Origin: a virus | Taxonomy: Duplodnaviria > Heunggongvirae > Uroviricota > Caudoviricetes | IMG/VR virus record: IMGVR_UViG_3300017971_007904 | Strand: one strand, 5' to 3' | Length of the DNA stretch: 53,925 nucleotides | Shown: piece by piece, positions 1 through 53,925 of the stretch | How the letters are laid out: each line of letters starts with the position of its first letter | How positions within the stretch are numbered: the first letter of the stretch is position 1 | The notes under the pieces: model-generated | What the model was told of the DNA's origin: nothing | Seen by the model: only the letters and a program-made list of their open reading frames with translations | Database searches by the model: none | Made by a program: the position numbers and the translations under genes

Positions 1-2
1 AC

Positions 3-827
3 GAGGTTGCTTCTGCGGTTGGTAAAGGCGCTAAGCATTTGACGCACATCGCTAAAGTTACTCGGGCTCTCCAGGTATCCCCCGCCCAAACCAACAAGCA
101 CTGCGCTTTTCACTGTCAAGTGGAAATTAAGGATTTCAGTCGTGACCGTGCAGCCATCTTGCTTGCTTACTGGTGCAAGATCGAAAAGTGCATGGCTCAA
201 ATGGTGCCTCGCTTGCGGGCGAAGTCAAAGTACTGCAAACCTTTCACGGGGACCAAAGGGTGGCCCTATCTTCGGGAAATTAGATACGCCAGTGATTTCT
301 GGAAGAGTACAAAGCTTAAAGGTCTTGCGGCGAGCGACAAGAGAAATTCGATTACTCTAGTGAATTTCCAACGCACGCTTTCTACGTCCTACCAGTGGGA
401 GAACTTCCATCGGCCTACTGTTGAACTCCGGTATCCAGAAAGTTCTCTGAGGTCGTATGACACAAAGAATTGGACTCGTCTTTTTGTGCATTTCGTTGAA
501 TCGTGCAACCAGCGTCATTTTCCTAACGATTTGGAACCTGTCGGTCTGAGAGAGATGCTGATCATTTTGGGACTCAAAGACGACAAGCGGTTCGCAATCC
601 TGAGTCCTGGTCTTTTCGAGACGAAGTTCTGGCTGTTACACCGGCTGAACCTATACGCCAAGGACAAATCACTTCGTAGCGATGTTCTGGAAGAAGCTCG
701 TTTGATGAATAATGATGAAATTGATTGGTTGTTCGATTTTCCTAAAGTTACACCCCCCTCGGTGACGAAACCTAAGAATAGGAGGACTATCAAGTCTAAA
801 ACCCTTGGGGTAGCGTCTCACCATTGA
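3..827 (+). CDS. Putative amidoligase enzyme (5' partial; frame open to window start)
   Basis: CAFHCQVE resembles the CGxHVH motif and TVELR resembles the TVEFR motif of the phage/bacterial amidoligase-2 family. Confidence 0.7.
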   Translation, partial: EVASAVGKGAKHLTHIAKVTRALQVSPAQTNKHCAFHCQVEIKDFSRDRAAILLAYWCKIEKCMAQMVPRLRAKSKYCKPFTGTKGWPYLREIRYASDFWKSTKLKGLAASDKRNSITLVNFQRTLSTSYQWENFHRPTVELRYPESSLRSYDTKNWTRLFVHFVESCNQRHFPNDLEPVGLREMLIILGLKDDKRFAILSPGLFETKFWLLHRLNLYAKDKSLRSDVLEEARLMNNDEIDWLFDFPKVTPPSVTKPKNRRTIKSKTLGVASHH

Positions 828-1462
828 TCACAGGTATGTTGATGCGGTCCATCGAAGAGCGGAACAAGCTCGTTGAAGAGCATTTGGAGTTGGCCGAAGG
901 TCTGGCACGAAAGAAGCACAGGGCGGTACACAAAACCATTCAGTTGTTTGAGTTAGTATCAGCCGCCTACATGGGCTTAGTGGATGCTGCGGATCGATAC
1001 GAGACACATAAAGTTCATGCGGACGCTAAGCGCCCGTTTGAGACGTATGCGACTTGGCGTATTCAAGGGGAGATGAATGATTTCCTGCGAGAGTGGGCTT
1101 GGGGTACAAGGGATGAGCCCGAGTATATGGGGTCAATCGATAGGCCGATATCATCCGGCGACGATCCCGAATCTCGTGAAACCCGTTGGTTGAGAGATTT
1201 GATCGTTGCTAGTGATTTACTACCTTTCGATGAACTCAACGGTCCCGAACTATTCGACAAACTGATTCGTGGGCTTACGCCGAAGGTGAAGCGGATATTT
1301 CAGCTTCGCTTTCTGGAAAACATGACGATGAAAGAGGTCGCAGACGCCGTGGAGGTAAGTGAGTCACGAGTGTCGCAAATACTTAGTCACGAAACCCAGT
1401 ACCTGCGTCGGGTCTGGACAGATCGTGAGGATGAATTGTGGGAAGAGCTTCCAACAGGATAA
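824..1462 (+). CDS. RNA polymerase sigma factor, FliA/WhiG (sigma-28)-like
   Basis: Region 2 FETYATWRIQGEMNDFLRE; region 4 HTH MTMKEVADAVEVSESRVSQI; start could also be ATG 836 or 842. Confidence 0.9.
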   Translation: MITGMLMRSIEERNKLVEEHLELAEGLARKKHRAVHKTIQLFELVSAAYMGLVDAADRYETHKVHADAKRPFETYATWRIQGEMNDFLREWAWGTRDEPEYMGSIDRPISSGDDPESRETRWLRDLIVASDLLPFDELNGPELFDKLIRGLTPKVKRIFQLRFLENMTMKEVADAVEVSESRVSQILSHETQYLRRVWTDREDELWEELPTG

Positions 1463-1478
1463 CAAGAATTGGAGCGAG

Positions 1479-2420
1479 ATGATGAGTAAAAGACTTCTAT
1501 CGGTGGTAGTTTTCCTATGCGCAATGGTTTGCCTCCCGGCCTTCAGCATTGCCGAGGTCCCGATGAAGACCACGGTGATTGAATCCAGTGTCGTACCGGA
1601 GCTACCCGAGGAATACCGAGACTGGCGATGGCACCTTGTCGAGACCCCCAACTTTGAAATCCTTGCCATTGATTTGGAGGATGCCGAAGCGATGTATCAT
1701 CGGGTTGAAGCTTTGAGGTCATGGGGTTATCATCGTTGGGGCTTCCGAGATCACCAATATGCTCACAAGTGTATGATCCTTTGTGTTCCATCACAGAGCG
1801 TCTTCCAGAAATGGTTCCGTAGGGCAAATGTCGACCCTAGGTTGACTAAGTCTAAAAGGGTCGATGAAAATACAGGTGAGGTTGTCGATCAGGAGGTGTT
1901 CGCTATCTGGATAGCGGGTGAGGGTGATTACTTACGATCTGTGCTCCCCGAGAAGATCGGACGAGTGAACCTCATGAACTACGAGAAGCTCACAGGTAAC
2001 AAGCTGAGCAAATGGGCGCATGTTGGTATGTCCGCCCTCAACAACGATGTCGGGACGCTACGGGTCATGCTCAGCACTTTTCCGCTGGAGCGTACTTACA
2101 AGCCTTCTGACGTATTCGGTAAGGATTTACCACTCGTGACACCACAAGCTAAAGCGGACTTCCGAAAACGTGCCGCAATAACGTGCCTAATGCTACGTAA
2201 GCTTCATGGCGGTAGTGAACAATTCATGACATTTACTTTGAAGGCGTCCGCCGGGGGTCCGGAAAAAGCTCTGGCAGTTTACGGTTTCAAAGGGTACGAT
2301 GATTTCGGGCCTAACTATGATAGGTATATTAAGAACCTGTCATTTGACATCCGCAATGACCGCACCCCAGATATGGGACTAACGTGGTTTCTCCCACGGA
2401 AGGGGACTGTGTTACGGTAG
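1479..2420 (+). CDS. Hypothetical secreted protein
   Basis: GGAG SD before ATG 1479; signal-peptide-like N-terminus MMSKRLLSVVVFLCAMVCLPAFSIA. Confidence 0.7.
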   Translation: MMSKRLLSVVVFLCAMVCLPAFSIAEVPMKTTVIESSVVPELPEEYRDWRWHLVETPNFEILAIDLEDAEAMYHRVEALRSWGYHRWGFRDHQYAHKCMILCVPSQSVFQKWFRRANVDPRLTKSKRVDENTGEVVDQEVFAIWIAGEGDYLRSVLPEKIGRVNLMNYEKLTGNKLSKWAHVGMSALNNDVGTLRVMLSTFPLERTYKPSDVFGKDLPLVTPQAKADFRKRAAITCLMLRKLHGGSEQFMTFTLKASAGGPEKALAVYGFKGYDDFGPNYDRYIKNLSFDIRNDRTPDMGLTWFLPRKGTVLR

Positions 2421-2448
2421 ATCATTTTTAGGGTAAAAGGAGAACGCT

Positions 2449-2736
2449 ATGGGATGTTTTAGTATCTTGATGTGGATCATATTCGGGGCCATTGTTGGAG
2501 CAATAGCCCGTCTGATATATCCTGGTGACGAGAAGTTGAACTTCGCAGGAACCATTTTCCTCGGTGTCATTGGCTCGTTTGTGGGTGGCGCAATCAACTG
2601 GTTGCTGGGCTGGGGGGACTCATTGATCTCTGGATCGGGGTTTATCATGTCCATAATCGGTGCCGTCATCGCCTGCGCTTTATGGGTAAATAAGTCCACA
2701 ATCCGCAGTTGGATTAGAGACAAGACCGGGATGTGA
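2449..2736 (+). CDS. GlsB/YeaQ/YmgE (transglycosylase-associated) membrane protein
   Basis: WIIFGAIVGAIAR...TIFLGVIGSFVGG...GFIMSIIGAVI pattern; AAGGAG SD. Confidence 0.9.
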   Translation: MGCFSILMWIIFGAIVGAIARLIYPGDEKLNFAGTIFLGVIGSFVGGAINWLLGWGDSLISGSGFIMSIIGAVIACALWVNKSTIRSWIRDKTGM

Positions 2737-2741
2737 GATGA

Positions 2742-2969
2742 ATGGATTCTGAGATTGTCTCAAGCCTCAAAAAACGTTATGCTAACATACCGCCATTCGT
2801 TCTGAACCGATCTATTGAGCGAGCTAAGAGTGTTGGCGAATTGTTTGATATTCTGGATACGATTCCCGAGTTACCAATTTGTTGGGATAGCGAGGAAAGG
2901 CGATGGGTTCGCACCCCCTTACTATCAGGCCCTCCCCGGTCATCTAAGTCACAGAGATCAGAGAAATGA
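2742..2969 (+). CDS. Hypothetical protein
   Basis: ORF tightly packed between neighbours, ATGA overlap with next gene. Confidence 0.6.
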   Translation: MDSEIVSSLKKRYANIPPFVLNRSIERAKSVGELFDILDTIPELPICWDSEERRWVRTPLLSGPPRSSKSQRSEK

Positions 2970-3607
2970 ATTTGGCTGAGGAATACTGCAAGCGACACAG
3001 CTTGCGCTGTCCGGTTATCAAAAGGGCGGACAGTAGTTTGAATCTCATCTTCCGTGCTAACTATCAAACGTGGTTATCACACTGGGTCGTTTTCCAGATA
3101 CAGAAGCATCATGAAAGCTACCACCCTTCGTTCTACTATTTCAACTGGTTGATCCCACAACACAACGGTTCTTTCCACGGGGGGCCACTCAGTAACCTTT
3201 CAAACTCGATACGTGTTGATTGGGATAACTACGACATCGAAATCATCAAAGCCGCTCAGCGTGATGATGGCATTGTCCCCGTGGGCAATCTAGCAGAAGC
3301 TAAGTTGGCGGCGTGGCAGATATTCCTTTTCTGCGCCGACGAAAAAATTGCTACGCTCCCCATGGACATCAGGTGCTTGATCTACGAGTCGGTCGCCAAG
3401 GATACCTCCCTTGAAGATCAAATGGTCTGTCAGCAAGCCGTTATTGATTACTTCTACAACAGTGGTTCTAACCTTGTAAGCAGATGGGATAATATTCGCA
3501 CCTATTGCGATCCGGCTAATTATGGCAGTTGGCTCGCAGACCTTGTTGTTCAGATGCGAGACCCGGATTATCGGGACGAGTTCAGTGACATGCAAAGTGT
3601 CGCCTGA
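2966..3607 (+). CDS. Hypothetical protein
   Basis: 213-aa ORF, coupled to upstream gene. Confidence 0.7.
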   Translation: MNLAEEYCKRHSLRCPVIKRADSSLNLIFRANYQTWLSHWVVFQIQKHHESYHPSFYYFNWLIPQHNGSFHGGPLSNLSNSIRVDWDNYDIEIIKAAQRDDGIVPVGNLAEAKLAAWQIFLFCADEKIATLPMDIRCLIYESVAKDTSLEDQMVCQQAVIDYFYNSGSNLVSRWDNIRTYCDPANYGSWLADLVVQMRDPDYRDEFSDMQSVA

Positions 3608-3619
3608 CGGGAGGTGTGA

Positions 3620-4849
3620 GTGATGCACCCACGCTACCATGACGATGAATACACACAAGAAGACTGGATGTGGTACCAGCATGGTTATGGACTCCCCCCA
3701 CCTATCCACTATTCCGCCGTCGAGATTGATGATGTCGAATCGAAGGGTGATCCGTTAATTGGTAACGAAGCGGTCGTTCTCTACGAAGATTACGTGCGCC
3801 CACCGCAGCGACGTACTATCTCCCACAGTTCGCTATATGACAATCCGAGAACAGCAGTAGGTCTTCCTAAAGCTGAAGAGTTTGGTGCTCATGAGGCTAC
3901 GCTGGTGAAGGACTCCTTGTTGAATCCGCAAAACGGTAGCATCGTTTATGCAAATGATCCTGTTACGATTAGGATGTATTCGCATCACCAATGTTGTGAC
4001 CCTGAGGCGTGGGTGTTTTTCGCCTGTTACAACTTGGATGTATGGCAGGGTCCCAGAAAACAACGAACCAAAGACGGCTCACCAGAATATCAGTATTCTT
4101 GGCAGGCGTTTCGAGCTAACATCAAAGTGGGTGCCTCATGGGGTTTCGTCCAATTCTTTCAATCGGCTAAGAATGGTGCCAAGTCAAACCAAGGGCTCAT
4201 ACCATATGGAACGGTGCGCACGGTTTTTCTATGCCGAACAGCGGAGCGTTATGCATCGAGTCGATTCTATCCACCAGTGATGGCGATCAAACCAGAAGCG
4301 GCGCAAACGTATGTACCACTTCAAGCCAATCAGGTTCTACAGCTTATTACATCGGACATGTGCAATGTTCAGATGCCCACAGTAGCCGATTATCCCGCAG
4401 TCAGACTTACGACGAAACATGCCCCGGCGATTGGCGAGCGAGTGTGTCACTACTTCAAATGTCATTATACTCCCGTTCACTGTTACCCGATCTTCTTCAG
4501 CGCCAAAGACACACAGCGACAAGGGGCGGTCATCGTTCCCAGCCTGGAGCATGATAGTGGTAGGTTTGCTGATAAGGCTGTTTACGCTGTTGTTCACAGC
4601 CCGATGGAGGGTTTGGAGTTCTATGCCAACAATGTGGATGGCATTATCTTCAGAACGAGTGATCCACTCTTTGAGAACTTTTCGATCTATCTTGACTCTC
4701 AGTGTAAGCTTAAGATAGAATCGAAGAGTCGCTTCCATCATACCGATGGGCCTGAGGCGTTTGACATCAAGATGCGGATTATGGATAAAAACCTCAAGAA
4801 GCTGAAATTCACGAACCTGTTTGATCCACATGCCTGCAAAGTCACCTAA
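3620..4849 (+). CDS. Hypothetical protein
   Basis: 409-aa ORF with GGAGGT SD. Confidence 0.75.
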   Translation: MMHPRYHDDEYTQEDWMWYQHGYGLPPPIHYSAVEIDDVESKGDPLIGNEAVVLYEDYVRPPQRRTISHSSLYDNPRTAVGLPKAEEFGAHEATLVKDSLLNPQNGSIVYANDPVTIRMYSHHQCCDPEAWVFFACYNLDVWQGPRKQRTKDGSPEYQYSWQAFRANIKVGASWGFVQFFQSAKNGAKSNQGLIPYGTVRTVFLCRTAERYASSRFYPPVMAIKPEAAQTYVPLQANQVLQLITSDMCNVQMPTVADYPAVRLTTKHAPAIGERVCHYFKCHYTPVHCYPIFFSAKDTQRQGAVIVPSLEHDSGRFADKAVYAVVHSPMEGLEFYANNVDGIIFRTSDPLFENFSIYLDSQCKLKIESKSRFHHTDGPEAFDIKMRIMDKNLKKLKFTNLFDPHACKVT

Positions 4850-7800
4850 ACCGTTGAAGCTTATCAACCCGTCCGAAGAGAATACGGTGCGGTTGCAATA
4901 TGCGCAGCGGCTCAATCTCACCTTGTATGATCCCCGTGAGTTGAAATACCCTGAAGGTTCCCAGTGGGTCGTCCATGTCGAAGGACACTACTTAAAGAAA
5001 ACCCTGCGAAATGATACACACGGCGACGATGGCACCACTACCAAGATCACTATTGATCAAGACAAAACGAGAAGTTGTTGGCAAGAGTTGTCCCATACGT
5101 TTCTCGGTAACATCTACATAGCTCTTAAGCTTCCGGATCAAGACAAACTTGTTCGCTTCTCATGCGTCGTCGTCTTCTTAGATTGTCGCAACTCTAATCG
5201 TCAAAATATCGTGACAGTGATCGATCCGATCTCTACGACTGAGGTTAGGCAGTTGGTTAAGGTAGAGCCTCGACAAGTGCTCGAAGTCGTAGTCACCGAC
5301 CAGGATGCTTTTGAAAGGTTGGCGTGGCGAGCGTACCCGCTTCCGTTACGACTTGGTGACGCTTACTTGATGGAACAATTCCATTATGAGTTCCTGCCGA
5401 TTGGTGAGTTGACAGGTTCTGTTAGCTATCACGGAGATAAGCCTTACTACTGTGAGCGACGAGTTTACACAGGGGATGACGAAATTGTACCATTAGGCGA
5501 ACACCACTTCTTTTTCGGGTTTCAGAATCTTGACCCCGCCGCAGTACAGCGATTGCCCAACGGGTGCCACTTGGCGTGTGCCATCACGATGGTCGGAAAG
5601 GGTACGGCCAGGAAAGGTCGTGTGAAAGACCAGCGTCTTGTGGTCGGCTTGACTTTGCGGAAAGCGATTCGTCGTCGAGAGGCAGCGTTGTTACGTGCCC
5701 CAAAGGCAGAGGTGCCAACTTTCAAACCTAGGGAAAGGTTGGAAGACTCGGTAGAGCGACGATTGGTTAACCCCCGTAAAACCGAACAGATTTACTTGGC
5801 GGGCGATGGCGATTGTTTTACAATCGACATCGCCACACCCTCGGTCTACTACCCAAAGGCTTCTGATAAAGTCAAAGCCTATTGGCGGTTCCGAGTTGAA
5901 TCTGCGCACCGATCTAACAAGCATGTGCATTGCATAGAGGTGGAAGCCCATTCGGGTAAGTGGATCAACGATTACCATTACCAGCGATTCACAATTAGCT
6001 TAAATCGTTCTCCTCAGGTCGAGGGAGAGCGGATGTTGGGCAAGGTGGTTTTGTTCTGTAAGGATTTGGACGGCACCATCACCGACCCTAACATAACGCT
6101 CTACATTCTCCTGAATCGCAACCGTGTTGAAAGAGACACCAATCCCAAGATCAGTTCTAGCTTCCAGCAGATGAGGATTGGTTCAGAGGTGTACAACATA
6201 AGCAATAGGAGCGCCGTTTCGAGTAGCGAAAACCCTGTAGAGTCGACCTATTGCCGAGGCACGCAAACCAAACAAAAGAAACGTAATAAGCGATCCAACC
6301 TCGCCCTCAAGAACGAACATCAACTGGAGTATTGGGAAGTTGAGATTGAGGACAAGGGGAATGATCTAACGGCTGGCGAGAAAATCGAGTACCTTTCCAA
6401 TGTTACGTTTGCGTCGGACTTCGATTACAGCGAAGACCCAGATTCCGAATATTATAGCATGGGTGCTTTTATGGAGCACCGGGCGATGTGCAATCGCCTA
6501 GGCAGACGCAACAAGGAAGTCATTGATGCGGAATTTGCTGTGATTGAGGAAGAAAGCAAAAAAAAAAGATCAAGCGGCAACGGCGGGCTTTGCGAAAACA
6601 ACAGCAGCGGGAAGAGCGACTCAGGCGACGGGATCAGCGAGAGTCCAAACGGGAGCACCGAAAGCAGAAGACAAAACGAAAGAAGGACCGGTATCTCAAT
6701 TCCCGACGCTAAGCCGCCGTGTGAACTCTACTGGCCGCAGAACCGTCAGTTCATTACGCTGGAACGTGGTAGGCCCTTCGTTGTGTATCTCCTTTTACCG
6801 AAGGGTGAGTTCAAATCTTCTGCGTTGCGGAAACAATGGACCCCGAACATAGTGAATACCAAGGAGAAGGATGGCTTCCGCCTTTGGATGGAATCCACCC
6901 AGGTTAAGGAATCTGAGGATGGCGGCTTGAAGGGATTCCCCTATCAGGAGATCAGAATCCTACCACTTTCACCGAGGGGTGCAGAACCGGGCCGGTATCG
7001 CATTGGTTCTTTGAAATTGGACGACGGCGATGGCAATATCAAGATGATCACTTTTGATCTGGATGTCAAGGGTGGTGACCGAGAGGACCTCCGCTATTGG
7101 AAGAACTACTACTCTACCCTCATCCGATCTCGTTGCATCAACTTCGGTAAGACAGCGAAGATCAGACCTTCCTCCGTTGAGAACCGCACAACATTGATCG
7201 ACCCCATAGGGACAACGACTGATATTCCGGTTAATGATTGGCACGAGCTTGAGATCATCTTGACCAAACCCCACACGTTTAGCGACAGCGGTGTTTGGAT
7301 GATCCACGCCCACATGCTCAAAGGGGAGATCGTCTGCCTCGATGCCTCGGAACACTACTTGTTCTCTGGCGAAAAAATTCACAGATACCTCTACCGAATA
7401 GATCGTAAAGATGATCTGCTGTTCGGTGAGATCAAAATCTCTTGGGATGGCGAAGATACAAATACCCGTATCTGTCCATACTACGATGAGGTCGCCGCCG
7501 ATAACCGTGACGGCCAGATCGTCCCAAAGACTAGCAGCGTGCGTGTTGTCGGCGATGTTAAGGATGATACCAAGGTAAGGTTTGAAGACTGGAACGACGG
7601 CGAACATATCACGATCTTCCCCACAGATCGTGTTTACATCCAGGTGCCCGAGACGACTCCCCACTTAGCAGCGAGTCACCGACTCGCTGCTAAGTGGGCT
7701 CGCTGGCACGTAGAACTCGAAGAGGTCATTATCGAGAATGAAGTGTGGGCGAAGCTACCGGAAGGGCTTCGGGATGAAGTGGACCCCCTAGCTCCTTACT

Positions 7801-8363
7801 ATGACTATGTCGGCCTGTTCTCCTCCGGGGACACACCTTGGCAGGCTAAGGAGTTCGTTCTTCGCCCGTTGATCGAAACCCAGCCGTACATCTACGAGAT
7901 CATCGATACGTTGCGTGAGCACTATGGTCCCCAGCGTGGCTACCCGATGGCTGTAGCGACATTCGAGCACAAGATTGGAAACGAGTTTACCATCCGGCGC
8001 ACGGTGCATATCGATGTGGGTGATCCGGAGTTCGGGGCGAATGATACCGCCTGTACCGTGTTAGACAACCCCGCCGACAACAAGAAGTTCACCGTCGACA
8101 ACGAAGCCACCGTTAGTATTAGGCTTCCTTACAAGTGGCGGAAGTGGAACTCTCAGAAAATGGAGCATGTTCGCTGGCGGTGCTGTGAGATACCGAATTG
8201 GCTTGTACGCCTGGATTACGAGGATGATCACGAGAACGATAGGGAGGTCTACAATTTCAGGACAGAGCTTAGTCCCGGTACCTATAAGTCTACAGGGAAG
8301 CTCTGCTTCGATTGCGGTGACGGGTATCTTCAGAAGAAGCTACTCCTGGTTTGCATTAGATAG
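4821..8363 (+). CDS. Large hypothetical protein with repeated beta-rich modules
   Basis: 1180-aa ORF; recurring xIT(L/V)xxxxx(F/V)xIxLP...W pattern. Confidence 0.75.
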   Translation: MIHMPAKSPKPLKLINPSEENTVRLQYAQRLNLTLYDPRELKYPEGSQWVVHVEGHYLKKTLRNDTHGDDGTTTKITIDQDKTRSCWQELSHTFLGNIYIALKLPDQDKLVRFSCVVVFLDCRNSNRQNIVTVIDPISTTEVRQLVKVEPRQVLEVVVTDQDAFERLAWRAYPLPLRLGDAYLMEQFHYEFLPIGELTGSVSYHGDKPYYCERRVYTGDDEIVPLGEHHFFFGFQNLDPAAVQRLPNGCHLACAITMVGKGTARKGRVKDQRLVVGLTLRKAIRRREAALLRAPKAEVPTFKPRERLEDSVERRLVNPRKTEQIYLAGDGDCFTIDIATPSVYYPKASDKVKAYWRFRVESAHRSNKHVHCIEVEAHSGKWINDYHYQRFTISLNRSPQVEGERMLGKVVLFCKDLDGTITDPNITLYILLNRNRVERDTNPKISSSFQQMRIGSEVYNISNRSAVSSSENPVESTYCRGTQTKQKKRNKRSNLALKNEHQLEYWEVEIEDKGNDLTAGEKIEYLSNVTFASDFDYSEDPDSEYYSMGAFMEHRAMCNRLGRRNKEVIDAEFAVIEEESKKKRSSGNGGLCENNSSGKSDSGDGISESPNGSTESRRQNERRTGISIPDAKPPCELYWPQNRQFITLERGRPFVVYLLLPKGEFKSSALRKQWTPNIVNTKEKDGFRLWMESTQVKESEDGGLKGFPYQEIRILPLSPRGAEPGRYRIGSLKLDDGDGNIKMITFDLDVKGGDREDLRYWKNYYSTLIRSRCINFGKTAKIRPSSVENRTTLIDPIGTTTDIPVNDWHELEIILTKPHTFSDSGVWMIHAHMLKGEIVCLDASEHYLFSGEKIHRYLYRIDRKDDLLFGEIKISWDGEDTNTRICPYYDEVAADNRDGQIVPKTSSVRVVGDVKDDTKVRFEDWNDGEHITIFPTDRVYIQVPETTPHLAASHRLAAKWARWHVELEEVIIENEVWAKLPEGLRDEVDPLAPYYDYVGLFSSGDTPWQAKEFVLRPLIETQPYIYEIIDTLREHYGPQRGYPMAVATFEHKIGNEFTIRRTVHIDVGDPEFGANDTACTVLDNPADNKKFTVDNEATVSIRLPYKWRKWNSQKMEHVRWRCCEIPNWLVRLDYEDDHENDREVYNFRTELSPGTYKSTGKLCFDCGDGYLQKKLLLVCIR

Positions 8364-9317
8364 CATCCACTTGATCGTATCGTCGATCTTGTGGAGTGAA
8401 ACCCTCTGCCCTACCTCGTTGTACATAATCCCGTGTGGGGCCATACGATAGCGTGTATCGTGTCCCGGCCTCGAAGATGGGGTAATCTTCGCTTTCTTGT
8501 CCAAAGCCCTCTCTACGGCCTCTAGGACCTCCAGAATGGACATCTCCTGGTTGGACGTGAGGTTGAATATGGCATTCATCTCACTTTCCAGTACCCGCTC
8601 CAGTAGAGGAGCCACATCTCGCACGTCCATGTACTCCCTCGTGTTCGTTCCCCCGTCGTAGATCGGCATCTCTTCGCCATTCTGGATACGGTCGATGAGC
8701 CGGGGTAGGAGCTTTGTGGTGGCCTGTCGTTGCCCGATGATGTTGCACATGCGCACTTCTTGCATATTCAGGCCATATGTGTTGGCGTAAGCCCAACACA
8801 TATGGCCACCAGCGGCCTTACTGGCGCTGTAGGGGTTGGCCGGTTGGATGACCATTTCCGGCGTACACCATTCGTTGCGGGAGCCGTAGACTTCGTCTGT
8901 GTTGATATACAAGAATTGTTTACATCCCCAATTTCGTGCGAACTCTAGCATGGCGAGAGTCCCATTGACATTGGAGTGTAGGAATGCCTTCTGGTTGTGG
9001 ATGGACTTATCTACGTCGGATTCTGCGGCGGCGTGGATAATGATGTCTGGCCCACGGCCCTTTTCGGAGATTTCATCCCCAGAGTGGCAATCAAGGTTTG
9101 GATCGCCATGGGCTAGCCATTGCAACTCAAAGCTGTTGATGTCGGCCTTGATGAGGGTAATCTCGGAATCTTTCCACTCCTCCTCAAGTTCCGGGTGGCT
9201 TCCTGCCGATACATTATCTATGACAGTTACTTTGTGTCCACGAGAGGCAAAGTATTCGGTGACGTGTGAGAAGATGAATCCCAGACCACCAGTAATGAGG
9301 ATGTGTTTCGATTTCAT
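8340..9317 (-). CDS. NAD-dependent epimerase/dehydratase, dTDP-glucose 4,6-dehydratase (RmlB)-like
   Basis: ILITGGLGFI, HAAAESDVDKSI, INTDEVYG, PYSASKA motifs. Confidence 0.9.
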   Translation of the reverse strand: MKSKHILITGGLGFIFSHVTEYFASRGHKVTVIDNVSAGSHPELEEEWKDSEITLIKADINSFELQWLAHGDPNLDCHSGDEISEKGRGPDIIIHAAAESDVDKSIHNQKAFLHSNVNGTLAMLEFARNWGCKQFLYINTDEVYGSRNEWCTPEMVIQPANPYSASKAAGGHMCWAYANTYGLNMQEVRMCNIIGQRQATTKLLPRLIDRIQNGEEMPIYDGGTNTREYMDVRDVAPLLERVLESEMNAIFNLTSNQEMSILEVLEAVERALDKKAKITPSSRPGHDTRYRMAPHGIMYNEVGQRVSLHKIDDTIKWMLSNANQE

Positions 9318-9334
9318 ACCTTAGGAGAGTTAGA

Positions 9335-10267
9335 TTGCCCGGAATTAGGTGGAGTGAGAGAGAGCTAGATACTTTGCGATTGCTGTATTACGATTCTGAG
9401 AAAGAATCGCTTCTTCGTTTACTGCCGCATAGATCATGGTCTGCTATTATACAGACAGCACGTAGACTAAACCTTAATCGTTCTCACCAATTTCGGAGAG
9501 CTAGTGATCTATCGGTGTTGTTGGACCGATCACCAGAATCATACTACTGGATGGGATTTATCATGGCTGACGGATGCATTCGGGCTCGTCACCGTTTGGA
9601 AATAGTTTCGTCTAAGAGAGATAAATCGCATTTACAGGAATTGGCTGATTATATCTGCTTAACAAAACCATTAAGAGAGAATAGAGATGGTAATTTCCTA
9701 CTCACTGCCAGGAATGTTGAGGTAATACCACGATTGAGGTGTCAATTTGATCTTCATGTAAATAAGACCTATCATCCCCCAAGTAAATTGCCACCGGGTA
9801 ATGATAATCTGTTCGTATCGTATGTGATTGGTTTTATTGATGGTGATGGTAATATCCAAATGAGGGGCGGTGGCCGAACCGATTGTTTCATACGAATTAA
9901 GCTGCATAGTAGTTGGTTGAGGTATCTAGCGATGCTACATGACCGGGTATGTGGTCTATTGGATTTGTCTGCGCCTGTACCGAAGATTAACGGATGTGGC
10001 TATGCCGAGCTTTGTTGGCACAATATGAAGATCGTGCGTTATTTAGCAACACAGTCCCAAAGGCTAGACTTGCCAAGCCTCCGGAGAAAATGGTCTAAGA
10101 TAGACACTACTAGAATAAGCAGATACGAACAAGCTGAGGTCAATAAAGAAGCTGTAACGGTCATGCTTCGGGCAGCTTATTCAGTCAAAGAGATGGCTTC
10201 TAAATTGCAACTAAGTGATTCGGCCATATACAGAATCATCAATCGTAATAATTTGAGAAAATCATGA
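9335..10267 (+). CDS. Free-standing double-motif LAGLIDADG homing endonuclease
   Basis: YYWMGFIMADG and YVIGFIDGDG motifs; N-terminal WSERE..L repeat; C-terminal HTH. Confidence 0.85.
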   Translation: MPGIRWSERELDTLRLLYYDSEKESLLRLLPHRSWSAIIQTARRLNLNRSHQFRRASDLSVLLDRSPESYYWMGFIMADGCIRARHRLEIVSSKRDKSHLQELADYICLTKPLRENRDGNFLLTARNVEVIPRLRCQFDLHVNKTYHPPSKLPPGNDNLFVSYVIGFIDGDGNIQMRGGGRTDCFIRIKLHSSWLRYLAMLHDRVCGLLDLSAPVPKINGCGYAELCWHNMKIVRYLATQSQRLDLPSLRRKWSKIDTTRISRYEQAEVNKEAVTVMLRAAYSVKEMASKLQLSDSAIYRIINRNNLRKS

Positions 10268-10848
10268 ATTGGTTTACAGCAGATACCCACGCATTTCACG
10301 CCAACATCATCAAGCATTGCCACCGCCCGTTTGACTCTGTCGAGGAGATGAATGAAACTCTAATTGATCATATCAACGAGCGGGTCGGTGAGAATGATAC
10401 GTTGTATCACTTGGGGGACTTCTCCTTTGGGCCGAGACGATCAATAGAGATACAAATGGAGAGAGCGGTTGAGTTCCGCAAAGCAATTAAGTGCAAACGC
10501 ATTGTGCTGATTGAGGGGAACCACGACCACCTCACACCCGTTCCCCAGTTCAGACGGTTGTTTGACCGAATCCACCCCATGCTCCAGATACATGACACCA
10601 CAACCAATCAGAAGATTGTGCTGTGCCACTTTGCCATGCGTGTGTGGAATGCATCGCATTACGGTCGTTGGCACCTCTATGGTCACAGTCATGGTCGACT
10701 AGAGGAGCAGGAGTTTAGCCAAAACAGCTTTTCATTTGATGTCGGGGTAGATTGCCACGACTTCTACCCGATTAACTCTAATGAGGTAGCAGAGGAAATG
10801 CAGCGCCGCCGTGAGGCTGGTGTTACAGCGCCGTGCCAGACAGATTAG
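10264..10848 (+). CDS. Calcineurin-like metallophosphoesterase
   Basis: FTADTH, HLGDFS, GNHD, LCHF, LYGHSH, DVGVD motifs. Confidence 0.92.
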   Translation: MNWFTADTHAFHANIIKHCHRPFDSVEEMNETLIDHINERVGENDTLYHLGDFSFGPRRSIEIQMERAVEFRKAIKCKRIVLIEGNHDHLTPVPQFRRLFDRIHPMLQIHDTTTNQKIVLCHFAMRVWNASHYGRWHLYGHSHGRLEEQEFSQNSFSFDVGVDCHDFYPINSNEVAEEMQRRREAGVTAPCQTD

Positions 10849-10981
10849 GAGAACATCTTCCGACACATGAAATTCTGCTCATCGGTAAGGAGGATACGGC
10901 TCTTCTAACCATAGAGAACTTTCTCATCTGATTTTACATGCCATCTCCTAAATAGTTTCAGACGCAAACGAAGGGGAAGTC

Positions 10982-11278
10982 ATGTTGAAATCGATTCATG
11001 AGTTTAGGGAGGCTCAACCGGCACAGCAACCAGCAGGTGGGCTTGAGAAGACGGCAATGCCTTACGCAGCGAGGAAACTAAGTGCTCTTGCTGGGGCAGG
11101 CAGCCAGATTGATCCCAATGTCAATGCAGGCTTGAAGCTCTTCGTCCAGAAAGCTGGGGCTCCAGCGGTAGCAGCGTTCTTCAATCAGATCACGGGACTT
11201 TCACAGGCCGAATTGGGTAAGTGGAATACTTACCTCCAGCAGTTGGCAACAGACCCCGTTCAACAAGCGGGGGCTTAG
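10982..11278 (+). CDS. Hypothetical protein with weak capsid-targeting-like N-terminus
   Basis: MLKSIHEFREA; TAAATA box at 10949-10954. Confidence 0.65.
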   Translation: MLKSIHEFREAQPAQQPAGGLEKTAMPYAARKLSALAGAGSQIDPNVNAGLKLFVQKAGAPAVAAFFNQITGLSQAELGKWNTYLQQLATDPVQQAGA

Positions 11279-11596
11279 GTGAGACGAAATTTTCACACTT
11301 GGCTTGAAGCCATCGAAAAAACAGTACCGCCAGCGGTAGAAGAAGATAGCATTCCCATTCGCTTGAGCTATGCTGTGTACAACGTATTCCAACAGTATTG
11401 GGAAGGACAAGGCGATCCCCTTTACGCTGTCCTTTCCCGTCGAGGTGACAGCGTCGATTTCGTCGTTGTCTATGCATCCCCAGAGGAGGCCGAGAGACTA
11501 AAAGAGGTCGCTCAGGAAATTCTTCGTACCTCTGACGATGACGGCCATATCGCTACCGCTAGGTCGCTCCTCAAAGAGTTAGATTGGCTCGACTGA
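11279..11596 (+). CDS. Hypothetical protein with capsid-targeting-like N-terminus
   Basis: GTG start, MRRNFHTWLEA. Confidence 0.7.
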   Translation: MRRNFHTWLEAIEKTVPPAVEEDSIPIRLSYAVYNVFQQYWEGQGDPLYAVLSRRGDSVDFVVVYASPEEAERLKEVAQEILRTSDDDGHIATARSLLKELDWLD

Positions 11597-11613
11597 AAAA
11601 AATTCGATCTAAC

Positions 11614-11645
11614 ACCGAACATTTTCCTGCGCCAAGCGTCTATTC
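11614..11645 (+). promoter_or_regulatory. Bipartite ECF-sigma-like promoter candidate
   Basis: ACCGAACATTT-N11-GCGTCTATT; same two blocks recur at 27092-27124. Confidence 0.5.
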
Positions 11646-11710
11646 TATTCTAGGGGTTTAATAACCTCACTTTGCTGAAACCATTTGTTCAGATGAAAAG
11701 GGGAAATATC

Positions 11711-13432
11711 ATGGTTAACAGGAATCTCTTCAAGAGTGCGTCTCCACGGGATGTTATTAAGAATGAGGCGGGCGGTGTCGCCTACAAGATGTCCGCCAAG
11801 CATGCGCTCGCACAGTACGCTTTCACCGGTACTCTCGCAAACACTTTCTACATCGGTGCCCAAGCGCAACTGGATGCTGTTCTGAAGCTCTGTAAGGAGT
11901 GCGACCCAGAATACGTCGCTAAGACGGCTATTGCCGCACGTAAGGGCTACATGAAGGACATGCCAGCCATGCTGGCTGCCTACCTGCACGCTACCGATCC
12001 GAAGCTCCTGGCTAAGGTCTTTGACCGCATTATCAACAACGGTCTAATGCTGAAGAAGTTCGTCCAGATCGTTAGGTCTGGAGTCACCGGGAGGAGAGGT
12101 TTCGGTTCTACCACAAAGCGAACCATTCGGAAGTGGTTCGATGGCCGAACCGACGTACAACTGATGTACGACAACATCGGTGGTGGTAAGGCTGTATCCC
12201 TGGAGCACATCCTCCGGATGGTTCGGCCAAAGCCAAAGGACAAGACTCGGTCTGCGATGTACGCATGGATTCGTGGTGCAAAGATCACGGAAGGTACGTT
12301 GATCCAGCCAGTCCGGTTCAAGACTGAGGATGGGACCTTCAAGGAGGAGGAGCGATGCTACAACTTCGCCGACCTCCCAGAGCGCCTCCGACTGTGGGAA
12401 GCCTACAAGGCTCATCCAGATGAGTTCGAGTACCCACCGAAGGTGCCATTCCGAATGCTCACCAGCCTCAAGCTGGGAACTAAGGAGTGGACAGGTATCG
12501 CCAAGAATATGTCCTGGGATGAACTGCGCCAAAACCTCGTGACACTCAACCGTCACGGCGTTTTCGACAGCCCTGACATGGTGAAGCAGGTATGTGACCG
12601 GCTGCGAAGTCCTGAGGAAATCGCCAAGGCCAACGTCTTCCCATACCAACTTCTGGCAGCTTACCTGAACACAGGTCCTACGCCGACCGGTTACGGTTGG
12701 ACAACAAGCTACTGGAACACCATGGGTCAACATGACGCCAAGGGTAAGGAAGCCGATAGGATCAAGGTCCCGAAGGAACTGCGGTACGCTTTGGAAGCAG
12801 CCTTGGAAGAGGCTGTCAAGAACGTACCAACAGTCGAAGGGAAGGTCTTCATCTGTCCGGATACGAGCGGATCGATGGGTTACCCGATCACCGGCGACCG
12901 CTACCACTATGGTAAGCCGCCTGCAACTAAGGTGCGATGCGTTGACGTGGCCGGTCTAATCACCGCTGCGATCCTGCGTAGAAACCCACGGGCTGCGGCA
13001 TTGCCATTCTCCACGAGAGTGCATGATGTCGAGCTTCACCCAATGGCCAGCGTTATGCAAAACGCTGAGAAATTCACGTCCTTGGGTGGTGGTGGTACCA
13101 GTTGTAGCGAACCACTTCGTGTGTTGAACGGCCTCAACGCCGAGGGTGATGTTGTTGTCTTCGTGAGTGACTACGAGTCCTGGTCTGACCCACGAGGTAA
13201 CAGCGGTACTGCCATGATGCAGCAGTGGAACCGGTTCAAGGTCCGGAACCCACAGGCGAAGTTGATCTGTATCGACTTGACCCCACGGGGTAACAAGCAG
13301 GTACGGTCACACCCCGATATCCTGCATATTGGAGGCTTCTCCGATCAGGTCTTCAATATCATGAGGGACTTCGTCGAGGGCGAACTTGGTCCTGAGCAGT
13401 GGATCGGCACAATCAAGGAAGTATCCTTGTAA
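11711..13432 (+). CDS. TROVE domain protein (Ro60/Rsr-like RNA-binding protein)
   Basis: N-terminal NEAGGVAY...HALAQYAFTGT; vWA MIDAS-like DTSGSMG; GGGGTS and SDYESW; C-terminal GGFSDQVF. Confidence 0.93.
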   Translation: MVNRNLFKSASPRDVIKNEAGGVAYKMSAKHALAQYAFTGTLANTFYIGAQAQLDAVLKLCKECDPEYVAKTAIAARKGYMKDMPAMLAAYLHATDPKLLAKVFDRIINNGLMLKKFVQIVRSGVTGRRGFGSTTKRTIRKWFDGRTDVQLMYDNIGGGKAVSLEHILRMVRPKPKDKTRSAMYAWIRGAKITEGTLIQPVRFKTEDGTFKEEERCYNFADLPERLRLWEAYKAHPDEFEYPPKVPFRMLTSLKLGTKEWTGIAKNMSWDELRQNLVTLNRHGVFDSPDMVKQVCDRLRSPEEIAKANVFPYQLLAAYLNTGPTPTGYGWTTSYWNTMGQHDAKGKEADRIKVPKELRYALEAALEEAVKNVPTVEGKVFICPDTSGSMGYPITGDRYHYGKPPATKVRCVDVAGLITAAILRRNPRAAALPFSTRVHDVELHPMASVMQNAEKFTSLGGGGTSCSEPLRVLNGLNAEGDVVVFVSDYESWSDPRGNSGTAMMQQWNRFKVRNPQAKLICIDLTPRGNKQVRSHPDILHIGGFSDQVFNIMRDFVEGELGPEQWIGTIKEVSL

Positions 13433-13443
13433 TTTGTGGCTTT

Positions 13444-13481
13444 AACCACCACCTGCGGCACCGCCGCAGGTGGTGGTTTTT
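13444..13481 (+). terminator. Rho-independent terminator
   Basis: aaccaccacctgcgg-cac-cgccgcaggtggtggtt plus U-tract. Confidence 0.85.
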
Positions 13482-13495
13482 CTATGCGCATTCCC

Positions 13496-13523
13496 TCAAG
13501 TTTTACCCCTATATTGTCGATAC
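13496..13523 (+). promoter_or_regulatory. Sigma-28-like promoter candidate
   Basis: TCAAGTTT-N12-GTCGATAC, one of four same-spaced copies. Confidence 0.55.
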
Positions 13524-13548
13524 AAGGATAGGGAGAAAAGGTGAATTT

Positions 13549-13746
13549 ATGCTGAAAAATAGCTATGACGAATGCGCCGATCTGCTGAGTAAGGAGTTCC
13601 CTGACGAGTTTGATCTGGAAGACGCAATCAAGCTGCTGACGGAGAAAGGTGAGGAGGAGAATGATGTGAGGTTTCTCCTAGCGTCACTCATGAAGAATGG
13701 TCATTTAGACTATGTAGGTACCAGGGGATATGGGTGGGTAAGATGA
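13549..13746 (+). CDS. Hypothetical protein
   Basis: AAGGTG SD, 65 aa. Confidence 0.6.
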   Translation: MLKNSYDECADLLSKEFPDEFDLEDAIKLLTEKGEEENDVRFLLASLMKNGHLDYVGTRGYGWVR

Positions 13747-13961
13747 CTAAATGGGCTGCAACTCCACAAGACCCAATTATCATTCGGTACGAAGATGGAA
13801 CCGTTGCAACGGTTACAAGGTCAATGTTGGCTTTCAATATGGCGGGGCAATGCATCGCTATGGGCAGGTTCAATTTCCTAACCCGCAGGTACGAAGACAG
13901 AGTGTGTGAGGTAATAAAGGACGCAGTGGTAGAGAAGTGGTTGGGAAGTGGGGTGAGATGA
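13743..13961 (+). CDS. Hypothetical protein
   Basis: Coupled ORF. Confidence 0.55.
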   Translation: MTKWAATPQDPIIIRYEDGTVATVTRSMLAFNMAGQCIAMGRFNFLTRRYEDRVCEVIKDAVVEKWLGSGVR

Positions 13962-14012
13962 AACGTGACTTATGGATAATCTGGGCATCACGCTTTTCGC
14001 AAGGGAACGTGG

Positions 14013-15137
14013 TTAAGCCGCCACCTGTTGCAGCGGCGTATAGGTGATCCCGTAATTTGCCAGTCTTGGTTGATTCAGGTGGCTGAAGACAGTCCTTACG
14101 ATCCAAGGCCCGACGTTGCTAACTTTCACCTCCCCTTGCTTGATGGCGGCCTGTGCTCGTTCCAAGTCTTCCTTTGAGACAACAACGTGGCTATCTGATA
14201 CGTATTCCTTACCCTGCATCGTGAATTTGAAGAACTCGTTGTAGGGGTCGGACCCCCCGATCTGTTTTAGCCCCGTCACCGCCCCTCCCAAGAGATATTT
14301 CATTTTGAGCAGCTTCGATGACATTCTCCCTGTATCCAGTTCCGCACCTAAGAAGTCTCCGAGGTCGAGGATATAGCGGTGATATTTACTTTTGACTGCT
14401 GTACTTGCCATTCCCTCTTCGCTGCTGAGTCTGTTTTCATTAGGGGAGTAGGTGACGACTACGTGTGGCTTGTTATTGGGATCGAATAGGGCTAGGAGGG
14501 TCCGGTCATCATCCGTGCTCATTAGACCAACGCTACCACAATTCTTCATCAGGTGTCCCACAAGGTGGCACTTTCTTCCTGCATCGATCCATTTGAAGCC
14601 GTTTCGGTAAGTCTTCAACGGTTCTGTTTCGTCAAAGATTCTCTCGGAGTCATATTTGTGCTGAGCATCCCAGAAGTTGAGTTTCTTGTAGGGGGCTATA
14701 TTGGTGAGCTTTCCGTTGGTGATGTCTTGAATGATGTCATTGTATTTGAAGAAGCCGTCATCGAAGAAGCGGGCTTTGATCTGCCTTCTCAGGGCTTCCC
14801 TCTGCTCCTTCAAGTAGATGTCATCATAGACCCAATCCTCGTCACGTTTAAGTTCGAGCTTATCGAGCGCAGCTTTGTACTCCTCCGGACTTTTGGTAGC
14901 CCCATAGAGAAGCGTCAGATCGAACAGAGAGGGTGTCTGGCGGTAGTCGCCGGTCACTTGAAGCCACCAGTTCTTCGGCGGGTCAGGCCGGGAAAACTTG
15001 TAATCTCGAAACCACTTAGCAATCGTGAAAGCGTTCTTATCGTATTGCTCATGGAGTAGAGAAGCAATCACTTCTGGGTAGTTCAACCCTATGATGCTCT
15101 GCTTAGACTCGTTTAATAACCATTCTTTGAATCGCAT
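14013..15137 (-). CDS. Hypothetical protein with capsid-targeting-like N-terminus
   Basis: MRFKEWLLNES; internal GHLMKNCG resembles the PcfJ-like motif. Confidence 0.8.
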   Translation of the reverse strand: MRFKEWLLNESKQSIIGLNYPEVIASLLHEQYDKNAFTIAKWFRDYKFSRPDPPKNWWLQVTGDYRQTPSLFDLTLLYGATKSPEEYKAALDKLELKRDEDWVYDDIYLKEQREALRRQIKARFFDDGFFKYNDIIQDITNGKLTNIAPYKKLNFWDAQHKYDSERIFDETEPLKTYRNGFKWIDAGRKCHLVGHLMKNCGSVGLMSTDDDRTLLALFDPNNKPHVVVTYSPNENRLSSEEGMASTAVKSKYHRYILDLGDFLGAELDTGRMSSKLLKMKYLLGGAVTGLKQIGGSDPYNEFFKFTMQGKEYVSDSHVVVSKEDLERAQAAIKQGEVKVSNVGPWIVRTVFSHLNQPRLANYGITYTPLQQVAA

Positions 15138-15141
15138 ACCG

Positions 15142-15147
15142 TATATA
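15142..15147. promoter_or_regulatory. Palindromic TATATA late-promoter-like box serving two divergent genes
   Basis: 4 nt from minus-strand ATG (15137) and 5 nt from plus-strand ATG (15153). Confidence 0.55.
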
Positions 15148-15152
15148 GCACT

Positions 15153-15491
15153 ATGAACTTCAAACAGTGGTTATCTGAAGCGACAATGACGGTTTACCGG
15201 GGTGTTGGATCACAAGGTTGGTCTGAGATGCGGCCAAGTGAAGGGGGCGTTTATGGTCCTGGCATCTACTTCTACGACAACCCAATGGATGCTAAGGCGT
15301 ACTCAACGCCCGGAGGTGGCATCATCGTTGCGGAGGTCGATCCTGATGACCCCGATGTCACAGTGACAGAGAAGGAGCCGGTCACTGTGCTGGGAACGGA
15401 TCATGTAATCCGCCACAGGCGTATTATCACTGTGAAAGACCCGAACAAGGTACGGATCGTCGACCGGATACCAAATGAAGAGGTAGAATGA
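15153..15491 (+). CDS. Capsid-targeted ADP-ribosyltransferase-like protein
   Basis: MNFKQWLSEA; VYRG...GPGIYF...AKAYS pattern. Confidence 0.6.
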   Translation: MNFKQWLSEATMTVYRGVGSQGWSEMRPSEGGVYGPGIYFYDNPMDAKAYSTPGGGIIVAEVDPDDPDVTVTEKEPVTVLGTDHVIRHRRIITVKDPNKVRIVDRIPNEEVE

Positions 15492-16099
15492 TATCCGAAA
15501 GTCACAAGTTCATCTTCGTTCACATCACGAAGACCGCTGGCGTGAGCATCAGAAGTGCCCTGCGTAGTTGTGCCTCCCCATATCCAAAAGGTCTATGGGA
15601 GACGAAGCCGGTCCACTCTCAGTACAAGGAATACGCCAGAGCAGTGGATATCTCGAAATACTATGTCTTTGCTTGCGTCCGCAACCCGTGGACCAGATTG
15701 GTATCCCTGTATTGCTACTGGCGGGCCGGGACGGGTGCCCACCCTCACAACCATGGCATCGATGCGTTGACGAGAAAGGTGTCTTTTAGGAACTGGGTGA
15801 GCTACATTTCCAAGCTGACCGATGGTGAGTCACCAATAGACTACCGGCATATCCGTAACCAGTGCGAATGGTTGGAAGGCGAGGGCGGTCAGATCAATCT
15901 CGACAGGATCATACGTTTTGAGGAGCTACCGAAGGGTTTCGCCCAGGTTTGTGCCGATTTGAATCTCCACAAGAAGTTACCGCACAAGAACAACACAAAG
16001 CACAAAGACTATAGGACCTACTATAATAGCAAGACCCGAGACACGGTAGCCAGGATGTTCAGCAGAGACATTCGGCAGTTTGGCTACACCTTCGACTAA
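15488..16099 (+). CDS. Sulfotransferase family 2 protein
   Basis: FIFVHITKTAGVSI PAPS-binding loop; VRNPWTRLVSLY; RFEEL. Confidence 0.88.
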   Translation: MISESHKFIFVHITKTAGVSIRSALRSCASPYPKGLWETKPVHSQYKEYARAVDISKYYVFACVRNPWTRLVSLYCYWRAGTGAHPHNHGIDALTRKVSFRNWVSYISKLTDGESPIDYRHIRNQCEWLEGEGGQINLDRIIRFEELPKGFAQVCADLNLHKKLPHKNNTKHKDYRTYYNSKTRDTVARMFSRDIRQFGYTFD

Positions 16100-16181
16100 A
16101 TAGGGCGACCACTTTACCGAGAGGATGCTTCCGGAGGAAATTGAAAACCTAACCGGTGTTGTCATTGCCTCTCGATGACAT

Positions 16182-16221
16182 AAAACCACCCCTCGCAATC
16201 GCTTGCGAGGGGTGGTTTTTT
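16182..16221 (+). terminator. Rho-independent terminator
   Basis: aaaaccacccctcgcaa-tcgc-ttgcgaggggtggtttttt. Confidence 0.85.
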
Positions 16222-16258
16222 CATGACCCCGACGCTAAATATCATCGAGAGGTGCAGC

Positions 16259-16888
16259 ATGAAGAAATTCAAAGAGTATGCCGAGGAAAGAGACCAACGG
16301 TTGGACGAGGCTCACGGCGAGTATGTCCCCGACTCCGTAAAGGACCTGATTGTGCAAGCGGCTATTGGCGACAAGTGGGATAACCCCGAACCGATTCCGG
16401 AAATCATGAGACGCTACGGTGTTTCAAGGGGAGTCGTTAATAAGTTGATCCGCCAACGACTAACGCCCAAGCAACGAGAAAAGAGAGACCAGTATTTGCA
16501 AGCTCAATTCTCCCAAGCACAAAGTGAGAGGTTGGCAGGTAGATGGGGTTCAAAAGAAGGTCGAGCCGCCTTAATGAAATCCCTTTCCCCAGCGGAACGC
16601 CAGAGGAAGTTGGGTATGTGGCCGGTTGGTGGTCTCGGTACGGATGTTCCACCGAAGCAATCCGAGGTACCAGAAGAATTTCAATCCAATTATTGGCGTT
16701 GGGTGGCCCGCACGAAGAAGGGTTGGGTAAGGGACAAGCTTCAAAACATTGTTCAGGACCTCCAAAAGCAACTTGCCACTGGGCAACTTGATGTTGATAC
16801 ATTGACGAAGATGATGCGAGCACGTCGAGCCGAACTGACACCGGAACAGCTTGAGGCTATTAAGCAAGTTCTACAAACTACCGCCTAA
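16259..16888 (+). CDS. Hypothetical protein with capsid-targeting-like N-terminus and possible HTH
   Basis: MKKFKEYAEE; TAAATA at 16236-16241; GAGGTG SD. Confidence 0.75.
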   Translation: MKKFKEYAEERDQRLDEAHGEYVPDSVKDLIVQAAIGDKWDNPEPIPEIMRRYGVSRGVVNKLIRQRLTPKQREKRDQYLQAQFSQAQSERLAGRWGSKEGRAALMKSLSPAERQRKLGMWPVGGLGTDVPPKQSEVPEEFQSNYWRWVARTKKGWVRDKLQNIVQDLQKQLATGQLDVDTLTKMMRARRAELTPEQLEAIKQVLQTTA

Positions 16889-16926
16889 TTACCTCTACCT
16901 TTCTATCATAAGGTAGAGGTATCAAC

Positions 16927-17106
16927 ATGTCAGACGAACAAGTCAAAGCCCAAGGGATAATGGACTCATTTTTCTTGGACAAGGAAATGATCGATCACAT
17001 CAAAAAGATCGTTATGGCTATCGATCCCAAGAAGGTCAAGGCCATACTGGATCACATCGATACAGACGGCGGCTTGCACGTCAACATAGACGTATCATTC
17101 AAGTAA
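16927..17106 (+). CDS. Hypothetical 59-aa protein (absent from ORF track)
   Basis: GAGGT SD, MSDEQVKAQGIMDSFFLDKEMIDHIKK...VSFK, stop 11 nt before next gene. Confidence 0.6.
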   Translation: MSDEQVKAQGIMDSFFLDKEMIDHIKKIVMAIDPKKVKAILDHIDTDGGLHVNIDVSFK

Positions 17107-17117
17107 AGGCAGGTCTC

Positions 17118-17879
17118 ATGAAAGGTGTAATTCTCGCTGGCGGTAAAGGTACGAGGATGTTGCCCGCAACGAAGGTGATCAATAAGGCGCTTCTTCCGGT
17201 TTATACAGATCAGGGCGCAGTTCCCATGATCTTCTTCCCAATTAACACGTTGGTATCTGCTGGGATCGATGACATCCTAGTCGTTTCGTCCAGAGAACAA
17301 TGCGGTCAGATCATCGGCAACCTGGGTGATGGCACCGAGTTCAACTGTAACTTCACATACAAGATTCAAGATGTCAACTACGTTGAAATGGGAGTGGCCA
17401 GCGCATTGAAGCTCGCCAAAGGTTTCACGAAGGACGAAGACTTCCTTGTCATTTTAGGGGATAACTTCTTTGAGGACAATCTCAAGGCGGCGGCAGGCCC
17501 ACGTCACTCTAAGCCCGGTCGATTCAAAGCGGGCATTTACACTAGAGAAGTTCCTGACCCTGAAAGGTTTGGTGTTGTTTCGAGGGCAGGCGATAGATGG
17601 AAGATTGTCGAGAAACCTAAGAAGCCTGAAACCAATATGGCAGTTGTTGGCTTGTATCATTACACCTCAGATGTGTATAATGTGGCCGAGCAACTTCAAC
17701 TCAGTGAGCGTGGGGAGTTAGAAATCACCGATATCTCCAGTTACTACGCCAAACGTGATGAGTTGGCCGTCAGTCCCATTCTAGGCTACTGGTCCGACAT
17801 GGGCACCCCCGAAAGCCTGATCCGCACCCAGGAGCATATCCTCAAGAGCGGATTCCGGATCACAGCTTTTCATCCGTAA
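17118..17879 (+). CDS. Glucose-1-phosphate thymidylyltransferase (RmlA/SpsI-like)
   Basis: MKGVILAGGKGTRMLP; LGDNFF; IVEKP; SERGELEITD; WSDMGT. Confidence 0.93.
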   Translation: MKGVILAGGKGTRMLPATKVINKALLPVYTDQGAVPMIFFPINTLVSAGIDDILVVSSREQCGQIIGNLGDGTEFNCNFTYKIQDVNYVEMGVASALKLAKGFTKDEDFLVILGDNFFEDNLKAAAGPRHSKPGRFKAGIYTREVPDPERFGVVSRAGDRWKIVEKPKKPETNMAVVGLYHYTSDVYNVAEQLQLSERGELEITDISSYYAKRDELAVSPILGYWSDMGTPESLIRTQEHILKSGFRITAFHP

Positions 17880-17944
17880 ACGCTATTGCCTTAGCCTCGC
17901 AAATTGCCTATACTAACAGTGGCAAGATAAGAAGAGGTGGTAAT

Positions 17945-18238
17945 ATGGTAAAACTCACCCCCGAACAGGTGTGCGAGGTTCCCGAACTCCTCGAACAGGG
18001 CTTTACGGCCCACGAAATCGCCGAGTTGTTCGAGATCACCGTCTATGGCATCAGGAGCGTCATTAGGGACAAGAGATGGGAGAAGTACAAGAGCCCCGAC
18101 GAAACCCCAGGACAAGTCGCCAGATGCCCAGACTGCGGCGGTCTGGTCAAAGATGATCGGAAGCCCTGCATGCCTTGCGACTTCAGGAGAAGGGCCAAGC
18201 TGAAGCGGGAGTTGGCCAAGCTTGAAAACTCCTCTTGA
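17945..18238 (+). CDS. Helix-turn-helix protein with C-terminal CxxC/CxxC
   Basis: GFTAHEIAELFEITVYGIRSV HTH; CPDC and CMPC. Confidence 0.7.
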   Translation: MVKLTPEQVCEVPELLEQGFTAHEIAELFEITVYGIRSVIRDKRWEKYKSPDETPGQVARCPDCGGLVKDDRKPCMPCDFRRRAKLKRELAKLENSS

Positions 18239-18391
18239 TGCATTTTGGCATTAGCCATACAATGGCTCCCGTGTGATGCCAATTTCAGCACTTCCCAATC
18301 GTTTCACCACGTAGCGGAAGGAGATGGCCCGTGAAGACGCCGCACGCCAGAGGACCTCCGGAATAAGATACCCAGCAGGGAAACAAGGAGA

Positions 18392-18430
18392 GCCACCCCC
18401 AGCGGCGAAAGCCGCTGGGGGTGGTGTTTT
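18392..18430 (+). terminator. Terminator-like hairpin in leader of downstream operon
   Basis: gccacccccagcggc-gaaa-gccgctgggggtggt-gtttt. Confidence 0.75.
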
Positions 18431-18467
18431 ATTGGCATTGGTGATTTTCAGGTTTTCGGGTATCCTT

Positions 18468-18827
18468 ATGGTCGACATGAGTATCTACGCTGGTCCCATC
18501 TTCGAGCTAAATCTGGCCTTCGGGAAGAATCCCCTTCTCCGACAATACGCCAACATTTTTGCTATGGCGGTGCCCTCGCACATAGGCTATCCCGACGAAT
18601 ATCCTGATGGAGACCCCTTTTCTGATTTCCTTCCCCCTGTTTGTACCCAAGAACAGTATGATCGGTGTGTGCATCGTGCTATAGTAGTGGTAGATCGTAG
18701 TCGCCCATGGAAAGACGGCCAGAAATACCGAGAGGCTCTCTTGACGTTGCCGGGCGAAGAGTTTGAACGCATGGGCTTTATGGAGGTCTTGGTTCGCATC
18801 ACCGCTGCTCTGGAGGCACGTAAATGA
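18468..18827 (+). CDS. Hypothetical protein
   Basis: Start placed after the terminator hairpin. Confidence 0.6.
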   Translation: MVDMSIYAGPIFELNLAFGKNPLLRQYANIFAMAVPSHIGYPDEYPDGDPFSDFLPPVCTQEQYDRCVHRAIVVVDRSRPWKDGQKYREALLTLPGEEFERMGFMEVLVRITAALEARK

Positions 18828-19840
18828 GTTTCTACCAATGGAAGACCGATTGGGATGACTACAAGGAATTTTGCAAGAGAGTTCGACAACCCCAGAACGT
18901 CAAGACCATAGAGGAGTTCTGGGCTTATCGTGGTAGGCAATGTGCTAGGTACGGCGGTAGCGCCCGCAACGAATCAGAGAGAATTTGGCTGGCACATGGT
19001 TCTCCATATTATAACGTGCATCCAATGTTGGTCGATCAGTTAACGAAGGTTAATCTGGAAAAGGTGCCGACATCTCTGGTAGAGGTACCATGGCCCTTCG
19101 ATGTCGTCAATATCCGACTCGCAAAACAACAAGCTGCACTGACTCTGGATGCCACGGTAACCGCTACCCAGGATGTTGACTGGAAGGTTGAAGATGTACC
19201 AGCAGGAGCTTTCCTTCGGAGCATGTTGATGATTCGGGGTCACGAGAGGATTTTGAAACCTCTTGGTCGACCTGACGTGAAGAACGCCGACCGTTTTGTC
19301 ATCTTCGCATTCGATTTCGATGTTATAGAGATCGAGAACGGTGTGCGGAGCATTGGTTTTGCGCCGTTGTTCTGGGAGTCGGAAGAGGACTCGCTTCAAG
19401 ACTCCATCGACGTGATGATCGACGAGATGAAGGCGAAGTCCGAATCATACAAATCGCTCGTGGAGAATTGCGTCCGCATGGCGATCACCATTGGCTTCTT
19501 AGCCAACAGTCGGGACAGCATGATCGAGCCCGATGTCCTGACGAAAGATAAGGCCAAGTTCAGGGACGCCGATGATGAGCGTCGTAAAGTGTTGGCACAT
19601 CGTGCGTGGCGACGTGGGAAGAAAGGTTTTAATGTTGGTAACGATCTGATGTTCCTTGCTTCGTCTCCCGCTGCTAAAGGGTCGAAGAGTAGCGGCGATG
19701 GGTCGAGGGAATTGCAATATTGTCATATTCGGGGTGGCCACTGTCATGCAGTTCGGTACGGCGAGGGTAAAAAGAAGGTGAAGATCATGTGGTTCCGTCC
19801 CAACCGGGTGCGAGACGACCTTCCGTTCAAACCGGACTAA
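18824..19840 (+). CDS. Hypothetical protein
   Basis: 338-aa ORF; C-terminal HIRGGHCHAVRYG...WFRPNRV of a kind often seen in phage proteins. Confidence 0.75.
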   Translation: MSFYQWKTDWDDYKEFCKRVRQPQNVKTIEEFWAYRGRQCARYGGSARNESERIWLAHGSPYYNVHPMLVDQLTKVNLEKVPTSLVEVPWPFDVVNIRLAKQQAALTLDATVTATQDVDWKVEDVPAGAFLRSMLMIRGHERILKPLGRPDVKNADRFVIFAFDFDVIEIENGVRSIGFAPLFWESEEDSLQDSIDVMIDEMKAKSESYKSLVENCVRMAITIGFLANSRDSMIEPDVLTKDKAKFRDADDERRKVLAHRAWRRGKKGFNVGNDLMFLASSPAAKGSKSSGDGSRELQYCHIRGGHCHAVRYGEGKKKVKIMWFRPNRVRDDLPFKPD

Positions 19841-19843
19841 GGG

Positions 19844-20257
19844 GTGGCTGTGGTAGGGACGCTGAAGATATATGAACGTTTACTTGCTTTTCTCGACGAA
19901 GTTGCCAGCGGAGAAAAGGGCGAAAACGGCATTCCATTGTACACGGCTGACGATGTTATGCGATTCCGACAAATCCTGATCGATATTCTCAAATCGTTGA
20001 AAGTAAGGGACCACGATTACCCATTCGGGCCCGTCTTTGAGGATATGCTCCAGCTTCAAACTTTTGGAGTGCCGCTCCCGGCTACCGGATTGGTGAGATA
20101 TCTTGAAGTTCGCCGTGATTGCTACCATGAAGGCAGGGGTCAGCGTAGGGGTCGTATTGTGGGTGCAACGCCCCAAGTGGGGACTGGTCCACGTCGGAAA
20201 ATAAAGTCCGTTGAAGGTGATGAAACACAGGAACTATGGGTACGAGGGTTCAAATGA
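19844..20257 (+). CDS. Hypothetical protein
   Basis: Coupled ORF. Confidence 0.6.
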   Translation: MAVVGTLKIYERLLAFLDEVASGEKGENGIPLYTADDVMRFRQILIDILKSLKVRDHDYPFGPVFEDMLQLQTFGVPLPATGLVRYLEVRRDCYHEGRGQRRGRIVGATPQVGTGPRRKIKSVEGDETQELWVRGFK

Positions 20258-20466
20258 AGAGAACATTTCGAGGAAAGGTCGCCAAGATTCGTGAAGAGGA
20301 TAGCGGGCGTCGAGTGACCGCTGTCATTCGTGTTGACAACGTCGTGTCCCTTAATTTGACAAGTTGGGCGAGTGACCCGGAAGCACCGCATGCTCATAAA
20401 GAGTTTGATGATCTGTTGCTCAGGGAGGGCGACAAGGTAACCATCAAAGTGGACAAGAAGGGGTGA
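20254..20466 (+). CDS. Hypothetical protein
   Basis: ATGA overlap. Confidence 0.6.
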   Translation: MKRTFRGKVAKIREEDSGRRVTAVIRVDNVVSLNLTSWASDPEAPHAHKEFDDLLLREGDKVTIKVDKKG

Positions 20467-20469
20467 GTT

Positions 20470-20790
20470 ATGACCGAGATCATTACCGATTGGGCGACAT
20501 ACGTTGCTCTATACCTAGTGGTCACCATTTTCATCGGGCCACCAACCATTCGGCGAATGTTGGAAGGTATGACTTTGCCGAATGATTCGTGGACGGGCAA
20601 CCCAATCTATTCGTCGGGTTATATCATCAGTGCTTTCTTTTTGCTCATATCCCCAGTGGTGGTAGTGGGTTATTGGGTTCTCTACAAGTTGATTGGATAC
20701 TGTATCATCTATAAGCTGTTGGTTGTCGTTTTCCTTCGGCCCTTCATCGAGTCAGCGATGCCCGACCATTTGAAATTTCCAGAGGAGTGA
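20470..20790 (+). CDS. Membrane protein, tandem paralog 1 of 5
   Basis: DWATYVALYL...PPTIRRM...ISPVVVVGYWV. Confidence 0.75.
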   Translation: MTEIITDWATYVALYLVVTIFIGPPTIRRMLEGMTLPNDSWTGNPIYSSGYIISAFFLLISPVVVVGYWVLYKLIGYCIIYKLLVVVFLRPFIESAMPDHLKFPEE

Positions 20791-20793
20791 ATC

Positions 20794-21150
20794 ATGAACT
20801 GGACTGAAATGCTTAGCGATTGGAAAACGTGGGCTACGGTCTATCTATTGATTCTGGTTTTCCCGACGCCGCCCACGGTGCGACACATCACTAGGAATTG
20901 GAAACCTGTGACAACCTGTGGCGAACCGGATCGCTTTGACCTGGGGCTTCTACACGCAACGTCGTTCTGTATGATGATTTTTGGACCATTCACGATCATC
21001 ATCTATTGGGTGTTCTGGGTGTTTTTATGTCGTTTTGTTTTTGGGAAAGGATTAGGCTTAGGCGCTTTCGGTTGCTTGAACATCGCCGAAATTGGTCTTC
21101 CAAAGCAAGCATGGTATCCGGAAAGGAGAAAGGAAGATGAACTGGACTGA
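20794..21150 (+). CDS. Membrane protein, tandem paralog 2 of 5
   Basis: MNWTEMLSDWKTW...PPTVRHI...FGPFTIIIYWV. Confidence 0.75.
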   Translation: MNWTEMLSDWKTWATVYLLILVFPTPPTVRHITRNWKPVTTCGEPDRFDLGLLHATSFCMMIFGPFTIIIYWVFWVFLCRFVFGKGLGLGAFGCLNIAEIGLPKQAWYPERRKEDELD

Positions 21151-21475
21151 AATTGCTGTCGATTGGAAGACATGGGTTGCGGTCTATTTGTTGATCCTGG
21201 TCATTCCAACACCGCCGACAATTCGGCGGATGACTAAGAATTGGAAGGTCACGACGTGGCTTTCGGGTCCGGACATGGTAGACATTGTTGGGCATCACAT
21301 TGCCGTGCTCCTCATGCTCCTTCTTGGTCCGGTTACTATCTTCATATACTGGGTAGTCTATCGGGTGTGCATACGAGGTACGGGGTGTCTCGGCCTTGGA
21401 TACATTCTTGGGTACATCCTTGGAAACCTACTTCCCGAAACAAGCCGGTGGCCAAGTAGGAGGGAGAAGAAATGA
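21137..21475 (+). CDS. Membrane protein, tandem paralog 3 of 5
   Basis: MNWTEIAVDWKTW...PPTIRRM...LGPVTIFIYWV. Confidence 0.75.
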   Translation: MNWTEIAVDWKTWVAVYLLILVIPTPPTIRRMTKNWKVTTWLSGPDMVDIVGHHIAVLLMLLLGPVTIFIYWVVYRVCIRGTGCLGLGYILGYILGNLLPETSRWPSRREKK

Positions 21476-21798
21476 ACTGGACCGAAATCTGGAGTGATCC
21501 CACCACGTATATCATGCTCTACGTGCTTTCGGTTGTTATCGGAATACCGACATTACGGCGCATGTGGAGTAACGTGAAGGCTTATAGCACTGAGGACATC
21601 GTCACGTTTTACATTATCGGTGTTCTTCTTGTGCTGGTCAGCCCGATCACAATTGTTGCCTATTGGCTCGTTTGGAAACTATTGTTGTATAGTATTTTCT
21701 ACCGAGTCCTGTTCTGTTTTGGCCTTTACCGCCTTGGTAACTTGATAATGCCCGAACAGATTCGTGCAGGGTGGAAACAGAGAATAAGGGAGGATTGA
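21472..21798 (+). CDS. Membrane protein, tandem paralog 4 of 5
   Basis: MNWTEIWSDPTTY...IPTLRRM...VSPITIVAYWL. Confidence 0.75.
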   Translation: MNWTEIWSDPTTYIMLYVLSVVIGIPTLRRMWSNVKAYSTEDIVTFYIIGVLLVLVSPITIVAYWLVWKLLLYSIFYRVLFCFGLYRLGNLIMPEQIRAGWKQRIRED

Positions 21799-21799
21799 G

Positions 21800-22144
21800 A
21801 TGGACTGGTCGCAGCTTTGCCGTTACCTACCGGACGATGTAGCTTCATACATTCTGCTGTACGTGGTCTCGCTGATGATCGGTATACCGACCGTGCGGAA
21901 GATCACCAAGGACTGGGATGTGCCTAGGTATGCTACCGATCTCATCGTAATCTGTTACATCGTTATTTTTCTCGCTATCATCCTGAGCCCGGTAACCATT
22001 CTTCTTTACTGGGTACTTTGGAAGGTCGTGCTTTACGGCATCCTCTACCGCTTCCTTTTCAGAATTGTGATTGTAAAGACAGCGGACCTGTCTGCACCCG
22101 ATACAGTTCGTGAAGTGTACCAAGAAACGATGAAGAAGGAATAA
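21800..22144 (+). CDS. Membrane protein, tandem paralog 5 of 5
   Basis: MDWSQL...IPTVRKI...LSPVTILLYWV. Confidence 0.75.
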   Translation: MDWSQLCRYLPDDVASYILLYVVSLMIGIPTVRKITKDWDVPRYATDLIVICYIVIFLAIILSPVTILLYWVLWKVVLYGILYRFLFRIVIVKTADLSAPDTVREVYQETMKKE

Positions 22145-22150
22145 CAAAAA

Positions 22151-22477
22151 GGCCGAGTGGCGAAACAGGCAAACGCTCAAACAAAGAATAGAGTGATGCA
22201 CGATCTGATCCACAGATTGTTGCGGGTTTGAGCCCCGCACACACCCCCGCAGGGTCAATAGCGGTGTGTTTGGCAGAACGTGGCTCTGGTACTTAGCACC
22301 TACCATCCACGGTGGCGCACGCTCCAGGGCGTGTTAACGGCGTCCAAAGCCAGCCATGAAAATTGCGGTCACGACGATCTCTAAAAGGCTTGTGAAAGGG
22401 CTGGATCGTTTGACGTAATTCACGTTTGTGTTGTTCCCCATAGGAACAACTTGCAGGTTCGAGTCCTGCCTCGGTCA
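22151..22477 (+). ncRNA. tRNA-Leu-like scaffold with a 241-nt structured insertion replacing the anticodon loop
   Basis: Acceptor ggccgag/ctcggtc plus A73; D-arm gcg/cgc; anticodon stem caaac (22178-82)/gtttg (22424-28); long variable arm gttgttcc/ggaacaac; T-arm gcagg-ttcgagt-cctgc. Confidence 0.7.
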
Positions 22478-22487
22478 CTGAAAGACT

Positions 22488-22772
22488 ATGGACCTCCCCC
22501 TCCAACCTGGATCAAGGCCATGCATCCACTGTGGCTTTTGTTGCCGCCAAGCCTCTTGTGGCTTTGCCAAATGGGACGAAGCCAAGCACCAATGCAGCGC
22601 CCTGACAGAAAGGGATGGCCGATTCTACTGTAGTGCTTACGACAGAATCAAACAACAACTTGGGTGGGAAATCTCTCCAGCATTCGGGGCTGGGTGCTGC
22701 TCACCGTTGAATGGTGATAGAAAACAACTTCAAGAGAGGGAAAGGAATGGACCCCGAACAGAAGAGGCTTAG
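22488..22772 (+). CDS. Small Cys-rich protein, YkgJ/CxxxCxxCC-like
   Basis: CIHCGFCC...C...CSAL...CSAY...CC. Confidence 0.6.
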   Translation: MDLPLQPGSRPCIHCGFCCRQASCGFAKWDEAKHQCSALTERDGRFYCSAYDRIKQQLGWEISPAFGAGCCSPLNGDRKQLQERERNGPRTEEA

Positions 22773-23190
22773 AAAACGGTTCGCCGGTAAGGAGTTTGTC
22801 GGCATTTGCGAAAAGAAACATCGCCGAATAGTACGGATTGCTATTCAAGACTACTCATACAAGGGTGGGAAGAAGATCGGCATTGGCCTGATCGATACGG
22901 TTGTTCAAATTATGCAGCAGTATCGAGTACAGAATAACATCAAATTCAACGCCAACTTCCAAAACCCGATCATCGTCGATTTGGACGAGCGAGTAATTGC
23001 CACTGGTGGTGACAAGAACGTCGGGCATCAACGAGCTTGTTTCCAGGCGCTGTGTAGGGCACGAGCCGATAACGATAAGTTGACTGTCTGGGTTTGGTTC
23101 GAGGGCGATTTCCCGAAGATGTTCGGTGAGATGTATGCCCTCGACGCAGAGGGCAAGGTCGAGAGCGTTTGGATTCCGGAGGGTGAGTAA
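22747..23190 (+). CDS. Hypothetical protein
   Basis: AAGGA SD before ATG 22747. Confidence 0.6.
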   Translation: MDPEQKRLRKRFAGKEFVGICEKKHRRIVRIAIQDYSYKGGKKIGIGLIDTVVQIMQQYRVQNNIKFNANFQNPIIVDLDERVIATGGDKNVGHQRACFQALCRARADNDKLTVWVWFEGDFPKMFGEMYALDAEGKVESVWIPEGE

Positions 23191-23886
23191 ATGACAACGA
23201 GCAGGGACTGGTTTCTGGTGGGGTTCCATACGTGGGGTCTGGCTGATGGCCACACTGATATCCACCTTTCGGATCGACTAGACCTTGATGAGCCAACTTA
23301 CCGCCCGCCGTGCGGTGCCAAATTAGAACCCCGACCGGTCAAGCCGTCGCAACTTCGCTACTGCACCATCGACAACTGCGACATCCGACGAGGTCATGGT
23401 GAGGGGACACTGACTATTGACGGGCGCAAGTTCGAGGTAACAAACGCTTGGGGCGGTCTTTGTGCTAAAGACTACAAAGAATGCCTCCTCTATACCGTCC
23501 GACTAAGGGGGTTGGATAAAGAGTGGTGGATGGGGTTGATGAAGCGAATCATCGTCGACGAAGGTGGTTGGGTCGAGAAGGATATGACCGTTGATGAATG
23601 GTTGAAAGAGATCGTCGTCTGCCAAACCTTAGAGGACTACGAAGCAAAACTCGTTCAGGAAGCCGAAGCTTGGAATAGCCGAGTTAGAGAGTCGATGAAG
23701 AAAATGGCGGGGATGAGCGAAGAATTGTTCCAACAACTTGATGAGCATCACACTCCAGAAGGTCGAGATAGGCGACTTGCGGACTTGCAAAAGAAGCGAG
23801 AGGAGGGGAAGCTCATCCATTATGAAAAGTTCCTCTCTTCTCTCCCCGAACTCGAACCGTGGGACCCGAATGAAGAGGAAGACTGA
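23191..23886 (+). CDS. Hypothetical protein
   Basis: 231-aa coupled ORF. Confidence 0.7.
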   Translation: MTTSRDWFLVGFHTWGLADGHTDIHLSDRLDLDEPTYRPPCGAKLEPRPVKPSQLRYCTIDNCDIRRGHGEGTLTIDGRKFEVTNAWGGLCAKDYKECLLYTVRLRGLDKEWWMGLMKRIIVDEGGWVEKDMTVDEWLKEIVVCQTLEDYEAKLVQEAEAWNSRVRESMKKMAGMSEELFQQLDEHHTPEGRDRRLADLQKKREEGKLIHYEKFLSSLPELEPWDPNEEED

Positions 23887-24181
23887 TGGAGTATTGGATT
23901 ACTCCGACCAAACAGAAGTATTTGCTTTTGGGATCAGGCATCGGGATGTGAACTCAGGCAGCAAACGTGACTATTGGATCAATATGTTACTTCGAGGAAA
24001 GAGAATTGAGTTCGTAGAGTTTGGTTTGTGGGATATAGTGTATAATTTCTTGTGCGATACATGCGTTGCACGCCAAGTCAATGCTCTAGCACACGATTCT
24101 GATGTTCATATCGAAGCTGTAATAGAAAAGGGCGAGGTGAAGAAGGCTTACATTATTATTGACATGATAAAAGAAACTTAA
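23870..24181 (+). CDS. Hypothetical protein
   Basis: Overlapping ORF. Confidence 0.5.
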   Translation: MKRKTDGVLDYSDQTEVFAFGIRHRDVNSGSKRDYWINMLLRGKRIEFVEFGLWDIVYNFLCDTCVARQVNALAHDSDVHIEAVIEKGEVKKAYIIIDMIKET

Positions 24182-24203
24182 ACACACTTTCGGAGGTGCT
24201 CTT

Positions 24204-24401
24204 ATGTTTGACATTATGTTACTCAGCCGACATCTTGCCGAAGCAAGAAAAGAGATCACATTGAATGATCTCACAACAAGCCAATGGCATCGGGTTTGCA
24301 ACCGCTTCCTGAACTGTCTGCATAAACAAGGGGTTGTCAAACCAGACGACTGGGACATTTTTATGGCACAAGCCTGTGGTTGTCTTGATTGTGATGTGTA
24401 A
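24204..24401 (+). CDS. Hypothetical protein
   Basis: GGAGGT SD. Confidence 0.6.
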   Translation: MFDIMLLSRHLAEARKEITLNDLTTSQWHRVCNRFLNCLHKQGVVKPDDWDIFMAQACGCLDCDV

Positions 24402-24424
24402 CCTAGTAGGTAAACGGGTGAAAG

Positions 24425-24646
24425 GTGAACCCCTACCAAAGCCCTCAACATGTCGATCCGCCGAAGAGCCGGAATGAAGTCTGGCGGTTCTTACTTGCTT
24501 CATTTCCTTACTTCGTCTTCATTACATGGGCACCTGTCCTCACAAGTTGGATGTATCCCCCTTGGTGGATATGGGTAAACTTTGGTATCACACAGTTTTT
24601 CAGCATTGTGATTGTTGCTGTTGTAGTCCGGTGGCTTAATGAGTGA
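24425..24646 (+). CDS. Small membrane protein with NPYxSP N-terminus
   Basis: MNPYQSPQHVDPP followed by two hydrophobic helices. Confidence 0.7.
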   Translation: MNPYQSPQHVDPPKSRNEVWRFLLASFPYFVFITWAPVLTSWMYPPWWIWVNFGITQFFSIVIVAVVVRWLNE

Positions 24647-24917
24647 AAACCCCTATGAATCGCCGAAGCATGTCGATCCAACCACTCCCTTCTGGAAACG
24701 GGACTGGTTCGTCATCCCGACGAGTTTCATCGGTGGTGCCACCTTCAGTCTCTGGCCGATGGCTTGGCTGATCGCTGGATTCAAGATGGCTGAGTTGTCC
24801 ATGTTTAGCACGTATTCGATCTGGTGGTACAGCAGTTTCGTTCTCATGGCATCGTTGACTCTTGTACTGCTGGCCGTGAAAGCTAGGCGTGAAACAAAAT
24901 CCCGACCGAAGGAATAG
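24639..24917 (+). CDS. Small membrane protein with NPYxSP N-terminus
   Basis: MSENPYESPKHVDP followed by two hydrophobic helices. Confidence 0.7.
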   Translation: MSENPYESPKHVDPTTPFWKRDWFVIPTSFIGGATFSLWPMAWLIAGFKMAELSMFSTYSIWWYSSFVLMASLTLVLLAVKARRETKSRPKE

Positions 24918-24934
24918 ATACAGCAAGGAGGCAC

Positions 24935-25342
24935 ATGTTCAAGAAATGGTTGGAACTAAACGAGGTCGCCGCTAGAGGTTGGTCGATTGAAACCCTAGAT
25001 CAGAACTCTCCTTACTTTACATCGACACCTTGGAGACCACCATGGGCCAGGAATAAACCTCGCCCGCCCGGTATCGTCCAAGGAATCAGGTTTGACCAAC
25101 TACCACCAAGGCTCCAACAGGCCGTTCAGTATGGTTCATATGGAGACCAAGCGCAACAATTCACCTCCTTTGGCTTGCAATATGAGCGAAACCCGCAAGA
25201 CTACCAAGATTATCTGACAGACGTGCATGCTCTCGACGCCAATGGAAGGCCAGTTCACAGCATTGTGGGCCAAGCCGAAATCGGCCAGTTACACGACGAG
25301 CTACGCAGCCACTTCCTCAAGGGTTTTGAAGTCGCTCAGTGA
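24935..25342 (+). CDS. Hypothetical protein with capsid-targeting-like N-terminus
   Basis: MFKKWLELNE; TAGATA at 24915-20; AAGGAGG SD. Confidence 0.75.
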   Translation: MFKKWLELNEVAARGWSIETLDQNSPYFTSTPWRPPWARNKPRPPGIVQGIRFDQLPPRLQQAVQYGSYGDQAQQFTSFGLQYERNPQDYQDYLTDVHALDANGRPVHSIVGQAEIGQLHDELRSHFLKGFEVAQ

Positions 25343-26964
25343 CCCTGTATGTGCCGCAACCGACCCTTCCATGCTGTCACATCGGCTTGAAACTCCTTAG
25401 CAAATCGCACCATATAGCCATCCTCCTTCCATCCAGATAGATGGGTGAAGATTACCGGCCACTTCCCATCAATGAATATCTCTCCATTACGGTCCTCCCG
25501 TTCGTTCCTATGCCTATTCCAACATGCCACATTGCAGCCCTTGTGCTCGACGACCTTGCACGCATCCGGAAAGGCGAGTGGCACGTAGTCAAGATACTTC
25601 TGATCTACGAAAAGGTGGGTCTTCCTATCCTTCTCACAACGCCAGCCACATGCATCTATCCAGTAGTCAAGCGGCGCATGGCCTTTCTCGCTAACACCTA
25701 TAAAGCCAGCATTGAAGTAACCATCTTCCAGTTGGTTGCGAAACCCGACTATCTCCTCGATGCCTTCGAGTGGGTGAAGGGCTCGCCAGTGAGGTGTAAG
25801 CAGCATGCCGTTCTCAGATAGATCGTCGAATAGGAAGTCAAACGGTTTGACGAAATAGATGTCATTGTCAACATAGATGATCCTTTTGTAGCCAACCTTC
25901 AAGAACTCTTTGAGACAATATGGTTTTAGCCGCCAACGCAAGCAGTCTATGTCGTCACTCTTCAGGACCAAATCCTGTACGAGCGAAGGCTTTTCAAAGA
26001 TGTCCTGAACTGATGCCACACGGATATTGTTCATGCCTCGAATCTTCTTCCGAACATGCTCAGGCGGCAATGTATCGTCACAACAAAGAATCCAGTAGTC
26101 ACACCCATCACCAAACCGTTGCATTGATCGAATTGTAGCAAGACTCTCTGCTATGTGGTAGTTGGACATGATCGTGAAAGCGCACTTGTCAAACGAATCA
26201 ACGTCTGGTAGCTCTACAGGAGGAACACTCAAAGCTTCCAGCACTTTATCACCCACATAGTGTACCAACTGTCGCATACGTTTAGGTGATTTCAGATAAC
26301 GCCTTTTGTCTGATTGGGCGAGAGTGGTGATCACGTTTCCATAATTGGTAATTCTTCTGCGTGCCGGAATCGTATTCATTTTTATGAGAGGCGGCTTCAA
26401 AACAAGCTGTTTGACCCCTAGGAAATTTTGAACTCGTGCCAGAGTCTCAGTGAACCGATGATTTAACTCCTCGTAAGTAATATGCAACATCGGCAAGTGG
26501 TGGAACCAAACCACCATCTCTTTCTCTCTTTGTTCCCACTCATCAATCGTGTGTAACATGTTGGGCACATAGATACTGAATCGTACTTGATCTAACTCCC
26601 GTTTCTTTTCTTGATCGCCGTTCCATATTTCCCAAGTCTGGCTTTCCGTCGCCAATTTCTGTGATATGTACTGCTCGAACTTGTTGAGCCTTGCAAGTGA
26701 AATCACTTTGATGTCTTGCTGCCTGAGGTATGACCATGTTGGGTTGTTGTACGATATCTGACCGGTACGCATTATCTTGAACCCATTATGCTGTTTCCAC
26801 ACACCCTCCAAGTACTCCGAATAGTCCGCATGTACATCTTTGGGTGGCGGGCGGTTCTCCCATTGCAATGGCTCTGGTGCGAGGCTAATATCCGGGTGCA
26901 TATCGAGGGTTCGCTTCAAAAGCGTGCTCCCCGTCCGCCAATCAGCCAATAACAAGAATCTCAT
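25336..26964 (-). CDS. Sulfotransferase (Stf0-like)-glycosyltransferase fusion
   Basis: N-terminal RTGSTLL...ITYEEL; C-terminal KPY...IIYVDNDIYF...FNAGF...DQKYLD; start MRFLLL at 26964, 5 nt after TAGATA. Confidence 0.85.
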   Translation of the reverse strand: MRFLLLADWRTGSTLLKRTLDMHPDISLAPEPLQWENRPPPKDVHADYSEYLEGVWKQHNGFKIMRTGQISYNNPTWSYLRQQDIKVISLARLNKFEQYISQKLATESQTWEIWNGDQEKKRELDQVRFSIYVPNMLHTIDEWEQREKEMVVWFHHLPMLHITYEELNHRFTETLARVQNFLGVKQLVLKPPLIKMNTIPARRRITNYGNVITTLAQSDKRRYLKSPKRMRQLVHYVGDKVLEALSVPPVELPDVDSFDKCAFTIMSNYHIAESLATIRSMQRFGDGCDYWILCCDDTLPPEHVRKKIRGMNNIRVASVQDIFEKPSLVQDLVLKSDDIDCLRWRLKPYCLKEFLKVGYKRIIYVDNDIYFVKPFDFLFDDLSENGMLLTPHWRALHPLEGIEEIVGFRNQLEDGYFNAGFIGVSEKGHAPLDYWIDACGWRCEKDRKTHLFVDQKYLDYVPLAFPDACKVVEHKGCNVACWNRHRNEREDRNGEIFIDGKWPVIFTHLSGWKEDGYMVRFAKEFQADVTAWKGRLRHIQGH

Positions 26965-27091
26965 GCCATTATCTAGTAAATCGATCTTGACATGAGAGGC
27001 GAAATGAAGGAAACTGACAGTTGTCTTAAAATCGCAGGGAGAACGCCGGTTGCCCCACCAACGGGGGATCGGGAATAATTTTTGGAAATCG

Positions 27092-27124
27092 ACCGAACAT
27101 TTGAGGACCCAGGAGCGTCTATTC
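27092..27124 (+). promoter_or_regulatory. Bipartite ECF-sigma-like promoter candidate upstream of the tRNA-array leader
   Basis: ACCGAACATTT-N12-GCGTCTATTC, shared with the TROVE upstream region. Confidence 0.5.
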
Positions 27125-27169
27125 ATATACTGGCAGACAGTGGAAGATCATTGAGTCAGCAACTTTTGC

Positions 27170-27197
27170 TAAAGAAACCACTGTGAGATGCCGATAT
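27170..27197 (+). promoter_or_regulatory. Sigma-28-like promoter candidate upstream of the leader peptide
   Basis: TAAAGAAA-N12-GCCGATAT. Confidence 0.55.
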
Positions 27198-27229
27198 AAG
27201 GATAAGACTCCTTAACTAAGGCAAGAGCG

Positions 27230-27337
27230 ATGAGACGCCGAATACACAAACACGAACCCATTACCAAGCCAGCACAGGGTTGCCATGAGCAACCGGTCGT
27301 GGCCCGTACATGGGATAATGAGGCCACGTCGCCCTGA
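27230..27337 (+). CDS. Putative attenuator leader peptide MRRRIHKHEPITKPAQGCHEQPVVARTWDNEATSP (35 aa)
   Basis: TAAGG SD 8 nt upstream; stop codon lies inside attenuator segment 1; 31 distinct codons in 35. Confidence 0.7.
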   Translation: MRRRIHKHEPITKPAQGCHEQPVVARTWDNEATSP

Positions 27338-27416
27338 CGCCATTTATATAGGCTCAGGGCAAGTACCTGAGCCAGAGGACAAACCCCGGTTCAGGTAACT
27401 GAACCGGGGTTTTTTC
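27331..27416 (+). promoter_or_regulatory. Transcription attenuator with mutually exclusive hairpins
   Basis: 1:2 gccctga/tcagggc; 2:3 ggctcagg/cctgagcc; 3:4 cctgagcc/ggttcagg (antiterminator); terminator aaaccccggttcag-gtaa-ctgaaccggggtttttt. Confidence 0.75.
27381..27416 (+). terminator. Rho-independent terminator of the attenuator
   Basis: 14-bp stem, GUAA loop, U-tract. Confidence 0.9.
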
Positions 27417-27445
27417 GTTGGTATGAAGGAGAAAGAAACACAACA

Positions 27446-27460
27446 GATCATTGACAATTT
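27446..27460 (+). promoter_or_regulatory. boxA-like antitermination element
   Basis: gatcattgacaattt versus E. coli rrn boxA tgctctttaacaattt; no -10 box at promoter spacing. Confidence 0.5.
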
Positions 27461-27469
27461 GATACGTAT

Positions 27470-27541
27470 GGTGGCTATGGTGTAGAGGTAGCACGCTTGA
27501 CTGTGGATCAGGCAGCACGGGTTCGACTCCCGTTAGTCACC
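27470..27541 (+). tRNA. tRNA-His(GUG)
   Basis: Cloverleaf; encoded G-1; C73. Confidence 0.93.
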
Positions 27542-27545
27542 CCTA

Positions 27546-27738
27546 GCCGGTTTTCTCGCCTCGGCGGGATCAGGGGCCAATCGAGCATTCCACCGGCGAA
27601 ATACACTAGCTCCTAGGAGATACACGTAATCCTTGGTCACGATCTCGTGTGTCCCGAGTGATCGCAGCTTTGGATTTTTGAGGGCCGGGCCCGAGAAAGT
27701 CTAGCCACCTCTTTGCTGCGGAGCAGAAAAGAGGTGGC
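27546..27738 (+). ncRNA. Unassigned structured RNA between tRNA-His and tRNA-Ile
   Basis: Consecutive hairpins: gccgg/ccggc, gatacacg/cgtgtgtc, ggatttt/aaagtct, gccacctcttt/aaagaggtggc. Confidence 0.4.
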
Positions 27739-27744
27739 GGGTGG

Positions 27745-27817
27745 CCTACGGTAACTCAGTTGGAAGAGTGGCAGTCTGATATACTGCTGGTCGCTGGTTC
27801 AAGTCCAGCCCGTAGGA
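27745..27817 (+). tRNA. tRNA-Ile(GAU)
   Basis: Cloverleaf, cctacgg/ccgtagg acceptor. Confidence 0.9.
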
Positions 27818-27830
27818 CTTGGAGGAAAGA

Positions 27831-28049
27831 ATGAGTATCAGACAGAACGCATTAGTGAGGTTTGACTTTTCGGATTTGCCTGTGAAGTATCACAAGGAGT
27901 ATCCGTTTGCCGAGCATGATCGGTTTGTCTACCTCGGCGACATCGTTCAAATGCCTGGACATTGTGTAGTGGTCAGGCTGAGAGATGATAAGGTTTTCAC
28001 CTGTTACCACACAGACAATTTTGTGGAACTAACTGAAGAGGAGATTTAG
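27831..28049 (+). CDS. Hypothetical protein
   Basis: GGAGG SD. Confidence 0.65.
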   Translation: MSIRQNALVRFDFSDLPVKYHKEYPFAEHDRFVYLGDIVQMPGHCVVVRLRDDKVFTCYHTDNFVELTEEEI

Positions 28050-28055
28050 AGATAA

Positions 28056-28126
28056 GCGGGTATAGCTCAATGGTAGAGTCACTGGCTTCCAACCAGTACA
28101 CCGGAGTTCGATTCTCCGTACCCGCT
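28056..28126 (+). tRNA. tRNA-Gly(UCC)
   Basis: Cloverleaf. Confidence 0.93.
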
Positions 28127-28129
28127 CTT

Positions 28130-28236
28130 GAAGACGAATGCCCAGAGGAATTACATTGATTACCAAGATCGCCGGGCCAATCATCCCGGCAGCCGGGTCA
28201 AACCGGCATGAAGTTTCTCGCACATTTGTCGTCTTC
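28130..28236 (+). ncRNA. Aberrant tRNA-like multi-hairpin RNA
   Basis: Closing stem gaagacga/tcgtcttc; shared AATGC..GGAATTACATT hairpin; ccggg/cccgg and ccgg/ccgg hairpins. Confidence 0.45.
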
Positions 28237-28241
28237 AAAAC

Positions 28242-28327
28242 CGGAGTGTAGCTCAGTCTGGTTAGAGCGCCAGTTTTGGGAACTGGAGGCCGAATGGTAC
28301 ACGCAGGTTCAAATCCTGCCACTCCGA
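28242..28327 (+). tRNA. tRNA-Pro(UGG) with 16-nt variable region
   Basis: Cloverleaf; variable region aggccgaatggtacac. Confidence 0.85.
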
Positions 28328-28370
28328 CTTTTTTGGGGTCAGAAATTTGATTCCCAAACTCTCGTATGGT

Positions 28371-28796
28371 ATGAGAGAATTACAAAGAACATGCCGCTAT
28401 TGCGGTCAAACAAAACCGATTGACGACTTTGAAGTCGCTAGAGTAGTAAAGGAAAAACAATACCGTCGTTGGAGATGTTCCAGGTGCTACCTGGATTGCA
28501 AGAATGAAAGACGACGTAAGATAAACGAATGGTTCTGCGAATACAAGAAGACCCTTCGTTGCCAGAATAGGAAGTGCGGAAATCGAGATCATAGAGTCTT
28601 AGAGTTTCACCACGCCGACCAGAACAAAGAGGCGAATATAGCTGACGTTGTTTGGGGTCGTTGGGGAAAGGATCGGATACTTAGAGAAATTGGTAAGTGT
28701 AAAGTCTTATGTGCAAACTGCCATAGGATCGAACATTATGAAGAACGACACCGAAGCCAGGAGGATACGGTCACTGTCTGCAAAACAGTTGTTTGA
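28371..28796 (+). CDS. HNH endonuclease
   Basis: CRYC/CSRC zinc finger; LEFHH...CKVLCANCHRIEH. Confidence 0.85.
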   Translation: MRELQRTCRYCGQTKPIDDFEVARVVKEKQYRRWRCSRCYLDCKNERRRKINEWFCEYKKTLRCQNRKCGNRDHRVLEFHHADQNKEANIADVVWGRWGKDRILREIGKCKVLCANCHRIEHYEERHRSQEDTVTVCKTVV

Positions 28797-28819
28797 GGGT
28801 TCGACTCCCTCCGGTGTCT
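28747..28819 (+). tRNA. tRNA-Cys(GCA)
   Basis: Cloverleaf, U73; overlaps last 50 nt of HNH ORF. Confidence 0.88.
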
Positions 28820-28882
28820 CTCGAAAGGAAAATATCATGAGGTACGATAGCATCAAGTTGAAACGCAGCGCCCAAATTTGAT

Positions 28883-28955
28883 GGGGTTGTGATGTACATT
28901 GGTCGCATAGCTGGCTTTTACCCAGCCTGACAGAGTTCGATTCTCTGCGGCCCTA
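28883..28955 (+). tRNA. tRNA-Lys(UUU), divergent copy
   Basis: Cloverleaf with G-U-rich acceptor; loop CU-UUU-AC. Confidence 0.7.
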
Positions 28956-28961
28956 CTTGAC

Positions 28962-29033
28962 GCCTTCGTAGCTCAGAGGTAGAGCAGCGGCCTTTTAAGC
29001 CGCAGGTCGTGGTCTCGAACACCACCGGAGGCA
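28962..29033 (+). tRNA. tRNA-Lys(UUU)
   Basis: Cloverleaf; T-loop CUCGAAC. Confidence 0.88.
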
Positions 29034-29059
29034 CTTTAGAGAGGAGAAACAAAACATAA

Positions 29060-29133
29060 GCCTTCGTAGCTCAGCTAGGCAGAGCATCTGGCTCTTAACC
29101 AGAAGTGCGTTGGTTCGATTCCAACCGGAGGCA
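29060..29133 (+). tRNA. tRNA-Lys(CUU)
   Basis: Cloverleaf. Confidence 0.93.
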
Positions 29134-29155
29134 CTAAATAACAGTAGGAGGTTAC

Positions 29156-29341
29156 ATGTCAGAAAATCCAACCTGCTGTTTTAATCCGTGTGAAAACCCC
29201 GGAGCTTTGGAATACCAGAAATGTTTCAAGGAAGAGAATAACAACGGCTGCGGTTGCAGTTGTGATGATGGATCAGGATGCGAACCAGAGGAGAACATAA
29301 GAGTCGTTAGAAACAGGTGGACAAGAGAGGACTTCGTCTAA
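29156..29341 (+). CDS. Small Cys-rich hypothetical protein
   Basis: AGGAGGT SD. Confidence 0.6.
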   Translation: MSENPTCCFNPCENPGALEYQKCFKEENNNGCGCSCDDGSGCEPEENIRVVRNRWTREDFV

Positions 29342-29565
29342 TGACATTACAACGATGTCAGAGACCTCCAACAGGCGGTTGTCCTCGTGGTTGTTGCCAC
29401 TGGAATCCAAACGATCCGAATGCTCCTGAGTATAACAAGGCGTACAAGATAGAGAATAACAGTCAGCTTGCATATGGAACGAACATTGATGTCGCACGAT
29501 GTGCATTGCCGACAAGAGAACCGAGGGTAGTACGGAGTAACAAAACAAGACAAGACTATATTTGA
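29341..29565 (+). CDS. Small Cys-rich hypothetical protein
   Basis: TAATG overlap with previous gene. Confidence 0.5.
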   Translation: MTLQRCQRPPTGGCPRGCCHWNPNDPNAPEYNKAYKIENNSQLAYGTNIDVARCALPTREPRVVRSNKTRQDYI

Positions 29566-29639
29566 CGTGGGGTGGAGCAGTCTGGTAGCTCGCAGGGCTC
29601 ATAACCCTGAGGTCGGAGGTTCAAATCCTCTCCCCACCA
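29566..29639 (+). tRNA. Initiator tRNA-fMet(CAU)
   Basis: 1:72 mismatch; three G-C pairs in anticodon stem. Confidence 0.92.
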
Positions 29640-29640
29640 C

Positions 29641-29713
29641 GCTAGTGTAGCTCAACAGGTAGAGCGCCACACTTGTAATGTGGATGTTGGGGGTTCGATT
29701 CCTCTCACTAGCT
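29641..29713 (+). tRNA. tRNA-Thr(UGU)
   Basis: Cloverleaf. Confidence 0.93.
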
Positions 29714-29797
29714 CTTGATCTTCGGATCAACGCAGGGATCGCTCAGCGATGCTGCGCCCGTGCAAAGACCTTGGGTGGGAAGGCCGGGAAGAAGAAT

Positions 29798-29812
29798 GTT
29801 ATTTGACAATTT
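29798..29812 (+). promoter_or_regulatory. Second boxA-like element
   Basis: gttatttgacaattt, preceded by hairpins at 29715-29760. Confidence 0.5.
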
Positions 29813-29823
29813 GGTAAGCCCTT

Positions 29824-29895
29824 GCGGACGTAGCTCAATGGCAGAGCGCAACGTTGCCAACGTTGAGGTTGTGGGTTCAACTCCCATCGTCCGCT
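29824..29895 (+). tRNA. tRNA-Gly(GCC)
   Basis: Cloverleaf. Confidence 0.95.
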
Positions 29896-29899
29896 CTCT

Positions 29900-29970
29900 G
29901 CGCCCATGGTGTAGCGGTAACACATGACCTTCCCAAGGTTAGGTCACGAGTTCGAGCCTCGTTGGGCGCT
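29900..29970 (+). tRNA. tRNA-Gly(CCC)
   Basis: Cloverleaf. Confidence 0.9.
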
Positions 29971-29975
29971 CTTAT

Positions 29976-30048
29976 GGCCCTATGGACTAACGGTCAGGTC
30001 GTCAGCCTTTCAAGCTGGAGGAGGCGGGTTCGATTCCCCCTAGGGTCA
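29976..30048 (+). tRNA. tRNA-Glu(UUC)
   Basis: Cloverleaf. Confidence 0.9.
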
Positions 30049-30060
30049 CTATATTAAGGC

Positions 30061-30690
30061 ATGAAAGTTCTCTTCTGTGTCTACACTTGTAAGGAAGATG
30101 CAGGGCACCTCCAAGCCTTCAAACGGTCGCCATTGTACAAATGGGTTTCCGATAATGAGGCTTTCGAGGTCATTGAAGTTTATGCCGATGGTTCACTCAA
30201 GGAGCCGACTTTCGAGAATGGCATCCTGACTTTGGCGTGCGACGAAGCGTATCCGAAGTTGAGTGTCAAGACATATGAAATGGTCAGATACTGTCTGAAG
30301 CATTTTGACTTCGACTTTTTGGTCAAGTGCGATTGTACGGTCTTGAATGTTTTTGGCGTCAACAAGCTGTTGAAATTTGTTCGGTCCAAGAAGTCGTACT
30401 TGTACCACTACAATGGTGTCGCCTCATCCAAGCTGACAGAAAGGGTAATGCGAAACTGGAGGAAGAAAAAGGGGTTGGAGGAACAGATTCCTCGAAGCTT
30501 CAAAGTGATGTACCCCGGTCATTCTTCTTTTTCGTTTTACGCTGGTAAGCTTTACATAGTCAGCAGACCGTTTTGCCGTTATATCGCACGTTACGGAAAG
30601 AGGTTGGCGAATAAGTACGTGAAGTACCATCATGGTACTGAAGATCAAATGGTTGGACTGCTTTATCAGCGGTTCACTTTGGCTGGGTAG
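30061..30690 (+). CDS. Glycosyltransferase (GT31/galactosyltransferase-like)
   Basis: FDFLVKCDC DxD-like motif; FYAGKLYIVS; EDQMVG. Confidence 0.7.
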   Translation: MKVLFCVYTCKEDAGHLQAFKRSPLYKWVSDNEAFEVIEVYADGSLKEPTFENGILTLACDEAYPKLSVKTYEMVRYCLKHFDFDFLVKCDCTVLNVFGVNKLLKFVRSKKSYLYHYNGVASSKLTERVMRNWRKKKGLEEQIPRSFKVMYPGHSSFSFYAGKLYIVSRPFCRYIARYGKRLANKYVKYHHGTEDQMVGLLYQRFTLAG

Positions 30691-30754
30691 CTCAGTCCAG
30701 TAGAGCGTTTGGTTGTTAACCAAATTGTCGTGGGAGCGAAGCCCACCCCAGCCT
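30681..30754 (+). tRNA. tRNA-Asn(GUU) with atypical T-loop AGCGAAG
   Basis: Full cloverleaf except for the T-loop. Confidence 0.75.
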
Positions 30755-30764
30755 CTTGAAACAA

Positions 30765-30829
30765 GACTGAGTAAATTGTTGGGACTGGGTTTGATCCCCA
30801 CCCCGTAGGTTCAATTCCTGCCTCAGTCA
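30765..30829 (+). pseudogene. Degenerate tRNA-like element without a D-stem (nominal anticodon UGA)
   Basis: Acceptor gactgag/ctcagtc and T-arm intact; 65 nt. Confidence 0.5.
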
Positions 30830-30835
30830 CTTTAT

Positions 30836-30909
30836 TCCGATGGGTCCATACTGGTAATGGAGCACGGCTGTTAACCGTGTTGTTGGAGGTTCGAGTCCTC
30901 CTGTCGGAG
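30836..30909 (+). tRNA. tRNA-Asn(GUU)
   Basis: Cloverleaf, U1-A72, G73. Confidence 0.92.
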
Positions 30910-30912
30910 CTT

Positions 30913-30986
30913 AGGGTGGATGCCCAGTGGAATTACATTTGACTGTTAATCAAAACCGATAGTTTCACGAATAGTTTGTCACCCTA
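30913..30986 (+). pseudogene. Aberrant tRNA-Asn(GUU)-like element
   Basis: Acceptor and anticodon arm present; D-arm replaced by shared ATGC..GGAATTACAT hairpin; T-arm degenerate. Confidence 0.5.
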
Positions 30987-30991
30987 AAAAC

Positions 30992-31064
30992 GGCCCTGTC
31001 GTCTAATGGCTTAGGACGCCAGCCTCTCACGCTGGAAATCGGAGTTCAATTCTCCGTGGGGTCA
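30992..31064 (+). tRNA. tRNA-Glu(CUC)
   Basis: Cloverleaf. Confidence 0.9.
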
Positions 31065-31065
31065 C

Positions 31066-31881
31066 TTGGCAGTATGATGTCGTCAGGACAGTGCATGGCA
31101 ACATGCATAAAGGAAGGTGTGGCAGCCTTTCGCCCGCTTGCGGGTCCATTCATACAAGCTGACCTTCCTCGGCTTCCTGAAACGGGAGCTAACTGGAACG
31201 TCGCCGGAACAGTCTTCTACTGGCCAACGGTGGGTAGAAGATTTCCAGGGGTAGCGCCCTGGATTACCACGCTAAGACATACCAGCGAGAAGGAACAGTA
31301 GTTGTTCGGTGTAAGGAGTTGCGCCCGAGTGCTGAACTTCAATTTGATAGGAATCGGTAATCCCTTCGCAGGGATTGACGATTGCTTGAAAAATGGGATT
31401 ACAAGGTAGCCAAACCTTGGTCCAGAACGGTGTGTGGCATTTCGCTCCTCAAAAGGGATCGAAACCACAGAGCCAGCACATCGTCGCCAAATGTTGTTAG
31501 CTCAATGGTAGAGCTATCGTCTCTCAAACGATAGGTTATCGGTTCAATCCCGGTACAACACCCAAGCAACAGTCTGGTTCTGCGTTTGATGAAAGCGGCT
31601 TAAATCGGTGACCTTCGGGTAACACCGGCATCCAAAGCTCGCAAGGCCGAGGATGTTAATCACCAAGAGCGACTAGGGGTTTAGCGACCTCGCACTGCTC
31701 GCAAGGCAGGGTTAATCGAAGTGATTGAGTAGTCAAACGGTAAGAAGGAAATGCCACCTTCTAAAACAAGGCAGTCGTGAGTGGATACGCTCGTGGAGCG
31801 TGGATAGGCTCTTAACGGCCCATGCAAAAAGGCCGGTACGGGAGTCAAAGATCACTCAGAGTATGGTGTAATCTCAGCCCA
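31066..31881 (+). ncRNA. GOLLD-like giant ncRNA (~815 nt)
   Basis: Dense hairpins (tgcatg/catgca, tcttctac/gtagaaga, aatccct/agggatt, ggtgtgtggc/gccagcacatc); CTCAAAAGG, GAGTAG, GTGGATA and terminal TGTAATCTCAGCC blocks match my recollection of GOLLD; size and tRNA-array context fit. Confidence 0.7.
31491..31564 (+). tRNA. tRNA (anticodon CUC) embedded in the GOLLD-like RNA
   Basis: tgttgt/acaaca acceptor; gctc/gagc D-stem; atcgt-CU-CUC-AA-acgat; T-arm atcgg-ttcaatc-ccggt. Confidence 0.75.
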
Positions 31882-31899
31882 CTCTTATCTAAATATGAC

Positions 31900-32526
31900 A
31901 TGGCACTTCTACTTCCACATAGCTTAATGATACACGTCCCCAAAACTGGTGGAAGTTGGTGCCGAATGGCGTTGCGAGTCGCCAAGATCAAGCACAGGGA
32001 ATTGCATACCCACAAAGGCGCAGGTTGTCGCCATGAAGGTATCAAGTCTGTTTTGAAGAATGCTCGCAATCGTTTTACCTTTGGCTTCGTAAGGAATCCG
32101 CTGACATGGCTGCAAAGTCGGTGGGCCTACACAATGCGAAGTACAGACGGTAATGGTGGCGGGACTCCTCGTTGGTCAACAGACTTCAACGAATGGGTGG
32201 AGGGCATCACGACCCACCACCCCAACTATGTTTTCCAGGCGATCTTGCATCGTCTTGGGTACGAGAAAATCGATGGCCAGTGGCAGCCCGGTCATCACGC
32301 TGTAGATTTCGTAGGGCGAACAGAGCACCTTGTAAATGATTTCGTCAAAGCGCTGAAGAAGGCGAATGAGAAGTTTGACGAAAGGGCAATAAGACATGTT
32401 GCACCACAAAAGGTTTGCTCTCGTGGCGATTACTGGCAGAAGAAAGTCCAGTATCGCCCGCACCTACGTGACCTCGTCATCGAGGTCAACCGCCCGATCT
32501 TCGATTTGTTCGGGTATGAGTCTTAA
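31900..32526 (+). CDS. Sulfotransferase family protein
   Basis: MIHVPKTGGSW; VRNPLTWLQSRW; GRTEHL; start 4 nt after TAAATA. Confidence 0.85.
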   Translation: MALLLPHSLMIHVPKTGGSWCRMALRVAKIKHRELHTHKGAGCRHEGIKSVLKNARNRFTFGFVRNPLTWLQSRWAYTMRSTDGNGGGTPRWSTDFNEWVEGITTHHPNYVFQAILHRLGYEKIDGQWQPGHHAVDFVGRTEHLVNDFVKALKKANEKFDERAIRHVAPQKVCSRGDYWQKKVQYRPHLRDLVIEVNRPIFDLFGYES

Positions 32527-32566
32527 AATACGGCTCGAACCACTCCTTTATAGAAAAGGAGATAGT

Positions 32567-32902
32567 ATGCCGTACAAAGACCCAGCTAAGCAAAAGGCTG
32601 CACAAGCTTCGCACTATCAACAAAACAAAGATCGCTTCAAGCAACGTGCAAGGGATCGTATAGAACGAAATCGTCGATTTGTGCGTGAATACAAGGAAGG
32701 GTGTAGTTGTGAAGTGTGTGGTGAAGACCGGTGGCAAGTGTTAGACTTTCATCACAAAGATGAGGGTACCAAGTACAAAGGGGTGGCAAATCTCGTTTGT
32801 AATCGTTCATCTATCAAAAAGATCAAAGCGGAGATTGCCAAATGTATGGTGGTCTGTGCTAATTGCCATCGTATGATCCATGAGGGAAATACGTGGTCAT
32901 AA
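32567..32902 (+). CDS. HNH endonuclease
   Basis: CEVCG...LDFHH...CMVVCANCHRMIH; AAGGAG SD. Confidence 0.85.
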   Translation: MPYKDPAKQKAAQASHYQQNKDRFKQRARDRIERNRRFVREYKEGCSCEVCGEDRWQVLDFHHKDEGTKYKGVANLVCNRSSIKKIKAEIAKCMVVCANCHRMIHEGNTWS

Positions 32903-32904
32903 CC

Positions 32905-32979
32905 GCTCCAGTGGTGTAATTGGTTAACACACCTGCCTGTCACGCAGGAGACGTGCCGGTTCAAGTCCGGTCTGGGGCG
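32905..32979 (+). tRNA. tRNA-Asp(GUC)
   Basis: Cloverleaf. Confidence 0.88.
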
Positions 32980-33024
32980 CTAGGAGGGGCTGCGGCCTCC
33001 CATGACAAAAACACGCAGAGCGAT

Positions 33025-33095
33025 GGCCTCTTCGTCTAATGGTAAGACACCAGACTGTCGATCTGGCAACAGGAGTTCGATTCTCCTAGGGGTCG
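33025..33095 (+). tRNA. tRNA-Asp(GUC), second copy
   Basis: Cloverleaf. Confidence 0.9.
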
Positions 33096-33099
33096 TTTC

Positions 33100-33197
33100 G
33101 TCGGTGACCTTCATAATAAAGAAGGCATTGGAGAGTCTGTAACGGGTTCGATACCCGGCCAAGGAGGCAGCAATCTCCTTGAGCAAGCCGAACCGAC
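33100..33197 (+). ncRNA. Permuted tRNA-like RNA (Y RNA/YrlA candidate)
   Basis: gtcggt/accgac closing stem; T-arm cggg-ttcgata-cccg followed by a loop-closed 7-bp stem caaggag/ctccttg. Confidence 0.35.
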
Positions 33198-33200
33198 TTT

Positions 33201-33272
33201 TGGCTGATAGTGTAATTGGAAGCACGACTGACTTTGAATCAGTTAGTGGAGGTTCAAGTCCTCCTTGGCCAG
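33201..33272 (+). tRNA. tRNA-Gln(UUG)
   Basis: Cloverleaf, U1-A72. Confidence 0.93.
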
Positions 33273-33295
33273 CTTGCTGTTCGTTCAATAACCAA

Positions 33296-33365
33296 AGGGG
33301 TGGTACCCTAGGTAGGACGCCGCTGTGATGGCGGAAATATGGGTGTCACCAAATCCCGTACAGCA
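33296..33365 (+). pseudogene. Degenerate tRNA-like element
   Basis: Residual anticodon-like (cgccg/tggcg) and T-like (atggg/cccgt) arms. Confidence 0.25.
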
Positions 33366-33370
33366 AATAC

Positions 33371-33448
33371 AGGGGGGATGTTGCTGGGACAACAGGCGGT
33401 CTCCAAAGCCGCTGCTTTCGCTGTGGGGTTCGATTCCTCTCCTCCCTG
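33371..33448 (+). tRNA. tRNA-Trp(CCA) with 11-nt variable region
   Basis: Cloverleaf; variable region tgctttcgctg. Confidence 0.82.
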
Positions 33449-33477
33449 CTTTTTCTTCGATGTGCGGTAAATAGAGC

Positions 33478-34053
33478 ATGGGACTCCTGCCTGAAACCGC
33501 CGCTTTTGAGAAACATATTTTCAAGCGTCTGGGTATTCGTTTGATGGGTCTTCGGATGTGCGAACTGGGCAATCAGATGCTTATGGGATCGATGGGGCGA
33601 GGCGCAGCCAAGTTTCGGTATTGCTCCCATGGTGCGATCCACGTCTCTATCGATTGGAATGGCAAATCAGGAGCCATTCCCTTTGATCTCCAGAAACCTC
33701 TTCCTCGTATTTTCCATAGATGGTTTCAAGTTGTGACGGACTATGGAACTTTGGAACATGTGCAGACCCAGTATCCGGCTTGGAAGAACGTCCACCAACT
33801 ATGTGCTTATGGTGGAATCATGATTCATGTTCTACCCTTAATAGGTCGCTGGCATGGTCATGGTCTGCATCACTTTTCACAGGAGATAATGGACAAAATA
33901 GGGAAGGCGTGCTCATACCAGATTATTGAGAATACGATAATCCCTTCCTCGAAGGTCAAGCCTCAAGTGGCAACTGTCTATCGAAAAACTCGAAAGAGCA
34001 CTTTTCCGTCGAAGGAAATCTTTGACAAGATAGAGATTCCCCCGGCGACGTAA
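33478..34053 (+). CDS. Class I SAM-dependent methyltransferase
   Basis: MCELGNQ; SIDWNG; VVTDYGTLEHV; GGIMIHVLP. Confidence 0.75.
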   Translation: MGLLPETAAFEKHIFKRLGIRLMGLRMCELGNQMLMGSMGRGAAKFRYCSHGAIHVSIDWNGKSGAIPFDLQKPLPRIFHRWFQVVTDYGTLEHVQTQYPAWKNVHQLCAYGGIMIHVLPLIGRWHGHGLHHFSQEIMDKIGKACSYQIIENTIIPSSKVKPQVATVYRKTRKSTFPSKEIFDKIEIPPAT

Positions 34054-34125
34054 CTCCTCATAGTTCAACGGATAGAATACGACCCTCCGAAGGTCATGAT
34101 GTTGGTTCGATTCCAACTGAGGAGA
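34054..34125 (+). tRNA. tRNA-Arg(CCG)
   Basis: Cloverleaf. Confidence 0.9.
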
Positions 34126-34137
34126 CTAGATACCCAC

Positions 34138-34644
34138 ATGAGATTCAGATTGTGGGTAGAAACGATTGTTCACGAAGACGAACATGTAAGGATTCGGGAC
34201 GCTGAAGCTTCCGATATTCCCGAACTCTTCACGCACAAGACTGAAGACGTTGAGGACATCCTCGCTATCCAACAGCAGGGATTCAACCTTAGGAAGTTCG
34301 GCCAGACATCGAGAAGGTTCCGCAGCCCCGCCTATCTTACAGAATACGACCCAAAGGGCGTTTATGCTACGGCTGGTGGTGGGGAAAGTTTAAGCCCGTA
34401 TGATAAACGACCTTATGTGGTCTTCAGAGCAGACATCAACAAAGCTCTGGTTCTGGAAGAGAAGACACATCAAGAGAATCCTAAGCAAGTTCTGTCTGAG
34501 TTGTACGGCGGCAAGACCGGCGCACAACTGAGAAACGCCTTGATGAAGGACGGTTACCAAGCTGTTCTTCGCCCCGGCAGTGAACAAATCATTCTTGACC
34601 CATCGATTATCACAATCGTATCAGTGGGTAACACATCCTCGTAG
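34138..34644 (+). CDS. Capsid-targeted protein, possible ADP-ribosyltransferase-like fold
   Basis: MRFRLWVE; GVYAT...GYQAV...EQIILDP pattern; start 5 nt after TAGATA. Confidence 0.6.
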   Translation: MRFRLWVETIVHEDEHVRIRDAEASDIPELFTHKTEDVEDILAIQQQGFNLRKFGQTSRRFRSPAYLTEYDPKGVYATAGGGESLSPYDKRPYVVFRADINKALVLEEKTHQENPKQVLSELYGGKTGAQLRNALMKDGYQAVLRPGSEQIILDPSIITIVSVGNTSS

Positions 34645-34707
34645 CTCAGCGGATAGAGCACTAGTTTGCGGAACTAGTTGTCGCTGGTTCGATTCCAGCC
34701 GGGGATG
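34635..34707 (+). tRNA. tRNA-Arg(GCG)
   Basis: Cloverleaf; rare anticodon. Confidence 0.9.
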
Positions 34708-34712
34708 CTTAC

Positions 34713-34785
34713 GCTCCCGTAGCTCAATGGACAGAGCAGCACGCTTCTAACGTGACGGTTGTGGGTTCAAATCCTACCGGGAGTG
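34713..34785 (+). tRNA. tRNA-Arg(UCU)
   Basis: Cloverleaf. Confidence 0.93.
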
Positions 34786-34787
34786 CT

Positions 34788-34916
34788 TGCGGGGTAGTGT
34801 AATGGCTAGCACGCTTTACGTGTTTCACGCCCTTATTGTCTCTTATCAGAGAATGCTCAGTGGAATTACATTGGTATTCGGAACCAGTAGAGCAGGTTCG
34901 ATTCCTGCCCCCGCAA
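34788..34916 (+). ncRNA. tRNA(UCG)-like gene with a 57-nt insertion between D-arm and anticodon arm
   Basis: tgcgggg/ccccgca acceptor; gtgt/gcac D-stem; insertion 34814-34870; ttggt-AU-UCG-GA-accag; T-arm intact. Confidence 0.6.
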
Positions 34917-34922
34917 CTTTTT

Positions 34923-34995
34923 GCCCCGTTAGCTCAATGGATAGAGCGCCAGTCTTCGGAACTGGATGTTGGGAGTTCAAGTCTCTCACGGGGTG
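34923..34995 (+). tRNA. tRNA-Arg(UCG)
   Basis: Cloverleaf. Confidence 0.93.
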
Positions 34996-34999
34996 CTTT

Positions 35000-35072
35000 G
35001 GGACATTGGTGTAACGGTGAAGCACACGACCCTTATAAGGCCGAAGACAAGGTTCGATTCCTTGATGTCCTA
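35000..35072 (+). tRNA. tRNA-Ile(UAU)
   Basis: Cloverleaf with one anticodon-stem mismatch; rare anticodon. Confidence 0.8.
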
Positions 35073-35669
35073 CTTGAGTTCGCACGAGAACCCGAACTGT
35101 TTGATGAGCTTAGCGTATCGCTTTGCGACAAAGTCCCGAGTTCTCCGGTTGTAGTACTGGGTGAAGTGCTTGTGGCGTGAAGTGTTGCATCTCGGCAACT
35201 CTGTTGTATCGATACCCAGCTTCTCGCAGACCGTATCAAAATCTTCTTGCAGTTGGTCAAATTGGATGAAGTAGTCCATTCGTTGTTGGCCATCTATCTC
35301 GAAGAAGCGTTGGTATTTGGCATCTGTGAACCAAAGGTTGGATAGGATGTATTCCGAGAAGGTATGAGTTCGGCAGAACTTGTTTAGGCACCACCAGTAT
35401 GGGTTTCGTCTCCACTGCCGGATACTACCTTTGTATTGCCTGTTGAAGAAGTAGGCAGACACTTCTACATCCCAAGGGTTTCTGATAACGGTGAACTTGA
35501 AGTAGTCGTCAATGATCTCTGGGCCATACTTCGCTAGATACTCATAAAGGCGACCATGGTGTCCGTGTCGCACGGTTGACGTGTTCTCATTACCGAGTGC
35601 GTGTTGAATCGAAGTACCACCAGTCTTTGGAATGTGAATGAATATGAATTTGTGATTGTGGCAGATCAT
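35070..35669 (-). CDS. Sulfotransferase family 2 protein
   Basis: FIFIHIPKTGGTSI; IRNPWDVEVSAY; FDQLQEDF. Confidence 0.9.
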   Translation of the reverse strand: MICHNHKFIFIHIPKTGGTSIQHALGNENTSTVRHGHHGRLYEYLAKYGPEIIDDYFKFTVIRNPWDVEVSAYFFNRQYKGSIRQWRRNPYWWCLNKFCRTHTFSEYILSNLWFTDAKYQRFFEIDGQQRMDYFIQFDQLQEDFDTVCEKLGIDTTELPRCNTSRHKHFTQYYNRRTRDFVAKRYAKLIKQFGFSCELK

Positions 35670-35673
35670 TTTC

Positions 35674-35701
35674 TAAAGTTTCGATAATTCAATGTCGATA
35701 C
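35674..35701 (+). promoter_or_regulatory. Sigma-28-like promoter candidate
   Basis: TAAAGTTT-N12-GTCGATAC, a few nt upstream of ATG 35708. Confidence 0.6.
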
Positions 35702-35707
35702 ATAAGT

Positions 35708-36250
35708 ATGGAAACTTATGTAGATAGTGTCGGTCATAAGCGAAAAGGCATCAAGGTGAGTTGTCACACTTGCCAAAAATCATTTCTAACTCGAAAAGAT
35801 CAAGCTGCTCGATATTGCTCTAGGAAATGTTTTCATAGTGCCCAACGACGTAGAGTGACACATAATTGTGCTTATTGTGGCAAATTATTTGAGCTACGGC
35901 AGTCACGTATCTCTAAGAGTGGTTTGCACTGCTGTTCTAAAAAGTGCAAGGATCGGGCTCAGCGTATAGGTGGTGTTACCAAAATGCTTCCAAGCCATTA
36001 CGGCACAGGGAGTAGTTCGGCTTCATATCGAGCCGAATACCATCGCTTGACGGGTCTGGAAAAATTGGCGTGTGGTCGCTGTGGTTACGATGAATTTGAA
36101 TGTGGTATTGATATACATCATTTAGACAGCGATAGGCAAAATAATAAGAAAGAAAATCTATTTGCCTTGTGTGCGCCATGCCACAGGGCCTTACATAATG
36201 GGTTGTGGCAGATAGAAAACGGGGGTGTAGCTCAACTGGGAGAGCGCTAG
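35708..36250 (+). CDS. HNH endonuclease with N-terminal zinc-finger repeats
   Basis: CHTC..YCSRKC; CAYC..CCSKKC; CGRCG...IHH...N...LCAPCHRALH. Confidence 0.85.
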   Translation: METYVDSVGHKRKGIKVSCHTCQKSFLTRKDQAARYCSRKCFHSAQRRRVTHNCAYCGKLFELRQSRISKSGLHCCSKKCKDRAQRIGGVTKMLPSHYGTGSSSASYRAEYHRLTGLEKLACGRCGYDEFECGIDIHHLDSDRQNNKKENLFALCAPCHRALHNGLWQIENGGVAQLGER

Positions 36251-36293
36251 TCTGGCAGACTAGAGGTTGCGGGATCGTACCCCGCCACCTCCA
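36221..36293 (+). tRNA. tRNA-Ala(GGC)
   Basis: G3-U70; T-loop AUCGUAC. Confidence 0.9.
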
Positions 36294-36369
36294 CCTTTCG
36301 ACCCTGTGTTGGAGGAGCCCACCACTTACGAGCCGGGTTCAAAGCTCGGTAGGGTCGGATACATATAGC

Positions 36370-36981
36370 ATGTTCGACAAAAAACGACGCCAAGAAGAAC
36401 TTCGGGACTGGCTCACAAACGATGAGGACTACCGTCGTTACGAGTACTCAGTATCTAGGAAGCCCATCTTCTTTGATTTGGGCGCATTCAAGGGACAGTG
36501 GTCTCGACGAATGGTTCGTAAGTACGGCGGCGTCTCGCACATGTTTGAGATTCAGCCACCGTTAATTGGTCGGCTTAAACGAAGATTTCGTCCTCCGCAC
36601 TTCTTTGTCCACCCTTTCGGTTTAGCAGACAAAAACCTGCGAACCGAGGCCATGCTGTCACACAGGCCGGATGCATGTAGCGTATTTGGGTGTGGCTGTG
36701 GGTCACGCATCAAGGTGAGACTTCTTCGTATGGCGGATTGGGTGAGGTCGGATATCGATGTTTGTAAGATCAACATCGAGGGGGCTGAGTACGATTTACT
36801 GGAACACATGCTTGAAGAAGATGTAGTTGGTCTTTGCGAAAACATTCAAGTCCAGTATCATTGGCAGTATGACGTTCCTGACTTTGATAATCGGCGACGG
36901 AAGATCAGAGAGGCTTTGAGCCAGACACATGAATTGACCTACGACTACTACTACGTCTGGGAGAACTGGAGGAAGAGATGA
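36370..36981 (+). CDS. FkbM family methyltransferase
   Basis: FFDLGAFKGQW; IDVCKINIEGAEYDLL; IQVQYH. Confidence 0.9.
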   Translation: MFDKKRRQEELRDWLTNDEDYRRYEYSVSRKPIFFDLGAFKGQWSRRMVRKYGGVSHMFEIQPPLIGRLKRRFRPPHFFVHPFGLADKNLRTEAMLSHRPDACSVFGCGCGSRIKVRLLRMADWVRSDIDVCKINIEGAEYDLLEHMLEEDVVGLCENIQVQYHWQYDVPDFDNRRRKIREALSQTHELTYDYYYVWENWRKR

Positions 36982-37238
36982 TTTGTGAGCTTTGCGAGCG
37001 ATACATCGCTTCTTCTTTCCATCATTTTATCCCAAAAACGGTCCATTCCAATAAATGGTTCAAGAAACGCTTCTCCCGTGCCGATATGAGTGAGGGGATC
37101 GATGTTTGTCGGGATTGCCATCATGCGATTCACGATACGATCCCAAAAGAAAAGGACCTCGCCAGGGACTTCAATACGATTGGGAAATTGAAGAATCACC
37201 CTCAATTACGGAAATACCTGAAGTGGAGGAAGAGATGA
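36978..37238 (+). CDS. Small HNH-family protein
   Basis: CELCER...HHFIPK...VCRDCHHAIH. Confidence 0.8.
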   Translation: MICELCERYIASSFHHFIPKTVHSNKWFKKRFSRADMSEGIDVCRDCHHAIHDTIPKEKDLARDFNTIGKLKNHPQLRKYLKWRKR

Positions 37239-37408
37239 AGATAACTTTTGAGGTAACGTCCGAAGAAGCGAAATGGCTGAAAAGCGATTTGGGACTTTTG
37301 AGTGAGATGGCGCATGACGGCGAATACGATGAAGATGGCAAGCGTGAATCGCTATACGCCAGACTTCACTTATTAGTCTGGAAGCAGATGAAGGAAGAAG
37401 ATGCCTAG
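37235..37408 (+). CDS. Hypothetical protein
   Basis: Coupled ORF, GGAGG SD. Confidence 0.55.
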   Translation: MKITFEVTSEEAKWLKSDLGLLSEMAHDGEYDEDGKRESLYARLHLLVWKQMKEEDA

Positions 37409-37625
37409 TCCCAGAAAGAACAAGAGAAGCATCTTGACCAGGGAACAGTTGGAGGCGCTTACAACGCCAAGACTGCTCGCTTATCGCAACTCATTACTTC
37501 GGAATTACGAAGATGAAGGGTGGGGTGATCCTCCTGAATGGCATAAGCAACATCCGGAGTGGAAGGCCCACTACGCAATGGTCAAAGAGATTTTGGCCGA
37601 AAGGCCCCATGTGGAGAAGAAGTGA
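37401..37625 (+). CDS. Hypothetical protein
   Basis: Coupled ORF. Confidence 0.6.
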   Translation: MPSPRKNKRSILTREQLEALTTPRLLAYRNSLLRNYEDEGWGDPPEWHKQHPEWKAHYAMVKEILAERPHVEKK

Positions 37626-37785
37626 CATGTTCTACCTGAAGCTTTTGCTCATCGTAGCGGTATTTGGCTTGTGCTTCTTTTATCGTAAGGAGCATGTGTA
37701 CAACAAACCAAGTTATCGAAAACGTAGAAAATAAGCGGCCCTATATAAGAAGATTCAATTCTCAAAAAATCGAAAGGAGAATGAC

Positions 37786-37989
37786 ATGCCTGGACGTGAC
37801 AAAACGGGTCCTGATGGAAAAGGACAAGGTACTGGGAGAGGGATGGGAGCTTGCGGCGGCGGAAAAGCTTATGGTCGAGGCCAAGGCAAGCGTTGCGGCC
37901 AAGGCCGTGGCCGTGGCCGTGGCCGTGGTTGCCAACAAGTTCCGGATCAAGATGATAAGAAGGACGACGCAAAAAACGACAAAACTTGA
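37786..37989 (+). CDS. DUF5320-like Gly/Arg-rich protein
   Basis: MPGRDKTGPDGKGQGTGRGMGAC...GRGRGRG. Confidence 0.75.
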   Translation: MPGRDKTGPDGKGQGTGRGMGACGGGKAYGRGQGKRCGQGRGRGRGRGCQQVPDQDDKKDDAKNDKT

Positions 37990-38019
37990 TCCAACCGTTA
38001 CAAAACACTGATCTGCTTG

Positions 38020-38085
38020 TTGGAGCGGGTCATGACGTGTGAGAGGAATGCTGGTTGGAATACATTTCTACCCCCGCTTGCCAGA
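38020..38085 (+). ncRNA. Small structured RNA carrying the shared AATGC..GGAATACATT hairpin
   Basis: agcggg/cccgct closing stem; aggaatg/catttct hairpin. Confidence 0.35.
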
Positions 38086-38093
38086 AATTTTAC

Positions 38094-38165
38094 GGGGGTA
38101 TGGTGTAATGGCGCACGCCCGGTTTCCAACACTGGGAGGAGCGGGTTCGATTCCCGTACTTAATG
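38094..38165 (+). pseudogene. Degenerate tRNA-Gly(UCC)
   Basis: D- and T-arms intact; 9-nt anticodon loop; acceptor only partly paired. Confidence 0.55.
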
Positions 38166-38200
38166 ATCTAGTCATACTTTTGTCCTCATATCACACGTAT

Positions 38201-38272
38201 TGCCTGATGGTGTAATTGGTAGCACGCATGGTTCTGGCCCATGAAGTTGGGGTTCAAATCCTCATCGGGCAG
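38201..38272 (+). tRNA. tRNA-Gln(CUG)
   Basis: Cloverleaf. Confidence 0.93.
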
Positions 38273-38285
38273 CTTGGAGGTAGTG

Positions 38286-38489
38286 ATGACATACGAAGAA
38301 GCTAAAAGGCGTTGCCACGTCCGGTCGGCCATCCGTAGGAAGGGCCAACCGGACATTCTGTACTGGAAGAACCATCCGGTTCCACTAGACGTGCGAGTAC
38401 CAGACATTCAGAAGATCGCTAACGATTGGGAAGAGTACGATCCTCGTGAAGAGCCAGGGTGCTCTGCGTATGAGGAGACACCAGCATGA
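38286..38489 (+). CDS. Hypothetical protein
   Basis: GGAGGT SD. Confidence 0.6.
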   Translation: MTYEEAKRRCHVRSAIRRKGQPDILYWKNHPVPLDVRVPDIQKIANDWEEYDPREEPGCSAYEETPA

Positions 38490-38761
38490 ACATCAATCAT
38501 CTCGAAGGGTACTTCAGTAGCCCAGAAGATGACCTTAGTGCAGCAATTACATCGCCGATGTTTCGGTGCGATGTGTGCAAGGCTGAGGTGCCGGATGCCC
38601 TTTGTTTGGCGGGCCATATAGGTCGCCACGGGTTTCGGATGCACCACTGCCAGCATCATACATACGAAGAGGTTTTGGAAACGATTCGCCAGATACCCAT
38701 TCAGAACAAAGGGTGGCTAGAAGGTGGAGAGCGTATGCCATCTCGCATGGAAGTAGGATGA
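38486..38761 (+). CDS. Hypothetical protein with CxxC/HxC residues
   Basis: ATGA overlap. Confidence 0.55.
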   Translation: MNINHLEGYFSSPEDDLSAAITSPMFRCDVCKAEVPDALCLAGHIGRHGFRMHHCQHHTYEEVLETIRQIPIQNKGWLEGGERMPSRMEVG

Positions 38762-38794
38762 ACTGGCATGGCGGGGTATTGAGTCTCCGCACAC

Positions 38795-38868
38795 AGGCGA
38801 TTAGCTCAGTTGGCTAGAGCGCCACGTTTACACCGTGGATGTCAGGGGTTCGAGTCCCTTATCGCCTA
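38795..38868 (+). tRNA. tRNA-Val(UAC)
   Basis: Cloverleaf. Confidence 0.95.
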
Positions 38869-39089
38869 CTATGACGGATATCGACAAAAATGTTCTCAAG
38901 AGTTTTGTGTGGGCAAGTCTTTATCTTCTCACGCTTTTGGGACTTGCTATTTGGATACTGAAGTGAAACGGAAAAACACCTTCAAAGTTGTGATAGGTGG
39001 TATTTTCGGTTTCCTTACCCAGTGTCTATTTTTCGTCTTGGCTTTGATTATTGTGATAGTACTTTGGATCACATCATCAGAAGATTAAC

Positions 39090-39162
39090 GGGGTCGTAGC
39101 TCAACTGGGAGAGCGCCTGCCTTGCACGCAGGAGGTTGCCGGATCGTTCCCGGTCGACTCCA
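39090..39162 (+). tRNA. tRNA-Ala(UGC)
   Basis: G3-U70; T-loop AUCGUUC. Confidence 0.9.
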
Positions 39163-39166
39163 CTTC

Positions 39167-39238
39167 GGGCCGTTAGCTCAGTGAGAGAGCGCCACGCTCG
39201 CATCGTGGAGGCCGTGGGTTTGAATCCCACACGGTCCA
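39167..39238 (+). tRNA. tRNA-Ala(CGC)
   Basis: G3-U70; T-loop UUUGAAU. Confidence 0.88.
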
Positions 39239-39243
39239 CTTTA

Positions 39244-39316
39244 GCCCTCGTAGCTCAGGGGACAGAGCACAAGTTTCCTAAACTTGGTGTCGCAGGTTCG
39301 ATTCCTGCCGGGGGTA
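39244..39316 (+). tRNA. tRNA-Arg(CCU)
   Basis: Cloverleaf. Confidence 0.95.
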
Positions 39317-39643
39317 CTAACTTCGTACCGTGAAGACGGGCTCACCAGCAATAACTGGTCCGTCATAGAAGTACTCACCAGGGTTATACGCCTCAAACAG
39401 TTGATCGGCGGGGACTCTGGCTCGTAGGACGTGGGCGTCTTCGCCTTCGACGGCAGCGACGTGTGCTGCGTGATCTTTGGCGAACTTGTAGCTCAGGGTC
39501 ACATAGTCCATTGGTTTGAAACTAGCTTCAGTGGCTACAGCGCCACGATAGATTGAGGCATTCCTGCCTTGATATTGGGGATCGACTTCAGGTAGTGGTC
39601 TACCTTTTTGTCGGCTCATTTCTAACCATTGCTTGAACTGCAT
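39317..39643 (-). CDS. Capsid-targeted ADP-ribosyltransferase-like protein
   Basis: MQFKQWLEM; IYRG...DYVTLSYKFAKDH...EYFY; start 4 nt after TAGATA. Confidence 0.65.
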   Translation of the reverse strand: MQFKQWLEMSRQKGRPLPEVDPQYQGRNASIYRGAVATEASFKPMDYVTLSYKFAKDHAAHVAAVEGEDAHVLRARVPADQLFEAYNPGEYFYDGPVIAGEPVFTVRS

Positions 39644-39657
39644 GGTTTATCTATTAC

Positions 39658-39752
39658 GGGGGTGCGCCTTTTGGGGCGTCGTTTCTGCATCCTTTGTCGA
39701 GCAATCGAATGCAAGCGGGAATTACATTAAAGTTCGATTCTTTACACCTCCA
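39658..39752 (+). ncRNA. Aberrant tRNA-like RNA
   Basis: gggggtg/cacctcc acceptor plus A; T-arm taaag-ttcgatt-cttta; no standard anticodon loop; carries the shared GGAATTACATT motif. Confidence 0.5.
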
Positions 39753-39766
39753 CTCGTAACTAAGGC

Positions 39767-40513
39767 ATGATACCAAATGCCTTTCACTTCGTCTTCTTCG
39801 GTAATCGAAAGTATGACTTTGGGTTGCTAGAGTATCTGGCCATCAAATCCGCCCAGGACGTAAACCGTCCTGAGCGGATTTACTTCCATACCAATCGTGA
39901 ACCTGATACGATCTGGTGGGACCGCATCAAAGAACATGTGACGGTAGTCCCTACTGACGTACCCACTCACATCTTTGGTAAGGAACTTTTCTGTTGGCAA
40001 CACCGGTCTGATATCACTCGGTTGCAGAAGTTGTATCGGCACGGTGGCATTTACATGGACTTCGATACGTTGTGTCTACGTCCATTCACCGACCTTCTTC
40101 ACCACCCGTGTGTTCTTGGTCGGTGGTATGGAAAGCAAGAGGCGGTATTCAATGCGGTAATCTTATGTGAACCACAGTCCAAGTTCATTAGATTGTGGTA
40201 CAACACATACCGCATGTTCTCACCACACGAGTACACAGAGCAATCATCAAAGGTTCCCACCCGGCTGATTCGAGATGCCCGTGTGAAACCTCACATTCAC
40301 ACGCTGGAACCGGGTTTGATCTTTTGTGCGAAAACTGAGAAGCTCCGTTTGTTATTTGATTCACCAAAGACCGATTTGCTAGATGACGCCTACTGTATTC
40401 ACTACAACCGCACATTGAATAAGGACGGCTTCTTGGCTCAGGTTGACGAGGAATACATCCGCACGGCGGACACCGTTTTCGCCAAAATAGCGAGGAAACA
40501 CCTCGGGCAGTAG
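39767..40513 (+). CDS. Glycosyltransferase family 32 (DXD sugar-binding)
   Basis: HRSDITRLQKLYRHGGIYMDFD; FNAVI. Confidence 0.9.
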   Translation: MIPNAFHFVFFGNRKYDFGLLEYLAIKSAQDVNRPERIYFHTNREPDTIWWDRIKEHVTVVPTDVPTHIFGKELFCWQHRSDITRLQKLYRHGGIYMDFDTLCLRPFTDLLHHPCVLGRWYGKQEAVFNAVILCEPQSKFIRLWYNTYRMFSPHEYTEQSSKVPTRLIRDARVKPHIHTLEPGLIFCAKTEKLRLLFDSPKTDLLDDAYCIHYNRTLNKDGFLAQVDEEYIRTADTVFAKIARKHLGQ

Positions 40514-40577
40514 CTCAGCCTGGAAGAGCGTCCGGTTCGGGGCCGGAAGGTCGCTGGTTCAATTCCAGTCTGCCCGA
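40504..40577 (+). tRNA. tRNA-Pro(CGG)
   Basis: Cloverleaf. Confidence 0.93.
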
Positions 40578-40622
40578 CTTTGACTTAGACTTAGAAATGT
40601 CGCTGTGGTATGATATTTTGGC

Positions 40623-40650
40623 TCAAGATTTCGACGGGTTTTGTCGATTT
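40623..40650 (+). promoter_or_regulatory. Sigma-28-like promoter candidate
   Basis: TCAAGATT-N12-GTCGATTT. Confidence 0.45.
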
Positions 40651-40671
40651 ACAGAATAAAGGAGAGATTTC

Positions 40672-41277
40672 ATGCCATGGTTAGAGCAGAAAACGTATGA
40701 CATCGAGAGGGACCTGGGTGAGTGCATTGCCAGCGATCTTTCCGTGGACGCCCTGGTTCAGATGGTGATACAGCATAGCAACAAGGACATGTCCTTTTTC
40801 CCGTCATGCTTCGGTTTCCATTGGGGTAAGCGCAATGAATCCAGAGACCGTGGGCTCCTGCGGTGCGAACATATCGATTACCCACTAAAGGAATTGTTTG
40901 AGCAGATTTGCTCAGTGGGCGTCAAACTTGATCAGATCGATGCCATCGTGGGTTTTGGCTCTGCTTTTCGTGGTGCCAAGAATCCTGATGATTTGGATAT
41001 CATGGTTGTGACTAATGCCCACGAGGGATTGTATCATCTCACCCTACCGGAGATGGATATACGCAATGGCGGTTACGGCAGTTGGTGGGGTGTCGTCACT
41101 CGGAAACATGCTTTGCATCTGTTCGTTTCCTCGGGGATAAAGTTTCACGAGGCGTTGGAAGCGGGCGAGAGTGAACCTAAGAACATCATTAGAGAAGGAG
41201 TTTTGATATACGGGCAGTTCGGTACCCCTCGGGAAGCCGTTTGGTACGGGAAGAATTACATGTGTGACTGCCGGTAA
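40672..41277 (+). CDS. Nucleotidyltransferase domain protein (Pol-beta superfamily)
   Basis: IVGFGSAFRG...PDDLDIMVV. Confidence 0.75.
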   Translation: MPWLEQKTYDIERDLGECIASDLSVDALVQMVIQHSNKDMSFFPSCFGFHWGKRNESRDRGLLRCEHIDYPLKELFEQICSVGVKLDQIDAIVGFGSAFRGAKNPDDLDIMVVTNAHEGLYHLTLPEMDIRNGGYGSWWGVVTRKHALHLFVSSGIKFHEALEAGESEPKNIIREGVLIYGQFGTPREAVWYGKNYMCDCR

Positions 41278-41304
41278 ATGGAGGAACAAACTAAATTAGA
41301 GTAT

Positions 41305-41378
41305 CAGTGTGTAGCTCAGTCGGGTAGAGCGCTAGGTCGGGGGCCTAGAGGCCGGTGGTTCAAATCCACTCACACTGA
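41305..41378 (+). tRNA. tRNA-Pro(GGG)
   Basis: Cloverleaf; C at position 33. Confidence 0.88.
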
Positions 41379-41484
41379 CTTTGGCCTGATCGGGTTCCAA
41401 CCCCGACTTGCCACTGTGTAAGGTGCGCTCCGTAAAGGGGGGATTCATAGGTACCAAGACGCCGGGTACCTCCCCAGCACCGTC

Positions 41485-41558
41485 GCCGACGTAGCTTCAA
41501 CTGGTAGAGCACCTGTTTCGTAAACAGGGGGTTGTGGGTTCAAGTCCCACCGTTGGCT
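41485..41558 (+). tRNA. tRNA-Thr(CGU)
   Basis: Cloverleaf. Confidence 0.93.
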
Positions 41559-41567
41559 TTTGGAGGA

Positions 41568-41741
41568 ATGATGCACGATAGTTATCAACAAGCACTAGAG
41601 AACGAGAGGTACGTGAAGAGTAAGTCGGGGTCTGGCAAAGGTGATCGGCCTCGCAAGATCAACCACAAGCGTTATCGTGAGAGTTGGGAGCGTATCTTCG
41701 GGAAGAAGAAAGAAGATGAAGAGGACAAAGACAAAGGGTGA
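41568..41741 (+). CDS. Small basic hypothetical protein
   Basis: GGAGG SD; GKGDRPRKINHKRYRESWERIFG, of a kind often seen in phages. Confidence 0.65.
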   Translation: MMHDSYQQALENERYVKSKSGSGKGDRPRKINHKRYRESWERIFGKKKEDEEDKDKG

Positions 41742-41892
41742 GTACCGTTGCTCGAAGCATGGGGCGGTTGAGTTGCATACCATTGTCGAGATAGACGAAT
41801 GGGGTTTGGCTCACGGTTTGAGTGTGTGCCCCAAATGCGGACGACCAACATTGTATTCGACGCCATCGGTGATTGAGGAGAAGAATGGGTAA
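41716..41892 (+). CDS. Small zinc-ribbon-like protein
   Basis: CSKH...CPKC. Confidence 0.5.
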   Translation: MKRTKTKGEYRCSKHGAVELHTIVEIDEWGLAHGLSVCPKCGRPTLYSTPSVIEEKNG

Positions 41893-42124
41893 GAAGCGAT
41901 TTTCGGTAGACAAGGCTGAATGGAGTGCGGAGAGAGAGGAGTTCTACAGGGAACATTGTGAGGATATCGCTTACCAATCCGGATCGGTGGTAGTCGAGCG
42001 AGACGGCAAGGTTTACATTGACGGAGACGTGTTGAGTGAAGGAAAGAGGAAGTGGTACCAAGCGTGGTTGAAGTTCAAAGGCTTACCCGACCTTGGTTAC
42101 ACAGGGAAGTACCTATATCATTAA
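41885..42124 (+). CDS. Hypothetical protein
   Basis: GAGGAG SD. Confidence 0.6.
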   Translation: MGKKRFSVDKAEWSAEREEFYREHCEDIAYQSGSVVVERDGKVYIDGDVLSEGKRKWYQAWLKFKGLPDLGYTGKYLYH

Positions 42125-42249
42125 CGAAGGGGAGTTGTCATGCCTTGGTGGGGATGGTTGATTATGGGAATCGTTGTCGGCGGTTTTGTTGTCGGCGGTT
42201 TGGTAGCAACTTGGTTCATTGCTACGTTAGCTAGCATATTTACGAGATA

Positions 42250-42323
42250 GGGCCGGTAGCTCAGTTGGGAGAGCGCCACGTTGACATCGTGGAGGTTCAC
42301 AGGTTCGAGCCCTGTTCGGCCCA
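42250..42323 (+). tRNA. tRNA-Val(GAC)
   Basis: Cloverleaf. Confidence 0.93.
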
Positions 42324-42336
42324 CTTGGAGGAAGAG

Positions 42337-42528
42337 ATGCGAATTGAAACTGTTTGGATAGTATCAGCCGTTTTTTGGGCGACCGCAGCAGCGGTCGTTT
42401 TCGGGGTGTCAATTTACTACCAGAAGTGGTTGTGGATAGTGTTATCGGGGATGTACTTGTTCCTCTATCTACCATGCCAGTTCATGCGGTTTCGGGAAAT
42501 CGTGAAAGAGAAGGAGGGGGGCGATTAG
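42337..42528 (+). CDS. Small membrane protein
   Basis: GGAGG SD; two hydrophobic helices. Confidence 0.65.
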   Translation: MRIETVWIVSAVFWATAAAVVFGVSIYYQKWLWIVLSGMYLFLYLPCQFMRFREIVKEKEGGD

Positions 42529-42592
42529 CTCAGGCGGTTAGAGCGCTATCTTCACACGGTAGAGGCCATTGGTTCGAGCCCAATATTGCCCA
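42519..42592 (+). tRNA. tRNA-Val(CAC)
   Basis: Cloverleaf. Confidence 0.92.
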
Positions 42593-42714
42593 CTCATAAC
42601 GGGTTAGTTCAAACGCTTAGAACGCTGTGCAGATTGTGGAGGCTTTGTCACCCCCACTCGCTGAAGATCATAGCCGGAAATGTTGGTTGGAGCCCAGCAC
42701 CCGTTACTTACACA

Positions 42715-43311
42715 ATGAAGATCACAGTCGTAACAGGATTTGACAAAGGGTACAGTTCGCTTGGCGAGTTCACCGCTGAGCGAAACATGAAGTATGCTCG
42801 TGAACATGGTTACGACTTTGCCATGTATCAGCGCCGCTGGAGTCAGCGGCCACCATCATGGGACAAGATACTTTTTGCACAACAACAGTTACGGTACTGC
42901 GATTGGTTGTTTTGGATTGATGCTGACGCCATTGCGACTCGACCTATTGACGATTTGGTGGAGCATCACAAGTTTTTGGTGGTAGGATCGAACCGGAGGG
43001 ACCGTTTGAACTTTGGCATGTTCCTTTTGAGGAACTGTCGTTTGAGTTATCAGTTCCTGAAGGACGTATGGGGACAGGTGCAGTTCATTGATCATTTTGT
43101 ATGGGAGCAGCGAGCCGTCGCTCACATTACAGACATTTACCGGGAGAAGAAGAGGAAGAAGAATCCTTACTACAAAGCCATGAAGCTTTTGCCGTATGGT
43201 GAACTGTGGTGCCATCCTGGTGATCTTGTTGGTGGTGCCCGTGCGGTCCATGCCGCCAACTGCGAGTCGATTGAGAATAGACGTAAACTTTTGGGAGAGT
43301 TGTTTGATTAG
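42715..43311 (+). CDS. Glycosyltransferase family 34 (GMA12/MNN10-like)
   Basis: YAREHGYDF; WDKI; WLFWIDADA; NFGMFLLRN; WEQRA. Confidence 0.88.
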   Translation: MKITVVTGFDKGYSSLGEFTAERNMKYAREHGYDFAMYQRRWSQRPPSWDKILFAQQQLRYCDWLFWIDADAIATRPIDDLVEHHKFLVVGSNRRDRLNFGMFLLRNCRLSYQFLKDVWGQVQFIDHFVWEQRAVAHITDIYREKKRKKNPYYKAMKLLPYGELWCHPGDLVGGARAVHAANCESIENRRKLLGELFD

Positions 43312-43383
43312 CCGCCATAGCTCAGACGGAAGAGCGTATCCCCGGTAAGGATAAGGTCGTGAGTTCGATTCTCACTGGCGGCT
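43311..43383 (+). tRNA. tRNA-Thr(GGU)
   Basis: Cloverleaf; C at position 33. Confidence 0.9.
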
Positions 43384-43396
43384 CTTGGAGGATGAG

Positions 43397-43651
43397 ATGG
43401 ACGAATTTTTGAAAGTGCTCGACAAGTTGAAGGAACCGAAGTTGTTTGGTCTCGTTGTTGTCGCCATGATTTGTTTAACGGTAATGTTCGTGAGTTGTTG
43501 TACACTGTGTTCGATGGGAGATAAGTATAGGTACCAGTGGCTCGAAGAACGTGATAAGGCTTTACACAACAACTTTTGGGACGAAAAGGAGAAACCCGAT
43601 GTCGACACAAAAGAAGATCACTCAGCTAGTCCGTGGGACACTAGACCTTGA
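43397..43651 (+). CDS. Small membrane protein
   Basis: GGAGG SD; one hydrophobic helix. Confidence 0.55.
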
Positions 43652-43835
43652 CGATAGCGTCGAGCTAACGCCCGAAACGGACCTGACCACCCTCGGAGCC
43701 GATTCCCTTGACCTCGTTGAGTTGGTCATGGAGATCGAGGAAGAGTTCGATGTTGACCTGCCCGACGAGGAAGCCAACAGTTACAAGACCATTGGCCAGA
43801 TTGTAGAACAGGTGGACCATGCATCCGATTCTTAA
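43599..43835 (+). CDS. acpP: Acyl carrier protein
   Basis: [21 protein letters not shown] phosphopantetheine site; AAGGAG SD. Confidence 0.92.
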
Positions 43836-44151
43836 ATACATCAAAGTATCCGGACTCTTCATGGCTGAGTGCGTTAAAGGTCATTATGACAATGTTCCAT
43901 TTACGCATGAAGAATGGATTGCTTTCACGCACGATCTTCACGAGAAGCTGAAAGACAGGGAGTTGGACTTCAGCGACGATCTGATCGTCTGTAAGGTGAT
44001 GCCGTTTGAAGTGGAAGGAGAGGACTTCGTCCTTCGCTTCCTCGCCATGTTCGAGGAAGCTCATGTGCTCGTCACACGCCAACTCCATCAGGAGAACTGG
44101 CCGGAAGAGACACCGCAGGACGATGAAGCATACAAGGGCTTACCAAATTGA
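43819..44151 (+). CDS. Hypothetical protein
   Basis: Coupled ORF. Confidence 0.6.
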
Positions 44152-44187
44152 CATTGGTAAGAGCGTCGACCTAGTGTCGGCGCATAC

Positions 44188-44261
44188 AGCGACGTAGCTC
44201 AGCGGAAGAGCGGGAGTTTCATAAGCTCTGTCAGTCGTGGGTTCAAATCCCACCGTCGCTA
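44188..44261 (+). tRNA. Elongator tRNA-Met(CAU) (Ile2 not excluded)
   Basis: Cloverleaf, paired 1:72. Confidence 0.85.
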
Positions 44262-44318
44262 CTTTGTCTGCGTCGGAGCGTAGATAGTATAGGTTTTCTA
44301 ACAACGAGGAGCCGCAAA

Positions 44319-45002
44319 ATGGTTGCTACAAAGCATCGAAGAAAGAAGCTTCGTGGGTACTGCGCCGATAGCGACAGGCAGCACCGTTGCGCCATCCGCA
44401 ACCGGCGTCTACTCGTGATCAACCGAAACTACCAGCCGATTGGCACAATGACCTTGAAGAACGCTGTCAACAAGCTCTTCAAGGAGGTTGCTGTCATCGT
44501 GCTGCCGCCCGGCAACGGGTCAGACGTATGGCAGGAACTGACCTGGGACATGTGGGCTGACTTGAAGCCTCGTGACGGTGAGACTGTACTTGGAGCAGCC
44601 CAAAGGGTGTTCCGGATTCCAGAAATCATCAAGATCAAGGATTTTGCCGATGTACCGCAGCGAAAGGTCAAGCTGAGCCGTCGAGCCATCTACAAGCGAG
44701 ACGACTACACTTGCCAGTACTGTGGTCGGCAGGCCCCGAAGGACATTGCTCCTGACGAGTTGTCCATCGACCACGTCCTGCCCAGAGCGCAGGGTGGAAC
44801 AACTGAGTGGGATAACGTTGTCCTGGCGTGTCTTGCGTGTAACCGTAAGAAGGACAACAGAACTCCAGAGCAAGCTCATATGGCTCTTTTGAGAGAGCCG
44901 GTGATGCCGCACTACGACATCCTCCAAGGAAGGATGATAAGAGTCGATTCGTGGGCTCACTTCCTGGGTGACTGCTACTGGGAGGTTCCACTTCGAGACT
45001 AA
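44319..45002 (+). CDS. HNH endonuclease (McrA/HNH_5-like)
   Basis: LVINRNYQPI; RRAIYKRDDYTCQYCG; SIDHVLPRAQGG; NVVLACLACNRKK. Confidence 0.92.
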   Translation: MVATKHRRKKLRGYCADSDRQHRCAIRNRRLLVINRNYQPIGTMTLKNAVNKLFKEVAVIVLPPGNGSDVWQELTWDMWADLKPRDGETVLGAAQRVFRIPEIIKIKDFADVPQRKVKLSRRAIYKRDDYTCQYCGRQAPKDIAPDELSIDHVLPRAQGGTTEWDNVVLACLACNRKKDNRTPEQAHMALLREPVMPHYDILQGRMIRVDSWAHFLGDCYWEVPLRD

Positions 45003-45052
45003 AAGCAAGTACCCGCTACAGGGCTTGTAAGTGCATTCGCTAGAGCGTTTGC

Positions 45053-45089
45053 CAACCACCACCCCCGGCGAGGCCGGGGGTGGTGGTTT
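45053..45089 (+). repeat. 37-nt hairpin, direct-repeat copy 1 (short U-tract)
   Basis: caaccaccacccccggcgaggccgggggtggtggttt, identical to 46069-46105. Confidence 0.9.
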
Positions 45090-45116
45090 CACCATTTCAA
45101 CAAAAAGGAGAAGATC

Positions 45117-45880
45117 ATGAGTAAGCAAAATCGGAGGTATCTTTAGTAATGAGAAACACTTGAAGAGAGGGTGTCTTTAGCCTTTCCGGCGCTAAGGAGA
45201 TCATCCTTGAGATTCGGGCCGGTGAAGGTGGAGAAGATTCCAAACTCTTCGTTCATGATCTTTTCTCTGCGTACACTAAGCGTGCGCAACATCTTCACCT
45301 CAAGGCCGAACTTCTCGATTCATCTAAGGGTAGCGTCACGGCCAAGGTCTCTGGTAAGGGCGCTGGCAAAGCTTTCCAGCACGAAGGAGGTAAGCACATT
45401 GTTCAGCGGGTACCCCCAACGGAAAAGAAGGGGCGACGGCAGACATCGGTGATATGCGTAACTGTCTTACCGATGCCGCCGAAGCACGAATTGAAGTTGG
45501 TTCCGGAGAACGAGATTGACATCACCTTTTCAGTCGGCCAAGGTCCTGGTGGTCAGCATAAGAACCGGACTGAGTCGGCGGTAAGGATGGTACATAAGCC
45601 TACCAAGCTCCAGGTGTACCTGGACGGTGGCCGGTGCCAGCATCGTAATCGAGCGGAGGCGCATCGCATCCTCTCGGCGAAGGTGAGTCAGTTCAAGGCC
45701 GAACAGGAGCAAGCTGCCTACGATGCGATCCGGAAGGCTCAGTTCAAAGGAACTGGTCGTGGTGACAAGATTCGTACCTACAACTTCATCAAATCCAGGG
45801 CTGTGGACCACAGGACTGGGAAGAAGACGAAAAACGTCAAGGAGGTGATTGAGAAAGGTCGATTTGATCTATTAGAGTGA
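45117..45880 (+). CDS. prfA: Class I peptide chain release factor, RF1-type, lacking domain 1, translated via two +1 frameshifts (~253 aa)
   Basis: EIILEIRAGEGG; VQRVPPTE (PxT); GPGGQHKN (GGQ); KIRTYNF; no ATG/GTG/TTG in frame before the conserved block; AAGGAG SD at ATG 45117. Confidence 0.88.
45132..45180 (+). promoter_or_regulatory. Tandem prfB-type programmed +1 frameshift cassettes
   Basis: CGG AGG TAT CTT TAG (45132-46) and AGA GGG TGT CTT TAG (45166-80); internal SD, 3-nt spacer, CUU, stop. Confidence 0.88.
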
Positions 45881-46069
45881 TCGTCCGGACCACCGCTCTC
45901 CGGAGAGGAAGGTCAGGCCAACTCCGCTTAAGGTAGGAGGGTTCGCCCGCTTGCACTACCGAGGTTGCAACGCAAACAGATCGAGGGGGTGAGCGGCCCT
46001 ATGAGATCGGGTAGCGGCCAACAGATAAATGGTGGTCACGAACAGAAGCCTGCCTATGAGACGATTCTC
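45875..46069 (+). ncRNA. rnpB: Minimal RNase P RNA (catalytic domain with remnant S-domain)
   Basis: P1, P2 gaccacc/ggtggtc, P4 aggUcaggc/gcctgcct with bulged U, P5 caac/gttg then CAA, P6 ccgctt/gagcgg, P7 ggtag/ctacc, P15-L15(GGU)-P16-P17, AGATAAAT and ACAGAA conserved strands. Confidence 0.92.
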
Positions 46070-46109
46070 AACCACCACCCCCGGCGAGGCCGGGGGTGGT
46101 GGTTTTTTT
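46069..46109 (+). terminator. Rho-independent terminator, direct-repeat copy 2
   Basis: Same 37-nt hairpin with a 7-U tract. Confidence 0.9.
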
Positions 46110-46146
46110 GTGCGCCCATCCTACATATTTCAACAGGTAGGTGGTG

Positions 46147-46989
46147 ATGTATTCATTCTCACAGTGGTTATTTCTTACCGAGGCAGAATCCCGGCGACAG
46201 CAGGTCAGGTTTCAGGACATTGGCCAGCGCATCGAATACGGCAAGGTGATCGAGGCCAGGATCAAGCGGGTGCTGGAACAGGAATACGGTTGGCAGATCG
46301 CTGATGTTACTACCAGGGAGGACAAGTACGAGAAGGTCGATGGCCTCGTCAGGCAAGCGGATCAGCGGGTTCCCGTTCCTCTCCCCGCATACATGCAGGT
46401 GAAGTATCGTGACACTGGTGACGATCTATTGTTGGAGGTGGTGTGGGAGCTACCGGCAGGCGCTGAGCGGATGGATATCGACGAATTGCTTACGGGCCGG
46501 GACATGCGTGGGAAGGCTCAAATCTACGTGAATCTCAATCAGGCCGGGAATCTGATCCGGGTGCGGAGTGCTGAAGAGGCTAAGAACATAGCCAGGATGA
46601 TGCTTGAGCAACTACTCGCTTCTGGGAGGCAGTCGTTGCGTGTTGGATCGAACGAGATCAAGATTGTTAAGGACCCCAGAGATCAGCGGCTCAAGGTCAA
46701 TGCATTCATCTCGCCCGAGTCATTCAGTTGGAAGGCCGACTACCCCGTTAGTGAAGACATGTGGGCCGAACCCGAGCTTACCGTCGAGCCCCAACCATTC
46801 CCATCTGCGCCGAAGGGCCTTTCCCCACAGATGCTGGCTCAGTTGGAGATAGCGATCAACCAGGGGTCGTCGGCAATGCCCAAGCCAAACAACATGAAGA
46901 AGGTGAAGGCGTTACAGAAGTATGCAGGTAAGAGGGGCGTGGATGTAGCGGTGTCGGGGAACCAGCTTGTGTTGCAGAGGGTGTCTTAG
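46147..46989 (+). CDS. Capsid-targeted PD-(D/E)XK nuclease-like protein
   Basis: MYSFSQWLFLTEAE; E...DKYEKVDG...MQVKYR; TACATA at 46122-27. Confidence 0.65.
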   Translation: MYSFSQWLFLTEAESRRQQVRFQDIGQRIEYGKVIEARIKRVLEQEYGWQIADVTTREDKYEKVDGLVRQADQRVPVPLPAYMQVKYRDTGDDLLLEVVWELPAGAERMDIDELLTGRDMRGKAQIYVNLNQAGNLIRVRSAEEAKNIARMMLEQLLASGRQSLRVGSNEIKIVKDPRDQRLKVNAFISPESFSWKADYPVSEDMWAEPELTVEPQPFPSAPKGLSPQMLAQLEIAINQGSSAMPKPNNMKKVKALQKYAGKRGVDVAVSGNQLVLQRVS

Positions 46990-47033
46990 AGACTCGGTGT
47001 GAATCGGCATCTGGTTATCCTCTCTGTTGACAT

Positions 47034-47894
47034 TTATGGCAATGGAATGAATTTATTGGGTCGTTTCACTTCCTTATCACCTTTTATGATCGGAAGTAGG
47101 TTAGCGAAGTCGAGGAATCCGAAGATTGGTTCGTCCGGACTCTTGGCGAAGATGAGGTCGCCTCGGCCTTGCTCGACACGAGCGTTCATGAAGTCTGCAA
47201 ACTCCTTCGCTGTCACCATGCCGTCTTCGTCTGGGTCTATCTCTCTGCTTCTCTCAGCCATAGCGATGAACAGCTTTTCCATTTGTTCCCCCTGTGTACA
47301 GAAATAGCTCAATTTATCTGCCTCGGAGCTTGCGATCATGCTGAACAGTTCTTGTTGCTTTTGGTTGTACGAAGAAATTTTCGGTAGTTTCGCTGCTGCG
47401 TGACAACTTAGCTGCCACCAGAGTGTCTCTTGATTGTTCTCTTCTGCTGCTTGTGCGATTGCGTCAGCGACGATCTTGCGTTGGCCGATATTATCTAGCC
47501 CCCCACCACCACCGCCATGACCGATGGTATAGATGATCAGTGTATCCCCGGCTACAGCACCGATCTTCATTTGCTCGCTGATGAAGGTTTTGAGTTTATC
47601 CATACTCATCTTCTTCCACTTGAAATCGATCCGTCCATCTCTATTGATGTGGTAGTTCCCTATATCTTTGATATCCAACCCTTTAGAAGCTGCGAGGTTT
47701 GCGGCTGCGATTGCTTGATCGGCATCGGTATTGCCGATTGCATCGGGGCTGTGTTTCAAGACAAGTATTCTTACCGCCACTGATGGAATATTTCCGATGT
47801 AGTGTTCGGCGACTTTTGGGGTTTGGATGATTACTGGTTGGGCGACGGCTGGTGTGGCCAGGGCTACGATCATGAGGCATAGAAAACGGTACAT
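47034..47894 (-). CDS. Secreted caspase-like (clan CD) peptidase candidate with EF-hand-like loop
   Basis: Signal peptide MYRFLCLMIVALATPAVA; LIIYTIGHG and QLSCHA dyad; DPDEDGMVTAKEF. Confidence 0.55.
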   Translation of the reverse strand: MYRFLCLMIVALATPAVAQPVIIQTPKVAEHYIGNIPSVAVRILVLKHSPDAIGNTDADQAIAAANLAASKGLDIKDIGNYHINRDGRIDFKWKKMSMDKLKTFISEQMKIGAVAGDTLIIYTIGHGGGGGGLDNIGQRKIVADAIAQAAEENNQETLWWQLSCHAAAKLPKISSYNQKQQELFSMIASSEADKLSYFCTQGEQMEKLFIAMAERSREIDPDEDGMVTAKEFADFMNARVEQGRGDLIFAKSPDEPIFGFLDFANLLPIIKGDKEVKRPNKFIPLP

Positions 47895-47924
47895 TGTAAT
47901 TCCTTGGAAAGTTAAGGTCGGTCG

Positions 47925-47930
47925 TATATA
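47925..47930. promoter_or_regulatory. Second bidirectional TATATA box
   Basis: Between divergent starts 47894 (-) and 47938 (+). Confidence 0.45.
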
Positions 47931-47937
47931 GGCTACA

Positions 47938-48606
47938 ATGAGCAAACTGTTCTTTATGCAAGTTTACAAGGATCAACGTGCGGCTCTCCGCTCGATCCGT
48001 CAGCTTCGGTCTGTATATCCGGATGCGATAGTGATTGTTCGGTCTGACGGTGGTGGTGGACGTTGTCGTCAGCATTTCGAGAAATTGGGGGTCAAGTTTT
48101 TTTCGGAGCGGCGACGGTTCACCTATCAGTACGGCGGTTACTGTGTGCATCGGATGCTCCACTTGTGGGCGCAACACAATACTCCCTTTCTCTTCAAGAT
48201 TGACCCCGATACTTACGTGCGGCGGCAACTCGGCGACTTGAGTCACTTTAAGGGCATCTTCGGAACACACCGGTGCATCAACAAGGCTAAGGTGATTCAG
48301 GGTGGTTGTGTGGGGTTTACCAGGGCAGCCGCTCGTCGGTTGTTCAAATCGAGGATATTGCTTCACAAGAAGCTGGTTACACTTGAAATACCCCATCGTT
48401 ATCGTGTTCCGTTTTTCCAGCGAAGGAGAAAATTCGGCTTATCATCTTTTGATTGGTCGATTGCTTGGGCGGCTTGGTCGTTGGGAATACCACTTGAGAA
48501 TTGTCCGGAGATTTCATGCCGTCACCAGCGGTTTCCTTATGATGACGGTACCCAGGCGATTTTGCATCCTTGGACGAAGTGGAAGGGGAAAGGAAACGAT
48601 ACGTAG
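47938..48606 (+). CDS. Glycosyltransferase-like protein
   Basis: VIVRSDG; FLFKIDPDTYV DxD; IQGGCVGF; FDWSI. Confidence 0.6.
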   Translation: MSKLFFMQVYKDQRAALRSIRQLRSVYPDAIVIVRSDGGGGRCRQHFEKLGVKFFSERRRFTYQYGGYCVHRMLHLWAQHNTPFLFKIDPDTYVRRQLGDLSHFKGIFGTHRCINKAKVIQGGCVGFTRAAARRLFKSRILLHKKLVTLEIPHRYRVPFFQRRRKFGLSSFDWSIAWAAWSLGIPLENCPEISCRHQRFPYDDGTQAILHPWTKWKGKGNDT

Positions 48607-48630
48607 TTGGTATATACGAAGGGGTTTAAT

Positions 48631-48903
48631 ATGGAACGAAAGACATATCAGGAATGGATCACCAACGAGGCGGACGGAGCAGGTGTGCCCCAGCAGTCGG
48701 AGATTCCGGGTTTTCAAGCGTACACCGGTGTGGGTGCTGAAGCAGAGACGCAGGCAGAGCAGGAGCTTTTGCAAAATCTTCTTGCGGCGTTGCAGCAGCA
48801 GTATCCAGGCGCAAAGTGGTCAGCGGATGCGGGAGTGACGGAGCCGATTATCGAGATACCTATTCCTCCCCGAATGGTAGTGCTCAGAGTAAGTGTTCGA
48901 TGA
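48631..48903 (+). CDS. Hypothetical protein with capsid-targeting N-terminus
   Basis: MERKTYQEWITNEA versus T4 IPII/III MKTYQEFIAE; TATATA at 48611-16. Confidence 0.75.
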   Translation: MERKTYQEWITNEADGAGVPQQSEIPGFQAYTGVGAEAETQAEQELLQNLLAALQQQYPGAKWSADAGVTEPIIEIPIPPRMVVLRVSVR

Positions 48904-49289
48904 GATTTAAGCAGTTCGTAGAAGGCGTCGAGGTATGGTTGGATGACCTACGTGATCCCAACGATCCTCAACATCAGCAAGAGAAGGGTGCTCGGCCCGG
49001 TATGATTTGGGTGAAGACATACCAGCAAGCGATTGATCGATTGATGGTGGGTGACGTGGACTTGATTGCTTTCGACAACGACCTGGGCCCAGATTCAGTT
49101 GACGAGAGGGGCCGTGTTCGAGAGGGTCGTCATGTGGCGGACTGGATTGAATTTATGGCAAGGCAAGGTGAGTTGAAACCGCCTTCGGAATGGATCATCC
49201 AAACGGACAACATCCCGACGAAATGGGCGATTGATACTGCCATGCGAAAAGCTCAAGAGTATTGGAGACAACATGAAGAAGAAATTTGA
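48900..49289 (+). CDS. Cyclic-phosphate-processing receiver-domain protein, capsid-targeted
   Basis: MRFKQFVEG; VWLDDLRDP...WVKTY...IAFDNDLG...EGRHVADWIE. Confidence 0.8.
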   Translation: MRFKQFVEGVEVWLDDLRDPNDPQHQQEKGARPGMIWVKTYQQAIDRLMVGDVDLIAFDNDLGPDSVDERGRVREGRHVADWIEFMARQGELKPPSEWIIQTDNIPTKWAIDTAMRKAQEYWRQHEEEI

Positions 49290-49668
49290 GCTTTGGTGCG
49301 AGAGGCGTGAAGGTGCCGCCCAGCGGGCGCATGAACTTATCATGCCATGGATCGACGATAATTACGATGGTATGGTCAGCGATATCCGAACCCTCGGATG
49401 GTCATCGGCCTTCGCCCTGGACGTAGCGCCCGGTGAAGATGTGGACGTGGTCAAAGCCGTCGACCAGATGCTGTGGGCCGAGTTTGGGCGGTATGTGGAC
49501 CCGGCGAAGATGCAGGATGCTAGGGCCGAGAGGTTGCGAATACGGGCCGCAGAGGGCCTTGAGGACCTCAAACCGGCTCCGGAAGCCGAGGAATGGAAGC
49601 AGACTTTGGCCCAGGTATCCCGGCCAAAACCGGTACCACGGCGTCGGTCCTGGGCAGATGTGGTCTGA
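49273..49668 (+). CDS. Hypothetical protein with capsid-targeting-like N-terminus
   Basis: MKKKFELWCE; GGAG SD. Confidence 0.7.
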   Translation: MKKKFELWCERREGAAQRAHELIMPWIDDNYDGMVSDIRTLGWSSAFALDVAPGEDVDVVKAVDQMLWAEFGRYVDPAKMQDARAERLRIRAAEGLEDLKPAPEAEEWKQTLAQVSRPKPVPRRRSWADVV

Positions 49669-49962
49669 AAAAATCCCACCTCCTGGTGGTTAGTCTCGAT
49701 TTTTTACCCCACCTATGAGCCATTTCGTCTGAAAATCGGGCTTTCATAGATTTTTCAAAATCAATGAAATAGTAATAAATGCTAAATGAAATGAAAGGAA
49801 CACCCATCCGTATGACCAGGGGTACACGGAAGTATGTTTCTTTTTATTCTACGGGCTCTCCGGGCCTCTCAGGGCATACTGGTGATTGATATGTGGTCAC
49901 ATTTTGGCTCCGGAGTTCAGTAGCGCCGTTTCTAACGCCGCCCAGCGCCGGAAAAATTCCCG

Positions 49963-49990
49963 TTGACAGGGTTTCTGGGGTCATTAAAAT
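49963..49990 (+). promoter_or_regulatory. Sigma-70-type promoter
   Basis: TTGACA-N16-TAAAAT. Confidence 0.65.
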
Positions 49991-50061
49991 CACGATCATG
50001 AAAGTCAGGGACCGAATGTAAGGTCCTGACAAATTTCTGAAACCCGTACTATGGGAGCCTA

Positions 50062-50403
50062 ATGATGGATAGCACCGTCGTTACCACCCCCGTGCCCGCT
50101 GCTGCGGTCCAGCCACCCAAGGCTGTCTCCAAGAAGCAGCGTGGTTGCCGCTGCCCGGTCTGTAAGAAGCGGACCCTGATAAAGGGCAGCAGCGCTAATG
50201 TCTGCTCTAACAAGGAATGTCAGAGCGTTAACCTCAACTGGCACCACCACGTCACGAAGAACGTGCAAGGTCAGGGGCTTTACTGCCACCTGTGCGAGAA
50301 CAACACGGTCCACACCGTCACTACCATTGGTAATGTGGAAGTCCGTGGTTGCTCCCGATGCCTTAACTGGTTTCTGGTTCCGAAGCTGGATACCAAAGAG
50401 TAG
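50062..50403 (+). CDS. Multi-zinc-ribbon protein
   Basis: CPVC, CSNKEC, CHLC, CSRC. Confidence 0.7.
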   Translation: MMDSTVVTTPVPAAAVQPPKAVSKKQRGCRCPVCKKRTLIKGSSANVCSNKECQSVNLNWHHHVTKNVQGQGLYCHLCENNTVHTVTTIGNVEVRGCSRCLNWFLVPKLDTKE

Positions 50404-50436
50404 CCTTTGGTATTAGTGCCAAAAGCTCGTACAAGG

Positions 50437-50474
50437 AAACCCACCCCCGGCTTTCGCCGGGGGTGGGTTTTTTT
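50437..50474 (+). terminator. Rho-independent terminator
   Basis: aaacccacccccggc-tttc-gccgggggtgggttttttt. Confidence 0.9.
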
Positions 50475-50481
50475 ATTGACT

Positions 50482-50510
50482 TTGATCTACAACCTTTTCT
50501 CAAGTAAAAT
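50482..50510 (+). promoter_or_regulatory. Sigma-70-type promoter
   Basis: TTGATC-N17-TAAAAT. Confidence 0.5.
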
Positions 50511-50550
50511 GGCTCTTATTGTCGATGGTAAGAATAGGGAGTCTCATTGG

Positions 50551-51192
50551 ATGAGTCGCCGATTAGATTACAAACGATCAGCCTATCGTCAGCACCCTTA
50601 TTGTCATTTTTGCGATAAAAGGGTGAAGAAACGACAGTGCTCGGTCTTTTTCATTAAAGCCAACGGCAAGCCGATTCGTATCTTGGCTTGTCGACAGTGT
50701 ATTAGTCGGCATCGGAGCCTGCTTTTGCCGGAAGGGCGGGTATACAATCTTCAACAATTCCGGCATGAAATTTGGGAGCATAACCCTTACTGCCATTACT
50801 GCTGGCAAAGGTTGCCGATATTTGAAGAAACGACACTGGATCACGTCGTACCAGTGTCGAAAGCGGGCCAGGATTTTCCTGATAACTTGGTGCTTGCTTG
50901 TGAGAAATGTAATCAACAGAAGAAAAATAAGTCGTACATTAAGTTCTTTAATGAGACGAAATGGCTAAGGAGAGGTAAACAGATGAAGAAGAGTGACAGT
51001 TACTACCTGGGTCGCAACTGCGATATGGGTTGTTTTGTAGACCCGTGGCCCGGTAGTCTTCAGGCCCGCAATCTCGATATCCAATTACGGGCATATAGGT
51101 TGTGGGATCAGGCTGGGAGACCCGAAGGCAAGGATTTAGATTTCTGGCTCCGGGCGGAACGAGAATTTGAAGACATGGTACAAGGTTGGTGA
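50551..51192 (+). CDS. HNH endonuclease in frame with a C-terminal DUF2934-like domain (internal start likely at 50983)
   Basis: CHYC...TLDHVVP...NLVLACEKCNQQK; IQLRAYRLWDQAGRPEGKDLDFWLRAEREF. Confidence 0.75.
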   Translation: MSRRLDYKRSAYRQHPYCHFCDKRVKKRQCSVFFIKANGKPIRILACRQCISRHRSLLLPEGRVYNLQQFRHEIWEHNPYCHYCWQRLPIFEETTLDHVVPVSKAGQDFPDNLVLACEKCNQQKKNKSYIKFFNETKWLRRGKQMKKSDSYYLGRNCDMGCFVDPWPGSLQARNLDIQLRAYRLWDQAGRPEGKDLDFWLRAEREFEDMVQGW

Positions 51193-51193
51193 T

Positions 51194-52663
51194 ATGACGA
51201 AGAAGAAGTATTTCAGTGACTACACTGTCGATTTGTATTTGAAGACAGAGCCGATTGATCAGAAGGCGGCTGAGAAGGCTGTGTTTGATATGTACGAGTA
51301 CTGTAAGATGGAGCCGCCGATGGTGGTGTACGTCAGAGGGCTGCGTGAATTGGAAGACGCAATCAAATGTTGGTCGTTCAGCATGGCGATGTACAAGGAG
51401 CCCGGATTACAACCGATGGGACCGAAGGGGCTCGATTTAGAACATGGTTCGTTGGTTGATCTAAAGGGCGATCCCATTGCCCTGGAAAAGCACAACGACA
51501 TCGCCCATTTCTACTCCGGTCGAGGCAGGGGTAGGTACGAGAGAATGAAGTCGGCGGTGCGACAATCCGTGAGGGGCGTCTCTTACACAGGGCTTGGAGA
51601 GGGTCTTTGGGGTGCTGCGTTACTTCCTGTCAATTACATTTACGGGGACGATAGCGACCGTGAAAAAAGAGAGAAGAAGTCCGCTTACAAGTGGGATTGC
51701 TTAGCTTCCAAGATTTGGGATGAGACCTACTTCATCGTATCATACGAGCATGTATGTTTCATTGTTGAACGGCCTGAGGTCATATATCACAACGAGAGTG
51801 GTTTCCATCGCTTAGATGGCCCCGCTGTCATCTTCGCTGATGGTTCTGAGATATACTGCTATGAAGGAGAGGTGGTTGGACCTCGTCTAATCACCGACCC
51901 CGATTCCGCCACTCTCGCCGACGTACATCAAGGTAACGGCAAGCGGCACCGGCTGATCGAATTGATTGGTGTTGATTGGTATCTGTCGCTTGTTCACGAT
52001 TTCAAGATCGATGCCAAGGGCAAGCTTCAACGGTTCTTTCACTTCTCTGAGATCGACAAGAAGAATCCTGAAGAACGGAAGTACTGGAATGAGCGTGGTT
52101 ACGAGGTGACCATTCACCCTGGAACGGTTAACGGCCAGTATGGTTTACGCATGGAGAGCGACAGACATACGAGTTTCATTTTCTATAACAGAGGTGATAT
52201 CTTCAAGGATGAGCATGTTGGCTTGCTCTTTGACGAGCATGACCGTGACCTGTGGCAGGTATTAAACCTTAATGAGATGTTCAGTCGGATGCGTGGTGCT
52301 GATCTCATTGTTGGTTATAAAGAAGGTGAGTTCTACGTCACAACAAAGGCAGGGTACTATGTGGACCACCCGGCCTGTAGCCATGATGTGTGTCCCTCCT
52401 GGTTCAAGGTCTTCATCAGGAATGGAATCGATGCAGTCTATGAAGGGAACGGGTGTAAGGTCGAGGTCAAAGATGGCAAGCTCAATGTGCTTGAGATACC
52501 TGATCCGCATCACGATTCTTTGTTTGGTGGCAACTGTAATGTTCCGTCATTCAAATTTAACCTTGATATCAGAAGTGATACGTGGGAGGGGCTATTAGAG
52601 AAGTGGGCGCATAAGGCGTTCAACTGGCTCGCCCTTCACGAAAATTCAACATGTTTGCCGTAG
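51194..52663 (+). CDS. DUF6745-like domain protein
   Basis: FIVERPEVI...FHRLDGPAVIFADG..IYCYEG. Confidence 0.7.
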   Translation: MTKKKYFSDYTVDLYLKTEPIDQKAAEKAVFDMYEYCKMEPPMVVYVRGLRELEDAIKCWSFSMAMYKEPGLQPMGPKGLDLEHGSLVDLKGDPIALEKHNDIAHFYSGRGRGRYERMKSAVRQSVRGVSYTGLGEGLWGAALLPVNYIYGDDSDREKREKKSAYKWDCLASKIWDETYFIVSYEHVCFIVERPEVIYHNESGFHRLDGPAVIFADGSEIYCYEGEVVGPRLITDPDSATLADVHQGNGKRHRLIELIGVDWYLSLVHDFKIDAKGKLQRFFHFSEIDKKNPEERKYWNERGYEVTIHPGTVNGQYGLRMESDRHTSFIFYNRGDIFKDEHVGLLFDEHDRDLWQVLNLNEMFSRMRGADLIVGYKEGEFYVTTKAGYYVDHPACSHDVCPSWFKVFIRNGIDAVYEGNGCKVEVKDGKLNVLEIPDPHHDSLFGGNCNVPSFKFNLDIRSDTWEGLLEKWAHKAFNWLALHENSTCLP

Positions 52664-52687
52664 ATAGCTCAGCAGAACAGGAGAATC

Positions 52688-53158
52688 ATGACGTTAGTTA
52701 TTCTGGATATGCAAGACAAGTATCTTGCCGATTTGACCGACGACGACCGAGAGCGTGTCATCGAAGAGGTTAGCCAAGAGATCATCCAAGCCAGAGAAGG
52801 CAATCTCGGCATTGTTATCGCCGAGAGGAATGTCAAGGAGAAGGGTGAGACTTCTGACTTCGTACTCGATCTTGTGGCCGAGTATGAGAAGGTCACCCGA
52901 TTTGAACACAGCGTTCCAGACGCTGGGGATGAGGTGCTAGCTATCACCCGCCAACAGAATTTTAGTCGCAAAAACCTACGGGTCTGTGGACTTTACGGTG
53001 ACGCCACCGTCCGACAGACCGTCAACACGATTTTGTACTCGACAAACTTCCAAACCCCCGTTACCATTGTGGAAGCAGCGTGTGGCTGCGTGAACCATCT
53101 CTACAGTGACAAAGATTGCCTGAACTGGGCGGAAAAGCTTGGTGTTGAGATTGTCTGA
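52688..53158 (+). CDS. Isochorismatase/cysteine-hydrolase family protein (degenerate)
   Basis: LVILDMQ..Y; LRVCGLYGDATVRQTV; VTIVEAAC. Confidence 0.7.
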   Translation: MTLVILDMQDKYLADLTDDDRERVIEEVSQEIIQAREGNLGIVIAERNVKEKGETSDFVLDLVAEYEKVTRFEHSVPDAGDEVLAITRQQNFSRKNLRVCGLYGDATVRQTVNTILYSTNFQTPVTIVEAACGCVNHLYSDKDCLNWAEKLGVEIV

Positions 53159-53925
53159 TGTCTGATATCAGCTTCGGCTGGGATTTCGACGATTTGAATG
53201 GCTATTCCTATCACATCAATTACTGGGAAGAGTTCTTCGATGTGACCAAGGTAGGACTCGCTGTGCGCTCCGTCTTGGAAGAGGATTTCGTCTTCAATCT
53301 CGCCGACTTTCTCAACGGGCGTTTCAAGGTTGATCTCGACACGGCGTTTTCGATAGCCAAAGCAGTCTTCACCAGGATGTCAAGTCCTGAGCTTCACTTC
53401 CACACGCCTGTACATGTCCTCTCCCTTTTTCGCTTCGCTTTCGACCACAAGATTCCTTTGGAAGATTGGGAGCGATTGGCGATCTGGTTCCATGATTCGA
53501 TTTACATCCCTGGTGCGCCACCGGAAAGCAACGAGATTCAAAGCACTTCCTTCATGCGGGGCATTGTGCCGGGAGGCTTGAGTTGTGAAGACGGGGCTAT
53601 CAATCGAGCAGAACGGGCGATACTGACCACGGGCCGTCATCCTGCCAAAGCCATCGAGAAGCAGTACCACTTGATAATGGACATGGACTTATGCAATCTG
53701 GCATGGCCAAGGGAAAAGTTTGAAGCTTCGGTGGAAGCTCTACAAACGGAGTGTACCAAGGTGATGACCGTGCGAAAGTTCAAGGCCGGATGGAGACGGT
53801 TTTACGAGATTATCCTCAGTCGGGGACACATCTATCGGACTGAGCAGTTTCGAGATCAATTTGAGCGCACTGCTCGCCAGAATATTGCCAAGTCCCTTCA
53901 GTCACTTGTCGAGCCCTCGCTTTAG
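53158..53925 (+). CDS. HD-superfamily metal-dependent phosphohydrolase
   Basis: FHTPVHV...LAIWFHDSIY...SNEIQS...MDMDLCNLA. Confidence 0.85.
   Translation: MSDISFGWDFDDLNGYSYHINYWEEFFDVTKVGLAVRSVLEEDFVFNLADFLNGRFKVDLDTAFSIAKAVFTRMSSPELHFHTPVHVLSLFRFAFDHKIPLEDWERLAIWFHDSIYIPGAPPESNEIQSTSFMRGIVPGGLSCEDGAINRAERAILTTGRHPAKAIEKQYHLIMDMDLCNLAWPREKFEASVEALQTECTKVMTVRKFKAGWRRFYEIILSRGHIYRTEQFRDQFERTARQNIAKSLQSLVEPSL

What the first reader, a model, noticed from the sequence alone, without database searches (positions are those of the whole stretch)
22151..22477. tRNA-Leu scaffold carrying a 241-nt structured domain instead of an anticodon loop
Seen: complete acceptor, D, anticodon-stem, long variable and T arms of a Leu-type tRNA (A73), with 22183-22423 inserted in the loop. 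The insert is hairpin-rich (gatctg/cagatt, gcggg/ccccgc, cacacc/ggtgtg, cacgc/gcgtg, acgatct/ggatcgt). I cannot find group I P/Q/R/S motifs or a 5'-U/3'-G splice pair that restores a 7-nt loop, and there is no tmRNA G3-U70. Inference: an unclassified intron or ribozyme, or a tRNA-chassis ncRNA that could be aminoacylated or act as a decoy. It is the only Leu-like tRNA in the window.
Basis: partly seen in the sequence, partly recalled or inferred. Interest (0 to 1): 0.75.

Follow-up and report, generated by a model that had tools for sequence, protein, structure and literature searches.

The report
tRNA look-alike nested inside another
A large phage carries a 327-base gene shaped like a leucine tRNA whose anticodon loop is replaced by a long insert that itself holds a second, back-to-front tRNA fragment, so it cannot read codons and is probably not an intron; it has no known relatives, and it may be either a working tRNA mimic or a decaying remnant.

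Summary
The outer scaffold is real: acceptor 7/7 with A73, Leu-type D arm, 8-bp variable arm, perfect T arm, and a 5/5 anticodon stem around 241 nt (0 in 300 shuffles). No single excision restores a U33 loop, and there is no G3-U70, so intron and tmRNA readings fail. This is the V-T-acceptor order of YrlA Y RNAs, and the phage encodes Ro60. However, the Ro-binding motif and an intact D arm are missing, and a natural tRNA-Asp has the same acceptor, so a decayed tRNA-duplication junction is a live rival. I found no homolog and hence no covariation. The scan has reported anticodon-less Leu-scaffold RNAs many times on other phage DNA. The nested form was seen only here. Best reading: a non-decoding, two-headed tRNA mimic (0.55); decaying remnant (0.3).

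The parts
22151..22477 (+). Whole element: Leu-type tRNA scaffold with nested permuted tRNA module; no encoded CCA
   Evidence: 3' trailer starts CT as in 33 of 39 T-arm genes counted in the window
22151..22157 (+). Outer acceptor, 5' strand (pairs 7/7 with 22470-22476)
   Evidence: pairing probability 0.99; same acceptor type as canonical tRNA-Leu of related phages, L135
22158..22176 (+). Outer Leu-type D arm (U8, A14, A15, G18, G19, 3-bp stem)
   Evidence: numbering by inspection
22178..22182 (+). Outer anticodon stem, 5' strand (pairs 5/5 with 22424-22428; not favoured in the ViennaRNA ensemble)
22200..22220 (+). Inner 8-bp hairpin with 5-nt loop, in variable-arm position before the inner T arm
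   Evidence: (probability 0.96)
22222..22238 (+). Inner T arm, 5-bp stem, T loop with C56U
   Evidence: 21/22 match to a tRNA-His T-arm region in L298
22239..22245 (+). Inner acceptor, 3' strand (comes first: permuted order)
   Evidence: pairs 7/7 Watson-Crick with 22263-22269; identical to a natural tRNA-Asp acceptor, L364
22246..22262 (+). 17-nt linker closing the inner acceptor
22263..22269 (+). Inner acceptor, 5' strand
22270..22292 (+). Degenerate D-arm remnant (5' side deleted in the model alignment) followed by a possible anticodon-loop remnant; register uncertain
   Evidence: alignment; comparison with L364; inference
22361..22420 (+). Long irregular hairpin capped by a possible GNRA loop; unassigned
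   Evidence: z -3.7; no match to the Ro-stem model
22424..22428 (+). Outer anticodon stem, 3' strand
22430..22450 (+). Outer variable arm, 8 bp with 5-nt loop (38 canonical class II controls have 3-6 bp)
22453..22469 (+). Outer T arm, canonical
22470..22477 (+). Outer acceptor 3' strand and discriminator A73
11711..13432 (+). Context: Ro60 (TROVE + vWA) gene of the same phage, 8.7 kb upstream; possible partner, link not shown

Best explanation
The element is a non-decoding, unspliced tRNA-mimic RNA with two tRNA-like heads. Shown: an intact outer tRNA-Leu body whose 5' half and 3' half are 241 nt apart, and inside it a permuted module (hairpin, T arm, loop-closed acceptor, D remnant); both fold together at a cost of 1.4 kcal/mol. 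Inferred: it is co-transcribed with the flanking genes (6 nt after one stop codon, 10 nt before the next start), cut out by RNase P and 3' trimming, given CCA by the host, and so stabilised, as in laboratory tRNA-scaffold chimeras (my own knowledge). It keeps A73 and the D/T-loop contacts that E. coli LeuRS uses without reading the anticodon (my own knowledge), so it may be leucylated, but it cannot decode. Most likely role (inferred, weak): it presents tRNA elbows and acceptor helices as a decoy or scaffold for tRNA-handling proteins (host anticodon nucleases and tRNA sensors, or the phage's Ro60/RNA-repair machinery). Its likely origin is a tandem tRNA region fixed in a strand-swapped fold, or a YrlA-like or duplicated-tRNA fragment inserted into the anticodon loop of a tRNA-Leu gene.
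For: Outer scaffold 0/300 shuffles; anticodon-stem register 0.13%. Inner V+T+closed acceptor 0/20,000 shuffles, T arm alone 108/20,000. A covariance model of Ro60-linked T-acceptor-D modules scores 22214-22283 at 23.5 bits, E about 1e-5, the best hit in 1-27300 against a background of 9.4 bits or less. Acceptor strands pair only crosswise: outer 7/7, inner 7/7, within units 2/7 and 4/7. The insert is not coding-like in any frame. 146 scaffolds with a Leu-type D arm were flagged non-canonical in phage, metagenome and genome loci, about two thirds with middles longer than a normal tRNA. Full scaffolds with a 58-nt loop insert lie next to Ro60 genes in cyanobacteria. The phage encodes Ro60.
Against: No homolog in INPHARED phages, plasmids, IMG/VR, metagenomes, GTDB genomes, or related phage loci, so no covariation and no evidence of selection. 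The inner T loop has C56U and the inner D arm is broken. The inner acceptor is identical to a natural tRNA-Asp acceptor, so its pairing can be inherited from a duplicated gene; ordinary tandem tRNA junctions score higher on the same model (48.7 bits at 34675). The Ro-binding motif, YUAY and the Ro-stem model are not matched. The insert overall is only mildly structured (z -1.4). The descriptor used was written after seeing the sequence.
Confidence: 0.55

Rival explanations
1. Decaying remnant: a tRNA-Leu gene was interrupted by a DNA piece that carried the junction of a tandemly duplicated Asp-like tRNA (3' half, spacer, 5' half), or a small tRNA cluster collapsed. The RNA may be processed but does nothing.
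For: Singleton in every search; homologs of the downstream gene have no RNA upstream; C56U and the D-arm deletion in the inner module; identical natural Asp acceptor; Chen et al. 2014 (PMC4201824) warn that dimeric tRNAs mimic YrlA; related phages carry different odd orphan tRNA-like genes in this region (L371, L370); the window has no functional class II tRNA.
Against: The outer scaffold has no broken pair in acceptor, anticodon stem, variable arm or T stem although its anticodon-stem sequence and 8-bp variable arm differ from the canonical Leu tRNAs of related phages. The hairpin before the inner T arm is a perfect 8 bp in a register that is not an anticodon arm.
Confidence: 0.3
2. tRNA with an unrecognised intron (divergent group I or protein-spliced) that yields a working tRNA-Leu, which the phage otherwise lacks in this window.
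For: Size (241 nt) and position resemble group I introns in tRNA-Leu (L299, L236). Rfam detected only 1 of 3 such controls, so its silence is weak evidence.
Against: All eight single excisions give A33; the insert ends in C, not G; the only P7-like pairing has its 5' strand 30 nt from the start, leaving no room for P3-P6 (inspection); the one relaxed bulge-helix-bulge match would delete the anticodon-stem 3' strand; L299 and L236 restore a canonical loop.
Confidence: 0.07
3. tmRNA-like ribosome-rescue RNA, either one-piece (outer head) or two-piece (inner permuted head followed by a tag frame at 22339-22383 after a UAAC motif).
For: Overall size and layout resemble tmRNA; the inner module has the permuted order and a reduced D region; a 14-codon frame starts with Ala.
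Against: No G3-U70 in either head; the outer head has a D stem and both an anticodon stem and a variable arm, incompatible with the SmpB-binding geometry (my own knowledge); ARAGORN makes no call down to 80% of threshold; no Rfam tmRNA hit; the tag ends in Asp-Asp-Leu.
Confidence: 0.04
4. The insert supplies in trans the tRNA-elbow-binding (specificity) domain that the phage's miniature RNase P RNA at 45877-46072 lacks.
For: Short likeness to RNase P conserved regions II and III at 22210-22219 and 22392-22400 (from memory); the miniature RNase P is real.
Against: The region II-like pentamer lacks the closing A of a T-loop; the region III-like motif folds as a GNRA-capped hairpin; no RNase P model hit; near-complete phages with the miniature RNase P carry no such element.
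Confidence: 0.02

Closest known systems
YrlA, bacterial and phage Y RNA (Rfam RF02553; Chen et al. 2014 PMC4201824; Wang et al. 2018, 10.1101/312249)
   Same: Inner module has the V, T, loop-closed acceptor order of a circularly permuted tRNA; Ro60 is encoded in the same genome; the cited model derives YrlA from dimeric tRNA transcripts.
   Different: Embedded in a complete Leu scaffold with free acceptor ends; D arm broken; C56U; no GNCGAAN0-1G or YUAY motif in place; 8.7 kb from Ro60; no RF02553 hit.
Bacterial/phage class II tRNA-Leu (Rfam RF00005)
   Same: Acceptor type, A73, D arm, A15-U48, one unpaired base after the variable stem, T arm.
   Different: No anticodon loop or U33; 241-nt insert; 8-bp variable arm.
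Group I introns in tRNA-Leu (Rfam RF00028; control L299)
   Same: Insert size and position in the anticodon loop of a Leu scaffold.
   Different: No splice pair, no terminal G, no ordered catalytic core; excision does not restore a loop.
tmRNA (Rfam RF00023 and two-piece forms)
   Same: tRNA-like ends around a domain of about 240 nt.
   Different: No G3-U70; has D stem, anticodon stem and variable arm; no recognised tag or pseudoknot set.
Phage T4 RNAs C and D (stable, function unknown; PMC9697503) and the predicted b7a-tRNA (cited in 10.1101/312249; source paper not held)
   Same: Non-decoding tRNA-like RNAs encoded among tRNA or RNA-repair genes.
   Different: T4 rnaC has a hairpin, T arm and 3' acceptor strand but no Leu-type D arm; b7a-tRNA could not be compared.
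Anticodon-less Leu-scaffold phage RNAs
   Same: Same D arm, T arm and paired acceptor with a variable middle.
   Different: Middles there are mostly 40-134 nt and seldom keep both anticodon stem and variable arm; here 276 nt with both and a nested second head.

Membership tests
Group I intron | 5' exon ending in U and intron ending in G, excision restoring a 7-nt loop with U33 | tested here: not met
   controls L299 and L236 meet it
Group I intron | Rfam RF00028 match | tested here: inconclusive
   no hit, but only 1 of 3 controls was detected
Group I intron | P3-P4-P6-P7 core in canonical order | tested here: not met
   by inspection and folds; no dedicated descriptor was run
Group I intron | GTP-dependent self-splicing | not testable with these tools
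   bench assay
tmRNA | G3-U70 alanine identity | tested here: not met
   outer C3-G70, inner U3-A70
tmRNA | tRNA-like domain without D stem plus resume codon and tag | tested here: not met
   ARAGORN no call at 80% threshold; no Rfam hit; the candidate tag frame is unassigned
YrlA Y RNA | V, T and loop-closed acceptor in permuted order | tested here: met
YrlA Y RNA | Conserved D stem-loop after the acceptor, intact elbow (G19-C56) | tested here: not met
   5' side of D arm deleted in alignment, C56U
YrlA Y RNA | GNCGAAN0-1G Ro-binding motif and YUAY linker | tested here: not met
   linker matrix score at chance level; Ro-stem model R2 no hit
YrlA Y RNA | Encoded adjacent to Ro60 | tested here: inconclusive
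   Ro60 8.7 kb upstream, same strand, many genes between
YrlA Y RNA | Bound by Ro60/Rsr | not testable with these tools
   bench assay
Class II tRNA-Leu | Acceptor, A73, Leu-type D arm, long variable arm, T arm | tested here: met
Class II tRNA-Leu | 7-nt anticodon loop with U33 and a Leu anticodon | tested here: not met
Class II tRNA-Leu | Leucylation by LeuRS | not testable with these tools
   bench assay
Bulge-helix-bulge tRNA intron | BHB motif at exon junctions giving a canonical tRNA | tested here: not met
   one relaxed match that would remove the anticodon-stem strand
HDV-like (theta) ribozyme | Nested double pseudoknot with catalytic C | tested here: inconclusive
   three loose descriptor matches sharing one P1 and a 4-bp P2, no shuffle control; no Rfam hit
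Anticodon-less Leu-scaffold RNAs (undescribed class) | Leu-type D arm, T arm and paired acceptor around a non-canonical middle | tested here: met

The most novel reading that the evidence does not exclude
The gene is a selected, strand-swapped tRNA dimer: one RNA with an open, chargeable Leu head and a closed YrlA-type head. It would be a living example of the dimeric-tRNA intermediate proposed for the origin of bacterial Y RNAs, working with the phage's Ro60 as a tRNA-shaped tether or decoy.
Probability: 0.2. Interest if true: 0.75.

Novelty: new variant of a known kind. Interest (0 to 1): 0.5.

Why it matters
If functional, it extends natural tRNA scaffolds to cargo of 240 nt and joins two kinds of mimic in one molecule: anticodon-less Leu scaffolds, whose function is unknown, and permuted Y-RNA-type modules. 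It offers a direct test of the dimeric-tRNA model for YrlA origin and of whether phages use tRNA shapes as decoys or Ro60 tethers. If it is a remnant, it still shows how such mimics can arise. Being a singleton, it is a lead rather than a family.

Tried and rejected
Own genome not held and the source contig could not be fetched. Homolog searches all negative: blastn in phages and plasmids; patterns in IMG/VR (12, 20), metagenomes and GTDB genomes; related phages reached through RF1, the miniature RNase P (46, 49-57), Ro60 and the downstream gene. L238 shares the D arm exactly but has no matching T arm. Split RNase P idea rejected (see rivals). An eye-catching likeness of hairpin 22361-22420 to the cyanobacterial Ro-stem module was not supported by the model. 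A UACUUCG-type linker before the outer variable arm scored at chance level. Short helices 22189-94/22283-88 and 22293-99/22330-36 are chance-sized and not used. An amber-suppressor-like heptamer at about 22378-84 would need two excisions and is expected by chance (about 0.2, my estimate). The 20-codon ORF 22358-22420 has no ribosome-binding site and non-coding codon use. T4 rnaC, named as closest in earlier notes, lacks the Leu D arm. Burroughs and Aravind 2016 (b7a-tRNA) was not held. Genome G037 (L326, L343, L358) is unpublished: L326 was one of 19 rows in model R2 and one example of the 58-nt-insert class; no conclusion depends on it.

Full report
Setting. The window is part of a contig of about 298 kb from a large bacterial phage. 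It holds 39 array tRNAs at 27471-44262 with none for Leu, Ser, Tyr or Phe, a GOLLD RNA, a miniature RNase P RNA, an RF-1-domain gene and a Ro60 gene. The element lies alone, 5 kb before the tRNA array, 6 nt after the stop of a small membrane-protein gene and 10 nt before the next start codon.

Observation. The outer scaffold is as described: acceptor 7/7 with A73, Leu-type D arm, 5/5 anticodon stem, 8-bp variable arm, canonical T arm, no encoded CCA. The scaffold appears in 0 of 300 shuffles and the anticodon-stem register in 0.13%. Its acceptor is of the type used by canonical tRNA-Leu in related phages. The 241-nt insert is non-coding by codon use but only mildly structured overall (z -1.4). 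ViennaRNA gives the anticodon and D stems almost no weight, so their formation would depend on tertiary folding.

Not an intron, not tmRNA. Every single excision leaves A33, and the insert ends in C. Group I introns of similar size in tRNA-Leu fetched as controls (L299, L236) restore a canonical loop. Rfam gives no hit, but it found only one of three controls, so the splice-site argument carries the weight. Neither head has G3-U70, and ARAGORN makes no tmRNA call down to 80% of its threshold.

The wider class. A pattern for Leu-type D arms without U33 returned many scaffolds with a D arm, T arm and paired acceptor around a variable middle: 146 were flagged non-canonical, about a third of them of normal tRNA length, and most of the rest with middles of 40-134 nt. 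Earlier notes of this scan describe the same class on many other genomes. Few members keep both anticodon stem and variable arm around a long insert. The clearest that do are cyanobacterial elements with a 58-nt insert; they lie beside Ro60 genes, and the Ro60-adjacent arrays of Chloroflexi match YrlA below threshold at E 1e-9 to 1e-6, the cyanobacterial ones only weakly.

A short-word search matched 22219-22240 to a real tRNA T arm. The insert contains, in order, an 8-bp hairpin (22200-20), a T arm with C56U (22222-38), an acceptor 3' strand (22239-45), a 17-nt linker, the matching 5' strand (22263-69) and a D remnant. This combination occurred in 0 of 20,000 shuffles (descriptor written after the fact). 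A covariance model built from Ro60-linked modules, without the window, ranks it first in 1-27300 at 23.5 bits. The acceptor strands pair only crosswise, and both heads fold together at a cost of 1.4 kcal/mol. Among 878 comparable D-arm/two-T-arm cases in the fetched loci only the window shows this nested form. The order V, T, closed acceptor, D is that of YrlA (PMC4201824), for which an origin from dimeric tRNA transcripts has been proposed (10.1101/312249).

Limits. Membership in YrlA fails on the D arm, the Ro-binding motif and the linker. A natural tRNA-Asp has exactly the inner acceptor and T stem, so the inner pairing could be inherited from a tandem duplicate, and ordinary tRNA junctions score higher on the same model. 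No homolog was found by any route. Related phages have other solitary tRNA-like genes between Ro60 and the tRNA array, not this one. There is therefore no covariation and no expression evidence.

Mechanism. Shown: the two heads and their compatibility. Inferred from established tRNA biology (my own knowledge): release from a polycistronic transcript by RNase P and 3' trimming, CCA addition, possible leucylation since E. coli LeuRS ignores the anticodon, and no decoding. Inferred more weakly: a role as decoy or scaffold for tRNA-handling proteins; jumbo phages with TROVE proteins are thought to use tRNA-like partners in RNA repair (PMC7824862). I put 0.55 on a functional non-decoding mimic, 0.3 on a decaying remnant, 0.07 on an intron, 0.04 on tmRNA-like action and 0.02 on a split RNase P.

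Verdict. Real, not an intron, a new variant of tRNA-mimic RNA: a Leu scaffold with a nested permuted tRNA module. The scaffold class has been seen by this scan before; I found the nested form neither in the papers searched nor in earlier notes. Interest 0.5, held down by the lack of any relative. Genome G037 (unpublished) contributed one row to model R2 only.

Noticed in passing
L136:1495-1600 and L137 (related phage records G011, G005): tRNA-Leu(UAA) with a 23-nt insertion inside the anticodon loop; removal would restore a canonical loop, so it may be a tiny intron.
   Followed up: no
L156 and L180 (records G014, G013), minus strand; also L146:1395-1526: tRNA bodies of 118-132 nt whose anticodon region carries a motif resembling theta (HDV-like) ribozymes; likeness judged from memory.
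   Followed up: no
L262, L274, L305, L329, L306 (cyanobacteria); L275, L297, L318, L270 (Chloroflexi); L193 (phage G012): Arrays of tRNA-shaped RNAs carrying a conserved Y-RNA-like stem module, in normal order in cyanobacteria and in chained permuted order in Chloroflexi; Ro60 genes are adjacent in L262, L274, L305, L270, L275, L318 and L193. None reaches the Rfam YrlA threshold.
   Followed up: partly
window 33100-33197: Y-RNA-like element (terminal stem, T arm, loop-closed stem); weak on my model (11.4 bits); possibly this phage's own Ro60 partner.
   Followed up: partly
window 34788-34916, 39670-39755, 38090-38165, 30750-30832: Further aberrant tRNA-like elements inside the tRNA array that ARAGORN does not call.
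   Followed up: no
window 27471-44262; L365, L370, L371: The tRNA array lacks Leu, Ser, Tyr and Phe, and so do the parts of the arrays seen in three related phages.
   Followed up: partly
L371:12460-12542 and L370 about 19000-19085: Solitary tRNA-like genes between Ro60 and the tRNA array in related phages: one with an enlarged anticodon arm, one with C56U and unpaired acceptor ends.
   Followed up: partly
window 45877-46072; L154-L169: A pattern for short RNase P RNAs found 16 viral loci, most clearly of the same miniature type.
   Followed up: partly
window 20470-22144: Five adjacent small hydrophobic genes with similar N-termini, apparently a tandem paralog family; no Pfam match for the two tested.
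   Followed up: no
L289, L315, L330, L331 (Acidobacteria); L322; L283: Tandem repeats of about 120-130 nt that each begin with the 5' half of tRNA-Leu, upstream of an intact tRNA-Leu.
   Followed up: no

Follow-up and report, generated by a model that had tools for sequence, protein, structure and literature searches.

A short leader at the head of a large tRNA operon in an uncultured huge phage is probably a ribosome-dependent transcription attenuator, and we think it rather likely that this attenuator is tuned to the tRNA repertoire of the operon that it precedes. The leader contains a 35-codon upstream open reading frame (uORF) whose stop codon lies in the first of five RNA segments that can pair in mutually exclusive ways, the last pairing being an intrinsic terminator. 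The window, by which we mean the whole 53,925-nt stretch of IMGVR_UViG_3300017971_007904 that was analyzed, is part of a phage genome of roughly 297 kb and carries a Ro60-like protein, a GOLLD RNA, an RNase P-like RNA, and 40 tRNA genes. The preliminary description of this DNA had read the leader as an attenuator that samples codons and gates the tRNA array. Its architecture, its conservation in a related phage (here called L003), the folds adopted under a ribosome mask, and the sampling of amino acids all spoke in favor of this reading, which is supported in part; the coverage of specific anticodons proved weak.

The unit under proposed control is an operon of ∼18.6 kb on the plus strand (27471 to 46104) that begins with tRNA-His at 27471, 54 nt past the leader terminator, and ends at a terminator at 46070 to 46104. 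Its tRNA array (27471 to 44262) comprises 39 tRNA genes with 34 anticodons for 16 amino acids; no tRNA for Leu, Phe, Tyr, or Ser was found in the array with ARAGORN and the Rfam tRNA model within the window. Small ORFs are interspersed among the tRNA genes, and the operon behind the leader also holds the GOLLD RNA, an RF1-like gene, and the RNase P-like RNA. Just four strong plus-strand terminators occur in the window (13444 to 13478, 18392 to 18425, 27381 to 27416, and 46070 to 46104), and the terminator scan of the window detected none between 27416 and 46070. The array is preceded by one leader and one terminator, with no cassettes for individual tRNA blocks up to 46070. The three terminators elsewhere in the window are all unlike the leader terminator: two share a AACCACCACC...GGTGGTGGTT stem, and the third, at 18392 to 18425, has a related GCCACCCCC...GGGGGTGGT stem.

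Several other elements in and near the operon were recorded. The GOLLD RNA lies within the operon at 31425 to 31880 (Rfam RF02032, 190 bits against a gathering score of 150) and has a tRNA-like element embedded in it at 31491 to 31563. The RNase P class A-like RNA is short (45877 to 46072; 48.5 bits, gathering score 100, E value of 2.8e-12) and sits at the far end of the operon, directly ahead of the terminator at 46070 to 46104. The tRNA at 27745 to 27818 was called Ile(GAT) by ARAGORN, and its best database matches are phage tRNA-Phe genes (81 to 85% identity); it may be a Phe-type body with an altered anticodon. A protein with Ro60/TROVE and vWA domains (Pfam) is encoded upstream of the array at 11672 to 13432, and weak matches to the Y RNA family YrlA were found inside the array at 28131 to 28238 and 34678 to 34738.

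The uORF extends from 27230 to 27337 on the plus strand and encodes MRRRIHKHEPITKPAQGCHEQPVVARTWDNEATSP, followed by TGA. A Shine-Dalgarno-like TAAGG (27217 to 27221) stands 8 nt before the ATG, and its AAGG is kept in L003. As the preliminary description had it, the frame and its ribosome binding site are present at these positions, the TGA (27335 to 27337) falls inside the GCCCTGA of segment 1 (27331 to 27337), and the terminator and the array start 54 nt beyond it lie where they had been placed. A hairpin within the uORF, GGTTGC/GCAACC (27278 to 27294), is conserved in L003, where both arms are kept around a longer, 11-nt loop, with a 6-nt in-frame indel; judged from the sequence, it may serve as an RNA polymerase pause or synchronizing hairpin.

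The codon content of the uORF was then recounted, and the earlier figures were reproduced: 31 of the 35 codons are distinct, and 29 of the first 30. Codons 1 to 30 (27230 to 27319), referred to here as the sensing part, encode every amino acid for which the array has a tRNA, 16 in all, each between one and four times, with no runs or strong enrichment of any regulatory codon. Arg (four times), Pro (three times), and the paired Thr, Lys, Glu, Gln, Ile, Val, and Ala residues change codon at every repeat within the sensing part, and the sole codon used again there is His CAC, which occurs twice (in addition to one CAT). The uORF has no Leu, Phe, or Tyr codon and a single Ser codon, at position 34, matching, as had been claimed, the four amino acids without tRNAs in the array. 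That Ser is among the last five codons, which otherwise reuse earlier ones. Between 28 and 29 of the 34 array anticodons are addressed by the uORF, against the 28 counted before.

We asked how unusual this content is. By codon diversity, the uORF ranks within the top 0.6% of all 35-codon windows free of stop codons in the window and within the top 1% of its 307 small ORFs. Among 39,237 stop-free 30-codon windows in six frames, one alone contains all 16 served amino acids and none of Leu, Phe, Tyr, and Ser, and it begins at the ATG at 27230. In L003 this property is confined to the homologous leader, and it was found in 0 of ∼38,000 windows from three unrelated huge-phage loci. The joint probability that a 30-codon peptide beginning with Met would have the 16 amino acids present and the 4 absent is ∼2e-5 under phage codon usage. 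Because the uORF is T-poor (14% T), and T poverty alone depletes Leu, Phe, Tyr, and Ser codons, nulls matched to its composition were also applied; these gave values of 3 to 6e-5. Base composition as the full explanation of the amino acid set was rejected, since the matched nulls still stood at about 5e-5.

Synonymous codon choice carries a second signal. Given the peptide, random choice among synonymous codons would be expected to yield 24.5 distinct codons in the sensing part, compared with the 29 of 30 observed (P = 0.002 to 0.003), an excess that arises because repeated amino acids take a different codon each time. Coverage of the specific array anticodons, in contrast, is weakly above that from random synonymous choice (P = 0.03 to 0.26). 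The codon sampling put forward in the preliminary description therefore stands at the level of amino acids (P of ∼2 to 6e-5) and of synonymous diversity (P of ∼0.002), while its matching to particular anticodons is weak, and the signal is best described as every served amino acid in many different codons, not as a perfect list of anticodons.

Downstream of the sensing part, the leader RNA contains a chain of alternative helices. Segment 1 (27331 to 27341, GCCCTGACGCC) includes the final Pro codon together with the TGA and is identical in L003. Segment 2 (27351 to 27360, GGCTCAGGGC) can pair with segment 1 or with segment 3 (27364 to 27373, TACCTGAGCC); segment 3 in turn can pair with segment 2, as an anti-antiterminator, or with segment 4, as an antiterminator. 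Segment 4 (27388 to 27397) consists of bases of the 5' arm and loop of the intrinsic terminator, which occupies 27381 to 27416 on the plus strand, with a 14-bp stem (27381 to 27412), a GTAA loop, and a T6 run at 27410 to 27415. The three helices proposed earlier (1:2, 2:3, and 3:4) exist as they had been written, and two of them are longer: helix 1:2 pairs GCCCUGA-C-GCC with GGC-UCAGGGC (10 bp with one bulge), and helix 3:4 extends to 10 bp between 27364 to 27373 and 27388 to 27397.

The energies of these helices are balanced in both genomes. In the window, they are −16.7 kcal/mol for 1:2, −15.2 for 2:3, −17.0 for 3:4, and −25.7 for the terminator helix 4:5; the corresponding values in L003 are −17.6, −14.0, −15.9, and −29.0 kcal/mol. 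Complementarity between segments 3 and 4 exceeds that in 99.4% of shuffled spacers in the window (P = 0.006) and 97.8% in L003 (P = 0.022), and segments 1 to 3 fold better than ∼99.3% of shuffles. The terminator stems of the two phages have diverged, yet each matches its own segment 3 over 8 to 10 bp. At one end of helix 3:4, an A-U pair in the window is replaced by C-G in L003, a covariation that is thin with two genomes.

To model the effect of a translating ribosome, the transcript was folded up to the terminator loop with a mask reaching 12 nt beyond the first base of the A-site codon. A mask at the stop codon allows the 2:3 hairpin to form and leaves segment 4 unpaired, so that the terminator can form, in the window and in L003 alike. 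With the A-site codon at any position from 2 to 30 in the window, or 2 to 31 in L003, helices 1:2 and 3:4 form and the 5' arm of the terminator is captured. Folding with and without segment 1 masked, a check suggested with the original claim, thus gave the expected switch between 1:2 plus 3:4 and 2:3 with a free terminator arm in both genomes. The boundary of the switch at codon 30 coincides with the end of the stretch in which nearly every codon differs; codons 31 to 35 lie in the zone where a stalled ribosome would mask segment 1, and the lone Ser codon falls there. In the unmasked pre-terminator transcript, which represents the absence of a ribosome, 1:2 and 3:4 form, that is, the antiterminator. 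The chain of five segments therefore makes read-through, not superattenuation, the default without translation. At equilibrium, the minimum free energy fold of the full-length leader is 1:2 plus 4:5, and the terminator forms in every state; the antiterminator must therefore win kinetically, as in trp.

These folds bear on another reading of the leader, in which the terminator is regulated but senses general translation capacity or the coupling of transcription to translation (ribosome availability, host shut-off) and not particular tRNAs, the varied codons merely avoiding dependence on one tRNA or being a by-product. Read-through as the fold default without a ribosome means that any delay of the lead ribosome would open the operon, as in drug-sensing leader attenuators, and the presence of single codons without runs, together with anticodon coverage that is not clearly above random, fits such a sensor. 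What it leaves unexplained is the exclusion of Leu, Phe, Tyr, and Ser along with the inclusion of all 16 served amino acids, as well as the diversification of synonymous codons, and we consider it unlikely. An attenuator tuned to the operon's own tRNAs accounts for these features and is the reading preferred here.

Conservation of the leader was examined in L003 (JGI 3300033144), the one related phage contig found by way of neighboring proteins. Its sulfotransferase is 43% identical to that of the window, a 76-amino-acid array protein is 82% identical, and its tRNA genes, which run Val, His, Ile, Gly, Pro, Cys, Lys, Lys, Lys, Met, Thr, and onward, are syntenic with those of the window. Directly upstream of that array lies a homologous leader, the kind of relative called for in the preliminary description: an AAGG stands 10 nt before the ATG of a 36-codon ORF encoding MRHRITKQEIAGPEQGCEKHAQPMVGTWDRNPAKSP, and the start position, stop position, and reading frame are kept. 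The start context CAAGAGCGATGAGAC and the end GTCGCCCTGACGCCATT are the same as in the window, as is segment 2. The terminator has a different sequence, AGCCCGCTCAGGG-AAA-CCTGAGCGGGCT followed by T7, and still pairs with segment 3, so that the four alternative helices are conserved although the terminator sequence has diverged.

The manner in which the two leaders differ points to a translated frame. The peptides are 58% identical, with conserved blocks QGC, TWD, and SP, and the ORFs differ in length by a net 3 nt, with indels of 6, 3, 3, and 3 nt at moderate-to-strict gap penalties; the flanks, unlike the ORF, contain many indels of 1 to 2 nt. Mismatches by codon position number 5, 8, and 13, the third position being the most variable. 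The L003 leader uses the same 17 amino acids as the uORF of the window, namely, the 16 served amino acids plus a penultimate Ser. This set was rejected as independent proof, since the residues conserved with the window already supply all 16. Three observations on L003 do count as independent. The ∼15 changed or inserted residues include no Leu, Phe, Tyr, or Ser (P = 0.02 to 0.08, as we estimate from amino acid frequencies); codon diversity in L003 is 27 of 31 (P = 0.04 to 0.06); and of the 24 anticodons found in the portion of the array present on the contig, its leader addresses 23. The two genomes that carry the leader unit share ancestry, and the evidence from conservation is limited to that pair.

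The comparison also bears on whether the leader could be an untranslated structured RNA, such as an sRNA or a riboswitch-like element sensing a ligand or protein, in which the open frame is incidental. The frame and the sequence that follows it contain several conserved hairpins, and fold z-scores of −7.5 and −5.8 were obtained, as such an RNA would lead one to expect. The frame, the Shine-Dalgarno start, and the stop are nonetheless conserved, with indels that keep the frame and variation at third positions; no Rfam family matched at an E value of ≤1; and the amino acid set has no explanation if the frame is not translated. We regard an untranslated RNA as highly improbable, and a translated leader ahead of an attenuator remains the preferred interpretation.

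The region upstream of the uORF was considered as a source of transcription. A noncoding stretch of 145 nt (27085 to 27229, plus strand) is ∼67% identical to L003 and contains perfectly conserved blocks, among them CAACTTTTGCTAAAGA at 27160 to 27175 and TTTTGCTAAAGA; it is a candidate promoter region and 5' untranslated region. A scan with the sigma-70 consensus, which may differ from the promoter type of this phage, yielded no convincing promoter near the leader. On its upstream side, the leader is flanked by a sulfotransferase/glycosyltransferase-like gene on the minus strand, annotated as a 596-amino-acid ORF (25336 to 27126). Because the first 54 codons of this ORF overlap the conserved noncoding block, the gene more probably starts at Met55 (26964). 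The segment at 26992 to 27078 is similar to the 3' terminus of a gene found intact in L003 (8029 to 8517, minus strand), and this gene appears to have been lost from the window.

Whether the array could instead be transcribed from a site beyond the leader terminator was also considered. The sigma-70 consensus found no such site in the 54-nt gap between the terminator and tRNA-His, with the same reservation about the phage's promoter type. A motif, TTGACAATTTG, occurs ∼20 nt upstream of tRNA-His and of tRNA-Gly(GCC) in both phages (27451 to 27466 and 29803 to 29818 in the window; 7561 and 5064 on the minus strand of L003) and may function as a signal for processing or as part of an internal promoter. 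Read as a −35 box, the copy before tRNA-His would place the start of transcription inside the tRNA, and it has no conserved partner hexamer. In L003, the distance from the T run of the terminator to the first tRNA (Val) is ∼15 nt, so that its tRNA-Val can be made solely by read-through. A promoter downstream of 27416 had been named at the outset as what would count against attenuation, and L003 leaves no room for one between its terminator and its first tRNA.

The same short distance weighs against the possibility that the leader is an ordinary small gene, encoding a conserved 35-amino-acid hydrophilic micropeptide with its own terminator, and that the array has a separate promoter or is expressed through constitutive leakage past that terminator. 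Peptide identity of 58% with three conserved blocks, a strong terminator, and a TTGACA-containing motif after the terminator in the window would all suit such a gene. A plain peptide gene would not be expected to diversify its synonymous codons, however; the peptide is without hydrophobic core residues (Leu, Phe, and Tyr are all absent), and the series of mutually exclusive helices that starts at the stop codon is both conserved and better than shuffled sequences. A micropeptide gene is thus quite doubtful as an explanation, and we return to the attenuator in what follows.

Further relatives of the leader were sought in INPHARED, IMG/VR, JGI metagenome contigs, and GTDB genomes, and no look-alike was found in these collections. 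blastn of positions 26900 to 27900 against INPHARED gave matches to tRNAs alone. IMG/VR searches with the 596-amino-acid neighboring protein or the exact terminator returned no useful relative of the leader, and two IMG/VR matches to the segment 1/2 pattern were both due to chance. Pattern scans of JGI metagenome contigs (36 loci, assessed by blastn) and GTDB genome contigs (50 loci) likewise produced chance matches throughout. Homologues of the 76-amino-acid array gene led to loci L042 to L054 and to the IMG/VR loci L055 to L070, and L003 was the sole syntenic relative; homologues of a 209-amino-acid array gene consisted of one identical protein and one on a 1.7-kb contig. Other tRNA arrays (L043/L044, L058, L060, L061, and L070) had no strong plus-strand terminator or similar leader in the stretches examined, the start of the L043 array being lost at the contig end. 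L043 (1 to 18391; JGI 3300060285) and L044 carry a 44-tRNA array, share the 76-amino-acid array gene with the window, and include a suppressor-like tRNA whose anticodon is TTA and another tRNA whose anticodon loop is aberrant. A search of the full-text literature turned up no description of tRNA genes or phage tRNA arrays being controlled by a leader peptide.

From the anatomy of the leader, a working model can be drawn in which we infer leader translation, the promoter, the kinetic competition, and the physiological trigger. Transcription would start in the conserved region upstream of the uORF, and a ribosome would translate the 35-codon leader while RNA polymerase makes segments 1 to 5. If translation is fast, the ribosome would reach the Pro-UGA-C at the end of the frame in time to cover segment 1; segments 2 and 3 would then pair, the terminator 4:5 would form, and the operon would be off. 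Pro-UGA-C is a slow termination context, and slow termination there would hold the ribosome on segment 1 as the polymerase crosses the terminator. If translation is slow, with a delay at any of codons 2 to 30, the stronger helix 1:2 would pair, and segment 3 would be left free to capture the emerging 5' arm of the terminator (3:4), so that the polymerase would read into the array. Because the sensing codons list the operon's 16 amino acids with nearly every codon different, the transit time of the ribosome would sum the decoding times of tRNAs that the operon can replenish, and control of the operon would amount to negative feedback on tRNA supply.

A broader proposal, which we put forward tentatively as possible rather than likely, is that the leader integrates the state of the tRNA pool, its transit time summing the decoding of nearly all tRNA species encoded in the operon, such that depletion or cleavage of any one of these species would induce the 39 tRNAs together with the GOLLD RNA, the release factor, and the RNase P-like RNA. 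If so, the operon would be an inducible counter-defense and translation-rescue operon, with host anticodon nucleases and phage-induced host shut-off as putative triggers. With one codon each, sensitivity to partial shortage of a single tRNA may be low. The model predicts that starvation or tRNA cleavage affecting any of the 16 amino acids opens the switch and that the same for Leu, Phe, or Tyr does not; a start-codon knockout is likewise predicted to open it.

Phage tRNA arrays are usually treated as constitutive cargo that serves codon usage or anti-defense, and to our knowledge essentially nothing is known of their regulation. A leader that lists the amino acids of its own operon would extend trp-style attenuation from amino acid supply to tRNA supply, and would show that an attenuator need not depend on a single reiterated codon but can read many simultaneously. 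The leader also ties tRNA arrays to the current issue of phage responses to defenses that target tRNA.

T-box riboswitches resemble the phage leader in sensing tRNA status and in choosing between terminator and antiterminator, but they do so by binding uncharged tRNA through a specifier loop and a T-box motif, with no leader peptide. A T-box identity for the leader was ruled out, as no T-box or other leader family of Rfam matched in a cmscan of 26000 to 29000 at an E value of ≤1, which returned tRNAs and weak unrelated matches alone.

The closest parallels are the classical leader-peptide attenuators of amino acid operons, such as trpL, hisL, leuL, and pheL, of which hisL has a longer chain of alternating helices, and the multivalent thrL and ilvL. 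Like these, the phage leader has a short 5' ORF led by a Shine-Dalgarno sequence, an intrinsic terminator ahead of the first gene under control, and mutually exclusive helices chosen by ribosome position, the last judged here from sequence and folding; stalling at leader codons is proposed to select the antiterminator, as in the classical systems. The phage leader differs in preceding a tRNA operon and not biosynthetic genes, in having five segments with the stop codon inside segment 1, and in its coding content: in place of runs of a single codon, each of 16 amino acids is represented by roughly one codon, and the choice among synonymous codons is varied. Compared with the runs in classical leaders, codons that occur singly give a lower gain.

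Ribosome-stalling attenuators of antibiotic resistance genes, such as vmlR (PMC9226507) and mef/mel(msrD) (PMC4335068), also combine a leader ORF with a terminator/antiterminator choice, and in them, as is proposed here, a slowed leader ribosome turns on genes that relieve the impairment of translation. In vmlR and mef/mel(msrD), a ribosome with bound drug stalls at a particular peptide context, and a resistance protein is produced, whereas in the phage leader slow decoding is presumed to be the signal and the tRNAs themselves would be the product.

Follow-up and report, generated by a model that had tools for sequence, protein, structure and literature searches.

For forty years, the frameshift in prfB has served as the textbook example of how a translation factor measures its own activity, and it has been regarded as specific to RF2. 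The E. coli site consists of a Shine-Dalgarno (SD)-like element followed, after 3 nt, by CUU UGA C at codon 26; pairing of the SD-like element with the 16S rRNA promotes the slip, and unregulated RF2 is toxic (PMC12421855). A study of 2025 that covered 12,753 bacterial genomes detected no prfA frameshift, and in the 8,164 prfB genes with the motif, the premature stop was TGA in 98.6%, TAA in 1.4%, and TAG in none (PMC12421855). Phages encode class-I release factors as well, with RF1 in TGA-recoded and RF2 in TAG-recoded phages, in a report that does not mention frameshifting (bioRxiv 10.1101/2021.08.26.457843). In the literature searchable in full text, we found no frameshift described for release-factor genes of the RF1 type or of phages.

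Here we describe a gene in a stretch of DNA of 53,925 nt (the window) from a large phage; as judged from its sequence and those of its relatives, the gene carries the bacterial RF2 switch in doubled form with amber stops, an arrangement that many related phages conserve. A preliminary description of this DNA had placed two consecutive +1 frameshifts of the prfB kind ahead of an RF1-type release factor lacking domain 1, and comparison with relatives backs that reading. As in prfB, the window sites combine CUU-U, a stop in the A site, an SD-like element that ends 6 nt before the stop, and, at site 2, a C after the stop; they lie early in a class-I release-factor gene, and the stop is one that the encoded factor type should read. 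Unlike in prfB, the stops are UAG, the factor is of the RF1 type, and the cassettes are two in tandem in a phage-encoded gene that is without domain 1, where the prfB site lies; moreover, TAG and TGA are about equally frequent as stops across the window's family. The shifty-stop motif of Euplotes is a different one, AAA-UAA/UAG. In Euplotes, +1 slips occur too, at “shifty stops” and sometimes more than once per gene (PMC4759687), but they characterize the whole genome of a eukaryote and do not belong to a regulatory cassette specific to one gene and stimulated by an SD-like element.

Three frames and two CTT-TAG cassettes

The preliminary description had read the gene in three successive frames, and all coordinates, peptides, and motifs of that reading, together with the closing TGA, were found again in the sequence (Table 1). 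Past MSKQNRRYL, frame 0 runs into TAG TAA TGA (45144-45152). The final frame, which encodes EIILEIRAGEGG, QRVPPTE, and GGQ, is closed upstream by TGA 45161-45163 and, from that TGA to the conserved block, contains no ATG, GTG, or TTG. The cassettes that had been described as prfB-like and keyed to UAG are present at both sites, each with an SD-like element, a spacer of 3 nt (the prfB value), CTT, and TAG, the CUU-U slippery sequence standing directly before the in-frame stop. The base after the stop is C at site 2 and T at site 1; U after UAG is reported to be a strong termination context in E. coli (PMC5289835). The form of cassette 1, (A/C)GGAGG TAT CTT TAG, also occurs in four relatives (L009, L194, L199, and L200), and that of cassette 2, TGT CTT TAG C, is the commonest site form across the family. 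The 53.9-kb window has only 10 sites with an SD-like element and CTT-stop, both strands counted; that two of these should fall in successive frames at a distance of 34 nt, ahead of a release-factor open reading frame (ORF), is far beyond chance. Folding of the RNA from 45095 to 45250 gave no significant structure (z -1.7), and we therefore claim no downstream stimulator.

Table 1. Features of the release-factor locus and its flanks, in window coordinates
Feature	Position	Strand	Details
Hairpin repeat, copy 1	45053..45089	+	37 nt, G+C rich, terminator-like, upstream of the gene
Shine-Dalgarno and start	45105..45119	+	AAGGAG 45105-45110, 6-nt spacer, ATG 45117; arrangement common to relatives
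Frame-0 leader	45117..45143	+	9 codons, MSKQNRRYL
Predicted frameshift cassette 1	45133..45147	+	GGAGG (45133-37) TAT CTT TAG T; CUU-UAG at 45141-46
Intermediate (+1) frame	45145..45177	+	11 codons, SNEKHLKRGCL, closed by TAG 45178-45180
Short ATG-to-TGA run	45149..45163	+	ATG AGA AAC ACT TGA in the final frame; ATG 45149 lies upstream of that TGA
Predicted frameshift cassette 2	45167..45181	+	GAGGG (45167-71) TGT CTT TAG C; CUU-UAG-C at 45175-81
Final frame	45179..45880	+	233 codons, RF1-type release factor domains 2-4, stop TGA 45878-45880
PPT tripeptide	45413..45421	+	PxT “anticodon” of RF1
GGQ motif	45548..45556	+	Peptidyl-tRNA hydrolysis
RNase P class A-like short RNA	45877..46072	+	196 nt, begins at the release factor's stop codon; RF00010 48.5 bits, E 1.4e-13, gathering score 100 missed
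Hairpin repeat, copy 2	46068..46104	+	Terminator-like, followed by a T run

Comparison of related genes suggests that both upstream frames are translated. The frame-0 leader of the window corresponds to MSKPNRRYL in the relative L194, with synonymous changes at Ser (AGT/TCC), Asn (AAT/AAC), and Arg (CGG/AGG), and the SNEK that begins the intermediate frame is common to the window and L009 in different codons (AGT AAT GAG AAA versus AGC AAT GAA AAG). In 13 of 13 genes with two sites, the intermediate frame is open for 11 to 18 codons, and the CTT-stop motif falls exactly at each frame junction. The nearest clade of the window (L001, L003, and L005; 71 to 73% identity) has a single site. In the L001 lineage, the spacer from AGGAGG to the ATG stretch is 1 nt shorter and the first CTT TAG is gone, which fuses frames 0 and +1 into a continuous leader of 21 codons; this is the natural repair expected if both frames are decoded as one polypeptide. 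From these sequence patterns, it is very probable that two programmed +1 shifts are needed for the full-length factor.

A release factor made of RF1 domains 2 to 4

The best NCBIfam matches of the final frame (P0001) were RF1 models (prfA, E value = 1e-62, versus 4e-43 for prfB and 3e-20 for PrfH), and the product missed the curated equivalog cutoffs (212 bits versus 400 for NF001859 and 203 versus 423 for TIGR00019). Pfam placed in it the C-terminal half of PCRF and the RF-1 domain (RF-1, E value = 5e-25), and the best solved-structure match in the PDB was T. thermophilus RF1 residues 105-329 (E value = 2e-42). By sequence, the product is RF1 domains 2 to 4 without domain 1, as the alignment to the RF1 model covers only positions 103-329 of 347. 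AlphaFold2 run from the single sequence gave a pLDDT of 36.8, and a model from a 64-sequence alignment (pLDDT 91.4) was used in its place. This model matched ribosome-bound RF1 with a TM score of 0.89 and an rmsd of 1.7 A over 233 columns, the TM score being about 0.6 once normalized to full-length RF1 targets; together with the extent of the structure match, this agrees with the earlier statement that the product lacks domain 1.

The residues Q181, P184, T186, E187, R191, and T194 of T. thermophilus RF1 are kept, the tripeptide being PPT, and QRVPPTE...GRRQTS of the product aligns to QRVPVTE...GRIHTS of 4v63. The tip of helix 5 reads GGEDSK, compared with GG(D/E)EA in bacterial RF1. We considered the His-to-Gln change in GRRQTS as a meaningful one and rejected it, because bacterial RF2 sequences in the comparison set also have Gln there. 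In the tree, the RF2 outgroup was split off (SH-aLRT 100), and the phage family formed one clade (99) adjoining bacterial RF1; nearly all family members have PxT-type motifs. The PxT motif, the codon readers Q181 and T194, and the position on the RF1 side of the tree thus bear out the assignment to the RF1 type made in the preliminary description, and the window product is predicted to release peptides at UAG and UAA.

With bacterial RF1 (prfA; TIGR00019 and NF001859), the window factor shares domains 2 to 4, PxT, GGQ, Q181/T186/T194, and the RF1 side of the tree; it differs in having no domain 1, in falling below the cutoff, and in an expression that is predicted to be gated by recoding. Domain 1 of RF1 contacts RF3 and the L11 stalk. 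Codon-specific release does not need this domain (PMC1586002). The window factor resembles PrfH/RFH, a domain-1-less release-factor homolog paired with RtcB2 (PMC1586002), in being a class-I homolog without domain 1 in which GGQ is kept, but it matches the PrfH model only weakly (TIGR03072, 72.8 bits versus a cutoff of 166.65), keeps the RF1 decoding residues that are altered in PrfH, and has no rtcB partner at its locus, where the upstream gene is an HNH endonuclease. The ArfB model (NF006718) gave 27 bits against a cutoff of 100 over 33 residues only, and unlike ArfB, the window factor has the codon-reading domains 2/4.

Like the release factors of stop-recoded phages, the window factor is a phage-encoded class-I factor near tRNA genes, but the window phage uses the standard code. 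The greedy coding density of the window under that code was 0.92, and the stops of 80 crude window ORFs of at least 70 aa were TAG in 24, TGA in 36, and TAA in 20; the preliminary description had counted at least 17 TAG-ended coding sequences in the window. No suppressor tRNA was found among the 40 tRNAs of the window, and ORF lengths summed under altered codes did not discriminate between codes. We rejected recoding of TAG as a sense codon, since frame 0 continues TAG TAA TGA and about 30% of the ORFs end in TAG.

Cassettes across the phage family

Scans of viral, metagenome, and genome collections, together with look-ups of database proteins, yielded about 55 non-redundant short RF1-type loci (designated by L numbers), whose leaders were traced by script and by eye; as a positive control, the same script recovered the classical CTT TGA C at codon 23-25 of bacterial RF2 genes. 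Among database proteins of about 225 residues, at least 120 belong to the family at 48% identity or more. Two sites were present in 13 non-redundant genes, the window included. The pair was TAG and TAG in seven of these (window, L194, L199, L200, L009, L016, and L113), TAG and TGA in five (L008, L012, L017, L022, and L037), and TAA and TGA in one (L002, from the 595-kb phage record LR756511.1). About 25 genes have a single leader site, and in eight others (L029-L033, L046, L053, and L055), a single site lies about 40 codons into domain 2, which places the switch at a second position in the gene. These eight are more distant members that start directly at the conserved block, and their sites, of which GAG TGT CTT TGA C and CGG AGG CAT CTT TAG G are examples, lie about 100 to 130 nt past the start of the match. 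The homologs thus mostly keep the cassettes, where the preliminary description had allowed that they might be continuous without them.

We computed site statistics over 52 non-redundant family sites. The P-site codon was CTT in 49 (GTT in 2 and TTT in 1), the base after the stop was C in 36, and the codon before the P site was TGT or TGC in 29. An SD-like 4-mer at the prfB spacing was found in 33 of the 52, against a background of 9.5% (binomial P value = 2e-21), and many second sites of the relatives are without an SD-like element, that of window site 2 (GAGGG) being weak. The gating stop was TAG in 26, TGA in 24, and TAA in 2. A search of homologs for conservation of SD-N3-CTT-TAG, which had been put forward earlier, therefore upholds the CTT and the SD-like element, while TAG itself is the stop at only half of the sites. 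Stop identity flips among close relatives, with TAG in L114 versus TGA in L115 and L116, and TAG in L011, L013, and L020 versus TGA in L019 and L023. The first stop of a two-site gene is never UGA, a pattern that is suggestive in a small sample of inter-related genes.

Some members lack a shift site. In three genes (L014, 2284-2298; L028, 937-960; L043, 2468-2482), an SD-ATG is in frame with a single UGA, a TGA followed by A at codon 5 to 8, and by their sequences these look like readthrough-gated variants. The L043 phage (182 kb) uses the standard code (greedy coding density, 0.91 to 0.93 over 60 kb of the record), and a search for Helicase_C, meant to reveal in-frame stops in related phage records, gave no match in the L043 phage record. 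A few genes (L198 and L042) have a plain start and no gate; L198 is 65% identical to the window and begins at a plain SD-ATG at 401 (MNEIILEI...). Such gateless close relatives indicate that the gate is dispensable and can be lost in the window's wider clade.

Further observations concern single members or groups. In L047 and L051, with an in-frame TGA, and in L049, with two in-frame TAGs, a stop falls at one shared alignment column about 44 residues in, and the second TAG of L049 falls on a conserved RF1 Gln; the sequence suggests that L049 comes from a TAG-recoded phage with an RF1-type factor, an odd combination. Seven members with a frameshift cassette (L113-L119) are on contigs of up to 176 kb binned to uncultured Pirellulaceae, and their sites are mostly without an SD-like element. 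The seven may be prophages, or phages that were binned in error, and the bins hint weakly at planctomycetes as hosts of part of the family. A tiny ORF (ATG, a few codons, and TGA) comes right after the first site in the window, L009, L016, L113, and L199. It is probably a by-product of the Ser-Asn/His codons of the intermediate frame, and it might have a role in reinitiation after termination at site 1.

Proposed control of the switch and alternative readings

By analogy with prfB, we propose that ribosomes would start at the SD-preceded ATG 45117 and that, at CUU-UAG (45141-46), the P-site tRNA-Leu would re-pair from CUU to UUU with a +1 shift; 11 codons later, a second shift of the same kind would occur at CUU-UAG-C (45175-81), with 233 codons to follow. 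Each slip would compete with termination at the A-site stop and would be promoted, as in prfB, by the SD-like element 3 nt before CUU, and ribosomes that fail to slip would terminate and release a peptide of 9 or 20 residues. ARAGORN found 40 tRNA genes for 16 amino acids at 22388-44262 of the window and none for Leu, Ser, Phe, or Tyr; the slipping tRNA-Leu would thus be the host's or be encoded elsewhere in the phage. We rejected transcriptional slippage as the source of the frame changes, there being no run longer than T3.

Only RF1-type factors read UAG. Because both A-site codons are UAG, output should drop as RF1 activity, that of the host RF1 plus the phage factor, rises. Output would be roughly the product of two escape probabilities, with low basal expression and a steep rise expected when UAG termination is slow; that doubling gives a steeper response, as the preliminary description had it, is an arithmetically reasonable inference. 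The best explanation overall, which we hold with moderate confidence, would be a 253-residue domain-1-less RF1-type factor that is decoded in three frames and whose output is tied to RF1 activity. Both the slipping itself and its control by RF1 activity are inferred, and for the RF1-coupled feedback as such, we lean slightly in its favor.

The mirror-image RF1 autoregulatory loop that had been proposed for this DNA would fit the window gene, in which both stops are UAG and lie within the set that a PxT factor is predicted to read, but it would not be a rule for the family, in which the stop is outside that set (TGA) at about half of the sites. With 24 of 52 gating stops being UGA and with flips between close relatives, a match between the stop and the specificity of the factor seems not to be generally selected. 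As a PxT factor should not read UGA, the loop is weakened as a general rule: either many members would be gated by host RF2 and not by themselves or their factors would read more than UAA and UAG. Gating by termination capacity would be a safer reading than RF1 autoregulation. Tentatively, and at rather less than even probability, the tandem cassettes might form a two-input AND gate that measures termination capacity, sensing RF1 twice here and RF1 plus RF2 in the relatives with UAG then UGA, so that a huge phage equipped with tRNAs of its own would deploy the factor, possibly independent of RF3, only when host termination collapses. If so, the collapse could follow host shut-off or a defense that hits release factors, and the gate would be without precedent in a bacterial system, both as a natural frameshift that senses RF1 and as a +1 frameshift switch in tandem.

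A rival account accepts the shifts as real and programmed but takes them for a fixed attenuator or a general sensor of termination capacity, in which stop identity is largely interchangeable and the factor need not read the gating codon. We consider this unlikely, if still deserving of attention. The nearly equal use of TAG and TGA in a family whose members are nearly all of the PxT type speaks for it, as do the flips of stop identity, the five two-site genes that pair UAG with UGA, and the in-frame UGA gates of L014, L028, and L043, the last in a standard-code phage. It leaves unexplained why both stops are UAG in the window gene and its six closest two-site relatives and why UGA never occupies the first site of a two-site gene, and bacterial prfB invariably pairs the factor with a matching stop (PMC12421855).

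Two further readings dispense with the shifts. Translation might start at ATG 45149 in the final frame and read through UGA 45161, with the upstream ORF a mere leader peptide. An ATG, a few codons, and a TGA are indeed found in the final frame of the window, L001-L007, L009, L016, L113, and L199, and in L014, L028, and L043, which are without a shift site, one UGA interrupts the frame of an SD-ATG. No such ATG exists in L194, L200, or L002, however; where present, it owes its existence to the conserved Ser-Asn/His codons that the intermediate frame uses, its GGAGG is 11 nt away, too far for a good SD, and neither the openness of the intermediate frame nor the placement of CTT-stop at the junctions of every two-site gene would be accounted for. 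We regard this start as very improbable. To the other reading, a non-canonical start without frameshift at ATC 45200/45203 or ATT 45212, we give hardly any credence. The in-frame AAGGAG (45194-45199) just before ATC ATC would favor it, and gene callers begin several relatives at a GTG or ATG inside the first conserved strand, but the spacing would be 0, 3, or 12 nt instead of the usual 5 to 9 nt, the internal AAGGAG lacks conservation (L001 and L194), initiation there would cut into the first conserved beta strand, and the conserved leader, intermediate frame, and cassettes would be left unexplained. The preliminary description had itself raised a start of this kind, and we found no conserved support for one in the final frame.

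A decaying pseudogene or a pair of indel errors, to which two frame breaks within 34 nt and the 135-aa fragment (P0011) that is all gene callers report for the window gene might point, is extremely unlikely given an independent assembly identical over both sites, a 233-codon frame intact with all catalytic and decoding motifs, the same architecture in many diverged genomes, and no homopolymer longer than T3 at the sites. The independent assembly (L193) is the Logan assembly of run SRR6963591, and it has no indel at either site, the error that the preliminary description had named as one to look for. P0011 occurs on contigs of up to 297,696 bp. A megablast of the locus against phage records gave no match, and the exact 51-mer across both sites was absent from the viral contigs searched.

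A large phage RF1-type family in which the predicted cassette varies in its stop (UAG, UGA, or UAA), its copy number (one or two), and its place in the gene (two positions) would mean that the device is portable and evolves easily, and natural UAG-responsive frameshift sensors would be on offer. A further question is what need huge phages have of a termination factor that is under such tight gating and is without the domain that contacts RF3. For annotation, the consequence is that such genes are reported by gene callers as truncated fragments.

The release-factor gene follows a 22-kb array of the 40 tRNA genes and the HNH endonuclease gene. The RNase P-like match that begins at its stop codon (Table 1) spans the whole 367-position model and lies outside the switch, as a neighboring element; adjoining the tRNA array, it is possibly a phage RNase P RNA of much reduced size. 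The hairpin core occurs only twice in the window (45059-45083 and 46075-46099), as a direct repeat, and its copies bracket the release-factor gene and the RNase P-like RNA in a module of about 1 kb; they may be terminators that arose by duplication or may mark the borders of a cassette that was inserted.

Follow-up and report, generated by a model that had tools for sequence, protein, structure and literature searches.

A bacterial-type RNase P RNA homologue with a remnant specificity domain near the tRNA array of a probable large phage

We describe a gene of 195 nucleotides (nt) whose product is almost certainly a conserved homologue of RNase P RNA of the bacterial type. It lies at positions 45875-46069, on the + strand, of the window, by which we mean the whole 53,925-nt stretch of viral DNA that was analysed (IMG/VR record IMGVR_UViG_3300017971_007904). 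Comparative sequence evidence indicates that this mini RNase P RNA retains its catalytic domain in full, has been stripped of P8-P14 and P18, and is selectively maintained in that form.

RNase P RNA is among the few universal ribozymes, and its textbook design joins two domains, a catalytic half and a half that reads the tRNA elbow. To our knowledge, natural loss of the specificity half is known only from one archaeal family. Here, a bacterial-type RNA with the same loss of the specificity domain (S-domain) is conserved across dozens of large mobile elements. Full-text literature searches, which did not extend to most subscription journals, turned up no RNase P RNA described from a bacterial virus; an earlier report could exist.

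Results

Identity and layout of the RNA

At Rfam gathering thresholds the window yields 38 tRNAs and one GOLLD RNA, which has an embedded tRNA, and no RNase P RNA. A permissive Rfam search of positions 45700-46250 gave a single strong match, to the model of bacterial RNase P class A (RF00010), at 45877-46072 on the + strand (E 5.6e-14), with a score of 48.5 bits against a gathering threshold of 100. The alignment to the model is global, running from model position 1 to 367 and covering the whole 195-nt RNA. Within it the S-domain shrinks from 110 to 18 nt and P18 from 23 to 1 nt, and P3 is also reduced; the score falls below the cutoff because of these two deletions and the shortened P3. A covariance model built from relatives of the RNA (R1, see below) scores 45875-46072 at 205 bits, among the highest values in the family. 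We place the gene at 45875-46069, from P1 to P1; the matches to the covariance models reach 46072. Single-sequence folding by minimum free energy was uninformative (z = -0.78), as expected for a pseudoknotted RNA.

These results bear on the initial annotation of the window, which had been made from the sequence alone. It had placed an RNase P RNA at 45875-46069, a claim upheld by the global alignment to RF00010 and by covariation in the family, and had proposed a search with the Rfam models in which the lack of any hit would count against it; a match was obtained, at a score below the gathering threshold. The helices that it had drawn by hand all lie where it put them, including P4 with its bulged U and P6, as judged from the RF00010 alignment, RNAalifold and covariation. 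It had also described an S-domain cut down to P7 and one GGG-UUCG-CCC hairpin, with no P18, and the RF00010 alignment agrees.

All elements of the RNA are on the + strand. P1 pairs 45875-45885 with 46060-46069, and its eight modelled pairs are all changed on both sides across the family. P2, of 7 base pairs (bp), joins 45888-45894 to 46031-46037 (98.3% of alignment cells paired, double changes at five of the seven pairs), and P3 is reduced to a 3-bp hairpin with a tetraloop (45896-45905; 98.4% paired), the loop being UCCG here and GNRA or UUCG in relatives. The CR-I block (45905-45918), identified in the RF00010 alignment, consists of J3/4, with the sequence GAGGAA, followed by the 5′ strand of P4. 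P4 itself pairs 45910-45918 with 46048-46055 around the bulged U45913. P5 follows directly (45919-45922 with 45964-45967; 97.7% paired, three of four pairs covarying), and in the P6 pseudoknot CCGCU at 45924-45928 pairs with AGCGG at 45992-45996, within loop L17.

What is left of the S-domain occupies 45932-45960, the deletion being evident in the alignment to RF00010. The remnant is made of P7 (45932-45936 with 45956-45960), a single 10-nt GGG-UUCG-CCC hairpin (45939-45948) and a 7-nt bulge on the 3′ side (45949-45955), which is conserved in the family with the consensus G-Y-U-U-G-Y-A; P7 and the adjoining hairpin are 98.9% and 99.1% paired in the covariation table. The specificity helices P8-P14, which form the modules for the T-loop/D-loop elbow, are missing, and so is the P18 hairpin of type A. 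At a guess, the 7-nt bulge may adopt a T-loop-like fold.

On the 3′ side of the remnant, GCAA at 45967-45970 comprises the last base of P5 and J5/15 (45968-45970), with the equivalents of E. coli A248/A249. The P15-P16-P17 arm (45971-46016; 93-99% paired and covarying) is built from P15 (45971-45973 with 46014-46016), P16 (45979-45982 with 46005-46008) and P17 (45985-45988 with 45997-46000), and the 3′ side of L15 reads GGGUA (46009-46013), with GGU at 46010-46012. Only 6 nt, with no P18, separate P15 from CR-IV (AGAUAAAUG, 46023-46031), which was located by the RF00010 alignment. CR-V (46042-46055) is ACAGAA followed by the 3′ strand of P4 (46048-46055), as placed by the alignment and by the test of the pseudoknots described below. 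The conserved blocks CR-I (GAGGAARGUC), CR-IV (AGAURAAUG) and CR-V (ACAGAA) are thus all present in the window RNA.

Covariation across a family of homologues

Homologues were sought with a pattern combining CR-I, CR-IV and CR-V at the short spacing of the window RNA. The pattern has 25 fixed bases, two two-fold positions and 651 spacing combinations, from which we calculate, by our own arithmetic, about 0.2 chance matches in the 596-Gb genome collection. We obtained 9 matching stretches from IMG/VR, 49 from JGI metagenome contigs and only 2 from cellular genomes (one genome per species, ~185,000 prokaryotes). Removal of duplicates left 43 distinct homologues of 197-244 nt from viral and metagenome contigs. 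A scan of viral contigs for the exact 18-nt CR-I motif returned 37 loci, all of them one unrelated protein-coding gene, and was discarded.

RNAalifold, run unguided on 7 homologues, recovered P1, P2, P3, P5, P7, the single S-domain hairpin, P15, P16 and P17, with compensatory double changes in 27 of 47 pairs. The covariance model R1 was built from this alignment and scores all 43 homologues, at 30-216 bits. In the covariation alignment of the 43 sequences, which is fitted to R1, standard pairs fill 95.9% of the pair cells, compared with 70.2% in column shuffles, and pairing falls to 32-44% when the partners are slid by 1-3 columns; double changes are seen in 37 of the 47 pairs. The two weakest 'helices' are inventions of RNAalifold that replace the two pseudoknots. 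For the pseudoknots themselves, P4 is paired in 341 of 341 cells, with exchanges among G-C, A-U and C-G at three positions, and P6 in 155 of 158, with compensatory CG/UA/AU exchanges at two positions; the slid controls were 9-57% paired.

The invariance of CR-I, CR-IV and CR-V among the relatives is not independent evidence, because the search pattern requires it. Near-invariance is also seen outside the pattern, in GCAA of J5/15 (43 of 43 sequences), in the L15 GGU (41-43 of 43) and in the whole 3′ strand of P4. Taken together, the comparisons indicate that the mini RNase P RNAs are a family beyond chance, with covariation far above the shuffled and slid controls.

Genomic context in the window

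Upstream of the mini RNA gene, on the same strand, is an open reading frame (ORF) for a 143-amino-acid (aa), ArfB-like protein with an RF-1/GGQ domain (45449-45880; PF00472, E 1.5e-25). Its TGA stop codon (45878-45880) sits within the 5′ strand of P1, so the overlap between the RNA's 5′ end and a release-factor stop that the initial annotation had pointed out is real. Directly 3′ of P1 an intrinsic terminator begins (46070-46104, + strand), whose 16-bp stem, with 12 G-C pairs, precedes a T run. A promoter search for the mini RNA gave a single sigma-70-like site, which would start transcription inside P1 and occurs at chance rate.

ArfB-like relatives at 43-73% identity were found in eleven IMG/VR contigs. 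The closest of them (73%, contig L001) is followed by no mini RNA, nor was one found elsewhere in its 51-kb fragment, which argues that linkage to ArfB is not a feature of the family. When the ORFs within 3 kb of 45 family loci were clustered in search of a dedicated protein partner, no ORF family was common beyond close relatives. The gene downstream of the mini RNA has a 37%-identical relative in a 533-kb phage.

The presumed substrates are encoded in an array of 40 tRNA genes predicted by ARAGORN, all on the + strand at 22388-44262. The last of them ends 1.6 kb upstream of the mini RNA, which therefore stands outside the array. Among the 43 family members, 24 are no more than 500 nt from a tRNA gene, with gaps of 0-8 nt in several, and wherever a locus has a tRNA, the one closest to the mini RNA shares its strand.

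The window is likely to be part of a large mobile element, most likely a large phage. The matches of its large ORFs include a sigma factor, sugar-modifying enzymes, sulfotransferases, a Ro60/TROVE-like protein and two HNH endonucleases; capsid, portal and terminase proteins had no match among the 20 large ORFs. A tblastn search of phages with an ORF of 1180 aa found nothing, and blastn of the mini RNA region against INPHARED phages and PLSDB plasmids gave nothing useful. The initial description of the RNA as a phage gene is a likely inference that finds no capsid or terminase behind it among the 20 large ORFs, and one member of the family lies beside conjugation genes in a bacterium.

Size variants and distribution

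The RNA had initially been called ultra-minimal, which is an overstatement: viral contigs hold shorter forms of ~155-160 nt in which no remnant of the S-domain is left. In the other direction, some longer relatives in viral contigs have a hairpin at the position of class A P18 and an S-domain equally reduced, and two huge-phage records that are 100% complete, of 527 and 533 kb, carry larger variants of 285 and 240 nt. A 642-kb uncultured phage record in GenBank, found with another family member as the query, carries one family RNA. A full-length class A RNA of 387 nt (182 bits) lies amid the tRNAs of another viral contig, L003. The window RNA is one step of a size series and not its extreme.

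Each of five carrier viral records (5/5) has exactly one RNase P match, and that match is the mini form. Two of the five are near-complete, one of 184 kb with terminal repeats (100%) and one of 476 kb (98%). A search for the RnpA protein (PF00825) was positive in 10 control genomes and negative in all 5 carrier phage records, of which two have a completeness of at least 98%.

The family is almost absent from cellular genomes (2 of ~185,000). One of the two matches is on a 6.8-kb contig binned with a Planctomycetia metagenome-assembled genome, where it adjoins three tRNAs. The other is within a 32-tRNA array of the cultured Achromobacter anxifer LMG 26857, at about 14076-14299 of contig NZ_CAHLAR010000005.1; this genome also has a normal RNase P RNA of 405 nt (202 bits). 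The neighbours of this array encode a TrwB/TraG-type coupling protein, a GyrB-like protein, an RNA ligase and a thymidylate synthase, a gene content more suggestive of a conjugative element or megaplasmid than of an obvious prophage.

3′ ends and T-loops of the tRNA substrates

In RNase P, the GGU of L15 pairs with the RCCA end of the tRNA, and the initial annotation had assigned this role to the mini RNA. GGU is in place at 46010-46012, but none of the 39 window tRNA genes scored encodes CCA. C74 is encoded in 37 of the 39, mostly followed by U-U. The tail of a window tRNA would thus form one Watson-Crick pair with the GGG of L15, plus possible G-U wobbles, unless CCA is added before 5′ cleavage. 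In most other carriers CCA is encoded by nearly all tRNA genes (24/26, 28/28, 27/27, 22/22, 12/13, 8/8, 8/8 and 9/10), and the tRNA genes of most carriers favour U at position -1. The contig with the full-length RNA has the same tRNA pattern (CCA in 12/12), so that CCA and U(-1) are consistent with recognition of the acceptor end without discriminating the mini RNA from a full-length one.

The initial annotation had also suggested a dedicated ribozyme for the tRNAs of the phage, perhaps tolerant of their altered T-loops. Deviation from the T-loop consensus UUCRA is seen in 5 of 38 window tRNAs (CUCGAAC, AGCGAAG, AUCGUAC, AUCGUUC and UUUGAAU, in one Lys, one Asn and three Ala tRNAs), as against 5 of 186 in eight other tRNA-rich loci, comprising seven mini-RNA carriers and L003, where 181 of 186 T-loops are canonical. 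With so few odd T-loops, tolerance of them cannot explain the family, and the rationale is weak; in the window it might be a local benefit.

Discussion

Proposed mode of action

On the strength of its conserved features, we consider it probable that the mini RNA is an active tRNA-processing enzyme. It would be transcribed with the upstream gene or just after it, end at the terminator at 46070-46104, and assemble the RNase P active site by way of P4 and P6. It would bind the RnpA protein of the host, which we propose as the partner since the carrier phages encode none, and would cleave the 5′ leaders from the element's own pre-tRNAs in trans. With no specificity domain, the tRNA elbow would go unread and substrates would be recognised otherwise, namely by the acceptor stem, by positions -1 and 73, by pairing of the 3′ tail with L15 and by the protein's grip on the leader. 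The near-invariance of GGU and J5/15 favours an enzyme over a mere protein sponge; GCAA of J5/15 and GGU of L15 are, we presume, needed for substrate handling rather than for protein binding.

Several observations sit less easily with an enzyme. The RF00010 score is below the threshold (48.5 against 100 bits). Classical L15-CCA pairing would be partial for the window tRNAs (C74 and perhaps G-U wobbles). The mini RNA is 1.6 kb outside the array and has no convincing promoter, and a holoenzyme would depend on a cross-species partnership with RnpA, none of the five carriers having one. Its P3 is only 3 bp long; in full-size RNase P RNAs, P3 lies near the protein site.

The conserved core might instead serve as a decoy or sponge, a fold like the catalytic domain that captures host RnpA or pre-tRNAs and shuts down or redirects the tRNA maturation of the host. 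The regions for binding RnpA are all kept (CR-IV, CR-V and the P2-P4 area, which we take to be the RnpA contacts in bacterial holoenzyme structures), and the carrier phages have no RnpA of their own. There is a precedent in the poxvirus RNase P-like RNA, discussed as a possible decoy (PMC3001073), and loss of the S-domain lowers the catalytic efficiency of engineered RNAs (PMC5839562). A decoy, however, leaves unexplained why the L15 GGU and the J5/15 adenosines, which handle the substrate, are near-invariant, and why the bulged-U geometry of P4 is near-invariant too and its pairing perfect. Embedding on the same strand in tRNA arrays fits processing better, and in Achromobacter the mini RNA, on an apparently resident element, coexists with the host's normal RNase P RNA, a setting in which to poison tRNA maturation would come at a cost. 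We judge a decoy unlikely.

A somewhat smaller chance still is given to an active ribozyme that acts mainly on something other than ordinary pre-tRNAs, namely on tRNA-like or hairpin structures in transcripts of the element; candidates are GOLLD and its embedded tRNA, junctions between mRNA and tRNA, and the flanks of the RNA itself. RNase P RNAs without an S-domain do cleave simple hairpin-loop model substrates (PMC5839562). The window offers a GOLLD RNA of this kind, and its copy of the mini RNA follows a protein gene instead of lying between tRNAs. Across the family, however, tRNA genes are the only consistent neighbours; in the loci examined GOLLD is no general companion, and no alternative substrate was found. 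That the RNA is a functionless, decaying remnant of a captured host rnpB might be thought from its sub-threshold Rfam score and the deletion of about half of the molecule, and phages can carry full-length copies as starting material (L003). Against such decay, 43 distinct sequences share the deletion boundaries, 96% pairing with compensatory changes, both pseudoknots and invariant catalytic nucleotides, the window copy is one of the best-scoring members at 205 bits, and the mini form is the sole RNase P RNA in complete phage genomes. A decaying pseudogene is an extremely improbable reading, effectively refuted by the covariation seen in the alignments.

If the mini RNA is an active tRNA-processing enzyme, a broader proposal can be made, more tentatively and with rather less confidence than an even choice would carry. 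A fully functional, elbow-blind RNase P ribozyme and a tRNA array might together be a self-contained, horizontally mobile tRNA-supply module of large phages and of at least one conjugative-type element. Such a module would borrow only the RnpA of the host, or would work as RNA alone, so making tRNA maturation independent of the host RNase P RNA; substrates that the host enzyme handles poorly might be tolerated. Were this true, bacterial viruses would have in the mini RNA gene their first known 'enzyme gene' for a trans-acting ribozyme, and the family would be a natural experiment on how little RNA a bacterial RNase P needs.

Significance

Rfam 15 has no dedicated model for the mini family, as follows from RF00010 being the best match and a sub-threshold one, and genes of this kind are missed by standard annotation because they score below the Rfam threshold. 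Large phages may carry tRNA-processing capacity besides tRNAs. For structural and kinetic studies the mini RNA offers a candidate minimal bacterial RNase P of natural origin, and it raises the question of how a cleavage site would be chosen without recognition of the elbow. The copy in Achromobacter anxifer LMG 26857, a cultured host, makes this question testable at the bench.

Comparison with known systems

The closest comparison is with type A RNase P RNA itself (RF00010; E. coli M1 RNA, the product of rnpB). The catalytic domain of the window RNA corresponds to it helix for helix (P1-P5, P6 and P15-P17), and the bulged U of P4, CR-I, CR-IV and CR-V, the J5/15 adenosines, the L15 GGU and a 7-bp P2 are the same in both. 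Type A RNAs, however, are 350-400 nt long as against ~195 nt, the window RNA being without P8-P14 and P18 and having a P3 of 3 bp, and they are the product of a cell's single essential gene, whereas the mini RNA is encoded by a mobile element beside tRNA arrays.

Two other kinds of RNA invite comparison. The theta (HDV-like) ribozymes likewise lie within the tRNA regions of phages and have been linked to tRNA maturation (PMC10879173). They are small and self-cleaving, whereas the window RNA has its kinship with RNase P, a trans-acting enzyme. The poxvirus RNase P-like RNA is also encoded by a virus and related to RNase P RNA, but it belongs to a eukaryotic virus, its likeness is to the nuclear type, it is discussed as a possible decoy, and its sequence and context are unrelated to those of the mini RNA (PMC3001073).

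Reduction is also seen in cellular RNase P RNAs. Those of CPR bacteria are reduced and detectable only below Rfam thresholds, as is the window RNA; they miss P12, P13, P14 and P18, and sometimes the GGU motif (PMC8172020). They differ in being cellular and single-copy and in keeping part of the S-domain, whereas the window RNA has lost the whole of P8-P14 and yet retains GGU. Archaeal type T RNAs naturally lack most of the S-domain, and cells live with them (PMC3579882). As in the window RNA, the catalytic domain is kept, most of the S-domain is gone and standard Rfam models miss the RNA. Type T, however, has a core of the archaeal kind (a 3-bp P2 and a shortened P15), has several archaeal proteins as partners and serves as the enzyme of the cell itself (PMC3579882), whereas the window RNA has a bacterial core (a 7-bp P2, the L15 GGU and P6), without the features that define the type T core, and is an accessory gene. 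The likeness to type T, as judged from these cores, is convergent and not a matter of membership.

The nearest functional parallel was made in the laboratory. The engineered catalytic domain of the E. coli RNA (Eco CP RPR) cleaves without an S-domain, both with and without protein. How efficiently it does so depends on a P6-like pairing, and P18 adds nothing when there is no S-domain (PMC5839562). The window RNA resembles it in keeping P6 and lacking P18; it differs in being a natural, conserved gene, still with P7 and one hairpin, rather than a construct. Together with type T, this precedent makes it plausible that the mini RNA acts as an RNase P.

Genes surrounding the mini RNase P RNA

The mini RNase P RNA, a 195-nt class A RNase P RNA gene lacking most of the specificity domain, follows an ArfB-like ORF at window 45104-45880, with a confirmed RF-1 domain, a confirmed stop codon and an uncertain start. 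The region is flanked by two genes for HNH endonucleases (44319-45002 and 50407-51192, both +), an arrangement consistent with the DNA around the tRNA array being shuffled by homing-type mobility. Further away, the window encodes a Ro60/TROVE-like protein (11672-13429, +; PF25045 vWA_Ro60, 1.4e-12; PF05731 TROVE; phrog_850); the usual partners of such proteins are Y RNAs or tRNA-like YrlA RNAs.

We found that 37 of the 39 tRNA genes at window 27471-44262 encode C74 without CCA, and that C-U-U is the most frequent trailer (24 genes). Such a uniform trailer is unusual and may bear on 3′ processing or on pairing with L15, the RNase P RNA loop whose GGU pairs with the tRNA 3′ end. Five tRNAs, Lys-UUU, Asn-GUU, Ala-GGC, Ala-UGC and Ala-CGC (starting at 28962, 30681, 36221, 39090 and 39167, respectively), have non-canonical T-loops; two of the five carry A at position 54 and U at position 58, possibly a swapped reverse-Hoogsteen pair. 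ARAGORN also called oversized tRNAs for Val (91 nt, 22388-22478), Pro (87 nt, 28242-28328) and Trp (79 nt, 33371-33449), which may reflect introns, insertions or false calls; the Val and Trp calls are absent from the Rfam tRNA matches in the window. Within the array lies a GOLLD RNA (31425-31880, +; RF02032, 190 bits), in which a tRNA-Glu (31491-31563) is embedded.

RNase P RNAs at related loci

At the locus of the nearest ArfB-like relative (L001:3430-3580), non-coding DNA in which GGCCGGATT motifs recur occupies the position of the mini RNA, and two terminator-like hairpins come next. On a 100-kb viral contig (L003, IMGVR_UViG_3300029915_000731), a class A RNase P RNA of full length (387 nt; L003:1116-1502, 182 bits) lies among 12 tRNA genes and adjoins an ArfB-like gene; phages therefore carry full-size as well as reduced forms.

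Another mini RNase P RNA lies inside a 32-tRNA array of Achromobacter anxifer LMG 26857 (L113:6074-6299; NZ_CAHLAR010000005.1, about 14076-14299), next to genes for a TrwB/TraG coupling protein, a GyrB-like protein, an RNA ligase and ThyA. This genome retains a normal 405-nt RNase P RNA alongside the mini form, and the strain is a cultured system in which the mini RNase P RNA family is testable.
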